A program made the position numbers and the translations under genes. A stretch of 64,000 bases of DNA from Parcubacteria group bacterium Gr01-1014_8. Its GTDB lineage: Bacteria > Patescibacteriota > Minisyncoccia > Phycocordibacterales > UBA2100. Of the stretch, positions 1 to 64,000 are shown in pieces. How positions within the stretch are numbered: the first letter of the stretch is position 1; every line of letters begins with the position of its first letter. The notes under the pieces were generated by a model. The model was not told where the DNA came from. It did not search any database and saw only the letters and a program-made list of their open reading frames with translations. The stretch is from contig VMGC01000005.1 in assembly GCA_007376385.1 (NCBI GenBank), positions 64,001 to 128,000 of the forward strand, written 5' to 3'.

Positions 1-707
1 CAGTCGCGACGAACATGAAGATGGTGCCTGTCGAAGGTGTTGTTCGCGGATACCTGACGGGCGTTACTGATACGGCGATATGGACGCGATACTCACGTGG
101 CGTGAGGGATTTTGGGGACGTCGTGCTGCCGGATAGGATGAAGAAAAACCAGAAACTGCCGCAGCCTATTTTTGACCCGACAACAAAGGAAGAGACGCAC
201 GACAGGACGCTCACACCTGCTGAGATGATCGCAGAGGGGTTTATTACCGCGGGACTTTTTGAGAAAGTAAAAGAGAAGGCACTTGCGCTTTTTGCCCGTG
301 GGCGGGAGCTTGCTGCAAAGAGCGGGCTCATTCTCGTTGACACAAAGTATGAATTTGGAACTGACGAAAAGGGAGAATTAGTTCTCATTGACGAAATACA
401 TACCCCGGATTCGTCCCGCTATTGGTATTTAGAGTCGTATGAACAGCGTTTTGCGGAAGGTAAAGAGCCGGAGTATTTCGACAAAGAATTCTTGAGACTA
501 TGGTTTAAAAATAACTGCGATCCGTACAAGGATGCGGTCTTGCCCGAAGCTCCTGATGAGTTAGTGCAGGAAATGTCTCGCAGGTATATTCAGATGTACG
601 AGCAGATAACGGGCCTGAAATTTATTCCTGGCGATGTCCCGGTGGAAGCACGATTGGAGAAGAATCTGCAGCGATACCGAATTTATATATCATATTCCGA
701 TTCGTAA
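1..707 (+). CDS. purC: Phosphoribosylaminoimidazole-succinocarboxamide (SAICAR) synthase, C-terminal portion (5' end lies outside window)
   Basis: Translation matches the conserved SAICAR synthetase core (..VVRGYLTG.., LILVDTKYEFG, HTPDSSRYW). The ORF runs in from the window edge. Confidence 0.75.
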   Translation, partial: VATNMKMVPVEGVVRGYLTGVTDTAIWTRYSRGVRDFGDVVLPDRMKKNQKLPQPIFDPTTKEETHDRTLTPAEMIAEGFITAGLFEKVKEKALALFARGRELAAKSGLILVDTKYEFGTDEKGELVLIDEIHTPDSSRYWYLESYEQRFAEGKEPEYFDKEFLRLWFKNNCDPYKDAVLPEAPDELVQEMSRRYIQMYEQITGLKFIPGDVPVEARLEKNLQRYRIYISYSDS

Positions 708-1792
708 TAGGCCTGATAGTAACCTGAAGATGTTTCCCAGTACTCATATGTATCTTGAGGATACGTTGTTTGCTCAAGTTGGACAGAAGCTGGGTCCTGG
801 CTCCACGGCATTTGACCGCACATGCCGCTATCAGGCCCGTATTCTCCGCACCAACTGTCGTCGGGGGCTAATGGCTCCGGCACCCTCCATTCCTCGGTCG
901 GTTCATTTGGATCAATATATCCGTACGGGGGTTGATTTGGGTCATCACCAGGCACTTGATCGTCATCACCGCACCAATAGTCCCACATGCATGGGTCATG
1001 CACGTCTCCTTCCAGCTCGACTTCGTGAGCAGTGTCATAGCCACACCAATAGTCCCACCAGGAACACCCGTCTGTGTCTATGATGTCTTCTGTGTACACG
1101 TTGTCATGAAAATCGTCATATTCATCCCATTTGTCGTCGTAGTATATGGTCTCCTCAGAATAGGAGTTCTGCGCGCTATTTGAAGAATTTCCATAAAAAG
1201 GCGAGAACAGAGTATTTGCAACGGCAGGGAAATAGCCATACGGGAAAGTTTTTGCTGATACGTTTACATGTGTGGTCTGAACACATGGCACCCCAACACC
1301 TTGCGCGGTGAGCGTGTAGCTCATTGTTCTCGTCGGATTCACGGCGCGAGTGCCGCTTGGGGGAACACTCCCGAGATTCGTGATGAAGAGTTGCGATGCG
1401 TTCGATGAACCCCACGTGATTGTGGCGCTATGACCTTGTTCGATGTTCTGCGGCCACGCAGATATAAAACAGGATGGGCTACGAGCCATCACTGTGACCT
1501 CAGTGAAGCAAATGTGGTGGTCGGCACCTTTTCTGACGGTAAGCGCGAATTTTTTTGAGGCGGTGACTTGTACTGTTCTCCGGCCTGAAATAGGGACACT
1601 GCCGATGCCCTCAAGGGACGCGCTGGTTGCTCCGAACGAGGACCACGTCAGAGTTACGTTCTGTCCTGCCGCGACACGTTCAGGCGAAACTCGAATGGAA
1701 CAGCGGATATTGTCGCTGCTTTGCGCGGAGGCTGTAACTGGGAACAGCACCGCAACGAGTACACACAAAAGGGCGCGTCCAATAAACGCCAT
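683..1792 (-). CDS. Secreted repeat protein with acidic Trp/Tyr/Cys-rich C-terminal region (hypothetical)
   Basis: Signal peptide MAFIGRALLCVLVAVLFPVTASA. Two related ~90-aa repeats (TLTWSSFGATSASLEGIGSVP / TITWGSSNASQLFITNLGSVP). The C-terminus carries CxWWDYWCG-like motifs. Likely start is the ATG at 1792, directly behind a -10-like TATACT. Confidence 0.6.
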   Translation of the reverse strand: MAFIGRALLCVLVAVLFPVTASAQSSDNIRCSIRVSPERVAAGQNVTLTWSSFGATSASLEGIGSVPISGRRTVQVTASKKFALTVRKGADHHICFTEVTVMARSPSCFISAWPQNIEQGHSATITWGSSNASQLFITNLGSVPPSGTRAVNPTRTMSYTLTAQGVGVPCVQTTHVNVSAKTFPYGYFPAVANTLFSPFYGNSSNSAQNSYSEETIYYDDKWDEYDDFHDNVYTEDIIDTDGCSWWDYWCGYDTAHEVELEGDVHDPCMWDYWCGDDDQVPGDDPNQPPYGYIDPNEPTEEWRVPEPLAPDDSWCGEYGPDSGMCGQMPWSQDPASVQLEQTTYPQDTYEYWETSSGYYQAYYESEYDI

Positions 1793-1798
1793 GCAGAC

Positions 1799-1819
1799 AG
1801 TATACCCCTGAGATAAATC
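1799..1819 (-). promoter_or_regulatory. Promoter-like motif TTATCTCAGGGGTATACT immediately upstream of start codon (leaderless arrangement)
   Basis: An instance of the recurrent motif TTATCTCAYGGGG plus a -10-like hexamer. The hexamer ends 6 nt before the ATG at 1792. Confidence 0.45.
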
Positions 1820-1868
1820 CTTTAGGGCGAAGCACCACCCCTTCACTGTGGAGAAGTTTTCCAGTTAG

Positions 1869-1883
1869 CCCCGTGAGATAAAG
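1869..1883 (-). promoter_or_regulatory. Second copy of the TTATCTCAYGGGG motif (reverse orientation), partner of 1952-1970
   Basis: CCCCGTGAGATAAAG is the reverse complement of the motif. It forms an inverted pair with the purB-proximal copy 77 nt away. Confidence 0.4.
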
Positions 1884-1951
1884 CGATTAAATATTGCTAG
1901 TCGTGTCGAGATTGATAATATTGTTTGGGCGATGCAAACACTCGTTTTTTG

Positions 1952-1970
1952 TTATCTCATGGGGTAAAAT
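1952..1970 (+). promoter_or_regulatory. Putative purB promoter: TTATCTCATGGGG + TAAAAT (-10-like)
   Basis: The motif is followed by TAAAAT, ~33 nt upstream of the purB ATG. Confidence 0.45.
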
Positions 1971-2003
1971 GCTACATTAGATAGGAAACACACACGTTTT
2001 TAT

Positions 2004-3404
2004 ATGCCTCTTCACACATTGCAGGCGATAACGTCACTCGATGGTCGTTACCGCATGCTTGTTGAAGACTTGGCTACACACCTCAGCGAGTTTGCACTCC
2101 ACAAAAACAGACTCCGAGTTGAGTGCGAGTATCTGATCGCGCTTTCTGAGGAAAAGAAGGTAGGCGTGCGAAAGCTAACAGAAGAAGAAAAGAAGACGCT
2201 CCGTTCGATGGCGGAGAATTTTTCTCTCGAGGATGCCGCAATTGTGCAAAAAATAGAAAAAGAAGGAAGAAATGGTATTCCCGCGACAAATCACGACGTT
2301 AAAGCTGTAGAGTATTTTCTCAAATTGAAACTCGATGAGACCTCCCTCAAAGATGTGCGCGAGTGGGTTCACTTTGCGCTTACGTCTGAAGATATTAATT
2401 CGGTCGCGTACGGTCTGATGCTCCGAGGAGCGCTCGAGGACGTCATACTGATGACGCTCGACGACGTTAGAGGCGTTCTTGAGGATCTCGCGAATGAATA
2501 TGCTTCAACGCCAATGCTTGCGCGAACACACGGACAGCCGGCGTCGCCCACAACCTTCGGCAAGGAGATGCGTGTTTTTGAAAGGCGGCTGGAGAAGCAG
2601 TTGAAGGGTGTCGGCATAAGCCCCATCCTCGTAAAATTTGGCGGTGCTACAGGAAATTGGAATGCTCACTCTGTTGCCGTGCCCGATGTTGATTGGCATG
2701 AGTTTAGCAAAAGATTCATAGAGAGTTTTAATAAAGATTCAGCGGTGCCGCTCGGGCTTAATGATGCGACAACTCAGATTGAACCTCACGATACATACGC
2801 TGAGCTTTTCGATGCGATGCGCCGTATCAATGTCATTCTTATCGATCTATCGGAGGATATGTGGCGATACATAAGCGATGGATGGGTTACGCAGAAGCCG
2901 AATGAGGGAGAGATAGGCTCTTCCGCCATGCCGCATAAAGTAAATCCGATTGATTTTGAAAATGCGGAAGGGAATTTGGGAGTGGCGAACGCGTTGTTCA
3001 ATCACTTTTCGAATAAGCTCCCGATCTCCCGTTTACAGCGCGATCTTTCCGATTCGACTGTCGAGCGCGTTTTTGGTTCGGCATTTGCGCATTCGCTCGC
3101 GGCATACAAATCCTTGTTGAAGGGACTAGGAAAAATAAGCGTGAATAAAGATGCGCTCCAACAGGCACTCGACGCGCATCCCGAAGTTTTGTCGGAAGCG
3201 ATTCAGACGGTTCTTCGAAAAGAGGGAGTTGAAGTCCCATACGAAAAACTTAAAGAACTGACAAGAGGGAAGAAAGTGACCCTCTTAGATTTTGCTAAAT
3301 TTATTGCGGAACTGGACATTTCTGATGCGGTAAAGGAAAAGTTGAAACAACTGAGACCGCACAATTACACTGGATTGGCATCGAAGATCGCAAGGCAAAA
3401 ATAA
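2004..3404 (+). CDS. purB: Adenylosuccinate lyase
   Basis: Fumarate-lyase superfamily signature GSSAMPHKVNPIDFEN. N-terminal ..LDGRY.. and overall length are typical of PurB. Confidence 0.9.
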   Translation: MPLHTLQAITSLDGRYRMLVEDLATHLSEFALHKNRLRVECEYLIALSEEKKVGVRKLTEEEKKTLRSMAENFSLEDAAIVQKIEKEGRNGIPATNHDVKAVEYFLKLKLDETSLKDVREWVHFALTSEDINSVAYGLMLRGALEDVILMTLDDVRGVLEDLANEYASTPMLARTHGQPASPTTFGKEMRVFERRLEKQLKGVGISPILVKFGGATGNWNAHSVAVPDVDWHEFSKRFIESFNKDSAVPLGLNDATTQIEPHDTYAELFDAMRRINVILIDLSEDMWRYISDGWVTQKPNEGEIGSSAMPHKVNPIDFENAEGNLGVANALFNHFSNKLPISRLQRDLSDSTVERVFGSAFAHSLAAYKSLLKGLGKISVNKDALQQALDAHPEVLSEAIQTVLRKEGVEVPYEKLKELTRGKKVTLLDFAKFIAELDISDAVKEKLKQLRPHNYTGLASKIARQK

Positions 3405-3419
3405 CTTTTTCGGACATTT

Positions 3420-3885
3420 CACAGGTGTGCAGTATCCGAGAAAGCGGGGAACTTGACGTTCCCCACCTGTCGGTCATGTTGTCACGAAATACTGTCAGTT
3501 GTGAACTGGACAGTCGCGGGCGGCCGCATGACCAGTGCAGGTACACACCTTTTTAGGGGTGGGTGGAGGTTTGATCCTCGCCGGTTCCGGCCCTTCACCA
3601 AGACGATGGTTATCGTAGTGGCTTCGCGGCGGTTGTACCGGTTTCTCTCCCTGTGCCATTTTCACCTCCATGGCGGTTAGGGTTGAAGTTCGTCCTCTCG
3701 CACTGCGAGAGGCAACTGGGCGAACTTGCTGGTATAGAATCGGCTCCGCCGATACACACCAGTCTTATCGCCTCATCCGTACGTCTGTTTCGCACGGATG
3801 AGGCGATAACCCCAGATAAAGAACATCCGCTCTTACGTAAAAGTCACCCCTCACGTAAGAGGGGATCGAGTTGATACGGTTGTTG
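3420..3885. ncRNA. Unclassified GC-rich, highly structured intergenic region (candidate large structured RNA)
   Basis: ~470 nt between purB and the TrpR-like gene, with GC clearly above the flanking sequence. Four overlapping ORFs (3301..3546 -, 3453..3680 +, 3610..3795 -, 3653..3874 +) are called across it, the usual signature of GC-rich non-coding RNA. Many near-perfect hairpins, e.g. a 16-bp perfect stem at 3765-3809, CCTCTCGC-ACT-GCGAGAGG at 3697-3715 and GGGGAAC-TTGAC-GTTCCCC at 3446-3464. Short RNase P-like strings occur (GGGTGA..GTAAGAGCG on the minus strand; GACCAGTGCA on the plus strand), but I could not assemble a P4 pseudoknot or a tmRNA acceptor/T-arm. Confidence 0.35.
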
Positions 3886-3887
3886 TA

Positions 3888-4202
3888 TCAGCGCGCTCCT
3901 CTCCCACGGGAGATAAGAGCGCCATGATGCAGGCGCGGAATAATGGTCTTGTAGCCACCTTTCCCTTTTTGAAGCCATTTTGAGACGCGGGCGATGGTGG
4001 TCGAGCTGAATCCCGTTGCTTTCTTTATATCTGAATAGGGGATATTTTCACTAAGCATTTCCGCAGTTTTGAGACGACCGGCAAATTCCTTGAGCTCGCT
4101 TTTAGTGAGAAGGTCGCGCAAAAAGCACCGTACTTCTTCAGTGGAGCGTAGCGCCAAAATGGCGGCTATCAATTGTTTACTTTCCAGGCTTTTCCAGTCC
4201 AT
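3888..4202 (-). CDS. TrpR-like DNA-binding protein, YerC/YecD family
   Basis: 104 aa with the layout of YerC-type TrpR homologues (..AILALRSTEEVRCFLRDLLT..LKEFAGRLKTAEML..; HTH IKKATGFSSTTIARVSKWL). Confidence 0.7.
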   Translation of the reverse strand: MDWKSLESKQLIAAILALRSTEEVRCFLRDLLTKSELKEFAGRLKTAEMLSENIPYSDIKKATGFSSTTIARVSKWLQKGKGGYKTIIPRLHHGALISRGRGAR

Positions 4203-4240
4203 TCGACCACTTTACTAGAGTAAAGCGATGTGTCAAGACA

Positions 4241-4636
4241 TTACAGTGCCTCTATTCTGAATGACTCGAAACTCACGTCCATGAAATCGGTGCGGACGCC
4301 TGCACGACCCGCTTCAATAATAGGAGGTGTTCCGCCGAACACTCTACCGTCGTCTTTTGCTTCCAGAAGCTTTTTCCAAGTTGTCTCGCCGCTCTTTTGC
4401 ATGAAGAGATTGATCGTAATAGAGCCGTCGGCGTTGCGCACATTTTCGACTCGCAGACCTATCCACGTCTGATGGGGAAGCATGTTTATTTTCTCTCCTT
4501 GCACGTACGAACCGGCGAATATCTGCTTTTGTGCCATCGTGTAATATGTGCCTTTGTATTTTTTCTTTATGACCGCCGTACCATCGACGCGAATGCCGGC
4601 GTAGTACAGAGTGTCTTTGTCTATATAGCGGCTCAT
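4241..4636 (-). CDS. Hypothetical protein (possible DUF1080/LamG-like C-terminal fragment)
   Basis: The ORF has protein-like composition. The start probably lies at the internal Met (MSRYIDKD..); the upstream extension is GC-rich and unlikely to be coding. The C-terminus (..GRVFGGTPPIIEAGRAGVRTDFMDVSFESFRIEAL) resembles the end of DUF1080-type domains. No function assigned. Confidence 0.35.
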   Translation of the reverse strand: MSRYIDKDTLYYAGIRVDGTAVIKKKYKGTYYTMAQKQIFAGSYVQGEKINMLPHQTWIGLRVENVRNADGSITINLFMQKSGETTWKKLLEAKDDGRVFGGTPPIIEAGRAGVRTDFMDVSFESFRIEAL

Positions 4637-4967
4637 AAGCAGGATCATGATCAACGAGGGGCTTAGCCTGATAAATGAGGCGCATTCATGTACGCCGGGG
4701 AGACCGTGCCCCCTCAGGCCGCACGATCTCCCCGGCTTACACGACCAACTTCGCATCAGAGTTGGCTGATACCTCGGGCGTCACCTGTGTCATAGGCTAG
4801 TATCGTCAACTGCTAATTTTGAGGCGACAGGTGCCGCAGAGACATAGATCCCTGCGGGTCTGTGCGCTCATAAAGGAACTAGCTCTCCGAACACTGTACA
4901 GAAAAGTTATGAACCATGTATGAAGAAAGACTTAGTTGATATTTTTTGCTGAATATCAGCGCTTGTA

Positions 4968-6170
4968 TCAGAGGAGGTTGTTTGGCCTGTGGGAATAATC
5001 GACGGCTATTTCGTCACTGCCCCTGTCGCTCCGTCCTTTTTGGTCCTTATCTTCATTGCCGGCAGGGAAGAGCACTGTCACCGAAGTACCTCGTCCTTCT
5101 GCGCTCCTCACTGATATTTTTCCACCGTGCTGCTTTACAAGTTCGCTCACAATGGTAAGACCGAGCCCGCTTCCTCCTGAAACGCGATTGCGCGAGCGAT
5201 CCGCTCGATAGAACGGCTCGAAGATACGGAAGAGATCTGAGCGGGCGATGCCGGTCCCTGAATCCTGGATGGAGAGCTCTATCGTATTAGGGCCCGTGCC
5301 CTCCACTGTGATGCCGACCCGACCTTTTAGGGATGAGTACGTTATTGCGTTCTTCAAGATATTCGTGACTATCTGTTCAAGAGCGGCTGAATTTCCCCAT
5401 ACAATGCGCCAATCACTCATGCGCGTCGTGACTTCGAGGTGCTTACGTTCTGCAAGTCCACGCATCTTTTTTGTCACATTCTCTACAATGGTGCCGAGGT
5501 CTACATTGTCGAATTCAATACGTTCCGGCCGCACGGAATTAGAAAGCGTGAGCAGGTTATTGATGATATCCGAGATGCGGTCAAGCTCTTCGACGTTGCT
5601 TGTCATGATATCCCGCAGTTCTCGGTTCATATCAGCGTCGAACAATGCCACCTCAGTGTTTGTCTTTATTGTGGAGAGTGGCGTGCGAAGCTCGTGTGCG
5701 ATATTGCCGATGAATTGTTTTTGAGAATTTAGCGCATTTCGCACGGGACCCAGCGTGACGTATGCGATGACGTACGAAAATAGCATCGTGATCCCGATAA
5801 CGCTGGTGATGACGATAATGACATTACGCGTCTGCAAATACTGGAGTTCGGACACGATGTTCGCACCTATCGTGCTTGGTGCGATATTCGATGTCGCGCT
5901 TTCCACGATGCCGAGGGAAAGCACGTTGACCACGTCTTGGTACAAGAATGAGAGCGAAATGGCTGCGATAGCGAGGACGAGCATTCCAAAGCTGCACTGC
6001 AGGGCCAGCACGTTCACTTCTGTGCGGAAGAACGGCTCGTATCTATATTTATCCGCGAAGCCGATAACCAATCCCACGGACCGTTTCCAGAGGGTTTTCG
6101 CTCTCTCCACTGCCAAGCTTTTTTCGAAGATTTTTAACATGGACGTCAACGACATTACTGAATGAGGCAT
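4968..6170 (-). CDS. Sensor histidine kinase (two TM segments, HisKA + HATPase_c)
   Basis: H-box NIAHELRTPLSTI. HATPase motifs (NAITYS.., DSGTGI, GGSGLGLTIV). Two predicted TM helices. The annotated 5' end overlaps the upstream regulator by 122 nt; a GTG start just after the regulator stop (~6030) is more likely. Confidence 0.85.
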   Translation of the reverse strand: MPHSVMSLTSMLKIFEKSLAVERAKTLWKRSVGLVIGFADKYRYEPFFRTEVNVLALQCSFGMLVLAIAAISLSFLYQDVVNVLSLGIVESATSNIAPSTIGANIVSELQYLQTRNVIIVITSVIGITMLFSYVIAYVTLGPVRNALNSQKQFIGNIAHELRTPLSTIKTNTEVALFDADMNRELRDIMTSNVEELDRISDIINNLLTLSNSVRPERIEFDNVDLGTIVENVTKKMRGLAERKHLEVTTRMSDWRIVWGNSAALEQIVTNILKNAITYSSLKGRVGITVEGTGPNTIELSIQDSGTGIARSDLFRIFEPFYRADRSRNRVSGGSGLGLTIVSELVKQHGGKISVRSAEGRGTSVTVLFPAGNEDKDQKGRSDRGSDEIAVDYSHRPNNLL

Positions 6171-6723
6171 AATTAAAATCCCATAGATTAGTTAATAGAT
6201 CTTCCCGATTCACGACCTGATTCGGGTGCCGCATGAAATACTCCAATAATCCAAATTCTTTTAGCGTAAGCGGTATCTCTTCCCCGTCTCTTTTCACTGT
6301 CCGTTCGACCGGATTGAGTTCGATGTTGCTCACGGAAATGATCTTGGGCACTGTTTCCGTCGGGCGGCGAAGCAGAGCGTGCACTCGTGCAGCTAGTTCC
6401 TTGAAAGAAAACGGCTTGACGAGATAATCATCGGCGCCGGAAAGCAAGAGTTCCACTTTACGATCTGTTTCGTTGCGAGCGGTAAGAATAAGAATTGGCA
6501 CTGTGACGCCCCATTCCCTGACGGTTTTGCATATTTCTGCGCCGTCCATCGAAGGAAGCATCAGGTCTAGAATAACAAGGTCGTAATCGCTTCGGTGAAG
6601 GGAGATGCGGTTCAATGCCTTCTTGCCGTCATGGATCGTGTCCACGGTGTACCCCTTTAGACTTAAGCCGCGGGCCAGCGCATCAGCTAACTTTTGTTCG
6701 TCCTCAACAAGTAATATTTTCAT
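6049..6723 (-). CDS. OmpR-family response regulator
   Basis: Receiver domain (LLVEDE..D..ILDLMLP..DG) followed by a winged-helix trans_reg_C domain (..LTLKEFGLLEYF..VHVKNLRKKL..GIGYRL). Confidence 0.9.
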   Translation of the reverse strand: MKILLVEDEQKLADALARGLSLKGYTVDTIHDGKKALNRISLHRSDYDLVILDLMLPSMDGAEICKTVREWGVTVPILILTARNETDRKVELLLSGADDYLVKPFSFKELAARVHALLRRPTETVPKIISVSNIELNPVERTVKRDGEEIPLTLKEFGLLEYFMRHPNQVVNREDLLTNLWDFNYASFSNVVDVHVKNLRKKLGSGESENPLETVRGIGYRLRG

Positions 6724-6885
6724 GGTCGTGCATTGTTTTCTGCTAAGCTAAAAAGAACCGCCTTCGCGAAGTATAGAGCGGAAAGATGAAGACTTCATGA
6801 GATTACAGACGAAAACAGGTCCGCATCTCTTACGTTGGGTCTCTGAAAGAGCCATGGCGTGGCTCAATGCAGGCGCAATGTGTGT

Positions 6886-7003
6886 GATTTATTTGCGAGC
6901 GTTGCGAGTGAAACGCAAAAGAGCACTTTTGCATTTCCGAGCCGAGGAGCAAACACAGGTTCAATACCTCGGAGCAAGCTCCGAGGAACCTTTATTGCTT
7001 AAG
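6886..7003 (+). repeat. Intergenic structured repeat, family 1, copy 1 (~115 nt; also at 35134-35254 and, diverged, 59114-59222)
   Basis: Near-identical to 35134-35254. Contains TTGCGAG-CG-TTGCGAG, a GCAAAAG/CTTTTGC hairpin, CCGAGG..CCTCGG..CCGAGG alternative pairings, and an AGG-TTCAATA-CCT hairpin resembling a tRNA T-loop. Confidence 0.6.
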
Positions 7004-7774
7004 ACCTAGCCCTGTGCGGATGAAGTACCAATTGGCAGCAATGAGGATAGCCACTAACACTACAAGTATCGAGACTGACATGTAGAGGGAAACGTCAGTA
7101 ATGCCGAGGAATCCGTAGCGGAAACCGTTGATGAGGTAGAAAAGGGGATTTGCGTACGTTATCGCCTGCCACCAATCGGGAAGCGAATGGACCGAGTAGA
7201 AAATACCACCGAGGTAGACGAGTGGTGTCAGGAAGAATGTGGGGACGATGTTGATGCCATCGATCGTTTTCGCATAGATGCCGTTCACGAGTCCTGCGAG
7301 AGCGAAAACGAGTGCGGTGAGGAGGGCGAATCCTAGGATGACGAGGACGCTATGAATGGTGAGCGAGAGGCCAGTGAAAAAGAGTGACACCATAAGCACT
7401 AGTGCGCCGACGAGGATGCCGCGTATCACGCCTCCGCCAACAAAGCCAGCAATAAGAAGCCATGGCGGCGTAGGGGAGACGAGAATTTCATCGATCGAGC
7501 GTGCGAAGAATTTTGACGTAAAGAACATGAATGACGTATTCGCGTATGATGTTGTGACGATAGCGAGCATCACGAGACCGGGAACGACGAATGTCATGTA
7601 ATCGACACCTTGCATGTCACCAATACGGGAGCCAAGCACGGTTCCGAACACGAGAAAGTAGAGAGTGGAAGTGATAACGCTCGGAAGAAATGTCTGGACC
7701 CAAATGCGGAACATGCGGACAATGTCCTTTCGTATCATGGTGTAGAACGCGATCCATTTTTGGTAGGGAGTCAT
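6992..7774 (-). CDS. ABC-2 family transporter permease
   Basis: Six predicted TM helices in an ABC-2 type permease architecture. The start overlaps the upstream ORF stop by 4 nt. Confidence 0.8.
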   Translation of the reverse strand: MTPYQKWIAFYTMIRKDIVRMFRIWVQTFLPSVITSTLYFLVFGTVLGSRIGDMQGVDYMTFVVPGLVMLAIVTTSYANTSFMFFTSKFFARSIDEILVSPTPPWLLIAGFVGGGVIRGILVGALVLMVSLFFTGLSLTIHSVLVILGFALLTALVFALAGLVNGIYAKTIDGINIVPTFFLTPLVYLGGIFYSVHSLPDWWQAITYANPLFYLINGFRYGFLGITDVSLYMSVSILVVLVAILIAANWYFIRTGLGLKQ

Positions 7775-8433
7775 ATTGCGATGAATGATGCCTTTAATTT
7801 CTCATTTTTATCCAAAAGTTCATCAGGAAGTAAACCTAAAATCGCGTTGTAGCAGTAAATAGCCCATTCGCGCCTCTTTTTGTCGTCAATTTTAAGGATC
7901 GCCTGACGTAAAAGCTTGGGGTCAAACTTGACTGTTAATTCTTTATCGTCCTTGTCACCCGCCCAAAAGGCAGGTTCAAAATCGAAGAATTTCCGCTTTC
8001 CGTCTGCATCGCGCGATGAATTGAGTGCCTCAAATTCCCCCCGAAATCCTGCTTTTTTAACTTTTGTGATAATCGATTTGTATTCTGGCGACGACTCTAT
8101 TTGCTGCCATTCGCCAGCAAGCTCACGCCATACAGGATCATCCTTTGGGGTCCCGCTCTTAATGAGTTCCTGATATTTTGCATGCGTTTCGTCGTGCGCG
8201 ACCCGATCGACGAGAACGTTAACCGTGCCGCTTTCGTCAAGTCCCGCGCCATGCGTGTCCGGAAATACCTCTGGGAAAAGAAGATGATGCAACTTTATGA
8301 AATAGTAAAACGATTTTGCCTCTGCCCCAGAAGCACCTTTTATACCCCCAACTTCAATCCGAAGAACGCCTTCCTTATATTCAAATGCCTTCTTATTTGA
8401 GCCGACCGCAATTGCTTCTCCGGTACTTTTCAT
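7771..8433 (-). CDS. Hypothetical soluble protein embedded in ABC exporter operon
   Basis: 220 aa with no TM segment and no recognisable motif. It sits 1 nt after the ABC ATPase stop and overlaps the permease start by 4 nt, so it is translationally coupled to both. Confidence 0.55.
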   Translation of the reverse strand: MKSTGEAIAVGSNKKAFEYKEGVLRIEVGGIKGASGAEAKSFYYFIKLHHLLFPEVFPDTHGAGLDESGTVNVLVDRVAHDETHAKYQELIKSGTPKDDPVWRELAGEWQQIESSPEYKSIITKVKKAGFRGEFEALNSSRDADGKRKFFDFEPAFWAGDKDDKELTVKFDPKLLRQAILKIDDKKRREWAIYCYNAILGLLPDELLDKNEKLKASFIAI

Positions 8434-8434
8434 A

Positions 8435-9196
8435 CTATTTTTCGCTGGTGAGTTGGAGGAACACTTCTTCTAATTTTCCGCCGCGGATGCCGCCTTGGTG
8501 TGCTTTTTCGTCGTGAAGCGCAAGAATCTCCTCTTTTGTCCCAGAAGCGACGATCTGGCCTTTGTTGATGATAGCGACATGCTTCGCCAGCTGTTCGGCT
8601 TCTTCAAGGTAGTGGGTGGTGAGAAGTATTGTAAGTCCTTCGCTTGTGAGTTTGCGGAGGTACTCCCACATGCCGCGGCGCAGCTCCACGTCCACTCCCG
8701 CTGTTGGTTCATCCAGAATGAGGAATCGCGGTTTGTGTACGAGTGCGCGGGCGATCATGAGCCTGCGCTTCATGCCGCCAGATAATTCCATTGCGCGGCC
8801 GAGCATCTTTTCGCCAAGGCCAAGATCTTTGAGGAGCTGCTCGGCGCGCGGCCGCGCAATGGAGCGAGGAATCCCATAGTAGCCACCCTGGTTCGTTACG
8901 ATGTCGAGCGGTTTTTCGAATGGATTGAAGTTCAGCTCTTGACCAACAAGTCCTATCTGCGCTTTTGCGACTTCTGTTTCTTTATCAATGTCGTGACCAA
9001 AGACGGACGCTGAGCCTGATGTTTTGTTCACGAGACCCGTCACGATACCGATAATGGTGGTTTTTCCGGCGCCGTTGGGACCAAGGAGAGCGAAAAAATC
9101 ACCTGCGGGGACAGTGAGAGAAACTCCTTTCAAGGCCTCTGTTCCAGTTTTGTAGACTTTCTTGAGGTCTTTGACAACGAGTGCTGGGGTCTCCAT
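8435..9196 (-). CDS. ABC transporter ATP-binding protein
   Basis: Walker A GPNGAGKTT, signature LSGGMKRRL, Walker B ILDEPTAGVD. Start placed at the internal Met (METPALVVKDL..); the annotated ORF extends further to 9250. Confidence 0.9.
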   Translation of the reverse strand: METPALVVKDLKKVYKTGTEALKGVSLTVPAGDFFALLGPNGAGKTTIIGIVTGLVNKTSGSASVFGHDIDKETEVAKAQIGLVGQELNFNPFEKPLDIVTNQGGYYGIPRSIARPRAEQLLKDLGLGEKMLGRAMELSGGMKRRLMIARALVHKPRFLILDEPTAGVDVELRRGMWEYLRKLTSEGLTILLTTHYLEEAEQLAKHVAIINKGQIVASGTKEEILALHDEKAHQGGIRGGKLEEVFLQLTSEK

Positions 9197-9286
9197 ACAG
9201 CACGACAGTGTAACATACGTGTCATTTTGGCTGGCAGTGGCGCGAGGCATTCTCTAATTCGCGCGAATTAGAGGATAGTTGCGGAG

Positions 9287-10684
9287 TTAATGTCCGGAGG
9301 TGTCCCATTCCTCGCCGACGCCCTTGAAGTGCGCGAGTTTTTCTCGGAAAAGCGCTTTTATTTTTTCGAGTGTATCATGGGTCTTTGCCTCGAAGCGAAG
9401 CACGAGTGTTGGTGTGTTCGAAGAGGCGCGGACAAGTCCCCAGCCGTCGTGTGCATAGACACGTGCGCCGTTTATATCAACGACCTTGTAGCCATCATGT
9501 TTGAACATCTTTACCAGCTCATCGACAATCTTGTATTTTTCCTCATCAGTCGTTTTGACTTGGATAGTCGGAGTGGCGATGTAATAGGGAGTCGTCGCGA
9601 CCAATTCCGAAAGCGTTTTCGTATGTGATGAAAGATATTCAAGCAGTTTGAGGGCGGCGAAGAACGCATCGTCAAACCCATAGAAATCATCGCCGAAGAA
9701 AATGTGTCCGCTCATTTCTCCGCCGAGCGCGGCATCCACTTCCTGTAGCTTCGCTTTGATATACGAATGTCCCGTTTTCCACATAATAGGGACGCCGCCG
9801 TGCATGGCAATATCTTCTGGAAGCGCTTGGGAGACTTTCACATCGAATACGATCTTGGATCCAGGTTTCTTTGCCAAAACCAATCGAGAAAGAAGCATAA
9901 GATAGCGATCTGGCCAAACGATATTACCTTTCTCGTCTACGACACCGAGCCTATCGCCATCACCGTCGAACGCGAGTCCGATGTCGCACGCGTTTTTCAA
10001 GACCTGCACGACGGTGTCGTTCATCATCGCTTCGCCATCCGGATTCGCTGTGTAATTCGGATAGCTTGGATCGACGTTTGTAAGATGTTCTACGATTTCG
10101 CAACCGGTTTTCCGGAATAATTCCGGCGCGAACATTCCCGCGGTGCCGTTCCCCGTATTTATCAGCACTTTTAGTTTTTTCTTGATTAATGTTCGACATA
10201 CGATGTCGGTCATATATTCCTTGGCTATGTCGTCCTTTCGAATGTTCGACATCGTATGTCGAACATAGTCCTCTTTTTCGATGATTGAATAGAGAGTTTT
10301 GATTTCGTCCGGGCCGAGGGTCTCGGAGAAATTAATTCCTAGCTTGAGGCCGTTCCACCCGGCAGGATTATGACTGGCCGTTATCATGCAGAGGCCACGC
10401 GCTTTGAAATGGTATTGCGCCCAGTAACTCATCGGGGTTGTGACCGTGCCGATGTCTATGATGTCCACGCCTGATTCCGCCAGGGCTTTTTTTGCCTGTG
10501 CTGCGAAACTTTCGGATGTCTCGCGCGCATCGTTTCCGACAACAGCGTTCGTGATATTCGCATCGCGAAGCATTTTTCCAAATCCTCTCGCGATGTGGTA
10601 TATGGAGTTCTCGTTCAGCTCGTCGTCCGATTCACGGCCGCGAATGTCGTATTCGCGGAACATTGTTTTTTTAAGAGAGGCCAT
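9287..10684 (-). CDS. Phosphoglucomutase/phosphomannomutase family protein
   Basis: Active-site TASHNPAGWNGLK, metal-binding DGDGDR, and the four-domain length of the alpha-D-phosphohexomutase family. Confidence 0.9.
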   Translation of the reverse strand: MASLKKTMFREYDIRGRESDDELNENSIYHIARGFGKMLRDANITNAVVGNDARETSESFAAQAKKALAESGVDIIDIGTVTTPMSYWAQYHFKARGLCMITASHNPAGWNGLKLGINFSETLGPDEIKTLYSIIEKEDYVRHTMSNIRKDDIAKEYMTDIVCRTLIKKKLKVLINTGNGTAGMFAPELFRKTGCEIVEHLTNVDPSYPNYTANPDGEAMMNDTVVQVLKNACDIGLAFDGDGDRLGVVDEKGNIVWPDRYLMLLSRLVLAKKPGSKIVFDVKVSQALPEDIAMHGGVPIMWKTGHSYIKAKLQEVDAALGGEMSGHIFFGDDFYGFDDAFFAALKLLEYLSSHTKTLSELVATTPYYIATPTIQVKTTDEEKYKIVDELVKMFKHDGYKVVDINGARVYAHDGWGLVRASSNTPTLVLRFEAKTHDTLEKIKALFREKLAHFKGVGEEWDTSGH

Positions 10685-10718
10685 TGAAAAATAGTATCAC
10701 AGCGGGGTATTTTTTAGT

Positions 10719-11495
10719 TCAGCCGCGAGCAAAACGAGAACGCCGACGTTCTCGAAGCCACGTCATAAAAAGGCGAAGCATTATGTATAAGACGAGCGCC
10801 ATCAGTCCGTAAAAAAGTATCTGGATGCGCAGGACCATGAGCGCGCCTCGGAGAATTTTGTTCCAGATATTTGATAACAGGGAACCCGATGAGCTTACTG
10901 CGGCAACTGAAGGATCCGATGCACTCAGCACTTCGCCTTCGCTAGAGACAGGGCTTTGTGCAAGCTTTTTTTCTACCGCGGCGATTGCCTCGCTCCGCAC
11001 GTGTTCTGTGAGAACGAAGGCTCTGCTCGAAATGTTGAGCACGGTCGGTTTTGCTGCACGTACGCCCTCTTGGAGTGCAGATGCGACATTGGATGCAGTG
11101 TGCGCAGCTGCGCTCGGCGGCGGGGCCGCCGCGACAGAAAATGAAAGAGGATCATATACGCACGATGTGGACGCATGTGCAGATGATGCGTGCGCGGAAA
11201 GGGAATGCACGCCGGCAGCAGCTTTCCATGTAACCGATGCGATTGCCGGCTCACCCGCGTTCATCTGCACATGTTGGTCACCAATAATGGAGCCATCAAT
11301 TTCGAATGTGACTGCTTTTGTTTGCGGCTCTCCCGAATTGTTGTGCACTATCGTATAGAACGTTACGGATTCGTTCTCAACTACGGTTTCGCGCGAGATC
11401 CACAATGCATTTGGGGCGCACGGCGCTACGTCAGCATATGCAAAGAGAGGCAGCGCGGTTGCGAGAATGAGAAGCGAGATGTGCACCGTGCTCAC
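10719..11495 (-). CDS. Hypothetical secreted protein with C-terminal membrane anchor
   Basis: N-terminal signal peptide and a C-terminal TM segment, Ala/Ser-rich, GC-rich gene. The plus-strand ORF opposite it was judged antisense. Confidence 0.5.
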   Translation of the reverse strand: MSTVHISLLILATALPLFAYADVAPCAPNALWISRETVVENESVTFYTIVHNNSGEPQTKAVTFEIDGSIIGDQHVQMNAGEPAIASVTWKAAAGVHSLSAHASSAHASTSCVYDPLSFSVAAAPPPSAAAHTASNVASALQEGVRAAKPTVLNISSRAFVLTEHVRSEAIAAVEKKLAQSPVSSEGEVLSASDPSVAAVSSSGSLLSNIWNKILRGALMVLRIQILFYGLMALVLYIMLRLFMTWLRERRRSRFARG

Positions 11496-11519
11496 CTTAC
11501 CAGTATATCGTGCTGTATC

Positions 11520-11801
11520 ATGAAAGGCGTGAAGGCGTTAAAAGCAGTTGCACACGGCAGAGTACAGATGGTGATGTATCGAGACTATGCCCAGCGGAAG
11601 GCGAGGAAGTTGGGAATTGTAGGGACAGTGCGAAATGTGCCCGATGGAACAGTTGAAGTGATAGCAGAGGGAGAAGATGCAGTGCTTCGAGACTACATTG
11701 AGCGTCTAAAACGAGGCTCCATACTTTCCAAGGTGACGGCACTTGAAGTGACGTGGCAGCTGCCGACGCGTCTCTTTCACGATTTTACGATCCTCTATTG
11801 A
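11520..11801 (+). CDS. acyP: Acylphosphatase
   Basis: The ~93-aa product from the internal ATG carries acylphosphatase motifs (V.GRVQMV.YR..A...A..LGIVG.VRN..DG.VE). Confidence 0.7.
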   Translation: MKGVKALKAVAHGRVQMVMYRDYAQRKARKLGIVGTVRNVPDGTVEVIAEGEDAVLRDYIERLKRGSILSKVTALEVTWQLPTRLFHDFTILY

Positions 11802-12238
11802 GCGGTCATTGCTCTGAAGTCAAAAAACAGCAGGAAATGGGCAGCTGATCTTCTTTCATCACGTCTATCGATATGTCGCCATAATATTATAAGGTTTACC
11901 CACCTCCTGTACACTTTGTGTGAGCGGAAATTATCAGTTTTCGTACACAAAGTATGTCGAGAGAAAAGGGCTTCAAGATAGTCGAGGTTCCCGTTACGTG
12001 GTAGAATGACGCGCAAACGAAACTTACATTATTCAGGACTTCTCAGATGCTTCTCGATATCATTCGGATCAGATTTCACTTGTTGTAAAAAAGGCCGTCC
12101 CGTCGATCCCTGCGCCAAGAGCCCAGGGCGTTCTCAGTGCGAACCAGTAAAGAATTCCGCGCTAACTGGTGAGAGAGGATGTCGCAGATATACACACGGG
12201 AGCCCGTCGTTCTAGGGCATTGTGTTAATCTTCACCAT

Positions 12239-13342
12239 ATGAGACCAAGCCGTGTGCTCGTGTCTTTCGTTGTCGCGCTCGTACTCATTGTTCCTGCTGC
12301 CTCGCACGCGCAGATCGCTGAAAATATTCAGAATAGTTTGTTTGCCCTTTTCAATCAGATCATCGGGCTCCAGAAACAGCTTATCCGGGACATTGACAAA
12401 CAACTCTCTGCCGTCCGGTCGGAACTTGATATGAACAAAGGCATGCTTGCGTACGCAAATGGGCAGCTTTCCGCACTCGGAAAACAAGTCTCGTCGACGC
12501 AATCGGAATTAAGCGATGTGAAGAGCCAGCTTGCTACATGCAAGAATCAACTGCCTCCGCCGAAACCCGCTTCGTGTACTTGGAGCAATGGTGTGACGTA
12601 TCCTGACGGATCGATCATTCCGTTTATGCCAACCGGAGGATATAATTTTTCGTCGTCTGCAGTTCCTGCTTCGGCCATGGCTGTGTGTATGGCGCCCTGT
12701 GGCGGGTATGTCGTGTACTATAAGTGTCAAAATGGCGATTGGGTGCAAGTTACCACCGGATATCCGAATCCGTATCCCATCGCCCTGAAGCCTGTCATAT
12801 ATCTGTATCCAACCAGCACGCAGGAAGTAACAGTGAAGTTGAAATACAGGGGCGAACTCGCATATACCTATCCAGAATACGATACGGCTCTTGGCGGGTG
12901 GAGAGTGATAGCAGAGCCGAGCGGCACGCTCACAAATCTCGCAGACAGCAGAGAGTACAGCTATCTTTTCTGGGAAGGGAAAGAGTATCCGATACACATA
13001 GATGAAGCGCGAGGATTTGTCGTGAAGGGAAGCGATACTCGCGCATTTCTCCAAGCCAAGTTGGCAGAGCTCGGTCTCCTTCCTCGCGAATACAACGAGA
13101 TGATCGTGTACTGGCTCCCAAAAATGCAGGACAACCCCTATACTTTTGTTCAGTTTGTCGGTGAAGAATATACATCGAGCGCTTCCCTTTCCATTTCTCC
13201 AAAACCTGACTCAATACTGCGCGTGTTCATGGCAATTAAACCCCTGGATAGCTACACGGAAGTCATACCGCAAAAAATAGAGCCGTTCGAACGAAAAGGA
13301 TTCACCGTTGTCGAGTGGGGAGGTATGGAGATCACAGAATAG
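12239..13342 (+). CDS. Hypothetical secreted protein (N-terminal coiled-coil, C-terminal beta-rich domain)
   Basis: Signal peptide MRPSRVLVSFVVALVLIVPAASHA, then a coiled-coil segment and a Tyr/Pro-rich globular region. Confidence 0.55.
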   Translation: MRPSRVLVSFVVALVLIVPAASHAQIAENIQNSLFALFNQIIGLQKQLIRDIDKQLSAVRSELDMNKGMLAYANGQLSALGKQVSSTQSELSDVKSQLATCKNQLPPPKPASCTWSNGVTYPDGSIIPFMPTGGYNFSSSAVPASAMAVCMAPCGGYVVYYKCQNGDWVQVTTGYPNPYPIALKPVIYLYPTSTQEVTVKLKYRGELAYTYPEYDTALGGWRVIAEPSGTLTNLADSREYSYLFWEGKEYPIHIDEARGFVVKGSDTRAFLQAKLAELGLLPREYNEMIVYWLPKMQDNPYTFVQFVGEEYTSSASLSISPKPDSILRVFMAIKPLDSYTEVIPQKIEPFERKGFTVVEWGGMEITE

Positions 13343-13523
13343 CAGCGGAATTACTTACTGGTTTGCATCAAGAACGCCTCGCGCTTTGAGCGCGGGGATG
13401 GATTGATGTACTTTCAAATAAGTGCGGCCGGTGGGCCGCTCCTATTCCAGCAAAGAACCCATGGTCCTGCGCCTAAAGAGCGCATCCCTAACACCTTGCG
13501 CTCTGTGGTGCAGGGTTCTTTAC

Positions 13524-14801
13524 TCATTCTGTTCGGAATATTCTATAAATGGCGCCAGCGCGGTCGTCGGAGACGAACATCGTGCCGCCGGGTTCGACGA
13601 GAATGTCGACGGGACGGCCTATAACCTCGCCGTCTTTCATGAAGCCGGTCATAAAATCAACCGGAGCAAGCGGATTTCCTCCGGAGTCGAAGGGAATTCG
13701 TACTATTTTGTATCCCGTCAGGACAGAGCGATTCCATGAACCGTGGTATGCGACTAAGAGATCGAACCAGTAATCCTCGGGCCATCCTTCTTCAGGAATG
13801 AACGCCAATCCTAGCGGAGCGGAATGTGCCTGTAGGTCAATGTACGACGGCGTTTCAAACGGCTCCATGCATGGATTACGTATATAGGTGTTTTTATCAA
13901 ATACGTTGTCGTGGATATTTTTTCCATAGCAGATAGGCCAGCCGTAATTTCCGCCCTCTTTGATGATGTTCACCTCGTCCGGCGGAACATCGTCGCCGAG
14001 GAGGTCGCGCCCCATGTCAGTGCCCCATAGCTCTCCGGTCACCGGGTGAATGGCCATAAAGACCGTGTTGCGGAGGCCGCGCGCGAATTCAGCCGGTTCA
14101 TCAAATGCGCTTCCTGGAAAATCGAGTGCAAGTATCTTTGCATTGCGCGCATCGGTTTCATTGCATGCATTGCATGAGGAACCAACTGCAATGAGCAAAC
14201 GTGTGCCGTCCGGGTGTGCTAAGAGAGTTCGCGTGACATGTCTTCCGCCCGTGGGAAAAGATGCAAGTGTTTTCGGCAGTGTTGCTGTAAACGTGTCGGG
14301 GTCGTAGGCGTACGATTGGAGCACATCTTCTTCCGCGACATACATTCTGCAGTCGTTTCCTGCCTGCGCCGAGGCTTCGGCAGGCAGGCCGAATTCGCCT
14401 GCCCCGTTAGAGGCCACAGGCTCTCTAATGGGGTCGCACCGGAACAAGATCCCGTGCGGAGCGTTCAAACCAGTCAGGATGTCTACGATGCGGTCGGCTT
14501 TTTTGTCGCCATCTTTGTCGGGCAGCGCCACGATGCGTCCTTCCGACATAAGAGACGCAACGAGGGTTCCTTTAACGTCGCGGGCCAAGACGCGAGCGCC
14601 GGGTGTATCGTCCGAATACACTGATACGGCAAACCCTTCGGGCACTTTGAATGGAAGTTCCCCATCATCCGCAGGAAGTGCAGGCGGAGATTTTGCGAGC
14701 GGGACTGCGCCTATCACGTTGCGGTACACATGTGGACCGAACCAAAGGAGGGCTATCGCTGCGAGCGAGAGCAACAGGATCGCAATAGTACGCGTTGGCA
14801 T
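13524..14801 (-). CDS. PQQ-dependent soluble sugar (aldose/sorbosone) dehydrogenase-like beta-propeller protein
   Basis: N-terminal TM anchor. Motifs typical of YliI/SGDH family (..HGILF.., ..GELWGTDMGRD.., GGNYGWP, GLAF..E). Confidence 0.75.
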   Translation of the reverse strand: MPTRTIAILLLSLAAIALLWFGPHVYRNVIGAVPLAKSPPALPADDGELPFKVPEGFAVSVYSDDTPGARVLARDVKGTLVASLMSEGRIVALPDKDGDKKADRIVDILTGLNAPHGILFRCDPIREPVASNGAGEFGLPAEASAQAGNDCRMYVAEEDVLQSYAYDPDTFTATLPKTLASFPTGGRHVTRTLLAHPDGTRLLIAVGSSCNACNETDARNAKILALDFPGSAFDEPAEFARGLRNTVFMAIHPVTGELWGTDMGRDLLGDDVPPDEVNIIKEGGNYGWPICYGKNIHDNVFDKNTYIRNPCMEPFETPSYIDLQAHSAPLGLAFIPEEGWPEDYWFDLLVAYHGSWNRSVLTGYKIVRIPFDSGGNPLAPVDFMTGFMKDGEVIGRPVDILVEPGGTMFVSDDRAGAIYRIFRTE

Positions 14802-14805
14802 GTCA

Positions 14806-17445
14806 TTAGTGGCCGTCGAACGAGCGGAAGAGCCACTTGGTTGTCTCAACGATGGTCATATTAAGGAAGACCCACACGACAACTATCCATAAGAGTGACA
14901 GAGGCGGCACGACTTCGATGTGGAAAATATGCCGAAGAGGTGCAAATGCCACCGTAGCGATAAGAAGACCAACACCAATAACGACGCTCCAATTCAGTTC
15001 GCGATTAGAGAATATGGGGTACGTGAACAAGGGACGCCGCAGGGAGCGGAAGCAATACGCGACCGCGAGTACATACGAAGCGAAGCAGAGAAACAAAATA
15101 GAACGCGCTTCTTCAACAGGAATGCCAGCGTACAGCAAGAGCCAGTACAGCGCAAAGAGAAGAGGGGCTGTCACTGCACCAATGCCTATGGTGAGAATGC
15201 GCACTTTTGTGTCGAAAATCGCACCAGCCCCGCGCGTTCTTGAAGGCTGCTCGTTATACAAGGATTCGAACGCATACGAAAGAGCGGGGAAACTGCCAGT
15301 TATGAAATTCACCCAAATTATCTGCAAGGCGGTAAGGGGGAGCGGCAAGCCAATGAGAAGAGCGCCGCCGATGAGGACAACCTCGTCGAAACAGCTTGTC
15401 ATCAAATAGACGAACGCCTTTCGAGTGTTCGCAAGAATGCGCCGGCCTTCTTCTATCGCTGCAACAATAGTTTTGAAGTTGTCATCGAGGAGCACGATGT
15501 CAGCGACGCTTTTTGCGACATCTGTGCTGCTTCCGAGCGCGATGCCGATATCAACTGCTTTTAGCGCAGGTGCGTCGTTTACGCCGTCGCCCGTCATTGC
15601 GACTACTTCACCTTGCTTTCGATAGAGCATGCCGATGCGCAGTTTATCTTCCGGCGTAACGCGCGCGAATATCTTTATGTTCGGCAGTATTGTTGTTAGC
15701 TCTGTGTCCGTCAGTTTTCGGATCTCCTCGCCGGAGATAGCATGGCCGTCGTGAACATTCCATCCGAGTTCGTGCGCTATCGCAACCGCGGTTCCTTTCA
15801 GATCTCCCGTAACCATGACCACGCGTGCTCCGAGGTGTTCTATGCGCTGGAGCGCGCTTTTTGCTTCAGGACGTATAGGATCCCTGAACATAAGAATGCC
15901 CCGAAAGTCGAGCTTTTGTGCGTCTTTTGCGGAGAGCTCTTTTGCATTTTGAGGTCCTTTTAGTTTGGCGATGCCGAGCAATCGTTTGCCTTCGGAGCTG
16001 ATAGCGTGCACTCTTTTTTCAAGTGACAGGAATTCATCTTTCGTTATATCTGAGTGCGCGAGCAGGATCTCCGGCGCGCCTATGACATAGTGCTCTTCTC
16101 CTTTGCTTTTCACGATGGAAAATTTGTTTGTCGAGTTGAACGCGAGTAGGGGGGGATGCTTTTCTTGCATGAGTTCAGCGACATCTATTCCTTGGTGAAC
16201 GGCGGCATGCGCGATGGTTACGTCGAGCGACCTGCCGGAGAATTTTGGATGTGTTTTTGATTCTGAATCGTCGACGGTGACGTCAATGCCGAGGATTGCG
16301 GCCTCGAGTATGGCGCGCTTTTCAGGCGAGAGATTTGTGTCTCTGTCAGAAAGATGGGGGCTTTCCTGCGGCGAGGAGTTGGATAGGAGTTCGTGCTTGG
16401 TCTCGATACCGACGAGCCGCATGTTTGCTTGCGTTAGAGTACCCGTCTTATCTGTCATGATGATAGTTGCAGAACCGAGTGTTTCTGCTGCGGCAAGATT
16501 GCGAATGACGCCTTTTCTCTCTGCGAGCCTTTGGACTCCTATCGCTAGAATGACGGTGAGCGCGATGGGAAGCGCTTCGGGAACGGCGCCTACAGCGACA
16601 GCGGATGCGATGAGGAGCATTTCAATGAGGGGAATTCCTCTCGCAAGTCCGATGAAGAACATCCCCACGACGAGTACCGAAATGCCGAGAAAAATGAACC
16701 ATGCGATATTCCACAGTGCTTTTTGGAGAGGCGTTGGCTCATGGCCCGTGTGAGTGACAAGGGACGCGATTCGTCCGATCTCGGTTGCTCCGCCGACAGC
16801 GGATACGACGGCGGTTCCATGTCCATCAACAACGAGGGTGCCGGCGAATGCCATGTTGACCCTCTCCGAAACGCTTGATGCCTCCGAAACGACACGCGAT
16901 TCTTTTTGAACAGGCAGGGATTCCCCGGTCAGGATGGCTTCATCGATGAAAAGATTATTCTCGGTGAGAATGCGAGCGTCGGCCGGTACGCGGGCGCCAT
17001 ACGATAGCCGGATGATGTCGCCTATGACGAGTTGTTCTGAATCAACTTCTTGTTCGACTCGCTGTCGAATGACGCGTGCACGTTCCTTTATGTATGTTGT
17101 TAATTTTTCTAGCGTATTCTCTGCCTGATATTCTTGATAGAAGCCAAGAGCTGCGTTCACAAAAATGGCGAGCAAGATGACAGAGGAGTCTATCCATTCT
17201 TTCAGAAGAACGGTGAGCCCCGCCGCAACCAAGAGCATGAAGATAAGAGGACTCTCGAATTGACGCCACAAAATAGCAAGCGCATTCAGGCGCCCCGATC
17301 TTGGAAATGCATTCGCACCGAAGCGCGAGAGACGGATCGCTACTTCAGCGTCGCTCAATCCTTCACTTTTTGCGTGGTGCAGCAGTAAGGCCTCATCCGT
17401 CGACAGTGCCCACACGTGCTGCTGCACAAGAGGATGATCCTTCAT
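14806..17445 (-). CDS. P-type cation-transporting ATPase (P2-type)
   Basis: Phosphorylation site DKTGTLT, TGDGVNDAPALK, a cation-transporter N-terminal domain and ~10 TM segments. Confidence 0.9.
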   Translation of the reverse strand: MKDHPLVQQHVWALSTDEALLLHHAKSEGLSDAEVAIRLSRFGANAFPRSGRLNALAILWRQFESPLIFMLLVAAGLTVLLKEWIDSSVILLAIFVNAALGFYQEYQAENTLEKLTTYIKERARVIRQRVEQEVDSEQLVIGDIIRLSYGARVPADARILTENNLFIDEAILTGESLPVQKESRVVSEASSVSERVNMAFAGTLVVDGHGTAVVSAVGGATEIGRIASLVTHTGHEPTPLQKALWNIAWFIFLGISVLVVGMFFIGLARGIPLIEMLLIASAVAVGAVPEALPIALTVILAIGVQRLAERKGVIRNLAAAETLGSATIIMTDKTGTLTQANMRLVGIETKHELLSNSSPQESPHLSDRDTNLSPEKRAILEAAILGIDVTVDDSESKTHPKFSGRSLDVTIAHAAVHQGIDVAELMQEKHPPLLAFNSTNKFSIVKSKGEEHYVIGAPEILLAHSDITKDEFLSLEKRVHAISSEGKRLLGIAKLKGPQNAKELSAKDAQKLDFRGILMFRDPIRPEAKSALQRIEHLGARVVMVTGDLKGTAVAIAHELGWNVHDGHAISGEEIRKLTDTELTTILPNIKIFARVTPEDKLRIGMLYRKQGEVVAMTGDGVNDAPALKAVDIGIALGSSTDVAKSVADIVLLDDNFKTIVAAIEEGRRILANTRKAFVYLMTSCFDEVVLIGGALLIGLPLPLTALQIIWVNFITGSFPALSYAFESLYNEQPSRTRGAGAIFDTKVRILTIGIGAVTAPLLFALYWLLLYAGIPVEEARSILFLCFASYVLAVAYCFRSLRRPLFTYPIFSNRELNWSVVIGVGLLIATVAFAPLRHIFHIEVVPPLSLLWIVVVWVFLNMTIVETTKWLFRSFDGH

Positions 17446-17453
17446 TGCCTACC

Positions 17454-17473
17454 AGTCTACCCCATGAGATAAG
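17454..17473 (-). promoter_or_regulatory. Putative leaderless promoter of P-type ATPase (motif + TAGACT)
   Basis: On the minus strand, TTATCTCATGGGGTAGACT lies 8 nt upstream of the ATG at 17445. Confidence 0.45.
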
Positions 17474-17539
17474 ACCAAAACCTTCCCGCCCTAATCGGTG
17501 TGAGTAAGGGAATAATTTTGTCTGAAAAGACCTATTTTC

Positions 17540-17558
17540 TTATCTCACGGGGTATAGA
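17540..17558 (+). promoter_or_regulatory. Motif copy TTATCTCACGGGGTATAGA (forward), inverted partner of 17460-17473
   Basis: Part of an inverted motif pair 87 nt apart in the divergent region between the ATPase and the LTD protein gene. Confidence 0.4.
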
Positions 17559-17713
17559 TGATGAATTGTCATGTGCAGGCGAGACGCCAAGGCCGAGACG
17601 GGCGGCCGCCCCTCAGTTATGCACATCATTTTCTGCCATCATGATTTTTCGCCTGGTATTGTGTATGTATTATTCCCGCGCGGTTCATGGGCGCGCTTAG
17701 CATCACTTTCTGT

Positions 17714-19459
17714 ATGATGCATCATGCTCGCAGTGTCTCGCTCGTGTTTGTATTAGCCGCGCTCCTCACGTTTTCTGTTTTCGCGCCGACCGTTGTCATG
17801 GGCGACAGTATCACGTCTCGTCTATGTGAGAGGCAACACAGTGTCGGCATTCGTTTAGCACGCCTGCTAATTGATCCGGAAATATGCAATCCTGCGCCTC
17901 CTCCTGCCACGATTCTCGATTTTTCAGCTTCACCTCCTAGCATAGAAGCAGGGCAGAGCTCGTTGCTTTCGTGGGATTCTACAAATGCAACTTCTTGCAC
18001 TGCGTCCGATGGGTGGAGTGGCGGCAAGTCAGAGGACGGCACGCAAAGTGTTTCTCCTGCCGTTACGACCGCCTACACGCTTTCATGTACCGGTGCAGGC
18101 GGGACGGTTACAAAAAGCGCAACAGTTACGGTGACCGCTGCCCCGATCGCTCCGACGCTTACGCTTGTAAAGGATCTCCCGAACGATAGCGGAGGAAATG
18201 CCGTCGCCGCAGATTTTCAGGCAAAGATAGACGGCGTTAATGTTCCATGGAGTTCAGCACAAACGGTTTCGGCTGGCCCCCATACTGCATCTGAAGTTAC
18301 GCTTCCCGGCTATACGGCGAGCGTGTGGGGCGGAGATTGCGCGGAGGATGGAACAATAACGCTTGCAAACGGAGAAAATAAAACATGCTCCATCACCAAC
18401 GACGACCAGCAGGCGACGATGACAGTCATCAAGCATGTGATAAACGATAACGCCACTCCTGGCACGGCGACGGCCGCAGACTTCGCGATATTCGTCCAAG
18501 GAGTTTCAAAGCCGGGGAGCGAGAGCGGCACTATATACAACGTTAATCCCGGTTCATACGTTGTTGCTGAAGTTCTTGTGTCAGGCTACGAAGGAATTTC
18601 ATCGGTGGGGGATTGCGCCGGCACGATAGCGCTCGGCGAACATAAGACATGCACGATAACGAACGGCGACATCGCACCCGAACTTCCAACAGTTCTCTTT
18701 TCTGCGGATCCTTTAACAGTACACGAAGGCAGTCTCATAGATGCGACATCTACTCTGACGTGGGATTCAACGAATGCTGATTCCTGTGTTGCATCGAATG
18801 GTTGGAGCGGAGCGAAGGTGGCTGACGGCGCGGAGGTCGTTCAGCCCACCGCTACGACATCAATAACGTATGTCATTACTTGTTCGGGGCCTGGCGGCAC
18901 GGTCGCAGGTTCTGCAACGCTCGCCGTTGTTCCACCTGCGGCTGTCGGAAAGCTTCTTATTACAGAAGTGTTGTATGACGTAGACACGGCGACGCAGGGA
19001 GCAGAGACTGCAGACGAGTGGGTAGAACTGTTCAACGGCACTGACGCAGAAATAGATCTCACTGGATATGCTCTCAAAGATAACAACGGGACAATAGGCG
19101 ATGCATTTCCGCAAGGCACGATCATTCCGGCTAATGGCTTTCTAGTTGTACTTGCGAGCGATACGACAGCAGGGTTCTGGAGTATCCCGCAAGGCACACA
19201 AACGCTGGTAGTAGATGGAGACATCGGAGGAAACGGGCTCGCGAATGGCGGTGACCGCATCGTTCTACACGATGCCCAGGACGCTGTTCTCGACAGCGTG
19301 AGCTGGGGAACAGATGAAACAGCGTTCGCTCCGTCGGTGCATCCAGACCCGACATCAGATGATTTTGAAGGAAGCTCAATAGGACGAACGAACAATACGA
19401 CCGACACAGGCGCTGCTGCTGACTGGGAAGAGAAGACAACGCCGACACCGGGGGCGTAG
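17714..19459 (+). CDS. Secreted protein with tandem Ig-like repeats and a lamin-tail domain (LTD)
   Basis: Signal peptide, two ~75-aa repeats (..SLLSWDSTNATSCTASDGWSG..TAYTLSCTGAGGT..), and a C-terminal LTD-like segment (LLITEVLYD....DEWVELFN.TD..IDLTGYAL.D). Confidence 0.65.
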   Translation: MMHHARSVSLVFVLAALLTFSVFAPTVVMGDSITSRLCERQHSVGIRLARLLIDPEICNPAPPPATILDFSASPPSIEAGQSSLLSWDSTNATSCTASDGWSGGKSEDGTQSVSPAVTTAYTLSCTGAGGTVTKSATVTVTAAPIAPTLTLVKDLPNDSGGNAVAADFQAKIDGVNVPWSSAQTVSAGPHTASEVTLPGYTASVWGGDCAEDGTITLANGENKTCSITNDDQQATMTVIKHVINDNATPGTATAADFAIFVQGVSKPGSESGTIYNVNPGSYVVAEVLVSGYEGISSVGDCAGTIALGEHKTCTITNGDIAPELPTVLFSADPLTVHEGSLIDATSTLTWDSTNADSCVASNGWSGAKVADGAEVVQPTATTSITYVITCSGPGGTVAGSATLAVVPPAAVGKLLITEVLYDVDTATQGAETADEWVELFNGTDAEIDLTGYALKDNNGTIGDAFPQGTIIPANGFLVVLASDTTAGFWSIPQGTQTLVVDGDIGGNGLANGGDRIVLHDAQDAVLDSVSWGTDETAFAPSVHPDPTSDDFEGSSIGRTNNTTDTGAAADWEEKTTPTPGA

Positions 19460-19471
19460 TATACTGAACGC

Positions 19472-20602
19472 ATGCAAAAGAAGTTCTTAGCTGCCGGGGC
19501 TGTCGCCCTGGTGCTCATTCCGGTCGCTGTGTTTGCTGCGACGTTTAGAACAGGAGAGCAGCCCACCATCCCTTCTGGTACGACGATCAATGACGACCTG
19601 TATATTGCGGGCGGGAACGTTACGCATGCAGGCGTCGTCACAGGAGATCTTATCGCGGCTGGCGGCTCTGTTCTTGTCAGCGGAGATGTTCGAGGCGATG
19701 CGCTTGTGTCGGGAGGAAACGTAACGATACTCGGCGCAGTTTCTGACGACGTTCGAGCGGCGGGAGGCAATGTGGTCATCAATGGAGCTGTCTCGAGCGA
19801 CGTCGTTGCTGTCGGTGGGCAGCTTACTATCGCGGGTCCGGGGATTGGCGGAGATGTACTTGCCGCGGGCGGCACCGTCCGAATAGATGCGCCGGTTGTG
19901 GGCGATGTTCTCATTACAGGAGGAGACGTTTTTATCAACGCGCCGATCAAAGGAAAAGTAGACATCGAAGCCGATAAAGTCACGATTGGAAGCGCTGCGG
20001 TCATTGCGGGCGATCTAACGTACCGTGCGGGCAAGGAAGCTACAATAGAAGAAGGAGCACAGGTAAAAGGAACGACCACTCACACACTGAGGGCCGACAT
20101 AGGAAGAGCCGCTAAGAAGGGTATCGCAGCATTCGTATCGGCGTGGCTCGTCATGAAGCTTCTGATGCTTCTCGCGGGAGCATATGCGTTCTTCTATCTT
20201 TTCAAGAAGTATACGGAGACTATCGTGAGGGATTCCCTAAGCGATCCAATGTCGCAGCTCGGAAGAGGCCTTGTCTCATTCATCGTGTGGCCAGTTGCCG
20301 GCGTCATTCTGCTCGCGACTGTGGTAGGGATGCCTCTTGGCATCATGGCGCTTCTCGGGTACGGGATACTTCTGATATTTGCTCACATCATGGCGCCGAT
20401 CGCGATAGGAAGCTTGCTCTATGCGTGGGCGACAAAAAGCGCCTACCAGGTTACATGGCAGACCATACTGCTTGGAGTAGTCGCGTATTTTGTTCTCGGC
20501 TTCGTTCCAATAGTGGGTTGGATAATACGATTTGCATTCATGTTGCTGGTCTTAGGAGCGGGCCTCAGTCTCAAGTGGAATCTTGCCAAAGAGTGGAGGT
20601 AA
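19472..20602 (+). CDS. Beta-helix repeat (bactofilin-like) protein with C-terminal 4-TM membrane domain
   Basis: Signal peptide, then ~10 tandem GG.V.I.G.V..DV motifs typical of bactofilin/polymer-forming beta-helices, then four TM helices. Confidence 0.6.
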   Translation: MQKKFLAAGAVALVLIPVAVFAATFRTGEQPTIPSGTTINDDLYIAGGNVTHAGVVTGDLIAAGGSVLVSGDVRGDALVSGGNVTILGAVSDDVRAAGGNVVINGAVSSDVVAVGGQLTIAGPGIGGDVLAAGGTVRIDAPVVGDVLITGGDVFINAPIKGKVDIEADKVTIGSAAVIAGDLTYRAGKEATIEEGAQVKGTTTHTLRADIGRAAKKGIAAFVSAWLVMKLLMLLAGAYAFFYLFKKYTETIVRDSLSDPMSQLGRGLVSFIVWPVAGVILLATVVGMPLGIMALLGYGILLIFAHIMAPIAIGSLLYAWATKSAYQVTWQTILLGVVAYFVLGFVPIVGWIIRFAFMLLVLGAGLSLKWNLAKEWR

Positions 20603-20603
20603 A

Positions 20604-21749
20604 TCAAATAACTATCTCCTTTGGTTTAGGTCGCAGGTTGTAATTCGAACTCATGGCGTACCCGTACGCGCCGGCGTCGGCGAAAAGGAGAAGATCGCCA
20701 AGGCGAGGCGCGGGGATAGGACGGTCTTTGCAGAACACGTCTCCTGATTCACAGATGTATCCCGCAACGGTGATAGGCTGGACTTTTCCTCGTGGATTTG
20801 TGAGGTTGAAAATGTGATGGTATGAATCGTACATTGCGGTGCGGATGAGATGATTGAAACCGGAATTTATGCCGACGAAGGTGTGCGCCGGTGTTTTCTT
20901 AATATCCACTACTTCCGCAAGTAGTGCGCCTGCCGCCGCGACAATATAACGGCCAGGCTCGACCGAGAATTCCAGTTTCCTTCCGTAGCTTCTTGAGAAA
21001 TCTGTAAAGAGAGATGTCATGTCTTTCCCGAGTACGCGGAGGTCCAGCGGTTTCTCCTTCGGATGATAGGGGATGCCGAAACCTCCGCCGAAATCGAGGA
21101 ATTCCAAGTCAGAAAATTCTCGAGCCGATTGGAGGAGTAATTTCATTGCTCTGATGAATGCTTTGGGGTTCAGGATGTTAGAGCCAATATGCTGATGAAG
21201 CCCGACGATGGTTAGTTTGTAATGAACAGCGATCTTCTTTGCCTCTGCAAGTTGAGAAAAATGAATGCCAAATTTGCTTCCCACCCCGCCGGTGATCACG
21301 TGTGAATGATGCCCTGCGCCGAATCCACGATTCACGCGGATTGAGATACGAGAGCCCGGTTTTGCTTCGCCCCACCACTTAATTTGATTGATAGAGTCGA
21401 GGTGGACTCGAACGCCAGTTCGCATTACCGCGAGCAGTTCTTCACGAGGGATATTGCTGCATGTGTATGAGATGCGGTGAGGCGGGAATCCGCCCGCAAG
21501 CGCCGCGTGTACTTCGCCGATGCTCACTGCTTCGCAGCTCGCGCCCTCTTTTCTTAGAAGTTTTAAGATGTCTTTGTTCGCGTTCGCTTTGCTCGCGTAA
21601 AATATCGTTGTGTTGGGATAGGGAATTGCATCCCGTAATGAGCGATAGGCATGCGCGACGAGATCTTCTCGATACACGTACAGAGGAGAGCCATATTTTC
21701 TTACAAGCTTTTTCGCAACAGCAGAGGAAATTATTGGCAGCTTTCTCAT
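20604..21749 (-). CDS. PLP-dependent decarboxylase, Orn/DAP/Arg decarboxylase family 2 (LysA/NspC-like)
   Basis: FYASKANANKDILKLL PLP-binding motif, GGGFGIPY and a CESGD-type C-terminus. At 381 aa it fits diaminopimelate or carboxynorspermidine decarboxylase. Confidence 0.8.
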   Translation of the reverse strand: MRKLPIISSAVAKKLVRKYGSPLYVYREDLVAHAYRSLRDAIPYPNTTIFYASKANANKDILKLLRKEGASCEAVSIGEVHAALAGGFPPHRISYTCSNIPREELLAVMRTGVRVHLDSINQIKWWGEAKPGSRISIRVNRGFGAGHHSHVITGGVGSKFGIHFSQLAEAKKIAVHYKLTIVGLHQHIGSNILNPKAFIRAMKLLLQSAREFSDLEFLDFGGGFGIPYHPKEKPLDLRVLGKDMTSLFTDFSRSYGRKLEFSVEPGRYIVAAAGALLAEVVDIKKTPAHTFVGINSGFNHLIRTAMYDSYHHIFNLTNPRGKVQPITVAGYICESGDVFCKDRPIPAPRLGDLLLFADAGAYGYAMSSNYNLRPKPKEIVI

Positions 21750-21775
21750 TTCTCCAGTATAGCCAAATTAACAAA

Positions 21776-22456
21776 TTAAGCAGGAGGCGCAGTTTCTTCT
21801 TGTTTTGGCGGCTGCATATCGGCGAGCCGAAGAAAAAAGAACATCGAGATGGCACCTATGATGCTCATGGCAAAGAAAATTAGCCCGACATTGAGAAAAC
21901 TCATGTCCTCAAGAAGGAGTGAGCCTGATGCGGTGAGAAGAATGGTTGGAACGAGACTGACGCCTATGTGGATGACTATATAGGGAAGGAATGAAAGGCG
22001 GGTGAGCCCTGCGGCATACGCGACAATGTCTTGCGCGGTTATGAGGAGTACGCGCGTGATGAGGAATCCTTTTACCGTACCCATCATTGAAAGAATCCGT
22101 CCCAGTAAACCAGAATCACCGACCATGCGTTCAACGAACGCCCGGCCAAGTCGTCTGCTGATATAGAACGCGACGGTGCCGCCGATAGCGTCCCCAATAA
22201 CGAGATAGACGAGCGCCTTCCAAAATCCGAAGAGCGCGCCTCCAAGGGGATAGAGGAGCGCCCCAGAGAGCGGCGCAAAGATGATGGTAGAAGCTTTTGC
22301 CGCAATGAGTATGACGGGGCCCAAGACGCCAGCGCCCTCGATCCACGTGCGAAGCGAGTCGTTGCCGTAGGTCTGTATGGCGAAATACAAACCCGCGATG
22401 GTCACGACGAACAGCGCAGTATTTAGAAATAGATCCTTGCGAAAGAAATCAGGCAT
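21776..22456 (-). CDS. DedA/TVP38/TMEM64 family membrane protein
   Basis: Characteristic ..F.PLSGALLYPLGGALFGFW..G..IG....F..SRRLGR region with multiple TM helices. Start placed at the internal Met directly behind a motif/-10 (TATACT) promoter-like element. Confidence 0.7.
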   Translation of the reverse strand: MPDFFRKDLFLNTALFVVTIAGLYFAIQTYGNDSLRTWIEGAGVLGPVILIAAKASTIIFAPLSGALLYPLGGALFGFWKALVYLVIGDAIGGTVAFYISRRLGRAFVERMVGDSGLLGRILSMMGTVKGFLITRVLLITAQDIVAYAAGLTRLSFLPYIVIHIGVSLVPTILLTASGSLLLEDMSFLNVGLIFFAMSIIGAISMFFFLRLADMQPPKQEETAPPA

Positions 22457-22474
22457 ACGTATTAAGAAGCGAGC

Positions 22475-22497
22475 AGTATACCCCGTGAGATAATAAA
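22475..22497 (-). promoter_or_regulatory. Putative promoter of dedA-like gene (TTATCTCACGGGGTATACT)
   Basis: Motif plus TATACT on the minus strand, ~20 nt upstream of the ATG at 22456. Confidence 0.4.
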
Positions 22498-22603
22498 ATC
22501 TAAGCAGCGCCGTTAGGCAAACCATAAGCGTCTCATCTTTGCGCGGAGCACTTTCCACCCTGCTCCCTTTCCTTAGGTGAAGAATTTCGAGCACGATCAA
22601 ATA

Positions 22604-22633
22604 CCTTAAGTGTGCCGACCGGCACACTTAAGG
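22604..22633. promoter_or_regulatory. 14-bp perfect palindrome CCTTAAGTGTGCCG-AC-CGGCACACTTAAGG in divergent promoter region
   Basis: A perfect inverted repeat with no flanking T-run, so not a typical terminator. It lies between the divergent dedA-like gene and the cupin PGI/sugar cluster, so it is a candidate operator. Confidence 0.4.
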
Positions 22634-22893
22634 TATTTATGTGGGTATACTCTCGGGAAAACAATCTATCTATTCTATTTTCAAGTATTGCAGTATCTTT
22701 TGAAGTTTTTCGTCTTCGATGCGGGCAAGACGCATTTGCAGCTCTTGTATTTCTTTTTTTTCTGCCAGGTTGCAGGCCTCCATTGTATAGGGGCATTATA
22801 GGCCTGTCGCTGCAAGGGGGGATAGTCACAGGGGTTCATATCCACGCGCGCATGGATTTTTTTGAAACAAAGCCAGGTATACTGGAGGATACT

Positions 22894-23484
22894 ATGGCGA
22901 AAGAACATTTGGCAACGCGACTCCACGAAAAAATGAAAGAGGTATTGTTGCATCCCGACCTGCCCGGACCCTCTGAACACTACTATATGATCCGCGGGGG
23001 GAGCGACATGCGGAACGTAACGGTGTGGGAGTCGGGAAAAGTCGGCGATGAATATATAAAGACGTATGGACACTATCATATAGGAGAGCTTGATGAGACC
23101 TATTGGATACTTCTCGGCGAAGGGGTCGCGCTCCTCCAAAAGTTGGTGGAGATAGATGGGAAGCCGCAGCCCGATAGAGTGGAAGAATTTAAAGCCGTGA
23201 AAGTGAAGACGGGGGACTCGGTTTATATGCCGTCCGGATACGGGCACCTTGTTGCAAATACTGGAAGCACGTATTTTGTGACCGCAGACAACAGCCCAGT
23301 TGATTTAGGAGACAAGGACCCAATTTCGATGCCAGGCCACGCTGATTACGAAATGGTTCGCCTCATGCGCGGATTTGCATACTATGTCGTCGAACGAAAC
23401 GGCGCGCCGGCACTTTTGAAAAATCCGTTATATAAAGAAGTGCAGAAAACAGATTTTGGAGGTGTTCCTATCGTAGAACAATAG
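22894..23484 (+). CDS. Cupin-type (archaeal-like) glucose-6-phosphate isomerase
   Basis: ~196 aa from the ATG preceded by GGAGGA. Cupin metal-site pattern TYGHYH.GELDETY...H (GYGHLV) matches cPGI of Thermococcales. The annotated 5' extension is non-coding-like. Confidence 0.6.
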   Translation: MAKEHLATRLHEKMKEVLLHPDLPGPSEHYYMIRGGSDMRNVTVWESGKVGDEYIKTYGHYHIGELDETYWILLGEGVALLQKLVEIDGKPQPDRVEEFKAVKVKTGDSVYMPSGYGHLVANTGSTYFVTADNSPVDLGDKDPISMPGHADYEMVRLMRGFAYYVVERNGAPALLKNPLYKEVQKTDFGGVPIVEQ

Positions 23485-23489
23485 AATAC

Positions 23490-24728
23490 ATGTCTGAAAA
23501 GAAATTTCCTGAAGGATTTTTATGGGGCGCAGCGACTGCTTCGTACCAAGTTGAAGGCGGTATCGAGAATTGCGACTGGGCGAAAGCTGCTCGAGAAGGG
23601 AGGGTGCCAGAGTGCGGGCGAGCGTGCGACCACTACAATCGCTATGAAGCCGACTACGATATTGCAAAATCACTCGGGCACAACTGTCATCGGATCTCTA
23701 TCGAGTGGGCGCGTCTAGAGCCGGAGGAGGGGAAATTCGATGAGAAAGAAATTGAACACTACCTGGCTGTTCTTGCTGCACTCCGCGAGCGCCGCTTGAA
23801 GCCGTTCATCACGCTTTGGCACTTTACACTTCCGCAGTGGTTCGCCGACAAGGGCGGATTTGAACACCCTGATGCTCCGGAAATATTCGCACGGTACTGC
23901 GGATATGTCGCGCGAAAATTGGGGAATGATTGCCGTCATTTCGCGACCATCAACGAGCCCATCCCCTATGCTTCCAACGGTTGGCGGCGCGGGATATGGC
24001 TTCCATTTAAGAAGTGGCCGGGAATTGACACCATAGCGATCGCAACCTCAGGTCGCGAATTAGACCCGAGGCCAGAGACGAGCATAGCGAATATCTTCAA
24101 GTATTTTTCAGTCATAAATACGCTCATTCGCTCGCACAACGCGGCGTATGATGCGATAAAGAAATCGGCGTTCGGAGCAGAAGTGGGCATCGTACACCAA
24201 GTCCTTCTATTCCACTCGAATGGAAATCCATGGAATGTACTCCTGGCGCGCTTAATGAATTGGCACTTCACGCATTATTTTATAAAGCGTGTTTATAAAA
24301 AGTGTGACTCGATTGGCGTTAATTATTACTTGCACAAGAAATTCGGCGATACCGTCGTCTATGACAAGACGGATATGGGTTGGGACGTATATCCGGAGGG
24401 AATCCGCGAGGCGCTGCTTATGGTCAAGCGCTACGGACTGCCGCTGTGGGTCAGCGAGGCGGGTGTCGCGGACGCGAAAGACACAATTCGTGCCGAATAC
24501 ATCAAGGGGCTCGTTCGCGGCACGTATGACGCGATGCAGGAGGGCGCCGATGTGCGCGGTTTTATGTACTGGTCGCTTCTCGACAACTATGAATGGGCGT
24601 CCGGATTCGGGAAACGGTTCGGACTTGTGGAGATAGATTACGATACGCTCGAAAGGAGAGTCCGTCCGTCGGCGTACGTGTATAAACAAATCATCGAACA
24701 GAATGGCTTGGTAGACTCCGTGAGATAA
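23490..24728 (+). CDS. Glycoside hydrolase family 1 (beta-glucosidase-like)
   Basis: Classic GH1 N-terminus FPEGFLWGAATASYQVEGG, ..LWHFTLPQW.., and catalytic-region motifs (TINEP, VSEAGV). Confidence 0.85.
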   Translation: MSEKKFPEGFLWGAATASYQVEGGIENCDWAKAAREGRVPECGRACDHYNRYEADYDIAKSLGHNCHRISIEWARLEPEEGKFDEKEIEHYLAVLAALRERRLKPFITLWHFTLPQWFADKGGFEHPDAPEIFARYCGYVARKLGNDCRHFATINEPIPYASNGWRRGIWLPFKKWPGIDTIAIATSGRELDPRPETSIANIFKYFSVINTLIRSHNAAYDAIKKSAFGAEVGIVHQVLLFHSNGNPWNVLLARLMNWHFTHYFIKRVYKKCDSIGVNYYLHKKFGDTVVYDKTDMGWDVYPEGIREALLMVKRYGLPLWVSEAGVADAKDTIRAEYIKGLVRGTYDAMQEGADVRGFMYWSLLDNYEWASGFGKRFGLVEIDYDTLERRVRPSAYVYKQIIEQNGLVDSVR

Positions 24729-24798
24729 ATTCGTTGCGCTTGGCGGGGAGGCTTCTCGCATATTGCCAACATTCGACTGTGAAAAAGTCCGCGCGCAT

Positions 24799-24817
24799 TA
24801 TCTCATGGGGTAGAATA
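24799..24817 (+). promoter_or_regulatory. Putative leaderless promoter (TTATCTCATGGGGTAGAAT) of DMT-like permease
   Basis: The motif's -10-like TAGAAT ends 6 nt before the ATG at 24823. An inverted partner CTCCGTGAGATAAAT at 24716-24730 overlaps the GH1 stop codon. Confidence 0.45.
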
Positions 24818-24822
24818 GGTCA

Positions 24823-25731
24823 ATGTCAACCTGGCTTGGGCTTGCTGTATTTGCCCAGTTTTTGTTTGCTGTATCCGTGCTTGTCGACAAGCACATTGTG
24901 CTTCACAAAGAGCACATCGGGAAACCCGTTGTTTATGCCTTTTATGTTTCCTTGCTCTCAGGATTCGTTATAGTGCTTGCGCCTTTTGGGTTTGTATCAT
25001 TGCCAAGCTTGCTGGTTCTTGCGTACTCGCTCGTCTCGGCGATAACATTTCTTGTAGCCATCTATTTTCTTTACTCCGCGCTCAGTATTGCTTTCGCGTC
25101 CGACGTGGCGCCTGTTGTTGGCGCCGTCTCAGCGATCTCGACGCTTGTCCTTGCGGCTATTTGGATAGATGGAGATGTTACTGGTTTTCTTGTTTTACCG
25201 GTAGCGCTCCTCATTTCAGGGACCGCACTCATATCGCATTTTCACTTTACGAGACGCGCGCTTCTCTTTGTTGTCTCGTCCGGCGCTATGTTCGGCGTGA
25301 CGGTCTTTTTGAGCAAGCTTATTTTCATAGAAACTAACTTCATTGATGGCGTGTTCTGGACCCGCATGATGAATGTTGTTGTCGCGCTTTTCTTGCTTTT
25401 AATTCCTTCGATACAGCTCGCGATATTCACGGGTGGTCGGCACTCTTCTCACGGAGCAAAATTTCTTGTTATTGGCAATAAGATAGTCGCGGGGAGTGCG
25501 AGCGTGTTGACGGCGTTTGCAGTGAGTCTTGGCAGTGTGTCTGTCGTGAACTCGCTCGCGGGGCTTCAGTTCGTATTTTTATTTGCACTTACGTACCTCC
25601 TTTCCAAGTCGATGCCGGGGCCAAGTAAAAATACTTCGCACATCCATGTCGGATTTTTGCACACAGCGATCGGAGTTGTTCTCATCGTTCTCGGTCTTGC
25701 ACTGCTGTACGCCGGTCACATCAATGCATGA
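24823..25731 (+). CDS. Integral membrane protein (10 TM; EamA/DMT-like permease)
   Basis: Ten hydrophobic helices arranged in two five-helix halves. The stop overlaps the next gene's start (ATGA). Confidence 0.55.
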   Translation: MSTWLGLAVFAQFLFAVSVLVDKHIVLHKEHIGKPVVYAFYVSLLSGFVIVLAPFGFVSLPSLLVLAYSLVSAITFLVAIYFLYSALSIAFASDVAPVVGAVSAISTLVLAAIWIDGDVTGFLVLPVALLISGTALISHFHFTRRALLFVVSSGAMFGVTVFLSKLIFIETNFIDGVFWTRMMNVVVALFLLLIPSIQLAIFTGGRHSSHGAKFLVIGNKIVAGSASVLTAFAVSLGSVSVVNSLAGLQFVFLFALTYLLSKSMPGPSKNTSHIHVGFLHTAIGVVLIVLGLALLYAGHINA

Positions 25732-26720
25732 TGCGTTTTTTTAAATGGGTTTTGTTGTTCCTCGCTGCCCTTGCGGCGGCAGTAGCCCTGCTATCGATAC
25801 GACCAGCGCCCGAGCGCATCATCTACGGAATGTCGTTCACTAAGTTGCATGCCGATGAGCTGAAGCTGGATTGGAAAGTAGTCTACAAAGCAATACTTGA
25901 TGATATGGGAGTGCGCAAATTAAGGCTTGCAGCGCACTGGCCAATGACAGAACCGCAGCGTGACCGATATGATTTTGCAGCCATGGACTATCAAATACGG
26001 GAAGCGTCAAAGAGAGACGCAGAAGTAGTACTTGCAGTCGGGCGCCGGCTTCCTAGGTGGCCGGAATGCCATATACCTTCGTGGGTAGGGAATATGTCCT
26101 GGGAAGAGCAAAAGATGGAGCTGCGTCAGTACATCACGGCAGTTGTTGAGCGATACAAGGGCGAAAAAGCAATAACGCATTGGCAAGTCGAGAACGAACC
26201 GTATTTAAGTTTGTTTGCGACTGAAATATGCGGAGAACTGGACGAAGACTTTTTGAAGGAGGAAGTAGCGCTCGTAAGATCACTAGACTCGTCGCGACCC
26301 ATTCTTGTGACGGATAGTGGAAATCTCGGAACATGGTTTCGACCATATCGGCTTGGCGATGTCTTTGGAACCAGTGTGTATGTGCATTTTTGGACACCGG
26401 AGCTTGGTCAATTCAGGACGGTTCAGCCTCCTGCACTCTATCGAGCGAAAACAAACCTGATGCGGCTTTTATTCGGAAAGAAAGAGGTGTTTCTCATTGA
26501 GCTCTCAGGAGAGCCGTGGCTTGTTGAGCCGGTCCGGGATGTACCCATAGAAACGCAACTTAGTCGCATGGATATTGATAAATTCAACGATATTGTAGAG
26601 TACGCAGAGAAGACGCACTATGAGGAGCAGTATCTGTGGGGGGCAGAGTGGTGGTACTACATGAAATTACACGGTCATCAAGAGTTCTGGGAGCGCGCTA
26701 AAGAGTTGTTTGATGAGTGA
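25728..26720 (+). CDS. Glycoside hydrolase, TIM-barrel (GH5-like, NEP motif)
   Basis: Signal anchor. ..HWQVENEPY.. acid/base motif typical of GH5-type hydrolases. Sits in a sugar cluster. Confidence 0.55.
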   Translation: MMRFFKWVLLFLAALAAAVALLSIRPAPERIIYGMSFTKLHADELKLDWKVVYKAILDDMGVRKLRLAAHWPMTEPQRDRYDFAAMDYQIREASKRDAEVVLAVGRRLPRWPECHIPSWVGNMSWEEQKMELRQYITAVVERYKGEKAITHWQVENEPYLSLFATEICGELDEDFLKEEVALVRSLDSSRPILVTDSGNLGTWFRPYRLGDVFGTSVYVHFWTPELGQFRTVQPPALYRAKTNLMRLLFGKKEVFLIELSGEPWLVEPVRDVPIETQLSRMDIDKFNDIVEYAEKTHYEEQYLWGAEWWYYMKLHGHQEFWERAKELFDE

Positions 26721-26778
26721 CCCGCGGGAGTGTGAGTAGTTGGGGAGAGCGACAGTATTTGTGTGGCACAATAGACGA

Positions 26779-27591
26779 ATGTCCTTTGTGATATTCGATT
26801 TGGGCGGTACCAACTTGCGCATAGGTGTCTCGCGCGATGGCAGCAAAGTAGACGACATGAAGTCTGTGCCGACGCCGCCGAAATTTGAAGACGGCGTTAA
26901 TACTATTGATAGCGTCGGCAAAGAGTTGCTTGGAGGAAATACGGCGACCGCTGTTGCAGGCGGTATCGGATGGTCACTTGATCAGAGCCGCTCCTCAATT
27001 TTCAATTCAACGAAGAAAAATCTTATGGATTGGAGCGGAAAGCCGCTTAGAGATGAGCTTGCAGCCAGGTTCAAAGCGCCGGCAACTCTCTATAATGACG
27101 TTGCCCTTGTCGGTCTTGGGGAAGCACACAGCGGGGCAGGGAAGGGTTCATCTATTCTTGCGTACGTTACAGTTTCGACTGGAGTCAACGGCGTTCGCAT
27201 CGTAGATGGGAAAATAGACAGAGCGACATACGGGTTTGAAACAGGAAAGCAGATAATTTCTGCAGGAAAATTAGAAGATCTCGTATCAGGTACTGCGGTG
27301 ACAAAAAAATTTGGCATCCACCCGAAGGACCTGGATTCGCTCGATGAGAGAAATAAACTCGGCGACTTGCTTGCAGAAGGCTTATTCAACACCATTCTGC
27401 ACTGGTCGCCGGATACGATCGTTCTCGGAGGTTCGATGATAATTGGCAAGAATCCGATTCCGATCCCGCGGGTGATGGAGTCTCTGGCGAGAATCCAAAC
27501 AATTTATCCGACAACGCCGCGCATCGTCATGGCGGCGCTTGGTGACAATGGCGGACTGGAAGGCGCCCGCGTTCTCGCAACAATGAGGTAA
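26779..27591 (+). CDS. ROK/glucokinase-like sugar kinase
   Basis: N-terminal FDLGGTNLRIGV ATPase motif and ..AGGIGW.. of ROK/glucokinase-type kinases. Start placed at the internal Met. Confidence 0.65.
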   Translation: MSFVIFDLGGTNLRIGVSRDGSKVDDMKSVPTPPKFEDGVNTIDSVGKELLGGNTATAVAGGIGWSLDQSRSSIFNSTKKNLMDWSGKPLRDELAARFKAPATLYNDVALVGLGEAHSGAGKGSSILAYVTVSTGVNGVRIVDGKIDRATYGFETGKQIISAGKLEDLVSGTAVTKKFGIHPKDLDSLDERNKLGDLLAEGLFNTILHWSPDTIVLGGSMIIGKNPIPIPRVMESLARIQTIYPTTPRIVMAALGDNGGLEGARVLATMR

Positions 27592-27674
27592 ACCCCGTGA
27601 GATAGGACATAGTCCATCGCTCACACGACGTCGTTATGCTACCAACATTGGATGCTTAGCGGGGGTCAGATTGC

Positions 27675-27693
27675 ATATCTCATGGGGTAAACT
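27675..27693 (+). promoter_or_regulatory. Putative leaderless promoter (ATATCTCATGGGGTAAACT) of 33-aa membrane peptide
   Basis: Motif plus TAAACT, 7 nt before the ATG at 27701. An inverted partner CCCCGTGAGATAGG lies at 27594-27607. Confidence 0.4.
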
Positions 27694-27700
27694 GATAGAG

Positions 27701-27802
27701 ATGCTACGCATGAAAAAAGCGTATCTCTATATCGGAGCGTTGTTATTTCTCGCGGGTGCCACCGCGCAGTTTGTTCACGCACAGTATGGTGCTCTCGAAT
27801 AA
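27701..27802 (+). CDS. Small hydrophobic peptide (33 aa, MLRMKKAYLYIGALLFLAGATAQFVHAQYGALE)
   Basis: Below the ORF-track size cutoff. One TM helix, and the promoter-like motif directly precedes it. Confidence 0.3.
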   Translation: MLRMKKAYLYIGALLFLAGATAQFVHAQYGALE

Positions 27803-27847
27803 TGGGCGTACAATGAAGATACGTTATCCATAAGACCATTCGTGCGT

Positions 27848-28006
27848 ATGGCGGAAATAGCATATTGCGTAAAGTGCAAGCAAAAGAGGGAGATGAAGGA
27901 TGCGAAGGAGGTATCGTTTGCCGGGAAAGGAGGCAATCAACGCCGAGCGATGCAAGGCATATGTCCGGTGTGCGGAACAAAGATGTTTAAGATACTGGGG
28001 AAATAA
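27848..28006 (+). CDS. Small zinc-ribbon protein (52 aa, CxxC...CxxC)
   Basis: MAEIAYCVKCKQKREMKDAKEVSFAGKGGNQRRAMQGICPVCGTKMFKILGK. Two CxxC pairs. It ends 8 nt before a strong rho-independent terminator. Confidence 0.45.
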   Translation: MAEIAYCVKCKQKREMKDAKEVSFAGKGGNQRRAMQGICPVCGTKMFKILGK

Positions 28007-28013
28007 AGGTTCC

Positions 28014-28048
28014 TCAAAAAAATCGCCCCACGTGGGGGCGGTTTTTTG
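28014..28048. terminator. Bidirectional rho-independent terminator
   Basis: A-run, CGCCCCACGTGGGGGCG hairpin, T-run. It serves the convergent small genes on either side. Confidence 0.7.
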
Positions 28049-28062
28049 TCATTCAGTCCTTC

Positions 28063-28266
28063 TCACGCGGCGACTGTTCTTTCTTCTATCATCTGGTGAT
28101 AGTCCGCCACAGGAATAAGCGGTTCACCAGGATGTTTTTTCTCCATGTGCATTTGAATTCCGGTTGTGAACATCATGCCTTTTAGCATCGCGATAGCGCC
28201 GTCGCGATTTGTTGCGTCAACGGTCATGATCTCACCGCAGTCGCACTTCATGTTAAATATCGCCAT
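28063..28266 (-). CDS. Small DUF1059-like protein (67 aa)
   Basis: MAIFNMKCDCGEIMTVDATNRDGAIAMLKGMMFTTGIQMHMEKKHPGE.. The N-terminal CxC and His-rich C-terminus are typical of DUF1059 small metal-binding proteins. Confidence 0.45.
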   Translation of the reverse strand: MAIFNMKCDCGEIMTVDATNRDGAIAMLKGMMFTTGIQMHMEKKHPGEPLIPVADYHQMIEERTVAA

Positions 28267-28365
28267 ATATGTCTTGTTAGCGAGTAGTGGATGTAACTCT
28301 ACCCTTAGCTTTATTGCGGTGCAACAACCAGAATTTCATAACAAACAGATCTTGGGGGGCAGATT

Positions 28366-28484
28366 CACCACACGGGTACTTCCATTTCACTAACATCGGG
28401 GTACCGATGAAGTGAAATTGGTCGCACCACACGGGTACTTCCATTTCACTAACATCGGGGTACCGATGAAGTGAAATTGGTCGC
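28366..28484 (+). repeat. Tandem direct repeat (2 x 59 nt) of a nested-hairpin element in the glnA leader
   Basis: The unit CACCACACGGGTACTTCCATTTCACTAACATCGGGGTACCGATGAAGTGAAATTGGTCG is repeated head-to-tail. Each unit folds as CATTTCACT..(CATCGG-GGTA-CCGATG)..AGTGAAAT. It lies ~95 nt upstream of glnA. Confidence 0.6.
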
Positions 28485-28577
28485 AGCACGTATGCACCGC
28501 TTTGTCTATCTAGACGAGTTCACGCTCTGTTCTATAGTTCCTACTATAAATTATCAATACATTATACTAATTCCGGC

Positions 28578-30017
28578 ATGAATAATACTAAGAACTCCCT
28601 CAAGGATTTTCTTGAGATCCCGTACCAGAAGCTTGAACAGATGAATGTGAAAGCAAAGGAGCGAGCGGAGAAAGCGACAGATAAAGAATTGGAAAAAGAA
28701 TATACGGCATGGCTAAAAAGGGAAAAAGGCATCAAAGCAGTAACGCTTTGTTTCTCCGACATCGAAGGCAGGCTTCACATGCTGGACTATGACAAAAAGT
28801 TCCTCTTGGATTCTCTCTCGAACCTGACGTTCGACGGCTCGTCGATCCGCGGATTTACTCCCCAGCATGAGTCCGACTTGCGGCTTGAAGTAGATTGGTC
28901 AAGCATACGCTACTTTCCCTCAGACGTGTTCGGACCCGGTAAAGTCATCTTCTTTGCGTCAGTCTTGAACAGAGATAGGACACCCTACTTCTCTGACTTC
29001 AGGGGCCGATTGAAAGCATACACAGCCTCCCTCAAGAAAAAGGATGGGCTCACCGCATATGCTGCTCCCGAGATCGAAGGATTTCTCGTAGATGAAACAA
29101 ACAGCGAACAAAATTACCGTATTCACGGCGGCTTTAAATTGGTATCGACTGGAGGCTACTTTCACTCACTGCCGATGGACCCCCTGCGTGTTTTTATAGA
29201 CAACGCTGCGGAAGCGCAAAGAGCAATGGGCTTTAAGAATGAGAAAGACCACCCCGAAGTCGCACCCTCACAGTTTGAAATGAACTTCTCCTACGCGGAA
29301 GTCGTGCGCGCGGCAGACAACATCCAGCTCTACAAACTCGTCTGTAGGCAAGTGGCGCGCAACATGGGACTCACTGCTTCGTTCTTGCCCAAACCCTTTA
29401 CCGGCATCAATGGCTCCGGTATGCACACGAACTTTTCGCTTGCAAAAAATGGAAGGAACATCTTCTACGACCCGAAGGGCCAGGACGGTCTTTCCAAGAT
29501 CGCGTGGGACATGATAGCGCGCCTCCTCAATCACGCGCCGGAAATATGCCTCATCCTGAACTCCTCGGTGAACAGCTATCGCCGGCTTGACCCGCACTTC
29601 GAGGCGCCGAACCAGATCAAAGTCTCGCCTATTGATCGCGGTTCGATGATACGTATCCCGATAGGAAACGAGAGAACCGCACGCATCGAGCTTAGGTCCG
29701 TCGCGCCGGATGCGAACCCGTACCTCGTCTTGTTCACGATGTTGAAGGTGGGGCTGGAAGGAAAAAAGCTCGAAAGGGACGCAAACAAACGCGACCGCAT
29801 CCGTTTTCTTCCCGACAATGCCTACGACGCGATTTCCCTCTTCAAGGCGAGTAAATTCCTGACAGAGGCGCTCGGCGAGGAAAGCAAGGACAAATTCGCC
29901 GCTTACAAACAAAACGCCGCTGACCGTTCTCCGAAAGCTCTCGGCGCAATTATCAAGGATTCGGAAATAATTTATCACCACGAGGTAACCAACCAATATC
30001 TATGGAACAACTTTTAG
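28578..30017 (+). CDS. glnA: Glutamine synthetase (type I-like)
   Basis: GS catalytic motifs KPF.GINGSGMHTNFSL, NSYRRL and PDANPY, at ~479 aa. Confidence 0.85.
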   Translation: MNNTKNSLKDFLEIPYQKLEQMNVKAKERAEKATDKELEKEYTAWLKREKGIKAVTLCFSDIEGRLHMLDYDKKFLLDSLSNLTFDGSSIRGFTPQHESDLRLEVDWSSIRYFPSDVFGPGKVIFFASVLNRDRTPYFSDFRGRLKAYTASLKKKDGLTAYAAPEIEGFLVDETNSEQNYRIHGGFKLVSTGGYFHSLPMDPLRVFIDNAAEAQRAMGFKNEKDHPEVAPSQFEMNFSYAEVVRAADNIQLYKLVCRQVARNMGLTASFLPKPFTGINGSGMHTNFSLAKNGRNIFYDPKGQDGLSKIAWDMIARLLNHAPEICLILNSSVNSYRRLDPHFEAPNQIKVSPIDRGSMIRIPIGNERTARIELRSVAPDANPYLVLFTMLKVGLEGKKLERDANKRDRIRFLPDNAYDAISLFKASKFLTEALGEESKDKFAAYKQNAADRSPKALGAIIKDSEIIYHHEVTNQYLWNNF

Positions 30018-31360
30018 CACTGAAAAACAAAATGGGTTTGCTGCAGAACGCCTTTCTTCTCTTCCTCGTCGGGTGCGCAGTCGGATACATCGCCATGTCG
30101 TTCGCGGGTGCTTCGGCGGGCGCGTTCGACCCAGCATCGATAGATACCGGCGACACGGCGTGGATGCTCGCATCAAGCGCGCTTGTGATGATAATGACGC
30201 CAGCGCTCGGTTTCTTTTACGGCGGCATGGTGTCGTCCAAGAATGTCGTCTCGGTCATCAAACAAACAGTCGTTATTCTTGCCCTGGTCAGCGTTCAGTG
30301 GGTGGTCATCGGCTACACGCTGGCATTCGGAACAGACGTGAGCGGCCTCATAGGAGGCCTGAACTATTTGGGATTACGCGACGTGGGGTTTGCGCCGAAC
30401 GTCGACTATGCGGCAACGATCCCGCATCTTGTGTTCATGATCTTCCAGGCGATGTTTGCCATCATCACGCCAGCTCTTATCATCGGGGCGTTCGTGGGCC
30501 GAATGCGATTCAGTACGCTCATCGTGTTTACTTTGTTATGGGTGACGCTCGTGTATGACCCGATCGCGCACTGGGTGTGGGGGGTCGGCGGTTGGATACG
30601 CACTATAGGCGCGCTGGATTTTGCGGGAGGCACGGTCGTTCACATGAGCGCTGGCTTTTCCGCGCTCGCGGCCGCAATTCTTGTTGGAAAGCGTCTGGAG
30701 CAGACAAACGGCGAGAGCGCCAACAACGTGCCGTTCGTTATTCTTGGCGCGGTCTTACTGTGGTTCGGCTGGTTCGGATTTAATGCGGGTTCTGCACTCG
30801 CGTCGTCCGCTCTCGCCGCAAGCGCATTCGTTGTCACCAACACTGCGGCTGCGGCTGCCGCTCTCACATGGGTTGCGCTTTCGTGGATAGAGAAAAAGAA
30901 GCCCTCGGCCATGGCTGCCGCAATCGGTGCAGTCTGCGGCCTTGTCGCGATAACGCCAGCGTCCGGCTACGTCGGTCCCATTGCGTCCATATCTATCGGC
31001 ATCATTGCCGGCGTCATCACCTATGTCGCGGTTTATATTCGGAGCAGGAAAATGAAAATAGATGACACGCTCGATGTGTGGGCAGCTCACGGAGTCGGAG
31101 GTCTCGCAGGCGCGGTCCTGACCGGATTCTTTGCCGAAAAAGCGATCAACGCAGCGGGGAATAATGGTGCGCTCTTCGGGAATCCGGAGCAATTGGCAAT
31201 TCAGTTGATCGCCGTTCTTGCGGTGGGCCTCTACGCTTTTGTGGTGACATACATTCTTCTGAAGCTCATTTCTTTCGTGATGCCGCTGCGCGTCACGTCC
31301 GCAGACGAGCACGAAGGCCTCGATAAGTCATCGCACGGCGAGGAGGGGTACCGCTTCTAA
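30002..31360 (+). CDS. amt: Ammonium transporter
   Basis: Amt/MEP family: 11 TM helices and the ..DFAGG.VVH..AG.. signature. Overlaps the glnA end by 16 nt. Confidence 0.9.
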   Translation: MEQLLALKNKMGLLQNAFLLFLVGCAVGYIAMSFAGASAGAFDPASIDTGDTAWMLASSALVMIMTPALGFFYGGMVSSKNVVSVIKQTVVILALVSVQWVVIGYTLAFGTDVSGLIGGLNYLGLRDVGFAPNVDYAATIPHLVFMIFQAMFAIITPALIIGAFVGRMRFSTLIVFTLLWVTLVYDPIAHWVWGVGGWIRTIGALDFAGGTVVHMSAGFSALAAAILVGKRLEQTNGESANNVPFVILGAVLLWFGWFGFNAGSALASSALAASAFVVTNTAAAAAALTWVALSWIEKKKPSAMAAAIGAVCGLVAITPASGYVGPIASISIGIIAGVITYVAVYIRSRKMKIDDTLDVWAAHGVGGLAGAVLTGFFAEKAINAAGNNGALFGNPEQLAIQLIAVLAVGLYAFVVTYILLKLISFVMPLRVTSADEHEGLDKSSHGEEGYRF

Positions 31361-31391
31361 GATCGTGAGAGCACTTTGCAATGAACACAAA

Positions 31392-31422
31392 CAGCCCCGA
31401 CATTTTGTCGGGGCTGTTTTTG
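31392..31422 (+). terminator. Rho-independent terminator of amt
   Basis: CAGCCCCGACATTTTGTCGGGGCTG followed by TTTTT. Confidence 0.7.
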
Positions 31423-31424
31423 CC

Positions 31425-32045
31425 CTATAAACCTCCGGCGTTAGCCGGAGTGTACGTTTGAAGGCGAAGCCGTATGCTAAAGCCGTCCGGCAGGACGGCT
31501 TTAGCAATAACCATACGCATGTCATCACACAAACGTACAATACGCACATTATCACACTGCTTTTACGACCTGAAATACCATCTGGTATGGACACCAAAGT
31601 ACCGAGGAAAGGTACTGACAGCACAGAAGGTGAAAGATGAGTTGCGGAGAATCTTCGAGACAATCTGCAAGTGGAAACACTGGGAAGTCATCGAACTGAA
31701 CATTCAAGACGATCACGTACACTTCTGCATCCTCACGACACCGAGAGACTCCATCTCATATACCATGCAAATACTGAAGGGGAAGTCGTCTGCTTGGCTC
31801 AAGAAGAAGATCAAACGGGCACACGGTCTGTACGAAAAAGAATCTCTGTGGGCGAGGGGTTACTTTGTCTCTACGATCGGCATCGACGAGCACCTCATAC
31901 GTCGGTACATCAAGCATCAACACCATCACAATCAAACAGACCAACCAAGTCTGTTTGACAAGCTGCTCTCTTAACAACCGCGGCCGCCCTGCCGGCGTAG
32001 CCGGCAAATACAAAGCCACCGGACCCCAGTCCGGTGGTCGTTTAC
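31425..32045 (+). mobile_element. IS200/IS605-family insertion sequence (tnpA only)
   Basis: Sub-terminal hairpins upstream (CTCCGGC-GTTA-GCCGGAG 31433-31450; GCTAAAGCCGTCC-GGCA-GGACGGCTTTAGC 31476-31505) and downstream (GCCGGC-GTA-GCCGGC 31991-32005; CACCGGAC-CCCA-GTCCGGTG 32017-32036) of a Y1 HUH transposase gene. Confidence 0.7.
31519..31974 (+). CDS. tnpA: IS200-like Y1 (HUH) transposase TnpA
   Basis: HUH motif DDHVHFCI, plus ..YDLKYHLVWTPKYR.. and the catalytic Tyr region (..ISYTMQILKGKSS..). Start placed at the internal Met. Confidence 0.85.
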   Translation: MSSHKRTIRTLSHCFYDLKYHLVWTPKYRGKVLTAQKVKDELRRIFETICKWKHWEVIELNIQDDHVHFCILTTPRDSISYTMQILKGKSSAWLKKKIKRAHGLYEKESLWARGYFVSTIGIDEHLIRRYIKHQHHHNQTDQPSLFDKLLS

Positions 32046-32368
32046 TAAAAAGAAAATAATCGGCGCTACTTCATATTCTGTATCACACTCATCGCCGTGT
32101 CGTGTCGCATTTTTGCGACAGTCGTGAGCGTCTGGTACAGCCTGTCTGCTGAAGCTCCTGAATGAGACGGCGTGTCGCATCGCGAAGAAGCACCAGCAAC
32201 CGGCGCGACCGAGAGAACACTGATAAATATCATACCGGCAATTAATTTGTTCATACGGCAACTGTACACCCGCCGCTTGGGCGAATACGCGTGTGCAAGC
32301 TTGTACGACACGTATATGTGCGGGCGTCAAATCGTGTTTAGAGCAGGTTGGCGGGTTATACTGCTGCC

Positions 32369-33415
32369 ATGTCGGACCACACGATGGGTGTGTACTTCCT
32401 CCTCCTTGTTCTCGCCGGGGCGCTCGTTCTTACCTTCTTTATATTCCAGCCATTCCTCGCTGCGCTCGTTCTCGCGGCGGTTTTTGCCGTTATTTTGCAG
32501 CCAGCCTATCGCCGCATCCACAGCGAGATGCCGCGTTGGCCATCTTCTGCCGCATTTCTCACCGTTCTACTCACCGTCGTGTGTATTCTCGTGCCGCTTG
32601 GATTTGTCGGGACGCAGATAGGGTATGAAGCCGCAAGTTTGTACACCTCGCTCGTCGAGGGCGATGGAAAGGCGCAAATCGCGCATTCCATCCGTGCCCT
32701 CGAAGATATTGTGGGGGTGTACATACCTGGCGCAGACGATTTTTCAGACAGGCTCTCGGAAAATATTTCATCATACGCCAAAATGGGTCTGACCTGGCTC
32801 CTTCAGCATCTAGGCTCGGCGTTCTCTGGCGTTGCGTCTATCTTTTTAAGTCTGTTCATTTTCTTCGTCACGCTCTACTATTTGCTCCGTGATGGTCTCA
32901 AGCTGAAGCAGGCGCTCATCGAATATAGTCCGCTTCGCGATTCGTACGATGAGTCGGTATTTAACAAACTAGAACTTGCAGTAAATTCCGTCATCAAAGG
33001 AAACTTGATGATTGCGCTCATTCAGGGCGTGCTCTCGGCCATCGGTTTTTCCATTTTCGGCGTACCGAATCCTGTCTTGTGGGGAACCGTGACCGCACTT
33101 GCAGCCTTGATCCCTGCAGTGGGAACCGGGCTCGTCTTTCTGCCGATAGTTTTATTTCTTTTTCTCACAGGCAATATGTTTGGTGGCATCGGACTTTCGA
33201 TCTGGGGCGCGCTTGCAGTCGGGCTCATTGATAACCTCCTCGGGCCGCGTCTCATCGGGAGCGGCATGAAGCTGCATCCGCTTCTCGTTCTCTTGTCTGT
33301 CCTCGGCGGCGTCACGTTCTTCGGTGCGCTTGGCATTTTCCTAGGACCCTTGTCGCTCAGCCTTCTTTTTGCTCTCCTTAGCATTTATCGAGATATTGCG
33401 AAGCAAGCCGTGTGA
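32369..33415 (+). CDS. AI-2E family transporter (PerM/YhhT-like, UPF0118)
   Basis: Eight TM helices with the AI-2E family topology. The first ATG sits 6 nt behind TTATACT, a leaderless arrangement. The annotated ORF begins at a TTG at 32348. Confidence 0.75.
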   Translation: MSDHTMGVYFLLLVLAGALVLTFFIFQPFLAALVLAAVFAVILQPAYRRIHSEMPRWPSSAAFLTVLLTVVCILVPLGFVGTQIGYEAASLYTSLVEGDGKAQIAHSIRALEDIVGVYIPGADDFSDRLSENISSYAKMGLTWLLQHLGSAFSGVASIFLSLFIFFVTLYYLLRDGLKLKQALIEYSPLRDSYDESVFNKLELAVNSVIKGNLMIALIQGVLSAIGFSIFGVPNPVLWGTVTALAALIPAVGTGLVFLPIVLFLFLTGNMFGGIGLSIWGALAVGLIDNLLGPRLIGSGMKLHPLLVLLSVLGGVTFFGALGIFLGPLSLSLLFALLSIYRDIAKQAV

Positions 33416-33427
33416 TAGGCTGACACA

Positions 33428-34471
33428 ATGCTTGTTGATGATGTCACCATAAAACTCTCTGGGGGCAACGGCGGTCCGGGCATCGTCGGCTTCAATCGCA
33501 CTAAAGGAAACACGGGTCCGACAGGCGGTAACGGGGGCCCTGGCGGCGATGTCATTCTTGAAGGCATTTCGGATATCAGCGCGCTTCTTCAATTCAGATT
33601 TAACAAAGATTTCAAAGGCGAAGATGGCAAGCAAGGCACAACGCGTCTGCGCGACGGCACGCGCGGTGAGGATTTGATATTGAAAATTCCGACGGGAACG
33701 GTCATCACGAATCTCGACACAGGCTGGACGCATGAACTGACGAAGGAGGGCGAGCACGTTATGGTCGCAAAAGGCGGCTATCGCGGCCGTGGAAATTTCC
33801 ACTTCCGCGCATCGACGAATACGACGCCGATGGAAGCCGAGACGGGCGAACTCGGAGAGAGTTTTACATTCCGCCTTGAACTCAAGATGATCGCCGACGT
33901 GGGTCTTATCGGTATTCCGAACGCAGGCAAATCGTCGCTTCTCAACGAACTGACCGGCGCGCACTCGAAGATAGGGAATTACGCGTTCACGACACTCGAG
34001 CCGCACCTCGGCGCATACTACGGGCTCATTCTTGCAGACGTGCCGGGTCTTATCGAAGGTTCGTCGGAAGGCAGGGGCTTGGGAGACAGATTCTTGCGCC
34101 ACATCGAACGCACGCGCGTCCTCTTTCATTTAGTGTCTGCGGAATCAGACGATGTCGTACGCGATTACAAAATAGTGCGGCAGGAATTGCAGGCCTATAA
34201 TCCTGCGCTCACAAAAAAAGAGGAGTATGTGTTTTTGACGAAGGTTGACCTCGTGGATGGTAAGGACGCGGAAGCAAAATTGAGGTTATTGAAGAAGATG
34301 AACAAGAATGCGCTCGCGCTCTCGGTCATCGAAGATAAGCGGATGAGGGCGGTGAAAGACATTCTCAACACGTTCCTAAAAGAAAAGAAGGTGGCTCCCC
34401 CTGGGACCACACTTGGATTTTCTGAAGCGGGAGTACCCGCTAAGAAAATCTCGGCGGTCGATGACAAATGA
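33428..34471 (+). CDS. obg: GTPase Obg/CgtA
   Basis: Gly-rich Obg fold (GGNGGPG..) followed by a G-domain (GIPNAGKSSLLN, DVPGLIEG). The last ~18 codons are supplied by a copy of repeat family 2. Confidence 0.9.
   Translation: MLVDDVTIKLSGGNGGPGIVGFNRTKGNTGPTGGNGGPGGDVILEGISDISALLQFRFNKDFKGEDGKQGTTRLRDGTRGEDLILKIPTGTVITNLDTGWTHELTKEGEHVMVAKGGYRGRGNFHFRASTNTTPMEAETGELGESFTFRLELKMIADVGLIGIPNAGKSSLLNELTGAHSKIGNYAFTTLEPHLGAYYGLILADVPGLIEGSSEGRGLGDRFLRHIERTRVLFHLVSAESDDVVRDYKIVRQELQAYNPALTKKEEYVFLTKVDLVDGKDAEAKLRLLKKMNKNALALSVIEDKRMRAVKDILNTFLKEKKVAPPGTTLGFSEAGVPAKKISAVDDK
34405..34460 (+). repeat. Hairpin repeat family 2, copy 1 (inside obg 3' end)
   Basis: GACCACACTTGGATTTTCTGAAGCGGGAGTACCCGCTAAGAAAATCTCGGCG. 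Homologous to 52449-52517 (same orientation) and 52936-52999 (inverse). Confidence 0.6.
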
Positions 34472-35159
34472 ACCGACAGTGATTTTTGAGAACGACGATT
34501 TTCTCGTCATCAATAAACCGGCCGGGCTCATCGTGCACTCGGACGGAAGGACGATAGAGCCGTCGCTCGCCGACTGGCTCATCGCGCGCTCCCCCGCGCT
34601 ACAAGAGGTCGGCGAGCCATGGGTGTCGCCGCAAGGAGAAAAAATTGCGTGCCCTGGTCTTGTGCATCGTTTGGATAGAACAACATCGGGTGTGATGGTT
34701 GTGGCGAAAACACAGGCGATGTGGAAATACCTGCGCGCAGAATTTAAAGAGCGGCGTGTCGAAAAGAAATATCACGCATTTGTCTACAGTCATGTGGAGG
34801 GGAGTTCTGGTCGGATTGTTTCTGAAATCATGAGGTCGTCTACGCCTCCTAAAAAATGGTATGCACGGCCATGCGACGAAAGCCACAAGCGAGCAGCCAT
34901 AACGGATTGGACGCTTTTGAAAAAGCTCGAAGATAACGGCGAGCTCATTTCGTATCTCGAAGTTCAGCCTCGTACCGGCCGCACGCATCAGATACGCGTG
35001 CATCTTGCATCTATCGGGTATCCTATAGTCGCGGACCATCTGTACTCCGACAAGAAGCCACTTTTAGGATTCACGCGCCCGGCGCTTCATGCACACAGTA
35101 TTTCATTCATGCTGCCGTCAGTAGAAAACCGGGAATTTATTTGCGAGCGTTGCGAGTGA
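34461..35159 (+). CDS. RluA-family pseudouridine synthase
   Basis: Catalytic motif HRLDRTTSGVMVVAK and ..FLVINKPAGL... Overlaps the obg stop by 11 nt. Confidence 0.85.
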   Translation: MTNEPTVIFENDDFLVINKPAGLIVHSDGRTIEPSLADWLIARSPALQEVGEPWVSPQGEKIACPGLVHRLDRTTSGVMVVAKTQAMWKYLRAEFKERRVEKKYHAFVYSHVEGSSGRIVSEIMRSSTPPKKWYARPCDESHKRAAITDWTLLKKLEDNGELISYLEVQPRTGRTHQIRVHLASIGYPIVADHLYSDKKPLLGFTRPALHAHSISFMLPSVENREFICERCE

Positions 35160-35254
35160 AATGCAAAAGAGCACTTTTGTATTTCCGAGTCGAGGAGCAA
35201 ACACAGGTTCAATACCTCGGAGCTTGCTCCGAAGAACCTTTATAGCGCCACCAC
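35134..35254 (+). repeat. Intergenic structured repeat, family 1, copy 2
   Basis: ~95% identical to 6886-7003. It supplies the last codons (FICERCE*) of the RluA-like gene. The substitutions relative to copy 1 keep the GCAAAAG hairpin intact via a G-U wobble. Confidence 0.6.
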
Positions 35255-35275
35255 CGAAGGATTTTCGCTGATGTT

Positions 35276-35785
35276 TCAGTTTCTCTTTATTGTTTGGTCG
35301 ATCATTTGTTTTGCTGTCCGCAGTGCTGTTTCTGCTTTCAGCGCAAGTCCAGGGTCATCGATAGTGCCGATTGCGGCATTTGCCGCGTCCCGCAAACTAG
35401 AAATATATGGCACTACAGCCTCCCTTTCTTTATCCGCATTTTGCTCCCTGAATGGGACAAGTCCATTCTCGATCAAGAGGGGGATGACGACCGATATTAG
35501 GTGCGCCCGAACCGTGTCAGGTGACACTTCTTTGTCCCACCGGTCGTATATTATCTTTCGCAATTCGTTTTCAGACACATCGTGCACCTCGTCAAAAAAA
35601 TCCCTATCTTTTCCCGTTAGTTCCATCTTGTTGGCCAATTCGGCGCCTATGTCTGAAATGAGCGAGCATATTCCTGTGAGCATGTCTTCGACGTCATCGC
35701 CTTCGGTTATTTCTGCGACGTCGTTCTTTATCTTGTCGTCGAACGGAAACACGCCGACGTTTCTAATTCCTCCTCTGTCCGTCAT
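35276..35785 (-). CDS. Hypothetical acidic protein
   Basis: 169 aa with protein-like composition. The opposite-strand ORF 35271..35897 is Ser-rich and low-complexity and was judged antisense. Confidence 0.4.
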   Translation of the reverse strand: MTDRGGIRNVGVFPFDDKIKNDVAEITEGDDVEDMLTGICSLISDIGAELANKMELTGKDRDFFDEVHDVSENELRKIIYDRWDKEVSPDTVRAHLISVVIPLLIENGLVPFREQNADKEREAVVPYISSLRDAANAAIGTIDDPGLALKAETALRTAKQMIDQTIKRN

Positions 35786-35811
35786 ATTGCAATTCTACAG
35801 TACAATGCGCC

Positions 35812-36264
35812 ATGATGGATCCGGATATCTCACCACAGGCAGAACCGGAAGCGACACCCGAAATCTCTGCAGAGGTCGCACCTGCGCCGGGTTCTGAACA
35901 AGTAATTCAAGAGACACAGTCTGCCCAGTCAGGGCCGGCGGAACCGGCTCCGCCGCCGCCGGCATCTGCATCTCCCGCACCCGAGACTCCTCTATCCGCC
36001 TCACTTCCGCTCATGCTCGGGCCTGCTCTCGCTATCAAAAACCTCGCACAGCAGGCGCTCGAAAAATTGCAATTCCGCAAAAAGGGCCGCCTCGACAAAA
36101 TCATCGAGCTTGCGAGAAGGAAGGGGAGCATCGTCAATAATGATGTGGAGATGCTCCTCAAAGTCTCGGACGCGACAGCCAGCCGCTATCTTGCAGAGCT
36201 CGTCAAACAGGGCACATTACGGCAAAAGGGTGTCCGCGCAGGCACGACCTACGAACCAGCGTGA
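35812..36264 (+). CDS. Hypothetical protein with disordered Pro/Ala-rich N-terminus and C-terminal winged-helix-like domain
   Basis: C-terminal ..IIELARRKGSIVNNDVEMLLKVSDATASRYLAELVKQGTLRQKG.. resembles an HTH/wHTH. Confidence 0.45.
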   Translation: MMDPDISPQAEPEATPEISAEVAPAPGSEQVIQETQSAQSGPAEPAPPPPASASPAPETPLSASLPLMLGPALAIKNLAQQALEKLQFRKKGRLDKIIELARRKGSIVNNDVEMLLKVSDATASRYLAELVKQGTLRQKGVRAGTTYEPA

Positions 36265-36367
36265 GCGACCAATTTCTCTTCGCGATATTCCGCGTTAGAG
36301 AAATGTGAGTGCCCGTGCGGTGCCAAGCCTTGGCTCAAACGGCGCCATTTGAGCCAAACGCCGGAAG

Positions 36368-37012
36368 GTGTATCCTATGGCAACTATGACAAAAATTCTC
36401 ATCGCTGGCGTCGTTGTTGTTCTTGTAGCGATCGCAGGCTTATTTCTTTGGCAGACATACTTGAAAAAGCCAGAAGCCGCGCCAGTTACGCTTCCTGAAG
36501 AAGTGAAGCCAGTCCAAACAACCGATACATATGCATCCTCGACGCTCGGCATTTCAATAACCTATCCCAAGGGCTACACGGTGAACGAAGCATACGCGTA
36601 CGACCAGGTCAGCCCGACGAAGCTCATTCACGGCGTGAAGTTCGTTGTCCCGGAAACTGCGTTTGCCGGCACGAATCTCTCCGTAAGCGATACAGGTGTT
36701 TCAATCGAATGGCTTCCGCGGGCAAAAAAATGCACAGGAGATATCTATCTACCCGGCAACGTTGTCGCGCTCTCATTTGCGGATGGCGGCACAGCGTACT
36801 CGGTTGCAACATCGTCCGGCGCTGCTGCGGGGAATTTCTACGAGGAGAAGGTGTATGCAATCGCTTCAAGCTCGCCCTGCACCGCAGTGCGTTATTTCCT
36901 GCACTCGTCAAACATCGGTAACTACGCGACTGGCACCGCCCACGAATTCGACCGCGCGGCACTCCTCAGCGATTTCGACAAAATCCGCCAGTCACTCAAG
37001 ATCTCGAGGTAG
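36368..37012 (+). CDS. Hypothetical membrane-anchored secreted protein
   Basis: N-terminal TM anchor (ILIAGVVVVLVAIAGLFLW) and a beta-rich extracytoplasmic domain. Confidence 0.5.
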   Translation: MYPMATMTKILIAGVVVVLVAIAGLFLWQTYLKKPEAAPVTLPEEVKPVQTTDTYASSTLGISITYPKGYTVNEAYAYDQVSPTKLIHGVKFVVPETAFAGTNLSVSDTGVSIEWLPRAKKCTGDIYLPGNVVALSFADGGTAYSVATSSGAAAGNFYEEKVYAIASSSPCTAVRYFLHSSNIGNYATGTAHEFDRAALLSDFDKIRQSLKISR

Positions 37013-37053
37013 GGAAGTCAGGCCTGGATTGAACCAAAACGGTAATCGCCTAC

Positions 37054-38136
37054 CTACAGTAATCCGCTCAGCGCATCCTGATACGTCTGCACGCATTGCT
37101 TTTTCAGAGTTTCTTTGAATCTTGGTATCTGCGTCGCGAGTTCCGGGTAGTACACGAGCAGCTTGTCAGCAAATATTTCCAGTGAGTGCAGGGCACTCTC
37201 GTGGTCGAAGAGAAGTATTTCCGGTGGAATTGCGCCCGGTCCGAATTCTTGTGCGGTGTCGTGGTCCACAATACTGCAATCCAACGTGACGTTGTGGGTC
37301 GAGAGAGTCTTGTGCGCAATTCCCGCGCGATGCATTTTCCCGACACCCTGTCCCAGTTCTTCAGCGAACCATTGCGCGTACTCTCGGACATTTGTCACGG
37401 TCTCGTTCTCCATATTGATAAAATCGATCGCATCCTCGATATCTTCCCTGCCTTCAATGTCTTGCACGCGCGTCTTTATGCCATAGGCGCGTATTTCCAG
37501 GGCCGGCTCGAAGTTTTCAGGCAATATCCCATGCTTTCGGATTTGCGTATCGCCCCTTGGTATCTCGTCAACAGGCACAAGCTTCATACTTCCATCTTCC
37601 TGTCGTATTCCCACTTCTTTCAGCTGCAGGACGCCAAGACATCGGTGCGTACGTATGCCCAGCTCAGCAAACTTTTCTGCCATGTTGGCGTCGTACTCTG
37701 CCCACTTTTTATCAAGCAGGCCATCAACATCTTGAACGTCGCTTCCAGCCCGTGCTTCCCAGGGGAGTATGTCGCCGGTGCGGCGCGAAAGATGCACAAG
37801 TCCTTTGATATCGATGTCGCGATAGATGCGTCCCGTGCTGTCGGTGATGTATGCCTCGCCCACATCGCCGCTTCTCCTGTGACGTTCGCGTTTGCCGACG
37901 CGAAGACCAGGCAGCGTTTCGCCGTGCATTGTCTCTGCAAACTTTACGATGATTCCCAGCGGACTTCGCTCGCCCTTTTTGACGGGAAGGGGAGAATTCA
38001 TTTTGCTCGGGTCCGGTTCCCACGTACATTCATTGTCTGCCTGCACTGTCTGCATCTCAATTCGTCGGTCCCTCATGCCGGTGAGAATAAGCGCTCCGCC
38101 TGTGGTTTGTTGTTTATGTGGGTTCGGCTCTGTCAT
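37054..38136 (-). CDS. Hypothetical protein (possible atypical kinase-like fold)
   Basis: 360 aa with protein-like composition. ..HRAGIAHKTLSTHNVTLD.. loosely resembles a degenerate kinase catalytic loop. The opposite-strand ORF 37186..38250 is Cys/His/Phe-rich and was judged antisense. Confidence 0.4.
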   Translation of the reverse strand: MTEPNPHKQQTTGGALILTGMRDRRIEMQTVQADNECTWEPDPSKMNSPLPVKKGERSPLGIIVKFAETMHGETLPGLRVGKRERHRRSGDVGEAYITDSTGRIYRDIDIKGLVHLSRRTGDILPWEARAGSDVQDVDGLLDKKWAEYDANMAEKFAELGIRTHRCLGVLQLKEVGIRQEDGSMKLVPVDEIPRGDTQIRKHGILPENFEPALEIRAYGIKTRVQDIEGREDIEDAIDFINMENETVTNVREYAQWFAEELGQGVGKMHRAGIAHKTLSTHNVTLDCSIVDHDTAQEFGPGAIPPEILLFDHESALHSLEIFADKLLVYYPELATQIPRFKETLKKQCVQTYQDALSGLL

Positions 38137-38379
38137 GTGCCTCTAGTATCGCGCTTTTTCATGAGGCATCCAAGGTGTATTCTGTGCAAATGGATCTCGC
38201 CGAAGTACTCCGAACAATACTCGCATTCCTACTTCAACTTGCAGAGTTGATCGTCACGTTCATTATCGCCGCCCTCCGTCTATTCCTCGATTTCTTCGGG
38301 ACGTTAGTCGGGTCGGTGTAGTGGAATTGACTTGCTAGCAGGTACGTCTTGCTCCGTTTTGAGACTGGGCGTAGTCTGA

Positions 38380-39237
38380 ATGGATATGAAAACAGCACTT
38401 ATTGTTAGTATTGCACTATTCACGCTATCAATTGGGGGAATCGCGCAAGCGCAATCGTCCACAGCGTTGGAAGTTAGTGCGCAGGTGTCGGCAACGACGT
38501 CGGACAATGGCAAGGGCAAGGGCGCTGAAATGAGCGCGGGGGCTTCGGCAAACGCATCCGCGACAGGGACGGCTCACAAAGCAGACCCTGAAGAAAAAAA
38601 GGGCGAGGAAGGGCGTGGCGATGAGATGCGCTCGGCGACAGCAACGGCAATGACAGCGGAAAAAGGCGGCAGGGAAGACGACGATGACAGCGGACAGGAA
38701 AAAGATAAAGATGATTCTCCCGATCCCATGAAGGGCGGCGTGCATGTCGCTGCGGGCGATGTTGATGGTCTCACCGAAGACGAGAAGGAGGCATTCCTCG
38801 CACGCGTTAAAACGCACGCACAGGTAAAATCAGGTCAGGACTTGGAGAACTTTGCGAAGGGAATCCTCATTAAAGATGACAACGTCGAAGAACTTTCCTC
38901 GGACGAAGACAGCGTCGAGGTGCGCTACCGCGTGCCGGCGAAATTCCTCGGGCTTTTCGAGACGACGCTTCCTATCGAAGTAGTGGCAGAAAAAGCGCAG
39001 GGCGAGCTTGGCGGTGGCGTAAAAGTGAAATTCCCGTGGTTCCGCTTCCTCTTTGGCATTCCAGACGATGTCTCGCAGTCGTCGCTTGAAACGTCGGTTG
39101 GTGCAGCGGTCATCGGCGATTTGGATCGCGATGGCGTTCTTGATGTCGCCCTCACTGCGCGCCTCTACAACGCGATATCCAACATCCTCAAGACCAAGCA
39201 CGATACTGCAAAGAATTCGATTGGGAACATCCGCTAG
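38380..39237 (+). CDS. Hypothetical secreted protein (acidic, low-complexity N-terminal half)
   Basis: Signal peptide MKTALIVSIALFTLSIGGIAQA, an acidic Gly/Asp/Glu-rich linker and a structured C-terminal domain. Confidence 0.5.
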   Translation: MDMKTALIVSIALFTLSIGGIAQAQSSTALEVSAQVSATTSDNGKGKGAEMSAGASANASATGTAHKADPEEKKGEEGRGDEMRSATATAMTAEKGGREDDDDSGQEKDKDDSPDPMKGGVHVAAGDVDGLTEDEKEAFLARVKTHAQVKSGQDLENFAKGILIKDDNVEELSSDEDSVEVRYRVPAKFLGLFETTLPIEVVAEKAQGELGGGVKVKFPWFRFLFGIPDDVSQSSLETSVGAAVIGDLDRDGVLDVALTARLYNAISNILKTKHDTAKNSIGNIR

Positions 39238-39291
39238 TTCCCCTGCCGAGTCGGTGTAATTGCACGGCTTTCTAGGTGCTATAATCTCGGC

Positions 39292-39804
39292 ATGAGCGGA
39301 CCAGATGACATGCAAGGAGCCGTGACGCGCCGAAATGTGCTGAAAGCGGCTGCAGCGCTTGGCGCGATGGCAGCAGCACCGCTGCTGTTTGCCACAATCG
39401 CCGACGCGCGCGATTGCGAAGGGAAGCGGTGCGGGAATTGGCATATGAAGCCTTCTCCCGAACGTCGCGAAAATCCGGAGGAGGTCAAAAAGTTCAAAGA
39501 GGACATGAATACCGTTGTGAGCGAATACAAGAATATCCAGGAACTGCTAAACGACATACTGACGCATCACAAACTTGACCCAAAGCGCTTCACAATAACG
39601 ATGTCGCCGCCTGGTCGCGCAATTGAGATAGCTATATCGGAAAACGGCAAATCCGTCGGCAGTTTCGGCTTGAGTACCATGCAGCTAAGGAGCGCATACG
39701 GCGTTGATTCCGGTATCCCACCTGAACAACTCATCAACAAGAAAGGATTTCAGACGCTATTTTTCAAGCATTTACAGGAGCTCCGTCTCATGGAGAGTAA
39801 ATAG
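39292..39804 (+). CDS. Hypothetical Tat-signal secreted protein
   Basis: Twin-arginine motif TRRNVLKAAAALGAMAAAPLLFA. Confidence 0.5.
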   Translation: MSGPDDMQGAVTRRNVLKAAAALGAMAAAPLLFATIADARDCEGKRCGNWHMKPSPERRENPEEVKKFKEDMNTVVSEYKNIQELLNDILTHHKLDPKRFTITMSPPGRAIEIAISENGKSVGSFGLSTMQLRSAYGVDSGIPPEQLINKKGFQTLFFKHLQELRLMESK

Positions 39805-39856
39805 AGCACTCAGTCGGACAGTCATTGTGGCGTGGTATTCTAGTCATATTATCGAT

Positions 39857-40960
39857 ATGGATTCAGGCAACCAGACTCCGCCGCACAAGCACATACCCTG
39901 GCTGACGCTTGCGCTCGCCCTGCTCGCGGTCATCTCATACATCTATATGTCGGCGTATCCGCGCGTCATGATGCAGAACTACGCGGTCTCAAGTTCCGAA
40001 GCGGTCATCCCGAAAGGCATTCAAGTTGGCGGCGCTCCGGGTGTCCCCGATGCGCCTGCGATGATGGAATCAGTTGACATGATGCAATCAGGCGGCACAA
40101 GTGCCCAAAACGCCGTGATGCGTGCACCGGATTACTATCCGTATCCCAAGCCGTATTACCCCGGGACGCCGGACATTACCGACACGCGGGAATTTCTAAA
40201 GAAGGACTACGGCGCAGAAATGAAGACGCGTGACGTGTTGGAATTGACCAAGCGCGTGGAAACAACGGTCCGCGGCTATGACGGCCGGGTGGATCAGATA
40301 TCGAGCTCGCCCAAATACGGTTCGGTAAGCTTTGTCATCCCGGCGTCGAAATTTGATGCATTTCGCGACGAGATAGAAACTCTTGTCGGTCCGAAATTTC
40401 TTACCGTAAATATTCACTCTGAAAACCTTCTCTCGCAGAAGCAGGGAATCGAAGGACAGCAGAAACAAGTCGAGACTTCTCTTGCAGACCTGGAGAGCAA
40501 CCGGGCCAAGCTTGTTGCGGCTCACAAGAGTACGCTCGCATTCCTGAACTCCGAACTCGACGATGTCGAGACGGAAATCACCGCGCTCGAAAACATGCCG
40601 CCAATGGGTACCGAACAATGGATGCAAGTTAGTGCGCGTCTGCAGGTGTTACGGGCCGAGCAGAGCTCGTTGAATACTCGTATTGCGAATGAAAACAGTT
40701 CATACAAGTATCAGCTTGATACGGTAGATGCGCAGATAAAATATGCGAAGCAAAATCTGGATTCAGTGAAGGAACAGGACCAGAACTTGCTCGACAACGT
40801 TGCGACGGTCAGCGGGAACATCTCCGTAGTCTGGATAAGCGCGGCGGACATCGTGCAGCTCTTTTTCCCCGGAAACACGATCCCTGGCTTCTTGATCTTC
40901 TTGGCGGCGCTCTCATTCCTCTGGCATCATTTCCGCCCGCGAAAGGCGATACAGCACTAA
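39857..40960 (+). CDS. Hypothetical membrane-anchored coiled-coil protein (DUF4349-like)
   Basis: N-terminal TM anchor, a long coiled-coil, ..YGSVSFVIPASKFD.. and a C-terminal TM helix. Start placed at the internal Met to avoid overlap with the preceding gene. Confidence 0.5.
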   Translation: MDSGNQTPPHKHIPWLTLALALLAVISYIYMSAYPRVMMQNYAVSSSEAVIPKGIQVGGAPGVPDAPAMMESVDMMQSGGTSAQNAVMRAPDYYPYPKPYYPGTPDITDTREFLKKDYGAEMKTRDVLELTKRVETTVRGYDGRVDQISSSPKYGSVSFVIPASKFDAFRDEIETLVGPKFLTVNIHSENLLSQKQGIEGQQKQVETSLADLESNRAKLVAAHKSTLAFLNSELDDVETEITALENMPPMGTEQWMQVSARLQVLRAEQSSLNTRIANENSSYKYQLDTVDAQIKYAKQNLDSVKEQDQNLLDNVATVSGNISVVWISAADIVQLFFPGNTIPGFLIFLAALSFLWHHFRPRKAIQH

Positions 40961-41049
40961 GCCGCTTTCTCGAGTTCTTCCCTTCAAAGGGGACCGGGCA
41001 AACACCGAAGCTGAAGGCTAACTCTGCCCGAATTTCCAAAAAGAAGGAT

Positions 41050-42861
41050 TTGTGGGATGATGCGCTGATGGATTTTGGTCGCAAGTCAATAGGGGACATG
41101 CTAAACGGGATGGCTCGGTACCGAGTCCCAAAATACCAGCGCTCCTTTACCTGGGGTACAAACCAAGTCTCAGATTTTTGGAGAGACCTTTGTGAAGCAG
41201 ATGAGAGAGAAGGATTCTTTCTCGGGACCATGATATTGCATAAGGATAGAGAGGGGGTAGAGGTGGAAAATCTCAAGAATATTGTTGATGGACAACAGAG
41301 AATGACCGCCGCAAGTTTATTATTGCTCGCATGCAGGAATCACTCGTCAAGAAGGAACCGAGACAGGGCTGCTGCACTTGATCAAACTCTGATGTTTCGT
41401 GATATCGCTACTGGAAGAGCGGAAACGCTCAGACTTGAGGTCGCTCCAGACATTCTAGATGCTTTTCGTCACATGGTGACTGCTAGGCAGTGGGATGAAC
41501 AAACTTTTCCAGACGAAGTAGATGGCCGAGTCGCCAGACGAATAAAGTCTATTTATAAGTATTTCAAGCAGCAGGTAGACGAACTATCAGATGCAGAGCT
41601 CTCGTCCTTACTTAATAAATTGTTGAATTCATACTTTCTTGTGATAGAAATTGAAGATATCACACAGGCTTTTGAGCTTTTTGAACGAACAAATGCGCGA
41701 GGAACTCCGCTGAATGCAGGAGAGTTGCTCAAGAACAGACTGTTTGCAGAGGCGCAGGAGAAAGAAATTGTAGAAGGCGAATGGGAGGAGATTGTTTCTA
41801 ACTCTAATGGGATGCTACTGCGAATGTTGAAGTATTTTGCAGCTCTTAAGCACGGGCAAGAAACGGGTCGGACGGTTTTGTATCGACATCTGCGTGGTCA
41901 AGTTGAATCGGACACACCGAGCCAGTTCATCCACGATTTGAGCGCTTTCTCTTCATATTTTGGAAAGTTCTTGGACAACAAACTTCAAGCCGCACCATTT
42001 ATTGATCGAAATTCTGATAAGTCATTCGAATTTCTCTTCATTGATGAGATTGCTTTTAAAAAGTTTGGTCGCAGCATGAGTGCGATATCTCTTTTTGGTG
42101 TCTACATTGTCCTTCCCGTTGTTTTCGCTGGCCTAAAAGGGCTATCGAAATTGAAAGACAAAAGCGGATTTAGACCCGCGTTGAAAGATTTTCTAAATCT
42201 TCTAGGTACGATGGAGTGTTTCCATTTTATCAATAATCAGATATGTACACGTCCCTCGAATCGTGCCGAGTCACTATATGCAAGTAAAACAAATGTGTTG
42301 GCGACAGCGGAGACATGCGCACAGTTCAGAGAGGTAATAAAGCAGATATCAAAAGGACTCAAGGAGATAAAGGTCGCTAATAAGGAAGAGTTCCTACTTA
42401 ATTTTACTGGACTTTCATATACGAGTCCTGCAAGCGATAAGCCTCTCTTTGCATACGTCTTTGATAGATTTGAATCCTCTCCATTCGCGTCAGCAGCACC
42501 TGTAACCATATTTGATCCGTCAGCTAATTACAGCCTGAACCGCGTATTCGAAGTTGAACACATTACCCCTCGAGCAATGTGGGGCAATTTATATCCGGAA
42601 GATGATTTGGTCAACAATATCGGTAATTTACTCATCCTAACGCAGGAGACTAATAGGCTTGTAGATACCAAACCATTGCCGGATAAGATTCGAATAATGA
42701 AGGAACGAGGCTACGACAATTTAAGTACCGTTCAACAATTTTCTAAAAAGTTCGAGGATAAGGAACTCAAGTGGTTACGTCCGACAGACATAACAGAGCG
42801 ATCTGTCGCAATGGCAGCTCAAGGCTACAGTGATATTTGGGATCCATGGCCGAATGATTGA
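41050..42861 (+). CDS. DUF262/DUF1524 (GmrSD-like) modification-dependent type IV restriction endonuclease
   Basis: N-terminal DUF262 motifs (..RYRVPKYQRSFTW.., IVDGQQRMTA). C-terminal DUF1524 His-Me finger (EVEHITPRAMW....NIGNLLILTQETN). Confidence 0.75.
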   Translation: MWDDALMDFGRKSIGDMLNGMARYRVPKYQRSFTWGTNQVSDFWRDLCEADEREGFFLGTMILHKDREGVEVENLKNIVDGQQRMTAASLLLLACRNHSSRRNRDRAAALDQTLMFRDIATGRAETLRLEVAPDILDAFRHMVTARQWDEQTFPDEVDGRVARRIKSIYKYFKQQVDELSDAELSSLLNKLLNSYFLVIEIEDITQAFELFERTNARGTPLNAGELLKNRLFAEAQEKEIVEGEWEEIVSNSNGMLLRMLKYFAALKHGQETGRTVLYRHLRGQVESDTPSQFIHDLSAFSSYFGKFLDNKLQAAPFIDRNSDKSFEFLFIDEIAFKKFGRSMSAISLFGVYIVLPVVFAGLKGLSKLKDKSGFRPALKDFLNLLGTMECFHFINNQICTRPSNRAESLYASKTNVLATAETCAQFREVIKQISKGLKEIKVANKEEFLLNFTGLSYTSPASDKPLFAYVFDRFESSPFASAAPVTIFDPSANYSLNRVFEVEHITPRAMWGNLYPEDDLVNNIGNLLILTQETNRLVDTKPLPDKIRIMKERGYDNLSTVQQFSKKFEDKELKWLRPTDITERSVAMAAQGYSDIWDPWPND

Positions 42862-43321
42862 TGCAGCATTAATCAAACAGAAGACAAGGTACTTACGGGA
42901 CGGCCGGGCCCCGATTCCGAAAAGTGAAAAAATCTCTCGCACGATGAGTGCGATAAGAGCAAAGAACACGAAGCCCGAGTTACTTGTTCGCAAGGTTTTC
43001 CGAAAAGTAGGAATACGCGGATATCGATTGCATTGGAATAAAGTAGCCGGACGACCGGATATTGTGTTCCCTAAGAAAAAAGTCGCTGTGTTTGTTCACG
43101 GCTGTTACTGGCACGGATGTCCACATTGCAAACTTACACTCCCGAAAACGCATCGAGCATTTTGGCGTGCAAAGTTCAAGAGAAACAAGGAAAGAGACGC
43201 TCATAAGACAAAAGACCTGCGGAAATTAGGATGGCGTGTACTTACCGTGTGGGAGCACCAAATAAAGAAAGATGCGGATCAAATCGCTGCACGCGTCGTG
43301 AAGGCTCTTCGTGACGCTTGA
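42854..43321 (+). CDS. vsr: Very-short-patch-repair endonuclease
   Basis: ..SRTMSAIRAKNTKPE..GRPDIVFPKKKVAVFVHGCYWHGC..WEHQIKKD.., the Vsr catalytic core. Start codon uncertain (42854 or 42944). Confidence 0.85.
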   Translation: MIDAALIKQKTRYLRDGRAPIPKSEKISRTMSAIRAKNTKPELLVRKVFRKVGIRGYRLHWNKVAGRPDIVFPKKKVAVFVHGCYWHGCPHCKLTLPKTHRAFWRAKFKRNKERDAHKTKDLRKLGWRVLTVWEHQIKKDADQIAARVVKALRDA

Positions 43322-44648
43322 TGCTCTGCAAAAGTGCACGGCCTATTTCTTCAATGATTCCGACGACAAGTGCGTTACCCATGAAGAACGCTCGTTTTAC
43401 GTCGGAAATGTCGTCATATGCGGTATGGCGAGCAGGGAATTGGCATAATAACTCTAACTCTGTTGGGGTAAGTCGGCGGTATTTTCCGGACTTTGTTTTT
43501 ACAACATGCTTGAATCGCGAGGGTGCGGGCCCTCCCTCTCCTGTAATTATCGTGCGGGAAGGTTTATCCAAAGCATCCGGAAAAGTCATTGGACCCTCTG
43601 CGTAGTGATAAGTGAATCCATCTGTCCCATGGCGCTCTTCCTTTTTAGCACCCTTGAGATATTTCCACTCTTTTAGTGAGCCGTTGATAAAATATTCTTC
43701 GGCGACTTTGTGTTCCGGAAGTAGAATATCACCGAGAGTAATGAAAGGGCCACCGTATTTTGGAGTTACGCGAGCGGTTGTGATCCGACCGTCACTCATG
43801 ACCCCAGCATTCGCAAAATCTATATCGTCCGGGAACAATTGTTCAAAGTCTCTCGTTATTCTGACGGGATCATCAGCGACATCGTGTCTCGCGAATCTTG
43901 AAATTTCATCTTCGACTGCGAGTCGTTGCGCGAAAACTCCTTCTTTTGTCAGCCAATTGATCGCGTCAGTCGAACGTAGCGCATTTGCAATACCGGTTCC
44001 ATTCTTGAACGCGAGAATAAAGATCCGGCGCCTGCGCTGTGGTTTTCCGTAATCAGCTGCATTGATAACGCGCCATTCGACGACATATCCGAGGTTTGCG
44101 AGCGAAGCGAGCATGATCGCAAAATCACGACCGCGGGCAGATGCTGGGGACTTTAATAATCGGTCAACGTTCTCTAGGAACACATAGGGAGCAGAGTCCT
44201 TGTGTCCTTTTTCTTGAAGAATGCGATAGATCTGCCACCAGAGAACGCCTTTCTTTCCCTGGAGTCCCGCAGCTTGGCTCAACGTTCGTGCAACCGAATA
44301 ATCCTGACAAGGAAATCCTCCGACAAGAACATGATGGTCCGGGATGTCACCTGTTGCGACGGTCGCGATATCTTGATTACTGTGTCCTTTGCTGCCAAAA
44401 CGTGCCCGGTACACCTCGGATGCGTGCTGGCGTTTCGTTGATGGCTCCCACTGATTACTCCAGATGGTCTCGAATTTCAGACCTGCTCTCGCCGCTTCCT
44501 TTTTTGATGCTTGGTCGAGTCCGAGACGAAATCCTCCCACCCCTGCGAACAATTCAATGACCTTAAGTGGCACCGCTTGTCGATCGTCTTTTTTGAGCGT
44601 ATGTTTGGCTAGTTTCCCCATAGCTAAATCGTACCAAGGAATATCCAT
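43242..44648 (-). CDS. dcm: DNA (cytosine-5)-methyltransferase
   Basis: Motif I ELFAGVGGFRLG, motif IV GGFPCQDYS, motif VI FLENV, plus a target-recognition domain. Overlaps vsr at its 3' end (convergent). Confidence 0.9.
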   Translation of the reverse strand: MDIPWYDLAMGKLAKHTLKKDDRQAVPLKVIELFAGVGGFRLGLDQASKKEAARAGLKFETIWSNQWEPSTKRQHASEVYRARFGSKGHSNQDIATVATGDIPDHHVLVGGFPCQDYSVARTLSQAAGLQGKKGVLWWQIYRILQEKGHKDSAPYVFLENVDRLLKSPASARGRDFAIMLASLANLGYVVEWRVINAADYGKPQRRRRIFILAFKNGTGIANALRSTDAINWLTKEGVFAQRLAVEDEISRFARHDVADDPVRITRDFEQLFPDDIDFANAGVMSDGRITTARVTPKYGGPFITLGDILLPEHKVAEEYFINGSLKEWKYLKGAKKEERHGTDGFTYHYAEGPMTFPDALDKPSRTIITGEGGPAPSRFKHVVKTKSGKYRRLTPTELELLCQFPARHTAYDDISDVKRAFFMGNALVVGIIEEIGRALLQSIKRHEEPSRRVQRFDPHLSLFGAPTR

Positions 44649-44681
44649 TTGATCAAGATCGAGTTATCCACTGTCTGCCAT

Positions 44682-45452
44682 ATGCATAAAAAGTTCATCG
44701 AACTACTGAATATACCCGATCCAAAGATCCTGGAACCCAAAAAAGTGGGACCTAAACGCCTACAGATGGTCAACTTTGCACGAACGCTTTCTAGAGGAAC
44801 CTTAGAAAGCCCGCATGAACACAAGATTTGGAAAGTCAGGGCTTATTGGATTGGATTCCAAAAACCAGGAATTGAGACTGCTGCGGACGCGGAAACCAAT
44901 TACAAAGATGGTACTGTCGCTCCTAATCCTGACGACATGAAGCCCACTATATGGAAGTCGAATAAGATCATTAAAGCACCAGCGTCATTTGAAGAGATTT
45001 TTCACGTTTTTGAAAGACTTTTACGAAATGATGAAGAAAATGTTTTGGAGCTGCTTGCCGCCATCCTTTATAGAGATGCTTATTTGTTGGATTACGAGAT
45101 CAGTGATCAGCCGAACGCTGTCCCCGAATATAGGTTATCCCAAGATATACTTCAGGAACTTGAGAAACCGCTCTTCAGTGTTACTGGATTACCAGCTGAG
45201 GTTTATTTGAAATATTTGCAAATGATCGCATGGAATGAGGACGTCAAATATAACGCCTTAGGTTATAATATTGCGAAAGAGAAGACGGGCAGGCAGGGAA
45301 ATCTATTAACCTACACCCACTTGATTGCTGTGCTGTTAGGTAGGGCGCGATTAGCAAATTTTTGCTACGCATTTGCTCGAAGTGGAGGAGTAGCACCTAT
45401 AACGGGAATTGCTACCTGGGCAGCATTTCCTTGGCTTAGAAATGAGAAGTAA
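44682..45452 (+). CDS. Hypothetical protein divergent from dcm (candidate cognate restriction endonuclease or defence component)
   Basis: ~257 aa from the first ATG; the annotated ORF starts at a TTG at 44649. No recognisable motif. It lies in the low-GC island only ~33 nt from the dcm start. Confidence 0.45.
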   Translation: MHKKFIELLNIPDPKILEPKKVGPKRLQMVNFARTLSRGTLESPHEHKIWKVRAYWIGFQKPGIETAADAETNYKDGTVAPNPDDMKPTIWKSNKIIKAPASFEEIFHVFERLLRNDEENVLELLAAILYRDAYLLDYEISDQPNAVPEYRLSQDILQELEKPLFSVTGLPAEVYLKYLQMIAWNEDVKYNALGYNIAKEKTGRQGNLLTYTHLIAVLLGRARLANFCYAFARSGGVAPITGIATWAAFPWLRNEK

Positions 45453-45499
45453 TAATTTCTACCTTGCGAACGGATCCGCATCATTGGTACACTTCTTGA

Positions 45500-45760
45500 A
45501 TGAAAAAACTTCCATCTTCGGCGCATCATTTGGTAATGCCGTTCGTACTCTCGCTCCTAATGACAGCGATAGTGTCCGGAATATCTAGTGTACACGTTGC
45601 AGGATTTGCCGGTGCGCGCGAGGTATGGTTCGGCGCGTGGCTGTGGTCGTGGGCAGTAGCGTTTCCGGCGCTTCTCCTTGTGATGCCGATCGTCCGGAGG
45701 ATAGTTGCCTATATCGTGGAAGCGCCAGGTCAGCAGGAGTCGGACAAGAAGATGCAATAG
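45500..45760 (+). CDS. Small two-TM membrane protein (DUF2798-like)
   Basis: Two hydrophobic helices and a Trp-rich loop (AWLWSWAVAFP). Confidence 0.4.
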   Translation: MKKLPSSAHHLVMPFVLSLLMTAIVSGISSVHVAGFAGAREVWFGAWLWSWAVAFPALLLVMPIVRRIVAYIVEAPGQQESDKKMQ

Positions 45761-45769
45761 AGAACTCCG

Positions 45770-46072
45770 ATGAATGCGCAGCAGCTTAAAGAAAAAATGC
45801 AAAAGGGAGATGAGATGCTCCTTTTCGATATCCGAGAGAGTGAAGAGCTGGTGGATGTGCCGCCGATCGCGGGCTCGATCCATATGCCGATGGGCAGAAT
45901 GTTAGAGGAGGCGAATAGCGGGACGCTCCCCAATGATAAAAAGATGATCGCTATCTGCAGAACAGGCCGACGGAGCGATATCGTAGCTCGAGAACTTACC
46001 GAGAAGAGCTACGATATCGAGTCGCTGGAAGGGGGTGTAGTCGCGTGGCTGGAGGAAAAGAAAGCGGTATAA
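45770..46072 (+). CDS. Rhodanese-domain sulfurtransferase
   Basis: Active-site loop CRTGRRS in a ~100-aa single rhodanese domain. Confidence 0.8.
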   Translation: MNAQQLKEKMQKGDEMLLFDIRESEELVDVPPIAGSIHMPMGRMLEEANSGTLPNDKKMIAICRTGRRSDIVARELTEKSYDIESLEGGVVAWLEEKKAV

Positions 46073-46083
46073 TCCCACAGGAT

Positions 46084-46509
46084 ATGAAAACACAGTACAA
46101 ATTTGCATTCGTAGCGGTGCCGCTCGCGATCATCGCGTTTGCGCTGAGCCGTGTCATCTGGCCGGACCCAGCGGGCATGGCGGGGCCCAGCTCTTCGCTT
46201 ATTCCGCACTTCATTTTCCTCGGAGCTCTTGAGTCTCTTTCCTTCGGTCTCGGCGTCGCGTTTCTCATTTTCGGCTGGTCACGCGTGGTCGCCGCACTTC
46301 CTGAGAACAACGCGCTTGCGACAGCGTCGTTTGTAGCTATAGCGTGGATGCTCATTTCGTGGTGGCCGCACGACAACATGCACCGTGTAAACGGCATGGA
46401 GGATTTTGCAGGCCTCTTGCGCATCGAATACATTTTTCATTTCACGCTCATGATCTCTGCCTTTATCGTCGTGCTGTACCTGTGGAAATCCCTCGGCAAC
46501 CGCTCGTAA
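46084..46509 (+). CDS. Hypothetical integral membrane protein
   Basis: Four predicted TM helices. Start placed at the internal Met MKTQYKFAF. Confidence 0.45.
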   Translation: MKTQYKFAFVAVPLAIIAFALSRVIWPDPAGMAGPSSSLIPHFIFLGALESLSFGLGVAFLIFGWSRVVAALPENNALATASFVAIAWMLISWWPHDNMHRVNGMEDFAGLLRIEYIFHFTLMISAFIVVLYLWKSLGNRS

Positions 46510-46561
46510 TCATCTGAAATTTGCAGTTGTGCCTCCCGCGGGTGGGGTATAGAGTTCTCGC

Positions 46562-47449
46562 ATGAGGACCATCGTCAGCGTCCTGATCTCTATCATCGTC
46601 TTTTCTCCATTTGTTGTAAGTGCGAATTGGATAGATCCTGTGCGCGACGACCAGCTTTTGTACGAGGATTGCAAGACTTACCTGCCTACGGTTGGCAGTC
46701 TTCTTGGAGGAGCTGCGGGGGCGGCGTTTGCCGCCGGGACGGGTGGTCTTGGATCAGTTGCCGCGTTGTCGTTCGGGGTGGCAGGGACCGCTGCCGGCGT
46801 CGTGTTTTGCGACGCGTTCCATAAAAAGTCAGACTCATCGACCATCGGCGATGCAGGCATCCGCATTTTGTCGAACCCGACCTACTACATTCGCGCGCTT
46901 GATACTGATCAGTCAATAAATCCCGGTTACCTTCTTCCGTATACCGGATTCAAAATGTTGCTGGGAGCGGCCGATGTCTTTACGCGCGAGATTCCACCGA
47001 CGAAGCCGAAAGTGGAGGAAAGTCCGGTAGAGGTCGTGGTGGTGGTCGAAGAGAAAACGAGCGACGCCATCCCCGTGTCTCAACAAATCCAGGAGGAGAG
47101 TGCGCCGCCGGAGCAGGCGACGAAAAAAAACGGCGATCTGCATGGGAAATGGAGTGCGGCGTGGCGCGCATATGATGGGCAGTCGGGAACATCGGAAATG
47201 GAAATACAGCATCATGCGGACTCGGCTCAATTTTCCGGCACGGGGACGCAATTGTTCAAGGGAGTGACAACCGCATTTACCATTGAGGGCACAGTGCAGA
47301 GCAGCCATGTGACGGTGACCATGGAATTTCCGACGATACCGGACACGGTGATATACGAGGGAGCCCTCAACCGCAACTATGGAAGCGGGAAATGGACGAA
47401 CACACTTCAGAATTCTGGCACATGGTCGATGACCAGAGACAGTAGGTAG
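46562..47449 (+). CDS. Hypothetical secreted protein
   Basis: Signal peptide, a Gly/Ala-rich segment, an acidic linker and a beta-rich C-terminal domain. Confidence 0.45.
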   Translation: MRTIVSVLISIIVFSPFVVSANWIDPVRDDQLLYEDCKTYLPTVGSLLGGAAGAAFAAGTGGLGSVAALSFGVAGTAAGVVFCDAFHKKSDSSTIGDAGIRILSNPTYYIRALDTDQSINPGYLLPYTGFKMLLGAADVFTREIPPTKPKVEESPVEVVVVVEEKTSDAIPVSQQIQEESAPPEQATKKNGDLHGKWSAAWRAYDGQSGTSEMEIQHHADSAQFSGTGTQLFKGVTTAFTIEGTVQSSHVTVTMEFPTIPDTVIYEGALNRNYGSGKWTNTLQNSGTWSMTRDSR

Positions 47450-47483
47450 CTCTTTATTTACTATTCATGACGAACATAACAGT

Positions 47484-47816
47484 ATGATGAGCAAAGCATT
47501 GATAGGAATTACAGTGTTGGTGGTTGCAGTGTTGGCAGTTTTCTATGTAGGTAATCAGGTCGTCCAGACGACACCTCTTAGCAGTGCGGACGGTCCGTTT
47601 CAGTACGAAATAATGGATCCGCCGCTTGAGTGTTTACAACAGGCAATGGAAGCATCAAAAAGCATTACTGATCTGGGGCAGAGGTTGATAGCGGAGCAAC
47701 GTGCGCAAAGTGACTGCGTCGTTCAAAAACTGAACGAAAAAGGCGCCCTCGGCTGGGAGCTTGTTCTCGTTCGAGAAACCCAACCCATCCCGACATACAT
47801 CTTCAAGAAGAGATAA
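47484..47816 (+). CDS. Hypothetical membrane-anchored protein (DUF4177-like C-terminus)
   Basis: N-terminal TM anchor. C-terminal ..GWELVLVRET....YIFKKR. Confidence 0.4.
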   Translation: MMSKALIGITVLVVAVLAVFYVGNQVVQTTPLSSADGPFQYEIMDPPLECLQQAMEASKSITDLGQRLIAEQRAQSDCVVQKLNEKGALGWELVLVRETQPIPTYIFKKR

Positions 47817-47829
47817 TATTTGCATCAAG

Positions 47830-48033
47830 TCATCGCTTTTGACGCATAAGATAGAGTATGAGTGCAACGAGAAAACAGGCGCCTGCGAGAATAACAGCAA
47901 ATCCGATATAGATGGGAAACACAATGACCTCCACGACCCTAGGCGGGTCAGTTATTACCTGCAAAAACAAATAGCTCGCACCGCCGAGCGCAAGAATTCC
48001 AAAGATGAAGAAGGTTTTGCTCGCTGCAATCAT
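47830..48033 (-). CDS. Small two-TM membrane protein
   Basis: 67 aa with two hydrophobic helices. Confidence 0.35.
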   Translation of the reverse strand: MIAASKTFFIFGILALGGASYLFLQVITDPPRVVEVIVFPIYIGFAVILAGACFLVALILYLMRQKR

Positions 48034-48265
48034 GCCTTCAATACTACAATGTTTTGCGGAGTCGAGAACAAGCCAGCCTAGCCGCTTCGTCTTTGAGAAG
48101 AGCCGCCTCGGTTCTTGTTGACTCGATACTGTGGAATGGGCGGCCGCCTCCCTTTACCCGCCTGGTCGTTTTGACGTTTCCACTTTTCTTCTTTCATGCA
48201 CGCCAGTGTATCATGGCCTCCTTCAAACGTTGGTATACTTCACAGATAGCAGCTAACTTTTTTAT

Positions 48266-48529
48266 ATGCATACAAATGCTTCAAAAGCAGGGCAAGTGGG
48301 CGCGATATTTTTAGGAGGAGTGCACGTATTGTGGTCGGCTCTCGTCCTTCTCGGATGGGCGCAGCCGCTGGTGAACTTCTCGATGTGGGCACACATGGTA
48401 GAGAAGGGTATTACCATCAAGCCGTTTGAATTTGGCGCAGCGATCACCGTCATCATTGTTGCAAGCTGTGTTGGATATTGCGTCGGATACGCACTCTCCA
48501 CGATCTGGAACAAAGTGCACCGCGCATAG
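48266..48529 (+). CDS. Small membrane protein
   Basis: 87 aa with two to three hydrophobic segments. An ORF of similar size overlaps it on the opposite strand, so the strand assignment is uncertain. Confidence 0.35.
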   Translation: MHTNASKAGQVGAIFLGGVHVLWSALVLLGWAQPLVNFSMWAHMVEKGITIKPFEFGAAITVIIVASCVGYCVGYALSTIWNKVHRA

Positions 48530-48536
48530 ATCTTCT

Positions 48537-48705
48537 AGGTGCGGCCTCCCAAAATACCAAACTGACCGAGGGACCTGCATGCGCGTGTCCTTTGTTTTGT
48601 TACTTGCGCAGAATACCCCGTAGCTCTGCTGCGGGGATAAATGCGCAAGAGCGGAGGGGGTCGGGGAACCGCGTTCGGTTCCCCGTGGAGGAGAGCAGAG
48701 CCGCA
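48537..48705 (+). promoter_or_regulatory. Structured leader region upstream of basic-protein gene (long-range stem AGGTGCGGC...GCCGCACCT)
   Basis: The 9-nt ends pair across ~160 nt. An internal perfect hairpin GGGGAACCG-CGTT-CGGTTCCCC is present, and a T-run precedes the ATG at 48722. Confidence 0.35.
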
Positions 48706-48721
48706 CCTAACATTTTTTGAT

Positions 48722-49231
48722 ATGGCGACGACAAAACAACGACGAGCAGCAAAGAGGAATATCAAGCGCGCGCAGAAGGCGTGGAAGGGAATGACGAAGC
48801 GACAGCACACGCTCGCGCAACCGCAGGGACGCATCAGAAAAAAGCCGGGTTCGACAGGAAGGGGGCGTTTCTATCGCGTCATGGTGCGGCCTAAGGGCGA
48901 GTTCGTTTCATTCCGCGTGCAGGATGTGGGAAAGAAGGGCGGGCTGGAACGTCTGGCGGGAAGGCGCTCGAGCGGGAGCTGGGACACGGTGTCGTGGCTC
49001 GTTGGCAAGAATGCGGCGCGTGTTACATCAAATGGTCAGCTGAAGATCACGGGAAAGAAAGAGAAAACCGCACTCAAACAGATACGCGGTCCCATCGTGC
49101 ATGTGAAGGGTGACATTTTCCGCGCGCATCCGGCGCGCAATGTGCCGGAGGGCGAGAAGCCCACGGCCGCGATGCGCCGTGCACAGAGAAAAAATATCAA
49201 AAAGGCGCAGAGAGCGAGGAGGCGAGGATAG
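48722..49231 (+). CDS. Hypothetical highly basic protein
   Basis: Lys/Arg-rich. RRAAKRNIKRAQKAW is repeated near the C-terminus as RRAQRKNIKKAQRARR. Start placed at the internal ATG downstream of the structured leader. Confidence 0.45.
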   Translation: MATTKQRRAAKRNIKRAQKAWKGMTKRQHTLAQPQGRIRKKPGSTGRGRFYRVMVRPKGEFVSFRVQDVGKKGGLERLAGRRSSGSWDTVSWLVGKNAARVTSNGQLKITGKKEKTALKQIRGPIVHVKGDIFRAHPARNVPEGEKPTAAMRRAQRKNIKKAQRARRRG

Positions 49232-49249
49232 CCTGTTACAATACGCCCT

Positions 49250-50566
49250 GTGGAATCGGTTGTCGTACTCGTTGACGCGCTCACGGAACTCTTTCACAGG
49301 GCGATAGAGACTGCGCTGCTCGTCGTCAGTATTTCTCCTTTGATCGCGGTAGCGGGAGTGCTGCTTTTTCTACTGGTGATCGCTGCGTACTTAGCGCTGA
49401 GCGCTCGGTGGACTGCAGAGCAGCATGTTGCAGATCTTGTGCATAAGATAGATGCCGTATCTGAAAAACTGAGCGAAGCCGAAAAGATAGGAAAGTTTGG
49501 GAGTTTTACCTGGGACATTGAAGATCCCTCTGAATCGTTCTGGTCGGAGGAAATGTACGCGCTCACGGGACTTTTTCAGAGAGATAAACCTCCCGCTATT
49601 GAGGCGATGGTAGAGGTGGCGCATAAAGCAGATAAAGAAGCAGTACGAACGGCATGGAAAAGCGCAATGATGCGAGCTGGTCCATTCACATTTACTTATC
49701 GTATCGTTCTCGGATCAGAACAGATACGGCACGTGCGCGTACATGGAGTGACCAGCGTGACCAGTGTGGGCAGCGAGAAGCGCCTGCTTCGTATTACCGG
49801 CGTCATGCACGACATCACGAAAGAAATGGAGATAGATAAAGCGAAATCAGAATTCGTTTCGCTTGCGTCGCATCAATTAAAGACGCCGCTCACGTCTATT
49901 CGATGGCTTTCCGAGGCTCTCCTCGGGGGAAAAGCCGGGGAACTTGTCGAAAAGGAGAAGGAATATGTGAGCCAAATACTCGACGCGAACCGGCGGATGG
50001 TGGAAATGGTGAACGAACTTCTGAATGTATCCAAGATCGAGCTCGGAACGTTCGCAACGGATCTTGAAGAGTTTGATGTGTGTGACCTTCTTGCGCGTGT
50101 GGTTGAAGAGCAAAAGCACATGGTTGATGCGAAGAGCATCGCGCTTCGATGTATCTGTGCGTCGGATGTGCCGCATCTTCAGGGGGACAAGGCGATGGTG
50201 AGGATGATCCTCCAAAATCTTGTTTCCAACGCTATTAAATACACCCTGGCCAAGGGTTCTGTTGAATGCGAGATAACGACGGGCGGCGCAAGGCAAGACA
50301 TGCTTTTTATTCGCGTCTCCGACACCGGTATCGGCATTCCGAAAGCGGAGCAGGGCAGAGTGTTCGAGAAATTGCACCGTGCATCGAACGCGGCAGAACT
50401 CGTGCCGGATGGTACCGGTCTTGGATTGTACGTCGTCAAATCTATTGCTGAGAAGACAGGCGGAAATGCAACGTTTGATTCCATCGAAGGCAAGGGCACG
50501 ACGTTTCGTGTTTCGGTGCCGCTTGTATGGAAGGAAAATTATGAGAAGAAATCGGTCGAAATGTAG
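49250..50566 (+). CDS. Sensor histidine kinase with PAS domain
   Basis: N-terminal TM region, a PAS-like segment, H-box LASHQLKTPLTSIRWL, and HATPase motifs (NAIKYT, DTGIGI, GTGLGLYVV). GTG start. Confidence 0.85.
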   Translation: MESVVVLVDALTELFHRAIETALLVVSISPLIAVAGVLLFLLVIAAYLALSARWTAEQHVADLVHKIDAVSEKLSEAEKIGKFGSFTWDIEDPSESFWSEEMYALTGLFQRDKPPAIEAMVEVAHKADKEAVRTAWKSAMMRAGPFTFTYRIVLGSEQIRHVRVHGVTSVTSVGSEKRLLRITGVMHDITKEMEIDKAKSEFVSLASHQLKTPLTSIRWLSEALLGGKAGELVEKEKEYVSQILDANRRMVEMVNELLNVSKIELGTFATDLEEFDVCDLLARVVEEQKHMVDAKSIALRCICASDVPHLQGDKAMVRMILQNLVSNAIKYTLAKGSVECEITTGGARQDMLFIRVSDTGIGIPKAEQGRVFEKLHRASNAAELVPDGTGLGLYVVKSIAEKTGGNATFDSIEGKGTTFRVSVPLVWKENYEKKSVEM

Positions 50567-50587
50567 AGTGCTACACTAAAGAGAAAT

Positions 50588-50974
50588 ATGAGCGAAAAGA
50601 AACAGACCGTTCTTCTCGTCGAAGATGAGGCGCCAGCTGCACTTGTCCTTTTCGCCGCGCTCGAAAGTGAAGGATATATGGTTCTGAAGGCGACAGACGG
50701 CAAAGAGGGCCTCGCGCTAGCGCTCGCTAACCATCCGGATGTCATTCTTGCAGACCTAAAAATGCCGAAGATGGGCGGCATGGAGATGATCCACGAGATA
50801 CGGCAGGACTCCTGGGGGAAGAAAGCAGAAATAATCATTCTGACGAATGTGACGGATGAAAAGAGCCTGGAAGAAGCGATGAGCGAGGGGACGTTCCACT
50901 ACATGGTGAAGGGGGATTCGAGCGTAGCCGATATCGTCGCAAAGGTTCGCTCGCGGCTCTCTCCGACACAGTAG
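50588..50974 (+). CDS. Single-domain response regulator (CheY-like receiver)
   Basis: LLVEDE..D...ILADLKMPKMGG..K.. Confidence 0.85.
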   Translation: MSEKKQTVLLVEDEAPAALVLFAALESEGYMVLKATDGKEGLALALANHPDVILADLKMPKMGGMEMIHEIRQDSWGKKAEIIILTNVTDEKSLEEAMSEGTFHYMVKGDSSVADIVAKVRSRLSPTQ

Positions 50975-51026
50975 CGTTTTCCACTCTTGGATACCTTTCA
51001 TATCAAAGAATGTGTAGAATAGCCGC

Positions 51027-51554
51027 ATGGAATACACCATCAAGCGTTCGCGGCGCGCAAAGTATATGCGCCTTCGCGTGCATCCCGGCGGCGTTGTGAT
51101 CTTGACGGTGCCATACGCGAGCGAGGCAACTGCAATTCAGCAATTTGTATCGAGGCAGGCCGAGTGGCTGAAGTGGGCCGTGCGCAAAATGATGCAGTAT
51201 AAGGCCTTGCCGGTCTCCGGGAGGAGGGATTATTTGAAATTCAAGGAAGATGCGAGGAGTTTTCTGCACGAGCGCGTTGCGTATTGGAATGCACACTACA
51301 ACTTTTCATTCCGGCGCATCGCAATAAAGAATACTAGCCGCACATGGGGAAGTTGTTCGAAGAAGGGGAATTTGAACTTCTCTTTTTCACTTCTTTTTCT
51401 TCCGAAAGAACTTGCCGACTACGTTGTTGTGCATGAACTCAGTCACTTGGCGCATCCGAACCATTCCCGCTCGTTTTGGGCGGAGATAGCAAAGACCATC
51501 CCAGATTTTCAGGCGCGCCGACAAGAATTGAAGCGGTACATGCCGCGCAGTTAG
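51027..51554 (+). CDS. DUF45/YgjP-like zinc metallohydrolase
   Basis: HExxH (VVHELSHLAHPNHS) in a ~175-aa YgjP-type protein. Confidence 0.7.
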   Translation: MEYTIKRSRRAKYMRLRVHPGGVVILTVPYASEATAIQQFVSRQAEWLKWAVRKMMQYKALPVSGRRDYLKFKEDARSFLHERVAYWNAHYNFSFRRIAIKNTSRTWGSCSKKGNLNFSFSLLFLPKELADYVVVHELSHLAHPNHSRSFWAEIAKTIPDFQARRQELKRYMPRS

Positions 51555-51566
51555 AACACAGAAAGC

Positions 51567-51604
51567 AAAAAGCGCCCCGCCTAAAGAGGCGGGGCGCTTC
51601 GTTT
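51567..51604. terminator. Rho-independent terminator (AGCGCCCCGCC-TAAAGA-GGCGGGGCGCT), bidirectional
   Basis: GC-rich 11-bp stem flanked by an A-run and a T-run. An inverse copy lies at 52395-52438. Confidence 0.65.
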
Positions 51605-51611
51605 GAGATGA

Positions 51612-52283
51612 TTAAAGACCGATCTCTACTTCTGTCGAACCTTCCATCTTCGTTTTACTTCCTGCTTCTGCACTCGAACCTCCTTCTGCATGCGCCGATG
51701 TCTCGCTTTTGACGGTGGCCGGACCGACGTGAATGTCAGCTGTTCCGTCGCCGTTCACGTCGCCCGCTGTGACATTGATGTCAGCGGTACCATCGCCGCT
51801 GACGTCCCCTGCGGCGACACCTGCGCGAGCCCGGATGTTCTGGATGATGTTCTTGAGGCTTGTGTGGGCTTCTGCTGAAGCACTGCCTTTCACGTTCGTT
51901 TCGACATTGCTGAATGCGTTGATAGCAGTGTTGATGCGCGTAAGGACCGATACCGCAGCTTCCGTCTTGCCGGACGTGCTAAGTTCGTTGGCTGCTTGAA
52001 GCGCGGCTTCTGCATGCGACGAAAATTCTGCTCCCAATTCTGCAGCAACGTCAGCATCCAATTCGCCGCGGGCGCTAAGTTCTGCGGCTTCTTGCAAGCG
52101 GCGTTCGGTAACGCGTGCTTGCCAGTTCGCTTCTGCTTCGCTCGAAACCGTAAGTGCAGCACGGACGTTTTCGTTCACCGACGTTTTCATGCCGTAGAGG
52201 ACGTCTCCCGGGACAGCATTTTCGGCGGCAAAAGAGGCTCCGCCTCCAAGTGCCAAGATCACTACTAGAATGATTGCAATCAT
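51612..52283 (-). CDS. Hypothetical secreted protein (DUF5667-like N-terminus)
   Basis: Signal peptide. ..PGDVLYGMK..EN.. N-terminal motif and an Ala/Glu-rich helical segment. Confidence 0.5.
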   Translation of the reverse strand: MIAIILVVILALGGGASFAAENAVPGDVLYGMKTSVNENVRAALTVSSEAEANWQARVTERRLQEAAELSARGELDADVAAELGAEFSSHAEAALQAANELSTSGKTEAAVSVLTRINTAINAFSNVETNVKGSASAEAHTSLKNIIQNIRARAGVAAGDVSGDGTADINVTAGDVNGDGTADIHVGPATVKSETSAHAEGGSSAEAGSKTKMEGSTEVEIGL

Positions 52284-52394
52284 ATTGACTAATTAACTTG
52301 TGTTACGTGTAATGACCGCCACGCGGGCGGACGAATATTGAGACGATATACGTCATTAAGTCTTACACGGTCTGTCAAGCCTATTCGGAGGGGC

Positions 52395-52438
52395 AAAAAG
52401 AAAGCGCCCCGCCTCTTTAGGCGGGGCGCTTCTTTCTT
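52395..52438. terminator. Rho-independent terminator, inverse copy of 51567-51604
   Basis: Same stem AGCGCCCCGCC with the loop inverted (TCTTTA), flanked by an A-run and a T-run. Confidence 0.6.
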
Positions 52439-52448
52439 GACCGGCACG

Positions 52449-52517
52449 TGGCTCGCTTACGCGGCCACACTTGGATTTTCTAAAGCCGGCATACGCCCGC
52501 TTTAGAAGATCTCGGCG
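52449..52517 (+). repeat. Hairpin repeat family 2, copy 2 (immediately 3' of csp)
   Basis: GGCTCGCTTACGCGGCCACACTTGGATTTTCTAAAGCCGGCATACGCCCGCTTTAGAAGATCTCGGCG. It forms an inverted pair with 52936-52999. Confidence 0.6.
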
Positions 52518-52736
52518 TTATGCCATCGGCTGAGCAACTGCTCGGCTGACCTGAGTCGCGTTCGGACCTTTCGGAGAGTCCACGACTTCAAACGTCAATT
52601 TGTCACCTTCTCGAAGCTCGTCGAATGTAACGCCGACAAGCTCTTTGGAGTGGAAGAAGACATCCTTCTCCTGCCCCTCGATCTTGATGAACCCAAATCC
52701 TTTATCAGTGATTCGGGCGATTGTTCCTGTTTGCAT
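52518..52736 (-). CDS. csp: Cold-shock protein (CspA family)
   Basis: RNP motifs GFGFI and VFFH in a ~72-aa product from the internal Met MQTGTIARI. Confidence 0.9.
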   Translation of the reverse strand: MQTGTIARITDKGFGFIKIEGQEKDVFFHSKELVGVTFDELREGDKLTFEVVDSPKGPNATQVSRAVAQPMA

Positions 52737-52935
52737 AATGAAATGAAAATAGAATTGGTAAAAACATGCTCGCAACGCGCTATAGAGTTTAATCCAAGTG
52801 GTCGCAGGTAAGTATCAAAAGCAGTGTGCTGGGAGTTGTAGGTCGATCCCTCTTCTCTGGATCAGCCCTGAAATTGATGCCCGAAGGGTATCACACGCTT
52901 TCTCGCTTGTCCAGTCCTAAAAGAGGGGTATACTG

Positions 52936-52999
52936 CGCCGAGATTTTCTTAGCGGGTACGCCCGCTTTAGAAAATCCAAGTGTGGTCGCGAAGCGAGCC
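52936..52999 (-). repeat. Hairpin repeat family 2, copy 3 (inverted; upstream of csp)
   Basis: Reverse complement of the 52449-52517 / 34405-34460 element. The spurious ORFs 52826..53014 and 34195..34467 share the peptide AEIFLAGTPA(L/S)ENPSVV because of it. Confidence 0.6.
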
Positions 53000-53010
53000 A
53001 CCGCCCTGTT

Positions 53011-53484
53011 ATGAAGATAAAGATGAACAAGACAGTACTCATTGCGGGCTCCCTCGCCATTCTGGCTATTGTTGCGCTCTCCGCCTACTTTTTACTATCC
53101 GGCGGGCGCACAGGAGAAGGAGTCCTAGGCGGTTTTGTTTCGGGGCCAGGCCCCGATGAGAGACCGAGATCTATGTTGCTGACCATATGGAGGAGCACGG
53201 GCAGCATCAAGTACACCCGAGAATTCAAGGCAAACGGCAGTCTTATTGATTCATACGACAGCGCTCCGGCTGCTCCGCTCGGAGGCAGATGGATGATAGT
53301 CAATCCACTCCTCGAAACAGCGCTTCCCGTACCAGCAGAGAGCCTCGACTCGACCGTAATAAAGATAATGTTTGATACAGGTGACGTGTTTTATTTTGGT
53401 GTTGATGCTCTATCTGAAACAGAACTGAGGCTAAAGAACTTAAGCGGCAATGGGAACACATTGCGCTACAGCAAGATGAAGTAA
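53011..53484 (+). CDS. Hypothetical membrane-anchored protein
   Basis: N-terminal TM anchor. No recognisable motif. Confidence 0.4.
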   Translation: MKIKMNKTVLIAGSLAILAIVALSAYFLLSGGRTGEGVLGGFVSGPGPDERPRSMLLTIWRSTGSIKYTREFKANGSLIDSYDSAPAAPLGGRWMIVNPLLETALPVPAESLDSTVIKIMFDTGDVFYFGVDALSETELRLKNLSGNGNTLRYSKMK

Positions 53485-53508
53485 GAGATTCTGTGCAAGA
53501 TCACAAGA

Positions 53509-53787
53509 TCAGATGCCGAGCAGTTTGCCGAACGTAACGATAGCAGTTCCGACGAAACGTATAGGGTCAACTTTTGCGCGAGACGTGCGAGAGCTCGTGT
53601 TCGCGTACGTACCCGGATAGAGGTACATCTCTACATATGAATCTCTTGCAGCCATTCTGTTCGTTATCTGTGTCGTATCGGGGCTGGCGACGGGACCGAA
53701 TGCCAGATAGTACCCGCCGGCGATAATGACAACGACGCTGACCACAATTGTCGCAAGAGGGGAGACAGGACTCATATTTTGTTGCAT
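53509..53787 (-). CDS. Small membrane protein
   Basis: 92 aa with one TM helix near the N-terminus. Confidence 0.35.
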   Translation of the reverse strand: MQQNMSPVSPLATIVVSVVVIIAGGYYLAFGPVASPDTTQITNRMAARDSYVEMYLYPGTYANTSSRTSRAKVDPIRFVGTAIVTFGKLLGI

Positions 53788-53925
53788 AAAATGTTCAGCA
53801 CTTACGTTAGATACTGTAATTATACGAGTTATTTGGATACTTTAGGTACCTCCTGTGAATAGCATCACAACACCAGATTTTCTCCATGTGTGCAAGTGTG
53901 AGGGCATGATATAACGCGAGCCCAT

Positions 53926-54450
53926 ATGAATAGGGCTTCTATACAGCTTTCCTGCCTCGCATCCATGATGGCAGCCGTGTTTATGATCGTACCCGTAACT
54001 GCGGATGCGCAATATTATGACGACTATGGCTCCCAAATAGCGTATGAGGAAGTGTACGACTTTGGTTATGGATACGATTACAGTGATTTCTACGATACCT
54101 ACGATTATTACGATTACGGATATGACGACTACTCGCAGTACCAGTGGGTGAGTTACGGGGGAAACTATGGAGGCGGATACAATTCTCCCTACCAGTCTGC
54201 GTATCCATATCAAGCAGCGTTTCCGGTCTCATACGGCCAGCAGCAATATGGCCAACCGTACGCGCAGTACACTTTTTCCGCATACCAATTCAATTCTCCG
54301 TATCAATACACGTACAATGCATCGCCTACCGGCGATTACATTCCATACGTGAACGAGCCGCTGTGCGACTACCCGGGCTATGGCCGCTATTCGTGCAGTT
54401 ATCATCCAAGCCAGCCGATATACGACTACTGGACAGGTACCTGGTACTAG
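53926..54450 (+). CDS. Secreted tyrosine-rich low-complexity protein
   Basis: Signal peptide, then ~150 aa dominated by Tyr/Asp/Gly/Gln repeats (YDYSDFYDTYDYYDYGYDDYSQYQW..) and a C-terminal CDYPGYGRYSCSYHP. Confidence 0.55.
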   Translation: MNRASIQLSCLASMMAAVFMIVPVTADAQYYDDYGSQIAYEEVYDFGYGYDYSDFYDTYDYYDYGYDDYSQYQWVSYGGNYGGGYNSPYQSAYPYQAAFPVSYGQQQYGQPYAQYTFSAYQFNSPYQYTYNASPTGDYIPYVNEPLCDYPGYGRYSCSYHPSQPIYDYWTGTWY

Positions 54451-54696
54451 AGAGGTGTTTGCTCGGCATGTGTTTGCAGCCGCTGGTGTCCGGCGCTGCA
54501 CATTCGGTCTGTTGCTCTTAGTACTTCCTACATTCAGCCTACTGGCTTCAGTATTTCCTCGTTCTTCACTTGGTCATCGCTCTGCGCTCGGCAGGCTGCA
54601 TACCTTAGTGGTGCCGACCGGCACCACTAAGGTATGCGTTCTTTGCGGGGATATCTTTCTTGTTTGGGGCATCGTACGCCTGCTACTGTTACTGGG

Positions 54697-55677
54697 ATGA
54701 TGTTAAGAATTAAGAGTGCAGCAGGCTTCGTTCTACTCTTGCTGCTTTTGCCGCCTCTCGTAGGCGCACAAGGGCTGCCTGAGTCGCCAGCGTCCCCCAA
54801 TAAAGACGTTGAGGCGCTCGTTCGCGCGGAATTTGCAGACATACCGCTCATGATATCCATCGCACAGTGCGAATCAGAAATGAGGCAGTATGGCCCGCCC
54901 GGCAAGGGCGCAAACGGGGCCCTGCACGGAGGCGCAGGCGGCGCGATGGTAGGAGTCTTTCAGATCCATGAAGGAGTTCACCGCGCGGCAGCCAAAGCAA
55001 AGGGCATGGATATTGATACGCTCGAAGGAAATATCGCCTACGCGCGCTACCTATTTCAAACAGAAGGTACGAATCCGTGGCTCTCATCAGCGTCGTGTTG
55101 GCAGAGTACAGCGATGACGATTTCCTCCGTTGTTGATCCTGGTTCGATTGTTGTACCCGGCGATGTTGCGGAGCATAAGATATACACGTTTAATTCGCGC
55201 ACGCTCACCGCCGCATTGAAAATCGGCGACACGAAGCCAGAGGTCATCACGCTGCAAAAGATGCTGAACGGATCAGGTTTTGTGCTTGCTGAGTCCGGCC
55301 CAGGCTCGCCGGGCAATGAGACATCTACCTTCGGCCCCTTAACACGCGCGGCAGTGCGAACCCTGCAGTGTCATTCAAAGATAATTTGCTCCGGCGACGA
55401 AAAAACGACTGGCTTTGGATTCGTCGGTCCGCGCACGCGTGCAGCCCTCATGCAATTTGCAAAGGATAACGTGTACGTTCAGCCAGAGCCGATAATTGTG
55501 ACTGTGCCCCTGGACGGGCAGGCCGGCAGCTCTTCAACGTCTACAGCGTCGACTACACCACCAGGTTCTTCCGGCTCACCGACTTCCATGACGCCAGAAA
55601 AAGCTGCTCAAATAGATCTCTTGCAAGCACAGATACATGAGTTGCAACATCGAATTGCCGAACTAATGGATACGTGA
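54697..55677 (+). CDS. Secreted transglycosylase-like domain protein with peptidoglycan-binding domain
   Basis: Signal peptide. ..IAQCESEMRQYG....GVFQI.. transglycosylase-like motif. PG_binding_1-like segment (ITLQKMLNGSGF....FGPLTRAAVRTLQ). Confidence 0.6.
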   Translation: MMLRIKSAAGFVLLLLLLPPLVGAQGLPESPASPNKDVEALVRAEFADIPLMISIAQCESEMRQYGPPGKGANGALHGGAGGAMVGVFQIHEGVHRAAAKAKGMDIDTLEGNIAYARYLFQTEGTNPWLSSASCWQSTAMTISSVVDPGSIVVPGDVAEHKIYTFNSRTLTAALKIGDTKPEVITLQKMLNGSGFVLAESGPGSPGNETSTFGPLTRAAVRTLQCHSKIICSGDEKTTGFGFVGPRTRAALMQFAKDNVYVQPEPIIVTVPLDGQAGSSSTSTASTTPPGSSGSPTSMTPEKAAQIDLLQAQIHELQHRIAELMDT

Positions 55678-55901
55678 GCACAAGAACCTGATATCGACCG
55701 GATATGGTGCCGTAGACCCCCGAACTCGCGCGGCGATAGCGGCTGTGTGCAGCTTTTGAATAGAATGTTAGTCAGCAGAATTGCCGAAGCTGTAGATACG
55801 TGAGCTAATATTTTGGGGTCAGTTTTCCACTGGCACATTGCCGGACGGCCTGCTATTCTGCAGCCAATGACTCACCCCGGAACGGCCGTCATGATGTGTA
55901 T

Positions 55902-58421
55902 ATGAAAAAACACATCCGACCGAGCGGCGTGCGACAACCGAGTGGCGAACGAGGACGTGGTGAGGACAGCAGTCCGAATCCAGGAAGTGCTGAGGCCAGC
56001 AGAGCGAACGTGGTCTGGATGGAGGAGGTCGGGATGAACGATGTCGCGAGCGTGGGGGGAAAGAACGCCTCGCTGGGCGAGCTTCTCGGTTCTGTCGGAA
56101 AAAAAGGAGTTCGAGTGCCGAGCGGTTTCATCGTCACTGCAGCAGCGTACGAGTACATATTGAAGAAAAATAATCTGAATGCATTTATTAAAGAGACTCT
56201 TAGTGGCATCCAGGTCCGCAACATCAAGGAACTTGCACGCCGCGCAAAGAAGATACGCGACAAGATAATCGCCTCAAAACTCCCGCCAGACCTGGCGGGA
56301 GAAATCGTTAAAGGGTATCGGGAGATGGAAAGGCAATACGGTAAAAATGTGGATGTTGCGGTCCGCTCCAGCGCGACTGCAGAAGACTTGCCGGATGCGA
56401 GTTTTGCAGGGCAACAGGAGACATACCTCGGCATCCGCGGAGAAGCAGCAGTCCTGAAAGCGGTGATGTGGACCATAGCGTCGCTCTTCAACGATAGAGC
56501 AATCGTATATCGCGCCGAAAAAGGATATTCCCATACACACATCGCACTTTCCGTCGGTGTTCAGAAAATGGTGCGGGCAGGGGAGGGCTCATCGGGCGTC
56601 ATGTTTACGCTCGACACCGAATCCGGATTCAAAGATGTGGTGCTGATCACCGCCTCGCTGGGGCTAGGCGAGCTTATCGTCCAAGGCCGCGTTTCTCCCG
56701 ATGAGTACATCGTATTCAAGCCGACGCTCGGCAAGTTTCCGAAACCAATCATCTCAAAGGCAATGGGCCAGAAGGAAGGCAAGATGGTGTACTCCAAGCA
56801 AAACGAATCAGTGGATATTTCGCGCGTAAAAGAAATTAAGACAAGTGAAAAAGAACGAAGCACGTTCTGTCTCTCGGACAAAGATATTCTTACGCTCGCA
56901 AAATGGGCGACGATGATAGAGGACCACTATACGAGGCGCCGCGGTTCATGGTCGCCGATGGACATCGAGTGGGCGAAAGATGGCGACGGGAAACTGTATA
57001 TCTTGCAGGCGCGGCCGGAGACCGTGCAAGTGAAGCGTGACGTCACGGTCTTTCGAGAATATTTGCTTCGCGGCAAACCGCGCAAACTTCTTGCGAAGGG
57101 TATATCAGTGGGGCACAGCATCGTCTCTGGACGTGCACGCGTTATCCATCACCCCAAGGAAGCAGAACAATTCAAGAAAGGCGAAATTCTCATCACGAAA
57201 ATGACAGACCCTGACTGGGGCCCGATCATGAAAATGGCAACCGCCATCGTAACGGATAGTGGCGGCAGGACCTCGCACGCGGCAATCGTCTCTCGCGAAC
57301 TTGGCATTCCGGCCATCGTCGGCGCTCATGACGCGACAAAAAAGATAAGGACGGGAGACATCATCACCATAGATGTCGCAGGCTCGGAAGGCAGGATTTA
57401 TCCGGGCAAGGTCTCCTTCACGATGACCGAACAGAACATCAAGGCGCTCCCGAAAACAAAAACGAAGCTCATGCTGAACCTCGCGTCGCCCGACATGGCA
57501 TTCGGCTATTCGCACTTGCCGGTGCAGGGCGTGGGCCTCGCGCGCGAAGAATTCATCATCGCGTCCTACATCGGCATCCATCCATCGGCGGTTCTCAATT
57601 TCAAAACGTTGCCCCCGGACATAAAGAAAAAAGTCGCGAACCGTACGCGCGGTTGGAGCGACCCGAGACAATTCTACATAGACAAGCTTGCCTTCGGTAT
57701 CGCCAAGATCGCGGCCGCATTCTATCCGAAGCAGGTCATCGTCCGTTTTTCTGATTTCAAGTCGAACGAGTATGCAGGCCTCATAGGCGGTGACTTGTAC
57801 GAGCCTAAAGAAGAAAACCCGATGATAGGGTGGCGTGGTGCGTCCCGCTACTACGCGCCGGCATTCCGCAAAGCGTTCGAGCTGGAAATAAAGGCGTTCT
57901 TGAAAGTGCGCAACGATATGGGGCTTAAGAACGTGATACCCATGGTGCCGTTCTGCCGCACTATTGAAGAGGCGAAAAAGGTTCTTGCGTTGATGGCGGA
58001 GGACGGACTTGTCCCGCGCTCGCTCGCGAAGAAGAAGAGCGAAGGAGTCGAAACCATCATGATGTGCGAGATACCGTCAAACGTCGTCCTTGCTGATGAA
58101 TTTCTCAACTACTTCGACGGTTTTTCCATCGGCTCGAACGACTTAACCCAGCTTGCGCTCGGACTCGACAGAGATTCTGGCACTATCGCCAAGGTGGGCA
58201 ACGAGAACGACCCGGCTATCCGAAAACTCATCAGTGGCGCAATAGATGCCTGCAAGAGGCGAAAGAAATATTCAGGCATCTGCGGCCAGGGTCCGTCGGA
58301 TCTTCCTGATTTTGGCGACTTTCTGGTGCGGAAGGGAATTGGGAGCATGTCGCTGAACCCCGACACGGTCGTCAAAACGCTGGTGCGGATCGCGAAGCTG
58401 GAGAAAAAGTTGAAGTTCTAA
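55902..58421 (+). CDS. ppsA: Phosphoenolpyruvate synthase (pyruvate, water dikinase)
   Basis: N-terminal ..VVWMEEVGMNDVASVGGKNASLGEL.., phospho-His domain GGRTSHAAIVSRELGIPAIVG, and a C-terminal PEP-utilising TIM-barrel. Start codon uncertain (GTG 55896 / ATG 55902). Confidence 0.9.
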   Translation: MKKHIRPSGVRQPSGERGRGEDSSPNPGSAEASRANVVWMEEVGMNDVASVGGKNASLGELLGSVGKKGVRVPSGFIVTAAAYEYILKKNNLNAFIKETLSGIQVRNIKELARRAKKIRDKIIASKLPPDLAGEIVKGYREMERQYGKNVDVAVRSSATAEDLPDASFAGQQETYLGIRGEAAVLKAVMWTIASLFNDRAIVYRAEKGYSHTHIALSVGVQKMVRAGEGSSGVMFTLDTESGFKDVVLITASLGLGELIVQGRVSPDEYIVFKPTLGKFPKPIISKAMGQKEGKMVYSKQNESVDISRVKEIKTSEKERSTFCLSDKDILTLAKWATMIEDHYTRRRGSWSPMDIEWAKDGDGKLYILQARPETVQVKRDVTVFREYLLRGKPRKLLAKGISVGHSIVSGRARVIHHPKEAEQFKKGEILITKMTDPDWGPIMKMATAIVTDSGGRTSHAAIVSRELGIPAIVGAHDATKKIRTGDIITIDVAGSEGRIYPGKVSFTMTEQNIKALPKTKTKLMLNLASPDMAFGYSHLPVQGVGLAREEFIIASYIGIHPSAVLNFKTLPPDIKKKVANRTRGWSDPRQFYIDKLAFGIAKIAAAFYPKQVIVRFSDFKSNEYAGLIGGDLYEPKEENPMIGWRGASRYYAPAFRKAFELEIKAFLKVRNDMGLKNVIPMVPFCRTIEEAKKVLALMAEDGLVPRSLAKKKSEGVETIMMCEIPSNVVLADEFLNYFDGFSIGSNDLTQLALGLDRDSGTIAKVGNENDPAIRKLISGAIDACKRRKKYSGICGQGPSDLPDFGDFLVRKGIGSMSLNPDTVVKTLVRIAKLEKKLKF

Positions 58422-58512
58422 TCAAGAGTCTCTGCATAGAGCTCAAATCCAAAATACCATAATGGTGCCGGTCGGCACCATTATGGTATTTCGTTTTTCA
58501 TGGTGAGAAGCG

Positions 58513-59070
58513 TCAACCTGCGCTCTCTCGCTCGATAACGTCCTGTATCTCGCGAATATCTTTTACGTTCTCCATCCATCTGAGTTCTCTGTCTGTTTTC
58601 GAAATACCGAGGTGATGGTGCAAGGCATCATGCATACGCAATATTTTCGTTATTTCTGCTTCCGCACGCACGTCTATTTCGAAATCCATCTGTTGGCGTA
58701 GGTCCGCAATTTTGCTCTGTCTGTTCTGGCTGATGAGGACGACGATGGCGAGACCGATTGCTTCAAGCGAGACTACCATCGTAAGGAGCCCGAATGGGAA
58801 CGGGTCAAATATAGGGAGTCCTAGCCATCCCAGATTCCACTCTATCCAGCCGATGAAGAACCCCGCATGCCAGATCAGGAACCAGACAGTGCCGAACTGT
58901 ACGGTCATGAAATCGGCGACTTTATCGGTCCAGTGCCGCTCAAACTTGAGCTGGGACTTGAACATTTCAGCCTTATGCTTCGCCTTCTTTTTGTGCTCCT
59001 CTTTTACTTCAAGGGTATGTTTTATTGGCTCCATCTCCGGCATCCTACCCCCGGCTCGACTTCTCCTCAA
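58513..59070 (-). CDS. DUF1003 family membrane protein
   Basis: Two TM helices followed by a charged helical C-terminal region typical of DUF1003. Confidence 0.65.
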   Translation of the reverse strand: MRRSRAGGRMPEMEPIKHTLEVKEEHKKKAKHKAEMFKSQLKFERHWTDKVADFMTVQFGTVWFLIWHAGFFIGWIEWNLGWLGLPIFDPFPFGLLTMVVSLEAIGLAIVVLISQNRQSKIADLRQQMDFEIDVRAEAEITKILRMHDALHHHLGISKTDRELRWMENVKDIREIQDVIERESAG

Positions 59071-59113
59071 CTGGCGTCTCGCGTTGGGCTCTCAAGCATG
59101 CCGATTGCGGAGG

Positions 59114-59222
59114 CCTTTATTGGCGAGCGTTGCGAGCGAAGCGAAAATGTATTCATTTTCATTTTCGAGCCGAGGAGCCAACATAGGGTCGAATACCCCG
59201 CGGTATGAATACCCTTTATTTT
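59114..59222 (+). repeat. Intergenic structured repeat, family 1, diverged copy 3
   Basis: TTTATTGGCGAGCGTTGCGAGCGAAGCGAAAATG-TATT-CATTTTC..GAGCCGAGGAGCCAACATAGGG-TCGAATA-CCC. It keeps the direct repeat and both hairpins with different stem sequences, i.e. compensatory changes. Confidence 0.5.
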
Positions 59223-59581
59223 AAGAGCCTGTCGATAGCATCAATGATGCCTTGTGCTGATTCATCTGATTTCACTACGTAGCCGCGGATACCGAGCGCC
59301 ATTCCTTCCGCGATGTTATCCATTGAAGACACGTTGGAGGTAATGAGTACAGGCGTTTTACCCTCGCCGTATTTTTTGTTCAGTTCCTTCAGGAATTGGA
59401 GGCCGTCCATTCCAGGCATCTTGATATCAAGAAGGATGCCGTCGGGCTGTGATTCGCTCATTTTTTGCAGCCCCTCGCTTCCGTCACTCGCACATACCAC
59501 TTCGTACTCTGCGCTGTCCAGCTCTCCTTTCATGAGACTCTTGAAAGTCTCGTCATCATCGATAATAAGTATTTTCTTCAT
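59216..59581 (-). CDS. Orphan single-domain response regulator (CheY-like)
   Basis: ILIIDDDE..D..LLDIKMPGMDG..K.. Confidence 0.85.
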   Translation of the reverse strand: MKKILIIDDDETFKSLMKGELDSAEYEVVCASDGSEGLQKMSESQPDGILLDIKMPGMDGLQFLKELNKKYGEGKTPVLITSNVSSMDNIAEGMALGIRGYVVKSDESAQGIIDAIDRLLK

Positions 59582-59743
59582 GGACTAGTTGTTTCTTTTT
59601 GCGCCACCGGGAGGGTGAAATAAAATGTACTTCCGACCCCAACTTTGGTCACAACGCCGGTAATACCTCCGTGCCCCTATTATACCCTTGGCGATGGCGA
59701 GCCCAAGGCCTGATCCTCGCATTCTCGGGATTGCCTTGTTATC

Positions 59744-59775
59744 GAAAACCAAAACGCCCAGCGATAGCGCGGGGC
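59744..59775 (-). terminator. Rho-independent terminator downstream of 59802..61136 gene
   Basis: On the minus strand: GAACGCCCCGCGCTATCGCTGGGCGTT followed by TTGGTTTT. Confidence 0.55.
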
Positions 59776-59801
59776 GTTCTCCACTCCTTTGTTAGAAGAA
59801 G

Positions 59802-61136
59802 TTACGGTTGGACGAATGACTGGGTCGAACTCGTTGCCGTGTTGTTCGCTGCGTCCGTCGTCTCTATAGCGTAGTAGTACGTTGTACTTGCCGTAAGCCC
59901 AGAGAGTCCGAGCAGGTGGTTTGTTACGAGCGTGCTATTAAACGCGTTCAAGGTCGGACTCGCCAGCGTGACAGGCGTTGTTGTGCCGTACCATACTTTA
60001 CTCGAGGCGTTTTCGTTCGTCGCCCATATCACGTTTGCTGCCGTTGCAGAGGTAGACGATGCGTTTAGACCCGAGATAATTGGTGCGGTTGTGTCAGGCG
60101 TTCCTGTCGTGAACGTCGAATCTCCCGAAGTTGCACTGTTGCCCGCAGCATCTTTCGAGATAACGCGGAAGTGGTACAGCGTTCCGTTGGTGAGACCCGT
60201 AATCGCGACGCTGTGACTTGTCACAAGCGTTGCATTAAGCGTTGTCGTTGCCCCGTAGGAAGTTGTTGTTCCGTATTCGACTTGGGATGTTGCGCCTTCG
60301 TTGGTGTTCCACTGGATCGTTGCTCCTGCAGTTGTGATGCTTGTCGCAGCAATGTTGCTGAACGTCGGAGCAGTTGTGTCGGTTGGTGTCCCGCCCCCTG
60401 CACATACGCCGACAGAGTCGCCGTGAGCGAGGTGGGCTCCGAGAGCCGGAATTGCGATGACGAGTGTTTGCGGAGACGCACCGGCTGGCTTGTGGCACAG
60501 AGTCACAAATCCTTGTCCCGGCGTCGTCGAGCTGATCTCAAGTCCAAGTCTCTTGATGATGCCGAACGGAAGTTCTCGGCCGATGAAGAGCGAAAGGATT
60601 TTAGCCTGCGTCTTTGGGCCAAAGATACCGATGGAATCAATGCCGTGCTTTTTCTGGAACAGGCGCAGCGCTGCTTCGGTTCTCGGGCCAAAGAATCCAG
60701 TTATGAATTCCGGCGAGAAGAGCGAAGGATCCTGTGCAAGAAGTTCCTGCAAGTCGCGCACGTCATCGCCTGACATGCCGCGTGAGAGCGAGCGAAGGAA
60801 TTTCAGGTCCTTTCTCACATCCTTTATATCGGATTTTGTTTCTTTTATCTCGACTTTGAGCGCTGCTCGCGCTGCGTCGTTCGAATCGTCGTTGCTCAAG
60901 GCCTTCTTGTCCGCCTTCAGCTTTGCGAGCTCTTCTTGCAGAATCTTAATCTGCTGCATGAGCGCATCGGTGGTTGTGCCAAGTGCTCCGAAGTTGAACA
61001 CCCACGACTTGTTGCCGTTGTTACTCTTTCCCGACTTTCCATGTTCGCCGTCATTATCGTTGTCTGCATATGCGAGCGGTGCCATAGCGAGGCCCATGAA
61101 CATTGCAGAGATTATTCCTACTCGTAATAGATACAT
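59802..61136 (-). CDS. Secreted protein with coiled-coil, peptidoglycan-binding domain and two fibronectin type III-like repeats
   Basis: Signal peptide. PG_binding_1-like ..DVRDLQELLAQD......GFFGPRTEAALRLFQ... Two Thr/Ser-rich FN3-like repeats (..TAPT.S.I.A.....A.I.W.TNE.A.S.V.YGTTT.Y..). Confidence 0.6.
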   Translation of the reverse strand: MYLLRVGIISAMFMGLAMAPLAYADNDNDGEHGKSGKSNNGNKSWVFNFGALGTTTDALMQQIKILQEELAKLKADKKALSNDDSNDAARAALKVEIKETKSDIKDVRKDLKFLRSLSRGMSGDDVRDLQELLAQDPSLFSPEFITGFFGPRTEAALRLFQKKHGIDSIGIFGPKTQAKILSLFIGRELPFGIIKRLGLEISSTTPGQGFVTLCHKPAGASPQTLVIAIPALGAHLAHGDSVGVCAGGGTPTDTTAPTFSNIAATSITTAGATIQWNTNEGATSQVEYGTTTSYGATTTLNATLVTSHSVAITGLTNGTLYHFRVISKDAAGNSATSGDSTFTTGTPDTTAPIISGLNASSTSATAANVIWATNENASSKVWYGTTTPVTLASPTLNAFNSTLVTNHLLGLSGLTASTTYYYAIETTDAANNTATSSTQSFVQP

Positions 61137-61433
61137 ATTTGCTATTGCTTTATTACTAAGTTTATAAGCCGCACGAATGTGGATTATACACCCGTACTTG
61201 TAGGTAGGACGGTGGGGGAGTGCGCTTCTTGCGGTTGCCCAGATTAGCACACGTTTACAGCGTACTTGTCAATTTTCGGCAGTCCCAACCAATCATCAAG
61301 CACTGACGATAGTCTTGAATCCACCGTACGCCATCTTTTTCGTTCTTCCCGGCCAGCAAATAGGGCAGGGACCGCTTCCGCGAAACTTGTGACCGCGGTT
61401 GCAAGTTCTCCATGGAGATTTCTTTTTCATTGT

Positions 61434-61700
61434 TCAATCTTCGTTGTCGTGAATGTTATCGATTGGGACCCACCATTTTGTTGGCACCCCGTTAACAGCA
61501 ATCATAACCTCTCCTTCAGGCTGACCCTGAAAGTTTTCTCTGACGCGTGTTAATTTATATTCTCCATGAGGACCGGGTTCCTTTACTCCCGTCCAATCAA
61601 CACTTACACGAAGTCCTATTTTGCCGCGAAGTTTTGGGTACTTCCAAAGCAGTCTCGCGTCGTTTTCTTCTTGAGGTGGAGTAATATTTTCCGGACTCAT
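61434..61700 (-). CDS. Hypothetical protein
   Basis: 88 aa. Overlaps the upstream membrane-protein gene by 4 nt, so it is operonic. Confidence 0.4.
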   Translation of the reverse strand: MSPENITPPQEENDARLLWKYPKLRGKIGLRVSVDWTGVKEPGPHGEYKLTRVRENFQGQPEGEVMIAVNGVPTKWWVPIDNIHDNED

Positions 61701-62122
61701 ACCACTGGAATTGCAGGTTGTGTATTACGCATGCGCAATTTTCCGCCGAGCCACACGAGAGGGAATGCAGTGACCGCAAGCAGGGTGGGGTACCAATGTT
61801 GAGAGAGATTCCATCCTGCAACCACGCCGGCTATCCCGCCGATGACTCCCAAAACCGCGAGAATTTTTACATGTCGCATTTGTTCGTCCGGTGCGAGCAT
61901 AGCGGTCACATATCCGCCTACGATTGCGTACAGACTGCGGTACAGAAAGGCCACAACGAGCATCCATGTGACAAATAATCCTTGGTCAGACACGGGAGGG
62001 AAAATGCCCACTTGTTCGAGCACCCAATCAGTGCCCATTGATAAAACAACAACGGTGATAAGACCTGCAAGAACTGCACCAATGCTTTTAAGGATTGTCA
62101 TGCGGTAATTATTTACCCTCAA
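61697..62122 (-). CDS. Hypothetical 4-TM membrane protein
   Basis: Four hydrophobic helices. Confidence 0.5.
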   Translation of the reverse strand: MRVNNYRMTILKSIGAVLAGLITVVVLSMGTDWVLEQVGIFPPVSDQGLFVTWMLVVAFLYRSLYAIVGGYVTAMLAPDEQMRHVKILAVLGVIGGIAGVVAGWNLSQHWYPTLLAVTAFPLVWLGGKLRMRNTQPAIPVV

Positions 62123-62223
62123 ATGCTTTCTGCAAAGTCGCGATGTACGATGAATGAGATGGCCTCGCTGACTTTTGTGAGGGCACGGGGGAGATCATAT
62201 CAAATCGAGGCTGGATTGAGTGT

Positions 62224-62796
62224 CTACTGCACAAGACAGTATGAGGGGTAGTATCCGCACATGAAGCCCCGAAGTTGTATCCTGTTGGCTTCTGTCTGCC
62301 TTTCGGTAAATTCATTGAACTGTCGCCACGCCTCTTGTTCGTCGATACTTCCGCTACGCAGTCTTCTTTCAATAGCGCCAAGCCCTTCAGCGATGAGGAG
62401 ACCGGGATATGAGCGAGTCCCGTTTGCTTCGTATGCGCGTAATGCCATGCCGTATTCACGGGAGAACCGGGTAAGATTTTCCACCAACTTTCCTAACGCT
62501 GGCTGTCCCGTTTTGTTATACACGGCGGAGTCGTAATTCATGCGCGCGATTTGCATACGCTCTTGGGCGTCATCGACTGCTTCATCGAACGGTCCGAACG
62601 GAGGATCTCCCGGGCGCCATCTCGGTACAGGCCGCAATTCGGCAGGAAGTTCATCAGGATTTTCCTGTGCGAATGCCGGTCCGAACATCATCACTCCGGC
62701 CGCTACTCCTGCCGCTTCTCCTGTCATTCGCAGAAAGTCTCTTCTGCTTGGAAGATTATTTGGAAGCGGTAGTTTTTCCTTGCCGTCCATTGTCAC
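62224..62796 (-). CDS. Hypothetical Tat-signal secreted protein
   Basis: Twin-arginine motif SRRDFLRMTGEAAGVAAGVMMFGPAFA. Confidence 0.5.
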   Translation of the reverse strand: MTMDGKEKLPLPNNLPSRRDFLRMTGEAAGVAAGVMMFGPAFAQENPDELPAELRPVPRWRPGDPPFGPFDEAVDDAQERMQIARMNYDSAVYNKTGQPALGKLVENLTRFSREYGMALRAYEANGTRSYPGLLIAEGLGAIERRLRSGSIDEQEAWRQFNEFTERQTEANRIQLRGFMCGYYPSYCLVQ

Positions 62797-62867
62797 ACGT
62801 TAACTATACTCTCCTCGACAACCTTTCAAAATGGCGGGGATGCCACCGTCCTGCGAAAAACCGTGTT

Positions 62868-63269
62868 TTACATTTCTTTTGGCTGTATCACGCCAACACG
62901 GTTGCCTTCGGTGTCGAGAATGCTCACGTAGAGTCCAATGCCCGGAATGTCGTCGGGAACGCCGGGCTTTTGTCCGCCCAAGACCGTGCCTCCCGCGTCG
63001 GCCACTTTCTTCATCGCCTCTCGAATATCTTTGACCGCTATGACGACATTCGGGTATTGGTCGGATTTTGTTCTCTTAAATATTCCGCCGTTTATTCTGC
63101 CTGGCTTTGTCGGCATTCTGTCTTTATCCATTTCCGTTGTGTGAATGACAGTATAATTTGCCATTTCCGGTCCGAGGTGCTGTGCGTGCCAGCCGAACGC
63201 CTTTCCATAAAAATCTGCGGCGCGCTTCTGGTCGTCCGCAGGCATCTCAAAGTGAACTACAGGGTCCAT
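62868..63269 (-). CDS. VOC-family (glyoxalase/bleomycin-resistance-like) protein
   Basis: ~133-aa beta-alpha-beta-beta-beta fold: ..VVHFEMPADD..RAADFYGKAFGW.., ..GTVLGG... Confidence 0.75.
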   Translation of the reverse strand: MDPVVHFEMPADDQKRAADFYGKAFGWHAQHLGPEMANYTVIHTTEMDKDRMPTKPGRINGGIFKRTKSDQYPNVVIAVKDIREAMKKVADAGGTVLGGQKPGVPDDIPGIGLYVSILDTEGNRVGVIQPKEM

Positions 63270-63442
63270 AGTGTGTGCTCATTATGATGATAATTATTAG
63301 GAACCCAGTATAGCAAAATCACCTTTTCAGAAGACTTGAAACAAATTGCCTGTCCGCAGCGTACTAGGGGCAATGCGGGGTAGGTTTATCCGTGCATTAA
63401 GCGCTGTAAGACGCCAGCAATCGTTTGCGTCTGTATACACAT

Positions 63443-64000
63443 ATGAATCAGATCTTATTTGGGGTTATTGCATTATTTATGTTCACAATTACCGGTATAG
63501 GTATTGCGGAAGTAAAGACGCAAATGTTTACCAACGCAAACGGCGAGACTAACTCGGAGGTCATCTCTGACGACTCAGGGGCTGCGCGCGTCACATCTCA
63601 ATCGCAAGTTTCAGCAGCGGCCGCTGCCTCTCCTAAGAATAGCGGCGGGGTTTCGGCGAGTGTAGGCGTAAACGCGAAGGCCGCCACCACTGTTCCGGAA
63701 GTTTTGGCGGCGGTTGCCCGCGAGGTTGAGGGCGCACTATTTAGCGGCTGGAGCGATGACGGTGAGGACGAAAATGAGCACGAATATGGGGACGACGATG
63801 AGGACGATGAGGATAATCGCTCGTCGAATCGCACGTCTCAAACGAACACGGCTCCCGCGCCAACGCCAGCTCCTGCTCCAGCACCGACAGCATCATCGAA
63901 CACAAGTACAAACACAAGCACTTCCGTGAGCACCGTTGCGACATTTACAATGTCCGATGTTGCAGCGCACAATTCATCAGCAAGTTGCTATTCGGCAATT
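63443..64000 (+). CDS. Membrane-anchored protein with low-complexity linker and cytochrome b5-like domain start (3' end outside window)
   Basis: The open frame has no stop before the window end, so it is absent from the ORF track. TM anchor, Ala/Ser/Pro/acidic linker, then ..FTMSDVAAHNSSASCYSAI resembling the start of a cyt-b5 heme-binding domain. Confidence 0.35.
   Translation, partial: MNQILFGVIALFMFTITGIGIAEVKTQMFTNANGETNSEVISDDSGAARVTSQSQVSAAAAASPKNSGGVSASVGVNAKAATTVPEVLAAVAREVEGALFSGWSDDGEDENEHEYGDDDEDDEDNRSSNRTSQTNTAPAPTPAPAPAPTASSNTSTNTSTSVSTVATFTMSDVAAHNSSASCYSAI

Follow-up and report, generated by a model that had tools for sequence, protein, structure and literature searches.

Only five catalytic folds are in use among the known restriction enzymes, and a review counts 56 characterised and 521 predicted enzymes outside these folds, which it considers the best places to seek new nuclease architectures (PMC2441816). 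The closest described counterparts of the cassette examined here are the systems of Sau3AI, LlaKR2I and DpnIII, which combine GATC recognition with C5-methylation in a two-gene R/M core. In Sau3AI, an enzyme of ~480 aa, a MutH-like catalytic domain (Sau3AI-N) is joined to a C-terminal allosteric effector domain (Sau3AI-C) that binds GATC and is itself non-catalytic (domain roles from bioRxiv 10.64898/2026.04.21.719898). GATC-specific 5mC methylation has also been demonstrated by experiment for the methyltransferases Mhy3 of M. hyorhinis and DCM2 of M. hominis (PMC4636357, PMC10305163). The locus described in this report lies in a window of 64,000 nucleotides, by which we mean the whole stretch of DNA that was analysed, and is probably a low-GC, horizontally acquired island of two independent defence units: a GmrSD-family gene, and a cassette encoding a Vsr endonuclease (V), a C5-methyltransferase (M) and a restriction subunit (R), a role in which we place the protein that we call ORF4. 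Of the two options offered by an earlier note on this DNA, the evidence supports the first, in which a complete type II R-M system is accompanied by a type IV enzyme; ORF4 is probably the subunit of this R-M system that carries out restriction, and not the centre of a novel defence module.

The four open reading frames that the earlier note had reported are all present where it had placed them, and their AT-richness is borne out by the composition of the segment, which has 45.4% GC as compared to 51.5 ± 1.4% for segments of the same size elsewhere in the 64 kb (z = -4.4; lowest value 48.5%). Third-position GC follows the same trend (0.41-0.46 in the island, 0.55-0.67 in the flanking genes), and both measures are low in all four genes. 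The contrast with "neighbouring housekeeping genes" needs amendment, however, since the immediate neighbours encode DUF4349, DUF2798, rhodanese-domain and hypothetical proteins, and glnA, amt, obg and the genes for a pseudouridine synthase and PPDK lie farther away. Horizontal acquisition, as had been surmised, is supported by the low GC content and by the occurrence of the cassette in unrelated neighbourhoods and several phyla, the sporadic distribution that is typical of type II R-M systems. A search of the island borders revealed neither tRNA genes nor flanking direct repeats, and the flanking ORFs that were scanned include no integrase.

The first unit (positions 41050 to 42861, forward strand) encodes a protein of 603 aa, in which an N-terminal DUF262 NTPase domain and a C-terminal DUF1524 HNH nuclease domain occur in one polypeptide. 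Both domains exceed the Pfam gathering cut-offs (GmrSD_N, PF03235, E = 4.5e-34, profile positions 1-199 of 199; GmrSD_C, PF07510, E = 1.3e-8, positions 4-137 of 138), as expected from the GmrSD-like identity that had been assigned to this gene, and the translation exhibits a DGQQR motif and a C-terminal H..N..N motif. The full-length domains, the DGQQR and HNH-type motifs and a typical size (~600 aa) are shared with the GmrSD, BrxU and SspE-type enzymes, although the island enzyme is closer to the PADLOC candidate class HEC-06 (top model, E = 3.6e-52) than to characterised GmrSD; among PDB entries it matches the DUF262 protein 9jfl (E = 1e-9). As a stand-alone type IV enzyme it would attack modified DNA, and it would have to tolerate the GAT-m5C methylation that is predicted for its own host.

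At its stop codon this gene overlaps the start (ATG) of the Vsr gene by 8 nt, and because of this overlap the two genes are probably co-transcribed in this genome. Such an arrangement, together with the low GC and GC3 common to all four genes, might be taken to mean that GmrSD, Vsr, M and ORF4 constitute one integrated defence module. We regard this as very improbable: none of the six annotated related loci has a GmrSD-like gene among its called genes, the M-ORF4 cassette (with or without Vsr) is complete without GmrSD in many unrelated neighbourhoods and hosts in a census of about 30 related loci (which included no GmrSD model), and the known enzymes of the GmrSD family are type IV systems of a single polypeptide. 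The GmrSD-family gene is a separate defence unit that lies outside the conserved cassette. Whether the four genes travel together, a check that the earlier note had proposed, can be answered in the negative; what is conserved and mobile is M plus ORF4, with or without Vsr. The second unit would be this three-gene type II cassette, V-M-R.

The Vsr gene (42854 to 43321, forward strand; 155 aa from the ATG at 42854) was correctly recognised, since its product scores 120.2 bits against TIGR00632 (cut-off 97.85); it also matches the Vsr models of Pfam (E = 6.5e-23) and PADLOC (E = 8e-20). As in the E. coli Dcm-Vsr pair, it is linked to a C5-methyltransferase gene and presumably counters m5C-to-T mutation; similar associations are known for the HpaII, XorII and NaeI systems. 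In E. coli, vsr is co-directional with dcm and overlaps its end, whereas in the island the two genes are convergent and their 3' ends overlap, as had been observed, by 80 nt. The island Vsr would nick T:G mismatches created by m5C deamination, for repair, in the predicted context GAT(T/G) as opposed to the CTWGG context of Dcm-Vsr. About half of the related loci have a Vsr orthologue (41-66% identity) with the cassette, and these loci often retain the convergent 3' overlap with the methyltransferase gene and often the exact layout of the window; this frequent participation of a Vsr gene is a difference from the Sau3AI, LlaKR2I and DpnIII systems.

The methyltransferase gene (43242 to 44621, reverse strand, in an ORF that extends to 44648) encodes a C5-cytosine DNA methyltransferase of the M.Sau3AI-like clade. 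Its Dcm-type assignment is upheld by curated thresholds (TIGR00675, 213.5 bits, cut-off 100.65; PF00145, E = 3.3e-56; PADLOC MTase_II PDLC03329, 525 bits). Because of the conserved promoter geometry that is described below, the ATG at 44621 (M10 of the ORF) is likely to be the start, giving a protein of 459 aa. Along its full length, the enzyme shares 46-68% identity with methyltransferases that adjoin ORF4 homologues. To annotated methyltransferases partnered with Sau3AI-family enzymes (those compared come from M. hyorhinis and Lactiplantibacillus) or with BglII/BstYI-family enzymes, whose sites share a GATC core, it is 41-45% identical overall and 35-37% identical in the TRD region, and a TRD identity of ~36% is not proof of the same specificity. 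Homology to the Sau3AI, LlaKR2I and DpnIII methyltransferases spans the full length, TRD included, and the enzyme is predicted from these comparisons to make GAT(m5C); by methylating the GATC cytosine, it would protect the host DNA.

The fourth gene (44682 to 45452, forward strand) encodes ORF4, which we predict from its context and its fusions to be a restriction endonuclease with unmethylated GATC as its target. The earlier note had described a 257-aa unannotatable ORF; the length is 256 aa, since the stop accounts for one of the 257 codons, and the lack of a database match holds for Pfam, NCBIfam, PADLOC, PHROGs and PDB sequences. The same scans yielded no consistent match for any of the 32 members of an alignment of the family (A1). 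A GH5 endoglucanase, the top scan match for ORF4 and A1 (E = 0.05-0.18), was judged to be a chance match. Among ten diverse members, fusions included, the database name is absent or "hypothetical protein", except for one fusion that is called LexA because of its S24 domain; ORF4 represents an unannotated protein family.

A confident structural model predicts an N-terminal helix, two beta-hairpins and a seven-helix bundle. The fold search revealed no counterpart among solved structures, no nuclease among its matches, and no structural similarity to the five known restriction-enzyme folds (PD-(D/E)xK, HNH, GIY-YIG, PLD and half-pipe). ORF4 lacks the D...ExK MutH-like PD-(D/E)xK catalytic domain (NF040973, PF02976) and differs from Sau3AI in that it resembles neither Sau3AI-N nor MutH in sequence or structure; with 256 aa as compared to ~480 aa, it has about half the length of Sau3AI. 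Three assignments were considered by eye and rejected: a GIY-YIG and a beta-beta-alpha-Me (HNH) nuclease in the N-terminal hairpins, which have no conserved His/Tyr pattern, and a PD-(D/E)xK site composed of D85...E186-D-V-K189, which has the wrong spacing and, because NEDVKY sits in a predicted helix, the wrong order of secondary structures. Near-invariant residues of the family are K61, E65, N82, D85, R131, D137/H138, the motif N185-E186-D187-x-K189-Y190 and R204, and these are candidates for an active and DNA-binding site. Position 64 is Lys in 95% of the family but Ile in the window protein, which might therefore be attenuated or inactive.

Evidence for the role of ORF4 comes from the company that its homologues keep. 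In the ~30 related loci, which derive from Patescibacteria, Bacteroidota, Melainabacteria and Margulisbacteria, an ORF4 homologue adjoins an orthologous C5-methyltransferase gene (E <= 1e-180 to an HMM built from the partner methyltransferases) in every locus with sufficient flanking sequence except one; in the window the two genes are divergent, and a methyltransferase gene adjoining a candidate R gene is a trait of type II systems. In three loci (L004, L013 and L014) the cassette is minimal and is made up of an HTH_3 C-protein gene, whose stop overlaps the ORF4 start, an ORF4 homologue and M, with nothing else; this is the classic C-R-M layout with no R candidate besides ORF4, and the trio in L004 is inserted between carA/carB and rpsA. 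HTH genes also occur inside the cassettes of L008, L010 and L025. In L028 the ORF4 homologue is frameshifted and M is intact, and loss of R while M stays intact is the usual course of R-M decay.

Some of the same loci could be read to mean that ORF4 is a non-catalytic binder of GATC or methylated DNA (a regulator, methylation reader, or specificity or effector partner), that other nucleases do the cutting, and that M and Vsr in the window form an orphan pair for methylation and repair, with ORF4 as an accessory. In favour of this reading, the fold consists mainly of helices and has no recognisable nuclease motif, one member (P0060) carries its ORF4 domain fused to a LexA-type S24 peptidase, in place of the LexA-type DNA-binding domain and in an architecture typical of DNA-binding repressors, and L026 has an ORF4 homologue without a nearby methyltransferase gene. 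Moreover, a Sau3AI-N-like nuclease gene lies beside the ORF4 homologue in L010 and L025, and an unannotated protein of ~210 aa with D..(V/I)DEK, a PD-(D/E)xK-like motif, adjoins it in L006, L008, L010 and L025, so that ORF4 need not be the only cutter in those loci, or a cutter at all. (An assignment of the ~210-aa protein to the BglII/BstYI family was rejected; the identity is 15% and there is no family match.) We nevertheless consider a non-catalytic ORF4 unlikely. C-proteins gate toxic R genes, and no other nuclease is present in the minimal C-ORF4-M cassettes; acidic residues and one Lys are invariant among 150 diverse family members; and the L028 locus, with its frameshifted homologue and intact M, is consistent with decay of a toxic gene. 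A further objection arises from natural fusions of ORF4 to Sau3AI-C, in which the added domain is itself a non-catalytic effector, so that two non-catalytic GATC binders in one protein beside M and Vsr would make little sense.

These fusions are found in a branch of ~460-aa members, seven of nine of which match NF040973 (the Sau3AI family) with their C-terminal ~200 residues at positions ~237-475, the effector half; the 256-aa window protein lacks this domain. The AF2 model of one fusion (P0111) has as its top structural match Sau3AI-C bound to DNA (7xm0, E = 4.6e-12) and also matches 2reu, 4pxg and MutH, in all cases through the C-domain only, and the fusion C-domains lack the D...ExK catalytic residues, as does Sau3AI-C. 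Another fusion (P0121) is the sole R candidate in an M-Vsr-fusion operon. The ORF4 domain of this branch is joined to the non-catalytic GATC-binding effector domain of Sau3AI and appears to replace functionally the MutH-like catalytic domain. GATC is also the most depleted 4-bp palindrome in 24 pooled host contigs (643 observed versus 1292 expected, O/E 0.50), a depletion that other GATC-specific systems in the same hosts could have caused; it is nearly absent in L004, L006, L013, L014 and L020.

A restriction enzyme with a target other than plain GATC, either longer (for example RGATCY) or unrelated, is a further alternative, to which we assign a small chance. Two of the closest annotated methyltransferase homologues are paired with BglII/BstYI-family enzymes (AGATCT / RGATCY), the TRD identity to Sau3AI-partnered enzymes is in the low range noted above, and depletion in the window is moderate (O/E 0.68, the second lowest of the 4-bp palindromes). 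On the other hand, the fused effector is Sau3AI-C-like and best matched by a Sau3AI-C/GATC DNA complex, several hosts are nearly devoid of GATC in any flanking context, and the flanked sites of the conserved element between M and R, TGATCA and AGATCG, have only GATC in common. ORF4 most likely provides the restriction activity of a type II system with GATC specificity because of the Sau3AI-C fusions, the methyltransferase homology, the GATC depletion and the two GATC sites of that conserved element. C-protein gating, the fusions, the depletion and the frameshifted R beside an intact M point indirectly toward R activity; from this context and the conserved set of acidic and basic residues we infer catalysis, and ORF4 would bind and cut unmethylated GATC.

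It is conceivable, at somewhat less than even odds, that the ORF4 domain represents a sixth catalytic architecture: a mostly helical, GATC-specific DNA-cleaving domain that has an origin separate from that of the MutH-like nucleases, is swappable with the catalytic domain of Sau3AI and acts alone or fused to the effector, as a hydrolase or possibly as a glycosylase/lyase like R.PabI. The family is a well-specified test case, with a size of ~250 aa and a confident structural model, a predicted target for which commercial isoschizomers and methylation-sensitive controls exist, a natural Sau3AI domain swap that points to its catalytic part, and near-invariant residues that provide a short list for mutation. 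If confirmed, ORF4 would add a new DNA-cleavage module and an annotation model for at least 490 protein clusters now called "hypothetical", and would improve the detection of R-M and defence systems in two groups that commonly carry the family, the Patescibacteria and the gut Bacteroidota. Literature searches found nothing relevant on R-M studies in Patescibacteria and nothing usable on the GATC enzyme PbrTI of Prevotella bryantii.

ORF4 is divergent from dcm, as the earlier note had it, but the spacing of ~33 nt given there is probably too short; with the ATG at 44621 as the likely start of M, the control region between the two genes has 60 nt. This region contains a conserved element (44628 to 44672) that the earlier note had overlooked. 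Its 18-nt core, GATCAAGATCGAGTTATC (44651-44668), with an extension ...TTATCCAC to about 44672, is present exactly once in each of 10 non-redundant loci (Paceibacterota, Saccharibacteria, Niyogibacteria, other Patescibacteria and Melainabacteria), and in every case it lies between M and R. At least one GATC is found between M and R in 13 of 13 divergent loci, in which GATC is the commonest 4-bp palindrome of the M/R regions (32 sites in 1639 nt); in the window the sites are at 44651 and 44657. All 10 loci share the pattern TTGATC-N17-TAnGAT followed ~6 nt on by the methyltransferase ATG, which has one occurrence only in the 64-kb window, where it supplies the M promoter on the reverse strand (-35 TTGATC at 44656-44651, 17-nt spacer, -10 TACGAT at 44633-44628) and makes the GATC at 44651 part of the -35 hexamer. 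This promoter was detected only through conservation across loci; a generic sigma-70/terminator scan of the island was uninformative (2 promoter-like sites versus 7.4 in shuffled sequence), and no promoter of the R gene could be identified.

M and R are transcribed divergently from this region, and methylation of the element's GATC sites by M probably feeds back on the expression of M and possibly of R. The element is a compact candidate for a methylation-sensing switch. Systems of the CfrBI type are reportedly controlled in such a manner, through methylation of recognition sites in the divergent promoter region. The island resembles them in its divergent M and R genes, in a short shared region with predicted recognition sites, one of which overlaps the M promoter -35, and in the absence of an HTH (C) gene from the window. 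It differs in that there are two sites, that the conserved element continues for about 12 nt past them, and that the switch is deduced here from sequence conservation; related cassettes in Bacteroidota rely on a C-protein instead.

The low-GC island of the window contains the four ORFs that an earlier note had assigned to it, and family models bear out the identities that it had proposed for three of them. The first (41050-42861, plus strand) encodes a protein of 603 aa in which both GmrSD Pfam domains are covered full length (GmrSD_N, E = 4.5e-34; GmrSD_C, E = 1.3e-8) and whose top PADLOC match is HEC-06, a GmrSD-like candidate class (E = 3.6e-52). The second (42854-43321, plus strand) encodes a Vsr of 155 aa (TIGR00632, 120.2 bits versus a cut-off of 97.85), and the third (43242-44648, minus strand) is a C5-cytosine methyltransferase ORF, here called M (PF00145, E = 3.3e-56; TIGR00675, 213.5 bits versus a cut-off of 100.65). 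The fourth, ORF4 (44682-45452, plus strand; 256 aa), had been described as unannotatable, and searches of Pfam, NCBIfam, PADLOC, PHROGs and the PDB sequences gave no match for it. Its sequence is 100% identical to a hypothetical protein from "Parcubacteria group bacterium Gr01-1014_8", which assigns the window to a MAG of the candidate phyla radiation. The island is also AT-richer than its neighbours, as the note had it, with a GC content of 45.4% versus 51.5 ± 1.4% for same-size windows in the remainder of the 64 kb (z = -4.4) and GC3 values of 0.41-0.46 for its genes versus 0.55-0.67 for the flanking ones. Those neighbours are nevertheless not the housekeeping genes that they were taken to be: the closest encode DUF4349, DUF2798, rhodanese-domain and hypothetical proteins, and the housekeeping genes glnA, amt, obg and PPDK are present but lie farther away. 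Neither a tRNA gene nor a flanking repeat was found at the island borders, and a scan of flanking ORFs turned up no integrase. Just downstream of the island, at 45976-46019, a perfect 14-nt inverted repeat (CGATATCGTAGCTC / GAGCTACGATATCG, 16-nt loop) occurs within the 3' part of a rhodanese-domain ORF (45770-46072). The island (40900-45600) has 22 GATC sites in 4.7 kb, as compared to ~3.1 per kb in the remaining window, an excess that fits a recent transfer from a donor without GATC selection.

The possibility that the four genes might travel as one unit did not survive a comparison of gene order, for which ORF4 neighbourhoods were examined first in six independent metagenomic contexts and then in a 34-locus census that used HMMs of the partner proteins. 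An ORF4 homologue directly adjoins a C5-methyltransferase gene in all sufficiently flanked loci of the census but one (L026), and these partner methyltransferases are full-length orthologues of M (46-68% identity; E <= 1e-180 to the partner-methyltransferase HMM). About half of the loci also have a Vsr orthologue next to the M-ORF4 pair, and the layout seen in the window, with vsr convergent to M and ORF4 divergent from it, recurs in L001, L016-L019, L022, L023 and L027, which represent Paceibacterota, Niyogibacteria, Saccharibacteria, Woesebacteria and Melainabacteria. The genes called in the six annotated related loci include none that is GmrSD-like, and the cassette itself is present in full in many unrelated neighbourhoods. 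The island thus breaks down into two units, one a type IV enzyme that stands alone and the other a mobile V-M-ORF4 cassette, which supports the first of the options raised initially, namely a type II R-M system together with a type IV enzyme. The GmrSD stop and the vsr ATG share an 8-nt overlap (42854-42861), so the two genes are probably co-transcribed in an arrangement that is specific to this genome. The 3' ends of vsr and the methyltransferase gene show a convergent overlap of 80 nt (43242-43321), with corresponding overlaps of 113 nt in L001, 105 nt in L017 and 14 nt in L016, and convergent transcription across it could be regulatory.

ORF4 is a member of a sizeable family without annotation, and REBASE may already list some of its members as putative enzymes. 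A word-indexed search yielded 34 clusters and an exhaustive profile search 490 (clustered at 50% identity), of which 143 have E <= 1e-30; the sources give these proteins no name or call them "hypothetical protein", and 32 aligned members had no consistent family match in Pfam or PADLOC. A highly confident AlphaFold2 model of ORF4 from the 32-sequence alignment (pLDDT 94.9, pTM 0.92) consists of N-terminal helices, two beta-hairpins (45-61 and 87-97) and a seven-helix bundle (103-248). A Foldseek search with this model against 350,000 PDB chains gave no match (best E = 2.3), and the predicted fold is one without a solved counterpart. The polar residues that hardly vary among 150 diverse members are K61, E65, N82, D85, R131, D137-H138, N185-E186-D187-x-K189-Y190, R204 and T210; an acidic cluster with Lys and Arg is the pattern to be expected of a metal-dependent phosphodiesterase and DNA binder. 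These residues match none of the patterns of HNH, GIY-YIG, PLD or canonical PD-(D/E)xK nucleases. Residue 64 of the window protein is Ile (ATT, 44871-44873) where 95% of the 150 members, among them the five closest relatives, have Lys; the change from KPGKE to KPGIE, between the invariant G63 and E65, may be attenuating, in which case the window copy would be an attenuated one.

We consider it likely that ORF4 serves as the restriction subunit in an R-M cassette that is GATC-specific and Vsr-assisted, and the nuclease activity that we infer for it is argued for by minimal cassettes, by gene fusions and by an instance of decay. The minimal cassettes (L004, L013 and L014, from Muribaculaceae and Sangeribacter) comprise just three genes, ORF4, M and an HTH_3 "C-protein" gene that overlaps the start of ORF4 with its stop codon, with no other candidate for R in any of the three; the L004 trio is located between carA/carB and rpsA. 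C-proteins delay the expression of toxic R genes. The fusions are family members of ~460 aa, and in seven of nine tested the C-terminal ~200 residues match positions ~237-475 of the 475 in the NCBIfam Sau3AI model, which is the C-terminal half of Sau3AI. An AlphaFold2 model of one fusion (pLDDT 80.8) had eleven significant Foldseek matches, all confined to the C-terminal domain and all to Sau3AI-C (7xm0 with DNA, E = 4.6e-12; 2reu), full-length Sau3AI (4pxg) or MutH. The catalytic module of Sau3AI is its N-terminal MutH-like domain, and the C-terminal one acts as an effector, binding a GATC site without catalytic activity (bioRxiv 10.64898/2026.04.21.719898). The D...ExK residues are kept in Sau3AI-N and in a Sau3AI-N-like protein of L010 and are absent from Sau3AI-C and the fused C-domains, so that the ORF4 domain of the fusions occupies the exact position of the Sau3AI catalytic domain, beside an effector that is unable to cut; the predicted role of ORF4 is to replace that MutH-like domain. 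One fusion (P0121) is the sole R candidate in an M-Vsr-fusion operon. At L028, M is intact and a frameshift divides the ORF4 homologue (7727-8513) into two ORFs of 95 and 161 aa in different frames, which reflects either decay of the R gene or a fault in the assembly; a frameshift beside an intact M is a common fate of R genes.

Several loci would be accommodated as well if ORF4 merely bound GATC and another protein did the cutting, a reading that we regard as unlikely next to the minimal cassettes and fusions. Some cassettes have a Sau3AI-N-like gene next to the ORF4 homologue as an extra nuclease candidate, and in four loci (L006:6764-7417; L008:2868-3500; L010:4413-5048, minus strand; L025:7339-7962) the homologue is always immediately adjoined by a member of an unannotated ~210-aa family (30-36% mutual identity), which is absent from the window. 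The D..(V/I)DEK...E motif of this family is suggestive of PD-(D/E)xK; its members have no match in Pfam or NCBIfam and are not alignable with BglII/BstYI-family enzymes. A non-catalytic role would likewise suit the ORF4 domain fused to a LexA-type S24 peptidase in P0060 and the homologue of L026, which lacks a methyltransferase and has a GHKL ATPase and a serine recombinase as neighbours. P0060 (393 aa, JGI metagenome, annotated as LexA by its source) has a C-terminal Peptidase_S24 domain (LexA/UmuD-like, E = 5.4e-22), an architecture that would be uncommon in a nuclease and is characteristic of DNA-binding repressors. L026 (L026:3358-9657; Patescibacteria MAG JAZKFU010000005) is the sole locus with an ORF4 homologue (7947-8690) but no nearby C5-methyltransferase; upstream are genes for a 516-aa GHKL/MutL-like ATPase (HATPase_c_3, E = 1.5e-26), a DUF5677-like protein and the recombinase, and the placement of a MutH-analogue candidate beside a MutL-like ATPase is a curious parallel.

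That the restriction subunit would act at GATC is predicted by four independent lines in agreement, namely the effector domain, methyltransferase homology, GATC depletion and GATC sites in the control region, and we hold any target other than plain GATC to be improbable; the predicted product of M is GAT(m5C). The effector domain of the fusions is Sau3AI-C-like, and L010 and L025 carry a Sau3AI-N/MutH-like gene inside the same cassette. Aligned end to end with annotated methyltransferases, M is 41-45% identical overall and 35-37% in the TRD region. The genes next to these annotated methyltransferases encode enzymes of the Sau3AI family in Mesomycoplasma hyorhinis and on a plasmid of Lactiplantibacillus, and enzymes of the BglII/BstYI family (GATC-core sites) in Macrococcus and Psychrobacillus. 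GATC-specific 5mC methylation has been shown experimentally for M. hyorhinis Mhy3, which we take to be the methyltransferase gene at L037, and for its homologue in M. hominis, DCM2, whose partner is a Sau3AI homologue (PMC4636357, PMC10305163). In 24 pooled non-redundant host contigs GATC is the most depleted 4-bp palindrome (643 observed versus 1292 expected from a maximal-order Markov model; O/E 0.50), with observed/expected counts of 1/43 in L004, 1/40 in L006, 0/51 in L013, 1/24 in L014 and 3/55 in L020; other GATC systems in the same hosts may account for part of this depletion. The window has a GATC O/E of 0.68, and only CTAG, a generically rare sequence, is more depleted there. The single GATC of the 12.7-kb Bacteroidota locus L004 (L004:5987) is 14 nt upstream of the start codon of the ORF4 homologue, within the 3' end of the C-protein gene. 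The characterized GATC/m5C systems that we found (Sau3AI, LlaKR2I and DpnIII) all have MutH-related enzymes (PMC4471560), and of the known groups of GATC cutters, MboI, Sau3AI, CviAI and DpnI (PMC2441816), none includes ORF4.

All 13 loci with divergent M and ORF4 genes have at least one GATC between them, for a total of 32 in 1639 nt, which makes the commonest 4-bp palindrome of these regions the one that is rarest genome-wide. Ten non-redundant loci share, in a single copy each, the near-invariant element (T/C)GATCAAGATC(G/A)A(C/G)TTATCC(A/C)C (18-nt core at 44651-44668 in the window), despite R proteins that are only 35-55% identical. On the minus strand all ten have the layout of a promoter, which in the window comprises a -35 hexamer TTGATC, itself a GATC site (44656-44651), a 17-nt spacer (44650-44634) and a -10 hexamer TAnGAT (here TACGAT, 44633-44628); at L023 it is the second of two adjacent TTGATC copies that fits. 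The methyltransferase ATG (44621) follows the -10 by 2-16 nt, and by 6 nt in half of the loci, including the window, where TTGATC-N17-TAnnnT occurs only once. This geometry implies that the M mRNA would be leaderless, starting at 44621, with a methyltransferase of 459 aa, and it places both GATC sites of the window within the -35 hexamer or immediately upstream. If regulation is of the CfrBI type, to which there is an analogy, methylation of these sites by M would feed back on the transcription of M and possibly on that of R. No R promoter was identified; the conserved element itself runs ~12 nt past the GATC sites.

What the first reader, a model, noticed from the sequence alone, without database searches (positions are those of the whole stretch)
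44649..45452. Unknown protein divergent from dcm: candidate cognate restriction endonuclease
This ORF has no recognisable motif. It is positioned exactly where a cognate restriction enzyme would sit in a divergently organised type II R-M system: promoters back-to-back, ~33 nt between start codons.

Its size (~257 aa) is in the range of small CCWGG-type enzymes such as PspGI. Vsr is next door, consistent with a Dcm-like CCWGG specificity.

If it is not a restriction enzyme, it is an uncharacterised partner of a Dcm/Vsr pair.
Basis: inference. Interest (0 to 1): 0.6.

Follow-up and report, generated by a model that had tools for sequence, protein, structure and literature searches.

The report
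Unclassified restriction enzyme, probably GATC-specific
This unannotated 256-residue gene is most likely the DNA-cutting half of a restriction-modification system that targets GATC, built on a protein family and predicted fold that match no known nuclease.

Summary
The ORF is real: ATG 44682 to stop 45452, 256 aa, back-to-back with a C5 DNA methyltransferase, with Vsr on the methyltransferase's far side. It matches nothing in Pfam, NCBIfam, PADLOC or PDB sequences. A confident AlphaFold model (pLDDT 94.9) matches no solved or viral structure.

It belongs to a family of about 490 clusters at 50% identity. In 29 of 30 informative loci a member lies next to a methyltransferase of the same family, in divergent, convergent or tandem order. 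Seven loci have a C-protein (HTH) gene at the head of the operon.

The specificity is probably GATC (Sau3AI-type, 5-methylcytosine), not CCWGG:
- The methyltransferase's closest annotated relatives sit beside Sau3AI-family enzymes.
- GATC is strongly avoided in host contigs (0-2 observed against 24-44 expected in several).
- A conserved operator with two GATC sites lies upstream of the ORF in 13 of 14 divergent loci.
- Some members carry the ORF domain fused to the non-catalytic C-terminal effector domain of Sau3AI, in place of its MutH-like catalytic domain.

Verdict: the restriction-enzyme idea is supported. The PspGI-like, CCWGG and PD-(D/E)xK details are not. Catalysis is inferred, not shown. 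The window's copy carries an unusual K64I change.

The parts
44682..45452 (+). Candidate restriction endonuclease, 256 aa, of an unclassified family. Conserved residues: K61, G63, (K64; Ile in this copy), E65, N82, D85, R131, D137, N185, E186, D187, K189, Y190, G203, R204.
   Evidence: ORF and start codon. No family or PDB sequence hit. AlphaFold pLDDT 94.9 with no fold match. Linkage to the methyltransferase. Conservation.
44651..44671 (.). Conserved intergenic operator GATCAAGATCGAGTTATCCAC: two GATC sites 6 bp apart, followed by a TTATCCAC element. On the methyltransferase-sense strand TTGATC could be a -35 hexamer, followed 17 nt later by TGGTACGAT, then 6 nt and ATG (44621).
   Evidence: Found once per locus, 17-26 nt upstream of the homologue's ATG, in 11 divergent loci, with an inverted-repeat variant in 2 more. 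Unique in the window, 0 expected by chance. Its reading frame relative to the ATG is not conserved, so it is non-coding. The promoter reading is inference: the consensus scan found nothing at its threshold.
43242..44648 (-). C5 DNA methyltransferase of the M.Sau3AI type, probable GAT(5mC) specificity. The likely true start is Met10 at 44621.
   Evidence: Pfam DNA_methylase 3e-56, TIGR00675. PADLOC MTase_II PDLC03329, 525 bits. 44-47% identity over about 90% of its length to plasmid methyltransferases adjacent to annotated Sau3AI-family enzymes. 50-55% identity to the partner methyltransferases of 9 compared ORF-family loci, 44% for L013, 76% for L019.
42830..43321 (+). Vsr very-short-patch repair endonuclease, convergent with the methyltransferase and overlapping its 3' end. 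It repairs the T:G mismatches left by 5mC deamination.
   Evidence: Pfam Vsr 6.5e-23, TIGR00632 5.6e-35. Vsr accompanies the module in 14 of 32 loci.

Best explanation
The ORF encodes the restriction endonuclease of a type II R-M system whose methyltransferase is of the M.Sau3AI type, recognising GATC and methylating the cytosine at C5.

Proposed mechanism:
- The enzyme recognises unmethylated GATC in incoming DNA and cleaves it. C5 methylation by the neighbouring methyltransferase protects host GATC sites. Vsr repairs the T:G mismatches that 5mC deamination creates.
- The nuclease module is a new sequence family with no detectable fold relative. Its predicted structure is an N-terminal beta-sheet subdomain plus a C-terminal helical bundle.
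- The nearly invariant charged residues (K61, K64, E65, D85, R131, D137, E186, D187, K189, R204) probably form a metal-dependent active site and the DNA contacts.
- In C-protein-less divergent loci such as this one, expression is probably timed by a conserved operator. Its two GATC sites overlap the methyltransferase's putative -35 element, so their methylation state would feed back on transcription.

Shown here: gene linkage, family conservation, the methyltransferase's relatives, GATC avoidance, the operator, and the domain fusion. Inferred: nuclease activity, the catalytic residues, GATC as the cleavage target, and the regulatory logic.
For: 1. Linkage. Of 32 non-redundant loci with a family member, 30 are informative, and 29 have a C5 methyltransferase next to it. 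Those compared directly are 44-76% identical to the window's over their full length, and the 19 genome-scan loci match the family HMM at 600-745 bits. Gene order is divergent, convergent or tandem and the flanks are unrelated.

2. C-protein control. Seven loci have an HTH_3 gene immediately upstream or overlapping: L005, L015, L023, L024 and L044 directly, L013 and L035 at the head of the operon. This is the classic control for a toxic R gene.

3. In about 22 loci the ORF-family gene is the only non-methyltransferase, non-Vsr gene of the module.

4. Domain fusion. Members of 458-476 aa carry the ORF domain fused to a domain that matches Sau3AI residues 254-432 (E=2.6e-22), its non-catalytic effector domain. 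The match to the Sau3AI catalytic N-domain is only 2 bits. Domain roles are as described in bioRxiv 10.64898/2026.04.21.719898. That fused gene again sits beside Vsr and the methyltransferase. The ORF domain therefore occupies the place of the catalytic domain.

5. GATC specificity.
- The methyltransferase's closest annotated relatives are adjacent to 'Sau3AI family type II restriction endonuclease' genes.
- In L013 a Sau3AI-N-like gene shares the operon.
- GATC observed against expected is 0/38, 0/35, 0/29, 1/37, 0/40, 1/24 and 2/44 in host contigs. Pooled over 10 fetched loci (9 with an ORF homologue, plus the X-only L021) it is 160/412, z=-12.4. In the window it is 199/294.
- The operator with two GATC sites is conserved across loci whose proteins are only about 37% identical.

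6. The protein is confidently folded (pLDDT 94.9), basic (pI 8.4), and has invariant acidic and basic residues.

7. The island has lower GC than its flanks (0.454 against 0.52-0.53). It is relatively GATC-rich, consistent with recent acquisition of a mobile R-M module.
Against: - Six loci also carry a second unknown gene, 'X', with a G-x-D...DEK motif resembling PD-(D/E)XK. X occurs alone with the same methyltransferase family in Epilithonimonas caeni. Two loci also have a MutH-like nuclease, so in those loci the ORF need not be the cutter.
- The window's copy has Ile at a position that is Lys in 97% of members (K64). Its CPR subgroup has Tyr where 91% have His (H138). This copy could be attenuated.
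- GATC avoidance is modest in CPR contigs and absent in L045 (70/77) and L021 (47/50). It could also reflect other GATC systems.
- One locus (L036) has no methyltransferase within 6 kb.
- One member (P0180) is fused to a LexA-type S24 peptidase domain, an architecture typical of DNA-binding repressors.
Confidence: 0.74

Rival explanations
1. The ORF is a non-catalytic accessory of the R-M system. It would be a GATC-binding, effector or regulatory subunit that controls the methyltransferase, or that recruits or activates a separate nuclease (X, a MutH-like protein, or Vsr).
For: - No nuclease fold was detected.
- The ORF is co-transcribed with X, which has a PD-(D/E)XK-like motif, in 6 loci, and with a MutH-like nuclease in 2.
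- X alone suffices beside the same methyltransferase family in L021.
- One member is fused to an S24 peptidase, like LexA/CI repressors.
- A conserved operator lies just upstream and something must bind it.
Against: - About 22 loci have no other candidate nuclease. At least 10 of these also lack Vsr (L004, L005, L015, L023, L024, L025, L030, L031, L039, L040).
- C-proteins precede it as they do R genes.
- In the Sau3AI-C fusions the partner domain lacks the Glu of MutH's catalytic ELK motif in every fused member read by eye, so those proteins would have no nuclease at all.
- A 250-aa domain with more than 10 near-invariant charged residues is more than a regulator usually needs.
Confidence: 0.13
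2. The ORF acts on GATC but not as a phosphodiesterase. It would be, for example, a PabI-like DNA glycosylase 'restriction' enzyme, or a repair or strand-discrimination factor that reads the GAT(5mC) methylation state together with Vsr.
For: - The C-terminal half is all-helical with an invariant Asp and Lys (D137, K189), loosely like helical glycosylases.
- Vsr accompanies it in 14 loci.
- The Sau3AI-C/MutH-like fusion partner belongs to a family also used for methyl-directed strand discrimination.
- No known nuclease motif is present.
Against: - No glycosylase fold match.
- Mobile contexts (integrases, a viral contig, low-GC islands), C-protein control and extreme GATC avoidance all point to restriction rather than repair.
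- Half of the loci lack Vsr.
Confidence: 0.09
3. One reading: a small PspGI/EcoRII-like PD-(D/E)xK enzyme that cuts CCWGG, partnered with a Dcm-type methyltransferase.
For: Only the Dcm-like annotation class (C5 methyltransferase plus Vsr) and the protein's size.
Against: - NCBIfam's Dcm subfamily model scores 66 bits against a 710-bit cutoff.
- The nearest annotated methyltransferases partner Sau3AI-family enzymes.
- CCWGG is not notably depleted (72 observed, 88 expected), while GATC is.
- No Pfam EcoRII or PspGI-type hit and no PD-(D/E)xK fold match.
Confidence: 0.02

Closest known systems
Sau3AI R-M system (type IIE enzyme Sau3AI plus M.Sau3AI; GATC, 5-methylcytosine)
   Same: - The partner methyltransferase family is the one found beside annotated Sau3AI-family enzymes.
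- GATC is the implicated site.
- Long members of the ORF family carry the Sau3AI C-terminal effector domain (E=2.6e-22).
- The overall logic is the same: a GATC cutter blocked by GAT(5mC).
   Different: - The ORF domain has no sequence or predicted-fold similarity to the MutH-like PD-(D/E)XK catalytic domain.
- The window's protein is a stand-alone 256-aa domain with no effector domain.
- It is found almost only in uncultivated lineages: Patescibacteria, Muribaculaceae, Prevotellaceae, Melainabacteria and Margulisbacteria.
C-protein-controlled type II R-M operons (for example PvuII, BamHI, Esp1396I; from general knowledge)
   Same: In 7 related loci a small HTH_3 gene immediately precedes or overlaps the ORF-family gene, with the methyltransferase transcribed separately.
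   Different: The window's locus has no C gene. It has instead a conserved operator containing two GATC sites.
CfrBI-type regulation, where methylation of the system's own site in the M/R intergenic promoter controls expression (from general knowledge, not checked in a paper here)
   Same: The putative cognate sites (two GATC) sit in the short divergent intergenic region. They overlap a candidate -35 element (TTGATC) of the methyltransferase gene and are conserved in 13 of 14 divergent loci.
   Different: The promoter assignment is inferred and falls below the consensus scan's threshold. No expression data exist.
R.PabI, the 'half-pipe' restriction glycosylase (from general knowledge)
   Same: It is a precedent for an R-M 'R' component with a fold and chemistry outside the four classical nuclease superfamilies.
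   Different: No structural similarity was detected. PabI targets GTAC and pairs with an N6-adenine methyltransferase.
   Same: A C5 methyltransferase with an adjacent Vsr.
   Different: The methyltransferase fails the Dcm subfamily cutoff (66 against 710 bits). There is no EcoRII or PspGI homology and no CCWGG avoidance.

Membership tests
Type II restriction endonuclease (as the R component of an R-M system) | Gene adjacent to, and co-inherited with, a cognate DNA methyltransferase | tested here: met
   29 of 30 informative non-redundant loci, in several gene orders. The compared partner methyltransferases are 44-76% identical to the window's.
Type II restriction endonuclease (as the R component of an R-M system) | Sequence-specific double-strand cleavage that is blocked by the cognate methylation | not testable with these tools
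   This needs purified protein and methylated versus unmethylated GATC substrates.
Type II restriction endonuclease (as the R component of an R-M system) | Toxic without the methyltransferase, with regulated expression (C-protein or equivalent) | tested here: inconclusive
   A C-protein gene lies upstream in 7 loci and a conserved GATC operator in 13 of 14 divergent loci. Toxicity itself was not testable.
Type II restriction endonuclease (as the R component of an R-M system) | Avoidance of the recognition site in host DNA | tested here: met
   GATC is the most significantly depleted 4-mer palindrome in the window (z about -5.6; CTAG has the lower ratio). Pooled over 10 other fetched loci it is 160 observed against 412 expected, z=-12.4. 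Several contigs have 0-2 sites against 24-44 expected. The signal is not universal: L045 and L021 show none.
PD-(D/E)XK nuclease superfamily | An alpha-beta-beta-beta-alpha-beta core with D...(D/E)xK on strands 2 and 3 | tested here: not met
MutH/Sau3AI family (Pfam PF02976) | Sequence match to the MutH profile, with the catalytic D...ELK | tested here: not met
   No Pfam or PADLOC hit for the ORF or for any of 32 members. By contrast the L013 neighbour hits PF02976 at 4.6e-21 and PADLOC REase_II at 5.7e-55.
EcoRII/PspGI CCWGG enzymes | Homology to the EcoRII-C/PspGI catalytic domain, a Dcm-type partner, and CCWGG as the site | tested here: not met
   No Pfam hit. The Dcm subfamily model scores 66 bits against a 710-bit cutoff. 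CCWGG is 72 observed against 88 expected.
HNH, GIY-YIG and PLD nucleases | Profile match and the signature residues (His/Asn/Cys; GIY...YIG...R...E; HxK) | tested here: not met
   No profile hit. No invariant His or Cys: H138 is at 91% and is Tyr in the window's subgroup. The D137-H138 hairpin followed by a helix loosely recalls a beta-beta-alpha-Me finger, but this is unverified.
M.Sau3AI-type C5 methyltransferase (for the partner gene) | Full-length similarity, including the target-recognition region, to methyltransferases paired with Sau3AI-family enzymes | tested here: met
   44-47% identity over 88-95% of the query to plasmid methyltransferases. For the two records read in full, the adjacent gene is a 466-aa or 491-aa annotated Sau3AI-family enzyme. 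Methylation of GATC itself was not testable.

The most novel reading that the evidence does not exclude
The ORF domain is a previously unrecognised catalytic fold for restriction enzymes. It would be a sixth structural class beside PD-(D/E)XK, HNH, GIY-YIG, PLD and half-pipe. It cuts GATC, or otherwise damages it (for example by base excision), and has replaced the MutH-like catalytic domain in a Sau3AI-type architecture.
Probability: 0.45. Interest if true: 0.78.

Novelty: new variant of a known kind. Interest (0 to 1): 0.62.

Why it matters
Restriction enzymes are a classic case of convergent evolution onto a handful of nuclease folds. This would add a family of about 490 sequence clusters that pairs with a Sau3AI-type methyltransferase. 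In some members it takes the place of the Sau3AI catalytic domain, yet it matches no solved structure. That would be a new catalytic scaffold for sequence-specific DNA cleavage.

It would also show modular swapping of catalytic domains onto a conserved GATC-sensing effector domain. It would add a defence gene to lineages (candidate phyla radiation, gut Bacteroidales) whose R-M repertoires are mostly uncharacterised. A new GATC cutter with different methylation sensitivity or cut position could be a useful reagent.

The conserved two-GATC operator offers a simple, testable case of methylation-timed R-M expression.

Tried and rejected
- Family scans. Pfam, NCBIfam and PADLOC scans of the ORF found nothing, as did a Pfam scan of all 32 aligned members.
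- PDB sequence searches. A single-sequence search and a profile search gave only noise: a GH5 endoglucanase at E=0.17 and 0.046.
- tblastn of the ORF against the plasmid and phage collections found no match.
- Searching methyltransferase homologues for informative names returned 8000 hits, all generically named.
- I tested whether the extra gene X is a stand-alone Sau3AI-C-like or MutH-like domain. HMM and hhalign comparisons were negative, and X has no Pfam, PADLOC or PDB sequence hit.
- The consensus sigma-70 scan of the intergenic region found no site at its threshold, so the promoter model is my own reading of the conserved spacing.
- I considered reading the conserved upstream motif as coding sequence, via the TTG at 44649. 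I rejected this because its frame relative to the ATG differs between loci.
- A literature search for M.Sau3AI, Vsr and GATC found no description of this family.
- There is no tRNA flanking the island.
- CCWGG, GGCC and other palindromes were checked as alternative sites. None is as significantly depleted as GATC; only CTAG, which is depleted in many genomes, has a lower ratio.

Full report
**1. What is in the sequence**

An ORF runs from 44649 (TTG) to 45452 on the + strand. Homologues align from the ATG at 44682 (MHKKF...), which gives a 256-aa protein with pI 8.4.

The neighbouring genes are:
- A 468-aa C5 cytosine methyltransferase, divergent at 43242-44648 on the minus strand (Pfam DNA_methylase 3e-56, TIGR00675).
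- Vsr at 42830-43321, convergent with the methyltransferase and overlapping its 3' end.
- A GmrSD-type enzyme at 41050-42861, upstream of Vsr.

There are 33 nt between the start codons if the longest methyltransferase ORF is used. The exact protein is a 'hypothetical protein' of Parcubacteria group bacterium Gr01-1014_8.

**2. The ORF has no known relative by sequence or fold**

- Pfam, NCBIfam and PADLOC (which includes type II REase models) gave no hit. PDB sequence searches, single sequence and profile, gave only noise.
- tblastn against the plasmid and phage collections found nothing.
- An AlphaFold2 model built on a 32-sequence alignment is very confident (mean pLDDT 94.9, pTM 0.92). It shows N-terminal helices, a small beta-sheet (strands 45-52, 55-61, 87-92, 95-97) and a helical C-terminal half.
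- So no PD-(D/E)xK, HNH, GIY-YIG, PLD or half-pipe relationship was detected. The AlphaFold database libraries were unavailable.

**3. It is a real, sizeable family, tied to one methyltransferase family**

A word-indexed search found 34 homologues. An exhaustive profile search found 490 cluster representatives at E<=1e-3, of which 143 are at E<=1e-30.

I collected gene contexts by exact look-up, a scan of GTDB species representatives, and a scan of IMG/VR. I annotated them with my own HMMs.

- There are 32 non-redundant loci. Two are cut by the contig end.
- Of the remaining 30, 29 have a C5 methyltransferase next to the ORF homologue. Those compared directly by BLAST are 44-76% identical to the window's over their full length. 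The 19 genome-scan loci match the family HMM at 600-745 bits.
- The exception is L036, which has no methyltransferase within 6 kb.
- Gene order varies between divergent, convergent and tandem, and the flanking genes are unrelated. The pair therefore moves as a module.
- The closest methyltransferase (76% identity, L019) has a divergent 254-aa ORF homologue at only 37% identity, plus an overlapping Vsr. This is the window's layout, with the fast R-gene divergence typical of R-M systems.
- Seven loci have a small HTH_3 (C-protein-like) gene at the head of the operon, in some cases overlapping the ORF homologue's start.
- Hosts are almost all uncultivated: Patescibacteria, Muribaculaceae, Prevotellaceae, Melainabacteria and Margulisbacteria.

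**4. The specificity is very probably GATC, not CCWGG**

(a) Methyltransferase relatives. The best plasmid homologues of the window's methyltransferase (44-47% identity over about 90% of its length, so including the target-recognition region) lie next to MutH/Sau3AI-type genes. In the two records read in full, that neighbour is a full-length gene annotated 'Sau3AI family type II restriction endonuclease'. NCBIfam's Dcm subfamily model scores only 66 bits against a 710-bit cutoff.

(b) Shared operon. In L013 a 234-aa MutH-family protein shares the C-controlled operon with the ORF homologue. It hits PADLOC REase_II at 5.7e-55, over the N-terminal half of a 527-position profile.

(c) Site avoidance.
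- In the window GATC is the most significantly depleted 4-mer palindrome: 199 observed against 294 expected. Only CTAG, which is depleted in many genomes, has a lower ratio.
- CCWGG is unremarkable at 72 against 88.
- In other host contigs GATC is nearly absent: 1/37, 0/38, 0/29, 0/35, 0/40, 1/24, 2/44.
- Pooled over 10 other fetched loci (9 with an ORF homologue, plus the X-only L021) it is 160/412, z=-12.4.

(d) Conserved operator. GATCAAGATCGA[C/G]TTATCC[A/C]C has two GATC sites 6 bp apart. It lies 17-26 nt upstream of the ORF homologue's ATG in 11 divergent loci. An inverted-repeat variant, GATCAATCTTGATC, occurs in two more. That is 13 of 14 divergent loci, even though the proteins are only about 37% identical. 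In the window it is at 44651-44671 and is unique there. Its frame relative to the ATG varies between loci, so it is a DNA element and not coding sequence.

**5. A domain fusion points to the catalytic role**

Nine family members of 458-476 aa, plus one N-terminally truncated 368-aa member, consist of the ORF domain (residues 1 to about 250) followed by a domain of about 210 aa.

- A profile of that second domain matches Sau3AI residues 254-432 at E=2.6e-22. It matches the Sau3AI N-terminal domain at only 2 bits, and MutH at 8e-8.
- In Sau3AI the N-terminal MutH-like domain is the nuclease. The C-terminal MutH-like domain is a non-catalytic effector that binds a GATC site and relieves autoinhibition (bioRxiv 10.64898/2026.04.21.719898).
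- Read by eye against my recollection of the MutH sequence, the fused domains lack the Glu of MutH's ELK catalytic triplet. This is inference.
- The fused gene again lies next to Vsr and a methyltransferase 50% identical to the window's.
- The ORF domain therefore sits exactly where the Sau3AI catalytic domain would be. This is the strongest available argument that it is the cutting module, and it is independent support for GATC.

**6. Likely mechanism (inferred)**

Over 162 members the following are conserved:
- 100%: G63, D85, G203.
- At least 96%: K64, E65, R131, D137, E186, D187, K189.
- 91-95%: K61, N82, H138, N185, Y190, R204.

This mix of acidic and basic residues, spread over the sheet subdomain and the helical bundle, fits a metal-dependent active site plus DNA contacts at a domain interface. 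D137-H138 sits at a short hairpin followed by a helix and loosely recalls a beta-beta-alpha-Me finger, but I could not test that.

Regulation. On the methyltransferase-sense strand the operator reads TTGATC, then 17 nt, then TGnTA[C/G]GAT, then about 6 nt, then ATG, in many loci. This suggests a methyltransferase promoter whose -35 overlaps a GATC site. It also suggests that the window's methyltransferase starts at Met10 (44621). Methylation of these sites could then time expression of the two genes. The consensus promoter scan does not reach its threshold here, so this remains a hypothesis.

**7. Complications**

- Gene X. Six loci also carry a second unknown gene, X, of 210-224 aa. It has invariant G-x-D and DEK motifs, which resemble PD-(D/E)XK. 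X is co-transcribed with the ORF homologue. In Epilithonimonas caeni X occurs alone with the same methyltransferase family. X may be an independent isospecific enzyme or a partner subunit. It is absent from the window.
- This copy's substitutions. The window's protein has Ile at the 97%-conserved K64, and its CPR subgroup has Tyr at H138. This copy may be attenuated.
- Uneven avoidance. GATC avoidance is weak in CPR contigs and absent in L045 and L021.
- An odd fusion. One member, P0180, is fused to an S24 peptidase domain, which hints at a DNA-binding role or at a gene-calling artefact.

**8. Comparison with what is known, and verdict**

Functionally this is a Sau3AI-isospecific type II R-M module with Vsr. 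The R gene is not a member of the MutH/Sau3AI, EcoRII/PspGI, PD-(D/E)XK, HNH, GIY-YIG or PLD families by any test I could run.

I rate it a new variant of a known kind: an R-M system with an unclassified, possibly new-fold nuclease domain. The CCWGG, PspGI and PD-(D/E)xK specifics are not. Confidence that the ORF family is the restriction component is about 0.74, and catalysis remains to be shown experimentally.

Noticed in passing
window 41050-42861 (+): A 603-aa GmrSD-type (DUF262/DUF1524) protein lies immediately upstream of Vsr and overlaps it (Pfam GmrSD_N 4.5e-34, GmrSD_C 1.3e-8; PADLOC HEC-06 3.6e-52). It is a likely type IV, modification-dependent nuclease. Together with the R-M genes it forms a low-GC island (0.454 against 0.52-0.53 in the flanks), that is, a small defence island.
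   Followed up: partly
L007 5764-6417, L017 5764-6438, L009 2868-3500, L013 4413-5048(-), L035 5312-5959, L044 5552-6190, L021 5236-5901(-): A second uncharacterised family, 'X', of 210-224 aa has invariant G-x-D...DEK, TF, GW..D and E-x-P-x-N motifs, which resemble PD-(D/E)XK. It has no Pfam, PADLOC or PDB sequence hit. It is co-transcribed with the ORF homologue in six loci and occurs alone beside the same methyltransferase family in Epilithonimonas caeni. It is probably another unclassified GATC restriction enzyme, or a subunit.
   Followed up: partly
window 44663-44671 and the same position in 10 other loci: The conserved tail of the operator, TTATCC[A/C]CA, is identical or nearly identical to the DnaA-box consensus TTATCCACA. 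In the window it reads TTATCCACT. This may be coincidence or a co-opted binding site.
   Followed up: no
window 44621-44648: The longest methyltransferase ORF probably over-extends. Related loci share the spacing TTGATC, 17 nt, TGnTA[C/G]GAT, about 6 nt, ATG. That places the real start at Met10 (44621) and implies a leaderless or very short-leader mRNA.
   Followed up: partly
window 44682-45452, residue 64 (codon ATT at 44871-44873): The window's protein has Ile where 97% of 160 family members, including its five closest CPR relatives, have Lys, next to the conserved E65. This could be an attenuating mutation of the R gene.
   Followed up: partly
P0180 (393 aa, JGI metagenome contig of 2.5 kb): The ORF domain is fused to a LexA-type Peptidase_S24 domain (5.4e-22), and the source names the protein 'LexA'. 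It is a single case, either a real repressor-like architecture or two genes merged by a frameshift or gene call.
   Followed up: no
L019 5840-7339(-) and L036 4264-5814(+): A GHKL/HATPase_c_3 protein of about 500 aa lies beside the module in two Patescibacteria loci. In L036 it directly precedes an ORF homologue that has no methyltransferase within 6 kb. It may be a different defence partnership.
   Followed up: no
L007 and L017 (whole loci): These integrase-bearing elements avoid several palindromes at once. L017 has GATC 0 observed against 35 expected, CATG 0/32, AGCT 3/30 and CTAG 2/22. L007 has GATC 0/38, CCGG 1/26 and CTAG 0/16. This looks like multi-site restriction avoidance by mobile elements.
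   Followed up: no
window 44682-45452 versus the whole window: GATC density is higher inside the R-M genes (7.8 per kb in the ORF, 5.7 per kb in the methyltransferase) than in the window overall (3.1 per kb). This fits a recently acquired island that has not yet adapted to the host's GATC avoidance.
   Followed up: partly

Follow-up and report, generated by a model that had tools for sequence, protein, structure and literature searches.

Organization of the repeat-bearing loci

The window (the whole stretch of 64,000 nucleotides analysed here) carries an obg gene followed by an rluA-family pseudouridine synthase gene and, further downstream, the cold-shock gene csp, and both loci bear copies of a short hairpin repeat, here termed Family A (table 1). 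The initial annotation had recognised this repeat from a 50-mer, which we recovered exactly at 52936-52985 on the minus strand and with two mismatches at 34407-34456 on the plus strand; 0.00 matches were expected from 100 dinucleotide-preserving shuffles of the window, and the hairpin repeats are real. A window-wide covariance-model (CM) scan with filters off returned exactly three full Family A copies (E-values from 2e-15 to 8e-12), and none was present in the 8 kb of contig upstream of the window, giving three copies in the 72 kb examined. The spans first proposed (34405-34460, 52449-52517, and 52936-52999) located the copies properly, but their 5' extent was approximately 14-16 nt short, because the copies include a second hairpin, H1 (GTGGCTCGC..GCGACCAC). 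Every window copy folded as described, with z-scores from -2.8 to -5.9. A sequence thought to be common to all three copies was indeed shared by those at 34391 and 52936, but the copy at 52448-52517 had only its first 22 nt or more and its last ~14 nt in common with the others (BLAST), its middle being altered. In this variant copy, a perfect stem replaces the AA/A internal loop, the shifted stem TTCTAAAGC/GCTTTAGAA noted earlier proved genuine, and the loop and 3' arm correspond to the antisense strand of the 52936 copy (BLAST 16/16 to 52957-52972, plus strand). The peptide AEIFLAGTPA(L/S)ENPSVV was confirmed in ORFs 52826-53014 (+) and 34195-34467 (-), two spurious ORFs that have it in common because both overlap repeat copies. 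A sister family, Family B, was also present, and its minus-strand copy abuts the stop codon of ORF 35812-36264.

Table 1. Coordinates of the genes, repeat copies, and hairpins discussed in the text.
Feature	Position	Strand	Evidence or remark
Family B, two perfect tandem 59-nt units	28366..28483	+	H2-type hairpin, same CUAA/AAG internal loop; sister family
obg, 347 aa, with 26-aa element-created extension	33428..34471	+	ORFs, gene calls, relatives
Family A copy, 66 nt, obg/rluA junction	34391..34456	+	CM 74.6 bits, E=4e-14; ORFs; gene calls; L093/L095 C-termini
rluA-family pseudouridine synthase gene	34461..35159	+	gene calls
Family B copy, compensatory inner stem	36262..36322	-	CM partial match 24.9 bits, E=0.002; alignment
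Bidirectional intrinsic-terminator-like hairpin	52401..52432	.	terminator scan; downstream of csp and element copy
Family A variant copy, 70 nt	52448..52517	+	CM 63.8 bits, E=8.5e-12; fold z=-5.9
csp, cold-shock domain protein, 72 aa	52518..52736	-	flanked by two inverted copies
Family A canonical copy, 66 nt	52936..53001	-	exact 50-mer match; CM R1 80.5 bits, E=2e-15; fold
H2 hairpin of canonical copy, C-TTGGATTTTCT-AA-AGCGGG-CGTA-CCCGCT-A-AGAAAATCTCGG	52938..52980	-	fold, alignment, CM
H1 hairpin of canonical copy, GTGG-C-TCGC-TTC-GCGA-CCAC	52982..53001	-	fold; compensatory changes

At the obg/rluA junction, the element is read in frame as Obg residues 322-343 (VAPPGTTLGFSEAGVPAKKISA) and ends 4 nt 5' of the rluA start codon (34461). 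It had been described as lying inside obg and encoding the last ~18 residues of the protein; the tail is repeat-encoded, but the element sits at the site of the stop codon in relatives, where its 22 codons and four further ones make up the 26 aa. Comparison of Obg C-termini with those of relatives showed the repeat-encoded tail to be unique. Among the 119 Obg relatives listed, most were 317-334 aa long and one was 347 aa long, with only 90-94% of the query covered. The Obg proteins of the relatives L093 and L095 (the latter 81% identical) end in ..KDKKI or ..LLREK, and the obg loci of both genomes are empty of the element. Insertion of the element thus removed the obg stop codon and gave rise to the 26-aa tail. 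An empty obg-rluA junction was also sought in L054 and L088, in neither of which obg and rluA are adjacent.

The two inverted copies around csp lie 418 nt apart. The variant copy separates the csp stop codon (52518) from the terminator-like hairpin and is therefore in the csp 3' UTR, antisense to csp, where its hairpin might possibly stabilise the csp mRNA. The canonical copy occupies the divergent intergenic region between csp (-) and a 157-aa ORF (+), 10 nt upstream of the ATG at 53011; it lies in the leader of this 157-aa gene, and a plus-strand promoter-like site (52907-52934, promoter scan) is located just upstream of it. With respect to csp, the canonical copy lies upstream of the region conserved in L095, in which the csp promoter was placed by eye.

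Both helices are maintained through compensatory substitutions

The Family A unit measures 65-72 nt and comprises, in order, hairpin H1, which is variable; the dinucleotide AC; hairpin H2, which is long and conserved and contains an AA/A internal loop; and a (C)TCGGCG tail. Across 29 aligned copies, 97.2% of the cells were paired, compared with 90.6% in shuffles and only ~41-46% in slid controls; double changes were observed at 10 pairs, and the observed values were reached by 0 of 500 shuffles. Compensatory changes affected eight of the nine H1 pairs, and a copy located within coding sequence (L099) showed the compensatory change of UUUUCU/AGAAAA to UUUGCU/AGCAAA. These results demonstrated that both helices are maintained through compensatory substitutions. 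In addition, the AA/A internal loop and two sense-strand G.U pairs, all of which occur in H2 of the canonical copy, were invariant, and the G.U wobbles were conserved on one strand only; the conservation of the outer H2 stem arises partly by construction, because the sequence pattern with which the family was gathered fixes that stem.

The Rfam search of the whole window at gathering thresholds gave 0 matches, the csp region gave nothing matching the element at E<=10, and ARAGORN detected no tRNA, tmRNA, or tRNA-like fold. Several known structures were considered and dropped, namely hammerhead and other small ribozymes (core motifs absent), integron attC sites (no R'/R'' boxes), dif/Xer sites, and the 11-nt tetraloop receptor, with which only CUAAG is common and the opposing strand is different.

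Distribution in other genomes and in a 23S rRNA intron

Approximately 35 further copies were found in metagenome contigs and MAGs of Parcubacteria/Kaiserbacteria-type bacteria. The MAG scan contributed two true loci, with L004 a chance 22-mer, and the metagenome scan gave 87 matches, of which ~35 belonged to an unrelated conserved human-gut gene and some others arose by chance. Viral contigs scanned with the element pattern gave 0 matches, and a 5.8-billion-protein database searched with four concatenated open-frame element peptides returned nothing at E<=0.1, the peptides being too short for a database of that size.

The copies were observed in four settings: in P6 of a 23S rRNA intron, in the 3' flanks of 5S rRNA, tRNA, and protein genes, in head-to-tail arrays, and in frame within genes. 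The arrays are free of spacers, with ...TCTCGGCG joined directly to GCAGC... at the unit boundary. All copies in stable-RNA operons are sense-oriented, and both orientations occur in mRNAs, including antisense copies in the csp 3' UTR and within rluA. Non-coding copies measure 65-70 nt and follow no multiple-of-three rule, and only in-frame, stop-free copies were seen within protein genes. In rluA orthologues elsewhere, the in-frame element occupies two internal sites, with a 72-nt copy following ADHLY and a 66-nt copy following EIVR, and three element occurrences are tied to the same rluA orthologue at differing positions; a functional link between the element and the RluA-family pseudouridine synthase, whose gene was struck three times, is a side possibility. 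The gene for an ExoX-like exonuclease contains one or three in-frame units of 69 nt, and at one site its orthologues carry no unit (P0122, 93% identical), one unit (P0123), or three units (P0121), the empty site reading GGT TCG GCC followed by CAC. These comparisons showed that the element comes and goes at orthologous sites. The three window copies are likewise lineage-specific insertions, because close relatives are without all three.

A group-I-like intron at position 2593 of the 23S rRNA (L2593) has a P6 extension, the P6a/P6b branch, that consists of the element in at least 10 aligned introns, and other intron loops also carry it, namely P5 in L044 and the P2 hairpin of L005, which holds an extra copy. 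RNAalifold recovered P1, P3, P4, P5, P6, P8, and P9 of the L2593 insertion with covariation, GACU/AGUC can form P7, and the last nucleotide is U in the exon and G in the insert. The Rfam group I model RF00028 gave no match to the L2593 insertions even at E<=10, so the group I assignment rests on the RNAalifold topology and on the site itself, at which CPR are known to carry group I introns (PMC11270868). The element thereby resembles a group I intron P6 extension in forming a branch of the insertion; however, on its own it has no catalytic core and is not an intron, and it is also found outside introns.

A probable mobile repeat and its alternatives

Taken together, the results suggest that Family A is probably a selfish, structure-constrained mobile repeat that has spread through CPR/Patescibacteria with REP- and RPE-like behaviour. 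We propose that the element is, or recently was, mobile at the DNA level and that it would be spread in trans by an enzyme recognising the folded top strand, the G.U wobbles being conserved in just one of the two strands. Integration would be favoured beside a hexamer like the element's own 3' end (TCGGCS), which would account for the precision of the empty sites as well as for the tandem arrays. TCGGCG-like hexamers were weakly enriched 5' of the element (P~0.003), an enrichment that stems mainly from one site and from test sites that are not fully independent, and the flanks showed no strong conservation. Within transcripts, the element may be carried as a stable double hairpin, and within genes it would be translated as a tolerated loop of 22-24 aa. 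The search for a mobilising enzyme gave none, nor was a transposase linked to the other copies: the sole HUH/Y1 transposase gene in the window encodes an IS200-type TnpA (31519-31974) and precedes the obg copy by 2.4 kb, and tblastn of this protein against all element-bearing loci found nothing outside the source genome. Against the proposal stand this missing enzyme, the absence of terminal inverted repeats and target-site duplications, and the low copy number in the 72 kb examined. It is conceivable, though doubtful, that the repeat is an autonomous-looking double-hairpin module that doubles as P6a/P6b of the L2593 intron, spreads beside TCGGCS with no linked transposase, perhaps in single-stranded or RNA-templated form via the intron, and is translated where it lies in genes.

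The selfish mobile repeat proposed here has parallels in the Rickettsia palindromic elements (RPEs), which are reportedly small, transposase-free palindromic repeats lying in frame in protein genes and also in RNA genes and intergenic regions. Likened by description and not by sequence, the two share the lack of terminal inverted repeats and target-site duplications, a reduced genome, tolerated peptide segments, and in-frame insertion with no loss of frame, as found here at two rluA sites, in the one or three ExoX-like units, and in the Obg tail. However, RPEs measure ~100-150 nt, so that the element has about half their length, and it differs in its two hairpins, its phylum, its group-I-like rRNA intron component, and its head-to-tail arrays. 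Double-hairpin elements and GC clusters of fungal mitochondria are likewise said to be mobile mini-elements with two hairpins, situated between genes, in introns, and in variable regions of rRNA and occasionally inserted in frame, but they are organellar and eukaryotic and bear no sequence relation to Family A; we know of no bacterial counterpart described to date. PARCELs (palindromic amphipathic repeat coding elements; PMC2996958) are similar in being palindromic DNA repeats translatable in genes, but they are defined as coding repeats, found in the surface proteins of microbes including Mollicutes, whereas Family A is for the most part non-coding, with selection on the helix of the nucleic acid.

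It is unlikely that the family is instead a functional RNA module, protein-binding or engaged in tertiary contacts, which would serve as P6a/P6b of the L2593 intron and, reused in the tails of rrn operons and tRNAs, in the csp 3' UTR, and in the rluA leader, would act in the processing, stability, or regulation of those transcripts. The strong covariation with its invariant loop and G.U pairs, the fixed P6 position in 10 diverged introns, the constant sense orientation in stable-RNA operons, and the three ties to one rluA orthologue at differing positions would suit such a module, but the presence of both orientations in mRNAs, the orthologous loci of close relatives without the element, and the tandem arrays in the exonuclease gene argue against it, as does the reading-frame filter on copies in genes, which would be needless if RNA function alone counted; moreover, no Rfam family matched.

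A REP/REPIN-like or IS200/IS605-derived (PATE-like) origin, with movement as single-stranded DNA by a HUH Y1 transposase such as the window TnpA, appears quite unlikely. REPs are extragenic, usually number hundreds per genome, have a conserved 5' tetranucleotide, and flank their RAYT gene. Family A shares with REPs and REPINs its imperfect palindromes folding on one strand, its arrays, and its clustering at gene 3' ends and between convergent genes, and with the PATEs of IS200/IS605 an imperfect hairpin at each end, precise excision as seen in the empty sites, and strand specificity as seen in the wobbles; target-site duplications are absent from all of them. The window does contain a Y1_Tnp gene, and the left-end hairpin of this TnpA has CTAAAGC/GCTTTAG in common with the 52448 variant. 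However, the LE/RE hairpins of this resident IS (CTCCGGCGTTAGCCGGAG / GCCGGCGTAGCCGGC), which flank the Y1 gene, are unrelated to H1 and H2, and no other element-bearing locus contains a Y1 gene. Neither the 5' tetranucleotide of REPs nor a fixed 4-5-nt target 5' of the element was observed beyond the weak hexamer enrichment, H1 is unlike H2 whereas IS200/IS605 ends are similar, and the element, with its three copies in 72 kb, is not limited to extragenic DNA but enters coding sequences and the intron.

The initial annotation had also raised a mobile MITE-like nature, of which the dispersed hairpin repeat and the clear signs of mobility stood. Descent from a DDE-transposase insertion sequence as a classical MITE is nevertheless very unlikely: the repeat is small, non-coding, dispersed, and polymorphic in insertion, but it has no terminal inverted repeats (its ends read GTGGC/GCAGC... 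and ...CTCGGCG, and only the internal hairpins are inverted), no target-site duplication was seen at rluA, obg, csp, or the 17 flanks listed, the 6-nt repeat (TCGGCS) found at the exonuclease site belongs to the conserved end of the element itself, and no parent IS was seen in the loci analysed. Least credible of all is a csp-specific device, whether a mobile csp cassette, an invertible segment, or the cold-responsive RNA structure suggested earlier: inverted copies do flank csp, one of them within the probable csp transcript, but the csp orthologue of L095 (79% identical) has a conserved 5' UTR and yet no copy on either side of its syntenic locus, the upstream copy lies beyond that conserved region, the two copies stand in different relations to the csp transcript, and the same element occurs at many unrelated sites, with no other csp locus found to carry it. 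If Family A is a selfish mobile repeat, the inverted pair around csp would be a by-product of its preference for gene ends and not a functional cassette.

Few known genomes are as small and streamlined as those of CPR/Patescibacteria. Our literature search found no account of REP-, RPE-, or MITE-like repeats in these bacteria, and the Family A repeat seems to be undescribed; for bacteria, we have likewise seen no report of a dispersed repeat tied to a group-I-like intron through one of the intron's peripheral domains, as is the case here. The element accounts for unusual protein extensions annotated in MAGs, among them the Obg tail and the RluA and ExoX insertions, and for spurious ORFs. Selfish DNA would thus persist even in CPR genomes, in which the element may serve as a natural marker of recent genome dynamics and of horizontal exchange among CPR lineages, and would offer a tractable case of hairpin-element movement without a recognisable transposase.

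Three two-hairpin repeats at obg and csp

The three hairpin repeats that the initial annotation had reported at obg and on either side of csp proved to be real. The 50-mer quoted for them matched 52936-52985 (-) exactly and 34407-34456 (+) with two mismatches, and it had no match in 100 dinucleotide-preserving shuffles; the third, more diverged copy was detected by BLAST. A covariance model built from 29 family members recovered all three (E=2e-15 to 8.5e-12) and, with filters off, found no further full copies in the 64 kb; the 8 kb of contig upstream of the window was likewise without copies. A hairpin fold was predicted for all three copies on either strand (z-scores -2.8 to -5.9), and the peptide common to two spurious ORFs was confirmed.

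In each copy, a second, 5' hairpin had been overlooked; the full spans are listed in the table. The element (Family A) consists of H1 (GTGG-C-TCGC-loop-GCGA-CCAC), AC, H2 (C-TTGGATTTTCT-AA-AGCGGG-NGTA-CCCGCT-A-AGAAAATCTCGG) and CG, and in H2 there are two G.U pairs and an internal loop, AA/A, that is asymmetric. The 52448 copy departs from this pattern: its 5' arm is sense-like, and its loop and 3' arm (ACGCCCGCTTTAGAA) are identical to the antisense strand of copy 52936; its hairpin tip looks flipped, which would account for the AA/A loop having become a perfect stem. Translated in all six frames, the element is open in four, and two frames are used in genes. The unit length in genes is 66, 69 or 72 nt, and non-coding units (65-70 nt) follow no multiple-of-three rule.

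Judged by comparison with relatives, all three copies in the window were inserted recently. The element was absent from the obg 3' end of L093/L094 and L095/L096, relatives with Obg 83% and 81% identical to that of the window; their C-termini read ..KDKKI* and ..LLREK*, compared with ..KEKK|VAPPGTTLGFSEAGVPAKKISA|VDDK* in the window. Among the Obg homologues listed, almost all had 317-334 aa (one 347 aa), with 90-94% query coverage. The copy at obg lies where the ancestral stop codon was, not in the interior of the ancestral gene, and only 4 nt separate its end from the start codon of rluA. In L095, the synteny from the YgjP-like gene to csp and the csp 5' UTR were conserved and neither flanking copy was present; the csp-centred interpretations proposed initially are not supported. 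The 52448 copy lies between the csp stop codon and a bidirectional terminator (52401-52432), hence its probable location is the csp 3' UTR, in antisense. The 52936 copy lies directly past a + strand promoter-like site (52907-52934) and 10 nt ahead of an ATG at 53011, which places it in the leader of a divergent 157-aa gene; it is outside the csp 5'-UTR stretch conserved with L095, to which the csp promoter was assigned by eye.

Coordinates and contexts of the repeats (L numbers, loci outside the window)
Feature	Location	Strand	Context or detail
Family A	window 34391-34456	+	at obg; covariance model 74.6 bits
Family A, altered	window 52448-52517	+	BLAST; 63.8 bits
Family A	window 52936-53001	-	80.5 bits
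Family A	L003/L054; L003 7686-7751		rluA-family pseudouridine synthase, after ADHLY, 72 nt, in frame
Family A	L056/L088; L056 2472-2537		rluA, after EIVR, 66 nt, in frame
Family A, three 69-nt units	L052		ExoX-like 3'-5' exonuclease, Kaiserbacteria genome, directly before ExoIII histidine
Family A	L007, L018, L046, L023		80-170 nt downstream of 5S rRNA
Family A	L016, L021, L081		near tRNA 3' ends
Family A	L031		between convergent recR and rplU
Family A	L040		18 nt past stop codon of RRM-protein gene
Family B	window 28366-28483	+	perfect 59-nt tandem pair, upstream of glnA
Family B	window 36262-36322	-	abuts stop codon
Family B	L095 14893-14950		in frame in YgjP-like gene
L2593 insertion, 256 nt	L009 3633-3888		23S rRNA gene
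IS200-type element	window 31430-32045		Y1 (HUH) gene 31519-31974
D1, 112 nt	window 6887-6998, 35135-35246, 59115-59226		35135 copy overlaps final 8 rluA codons
Palindromes, 36-40 nt	window 22599-22638, 54600-54635, 58452-58491		AAATACCTTAAGTGTGCCGACCGGCACACTTAAGGTATTT
Terminator-like hairpin	window 51563-51604, 52397-52438		flanks 223-aa ORF
~20-nt motif	window 1945-1974, 17449-17479, 22474-22499, 24799-24820, 27676-27698		intergenic, both orientations

A structurally constrained family and its habitats

When one genome per species was scanned with an exact pattern, full copies appeared in two other MAGs (one in L003, two in L005). A looser pattern run over metagenome contigs gave 87 loci; true copies were present at about 30 of them (~35 copies in all, tandem units counted), and the remainder belonged to a gut gene unrelated to the element or were matches by chance. 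Across 29 distinct aligned copies, standard pairs filled 97.2% of pair cells compared with 90.6% after shuffling, the constancy of the outer H2 stem being partly by construction because the search pattern fixed it. Pairing dropped to 39-46% when partners were slid, changes on both sides were seen at 10 pairs, and eight of nine H1 pairs were compensatory; none of 500 shuffles reached the observed values. In addition, the L099 copy, found independently via a protein search, carried a compensatory change in the outer stem (UUUUCU/AGAAAA to UUUGCU/AGCAAA). No Rfam family matched the element, and the full-text literature covered rRNA and tRNA introns of CPR bacteria with no such repeats in Patescibacteria found. 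Structure maintains this repeat family, which is widespread in CPR bacteria and seems to be undescribed.

At 13 or more loci, the 23S rRNA gene was interrupted, past the U equivalent to E. coli 2593 (numbered by the Rfam alignment and the known E. coli sequence), by an insertion of 256-770 nt that contained the element; CPR group I introns are known at this position (PMC11270868). RNAalifold on 10 insertions predicted, with covariation, P3, P4, P5, P6, P8, P9 and a P1 that includes an internal guide; P7 could form from GACU/AGUC, and the last nucleotides of exon and insert are U and G, respectively. We term these insertions group-I-like because the Rfam group I model gave no match to them. Within these introns the element forms the branched tip of P6, H1 being P6a and H2 P6b; in L044 it occupies the P5 loop instead, and L005 has an additional copy in a P2 hairpin, with the H1 subtype of the window. 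The L009 insertion, which keeps the element, P7, P8 and P9 and apparently lacks P3-P5, is possibly a non-splicing deletion derivative in an otherwise complete 23S gene. The element may have originated as an intron domain, or else as an intron invader.

Family B and other repeats of the window

Family B is homologous to the element over H2, with a CUAA/AAG loop in both. It reads CACCRCACGGGYACTT-CCATTT..CTAA-stem-loop-stem-AAG..AAATTGG-TCGC, and the inner stems vary from copy to copy. In the YgjP-like protein, L095 reads MEYT[HHKGTSIFLNRITGKKNWSL]KRSRRAKYM vs MEYTIKRSRRAKYM in the window.

Other repeats were also observed. D1 contains the palindromes GAAACGCAAAAGAGCACTTTTGCATTTC and CTCGGAGCAAGCTCCGA, shows 94% identity between two copies and had no match in Rfam. 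The inter-copy differences of the three near-perfect 36-40-nt palindromes leave each palindrome intact. The terminator-like hairpin is AAAGCGCCCCGCC-NNNNNN-GGCGGGGCGCTT, and its repetition explains the peptide KAPRLKRRGA common to spurious ORFs; the ~20-nt motif TATCTCATGGGGTA / TACCCCRTGAGATA could serve as a promoter or operator. The IS200-type element has left-end and right-end hairpins of its own and is missing between the ammonium transporter and AI-2E genes in L095. Finally, about 16.5 kb between obg and the YgjP-like gene (~34461-51026; rluA, GmrSD, Vsr and DNA methylase genes) constitutes, as judged from gene order, a variable island: the YgjP-like gene directly follows obg in L093, and ~4 kb of different small genes lies there in L095. 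Near its edges lie two copies of the element (34391 and 52448) that share one orientation.

Gain, loss and spread of the element

The exonuclease showed gain and loss of the element at one orthologous site. L052 carried its units head to tail with no spacer between them, and the H1 of the middle unit was unlike those of its neighbours, the changes being partly compensatory and one pair mismatched; L099 (74% identical) carried a single unit, GGT TCG GCG[GCAGC...ATC TCG GCG]CAT; and L098 (exonuclease 93% identical to that of L052) had the empty site GGT TCG GCC|CAC. The integration site was therefore a hexamer near-identical to the element's own 3' end. Spacer-less arrays also occurred in L014 and L021. 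TCGGCG-like hexamers were modestly enriched 5' of the element (17 flanks, P~0.003, sites partly non-independent), and most of these flanks matched poorly. The rluA genes with in-frame copies are orthologues of the window rluA (61% and 56% identity). The element is associated with this gene three times, each at a different position (4 nt before the start codon in the window, after EIVR in L056 and after ADHLY in L003), which is unlikely to be by chance.

We propose that the element is non-autonomous and selfish, with present or past movement at the DNA level. It would be recognised as a folded single strand, because conservation of its wobble pairs is confined to one strand. Integration at a hexamer like its own 3' end would explain the spacer-less arrays and permit precise loss. 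Selection would then filter the insertions, such that they persist only where they do no harm: at the ends of genes, in peripheral loops of introns, or in frame in surface loops of proteins that are dispensable.

A functional RNA module would agree with the covariation, with an AA/A loop and a P6 position that do not vary, and with the threefold linkage to rluA; we consider it unlikely, given mRNA copies in both orientations, relatives without the element, arrays inside coding sequence and the reading-frame filter. As to the machinery, mobilisation of the REP/RAYT or PATE type, driven by a Y1 transposase, is quite doubtful: the IS200-type TnpA of the window is a candidate by type only, the end hairpins of its element are unlike those of Family A, and other copies have no gene of this kind in their neighbourhood. 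The mobile-element reading of the initial annotation stands in modified form. A classical MITE is very improbable, neither terminal inverted repeats nor target-site duplication having been found. A csp-specific device is not supported and can be practically discounted.

Rickettsia palindromic elements are nearest in behaviour, sharing in-frame insertion and a reduced genome, and REP/REPIN elements are alike in their hairpins at gene ends and arrays. Fungal mitochondrial double-hairpin elements and GC clusters, which occur in introns, rRNA and intergenic DNA, are nearest in shape and habitat. By the features tested, the element belongs to none of these classes. The finding thus exceeds what was first proposed: a structure-maintained, seemingly undescribed repeat family that is widespread in CPR bacteria.
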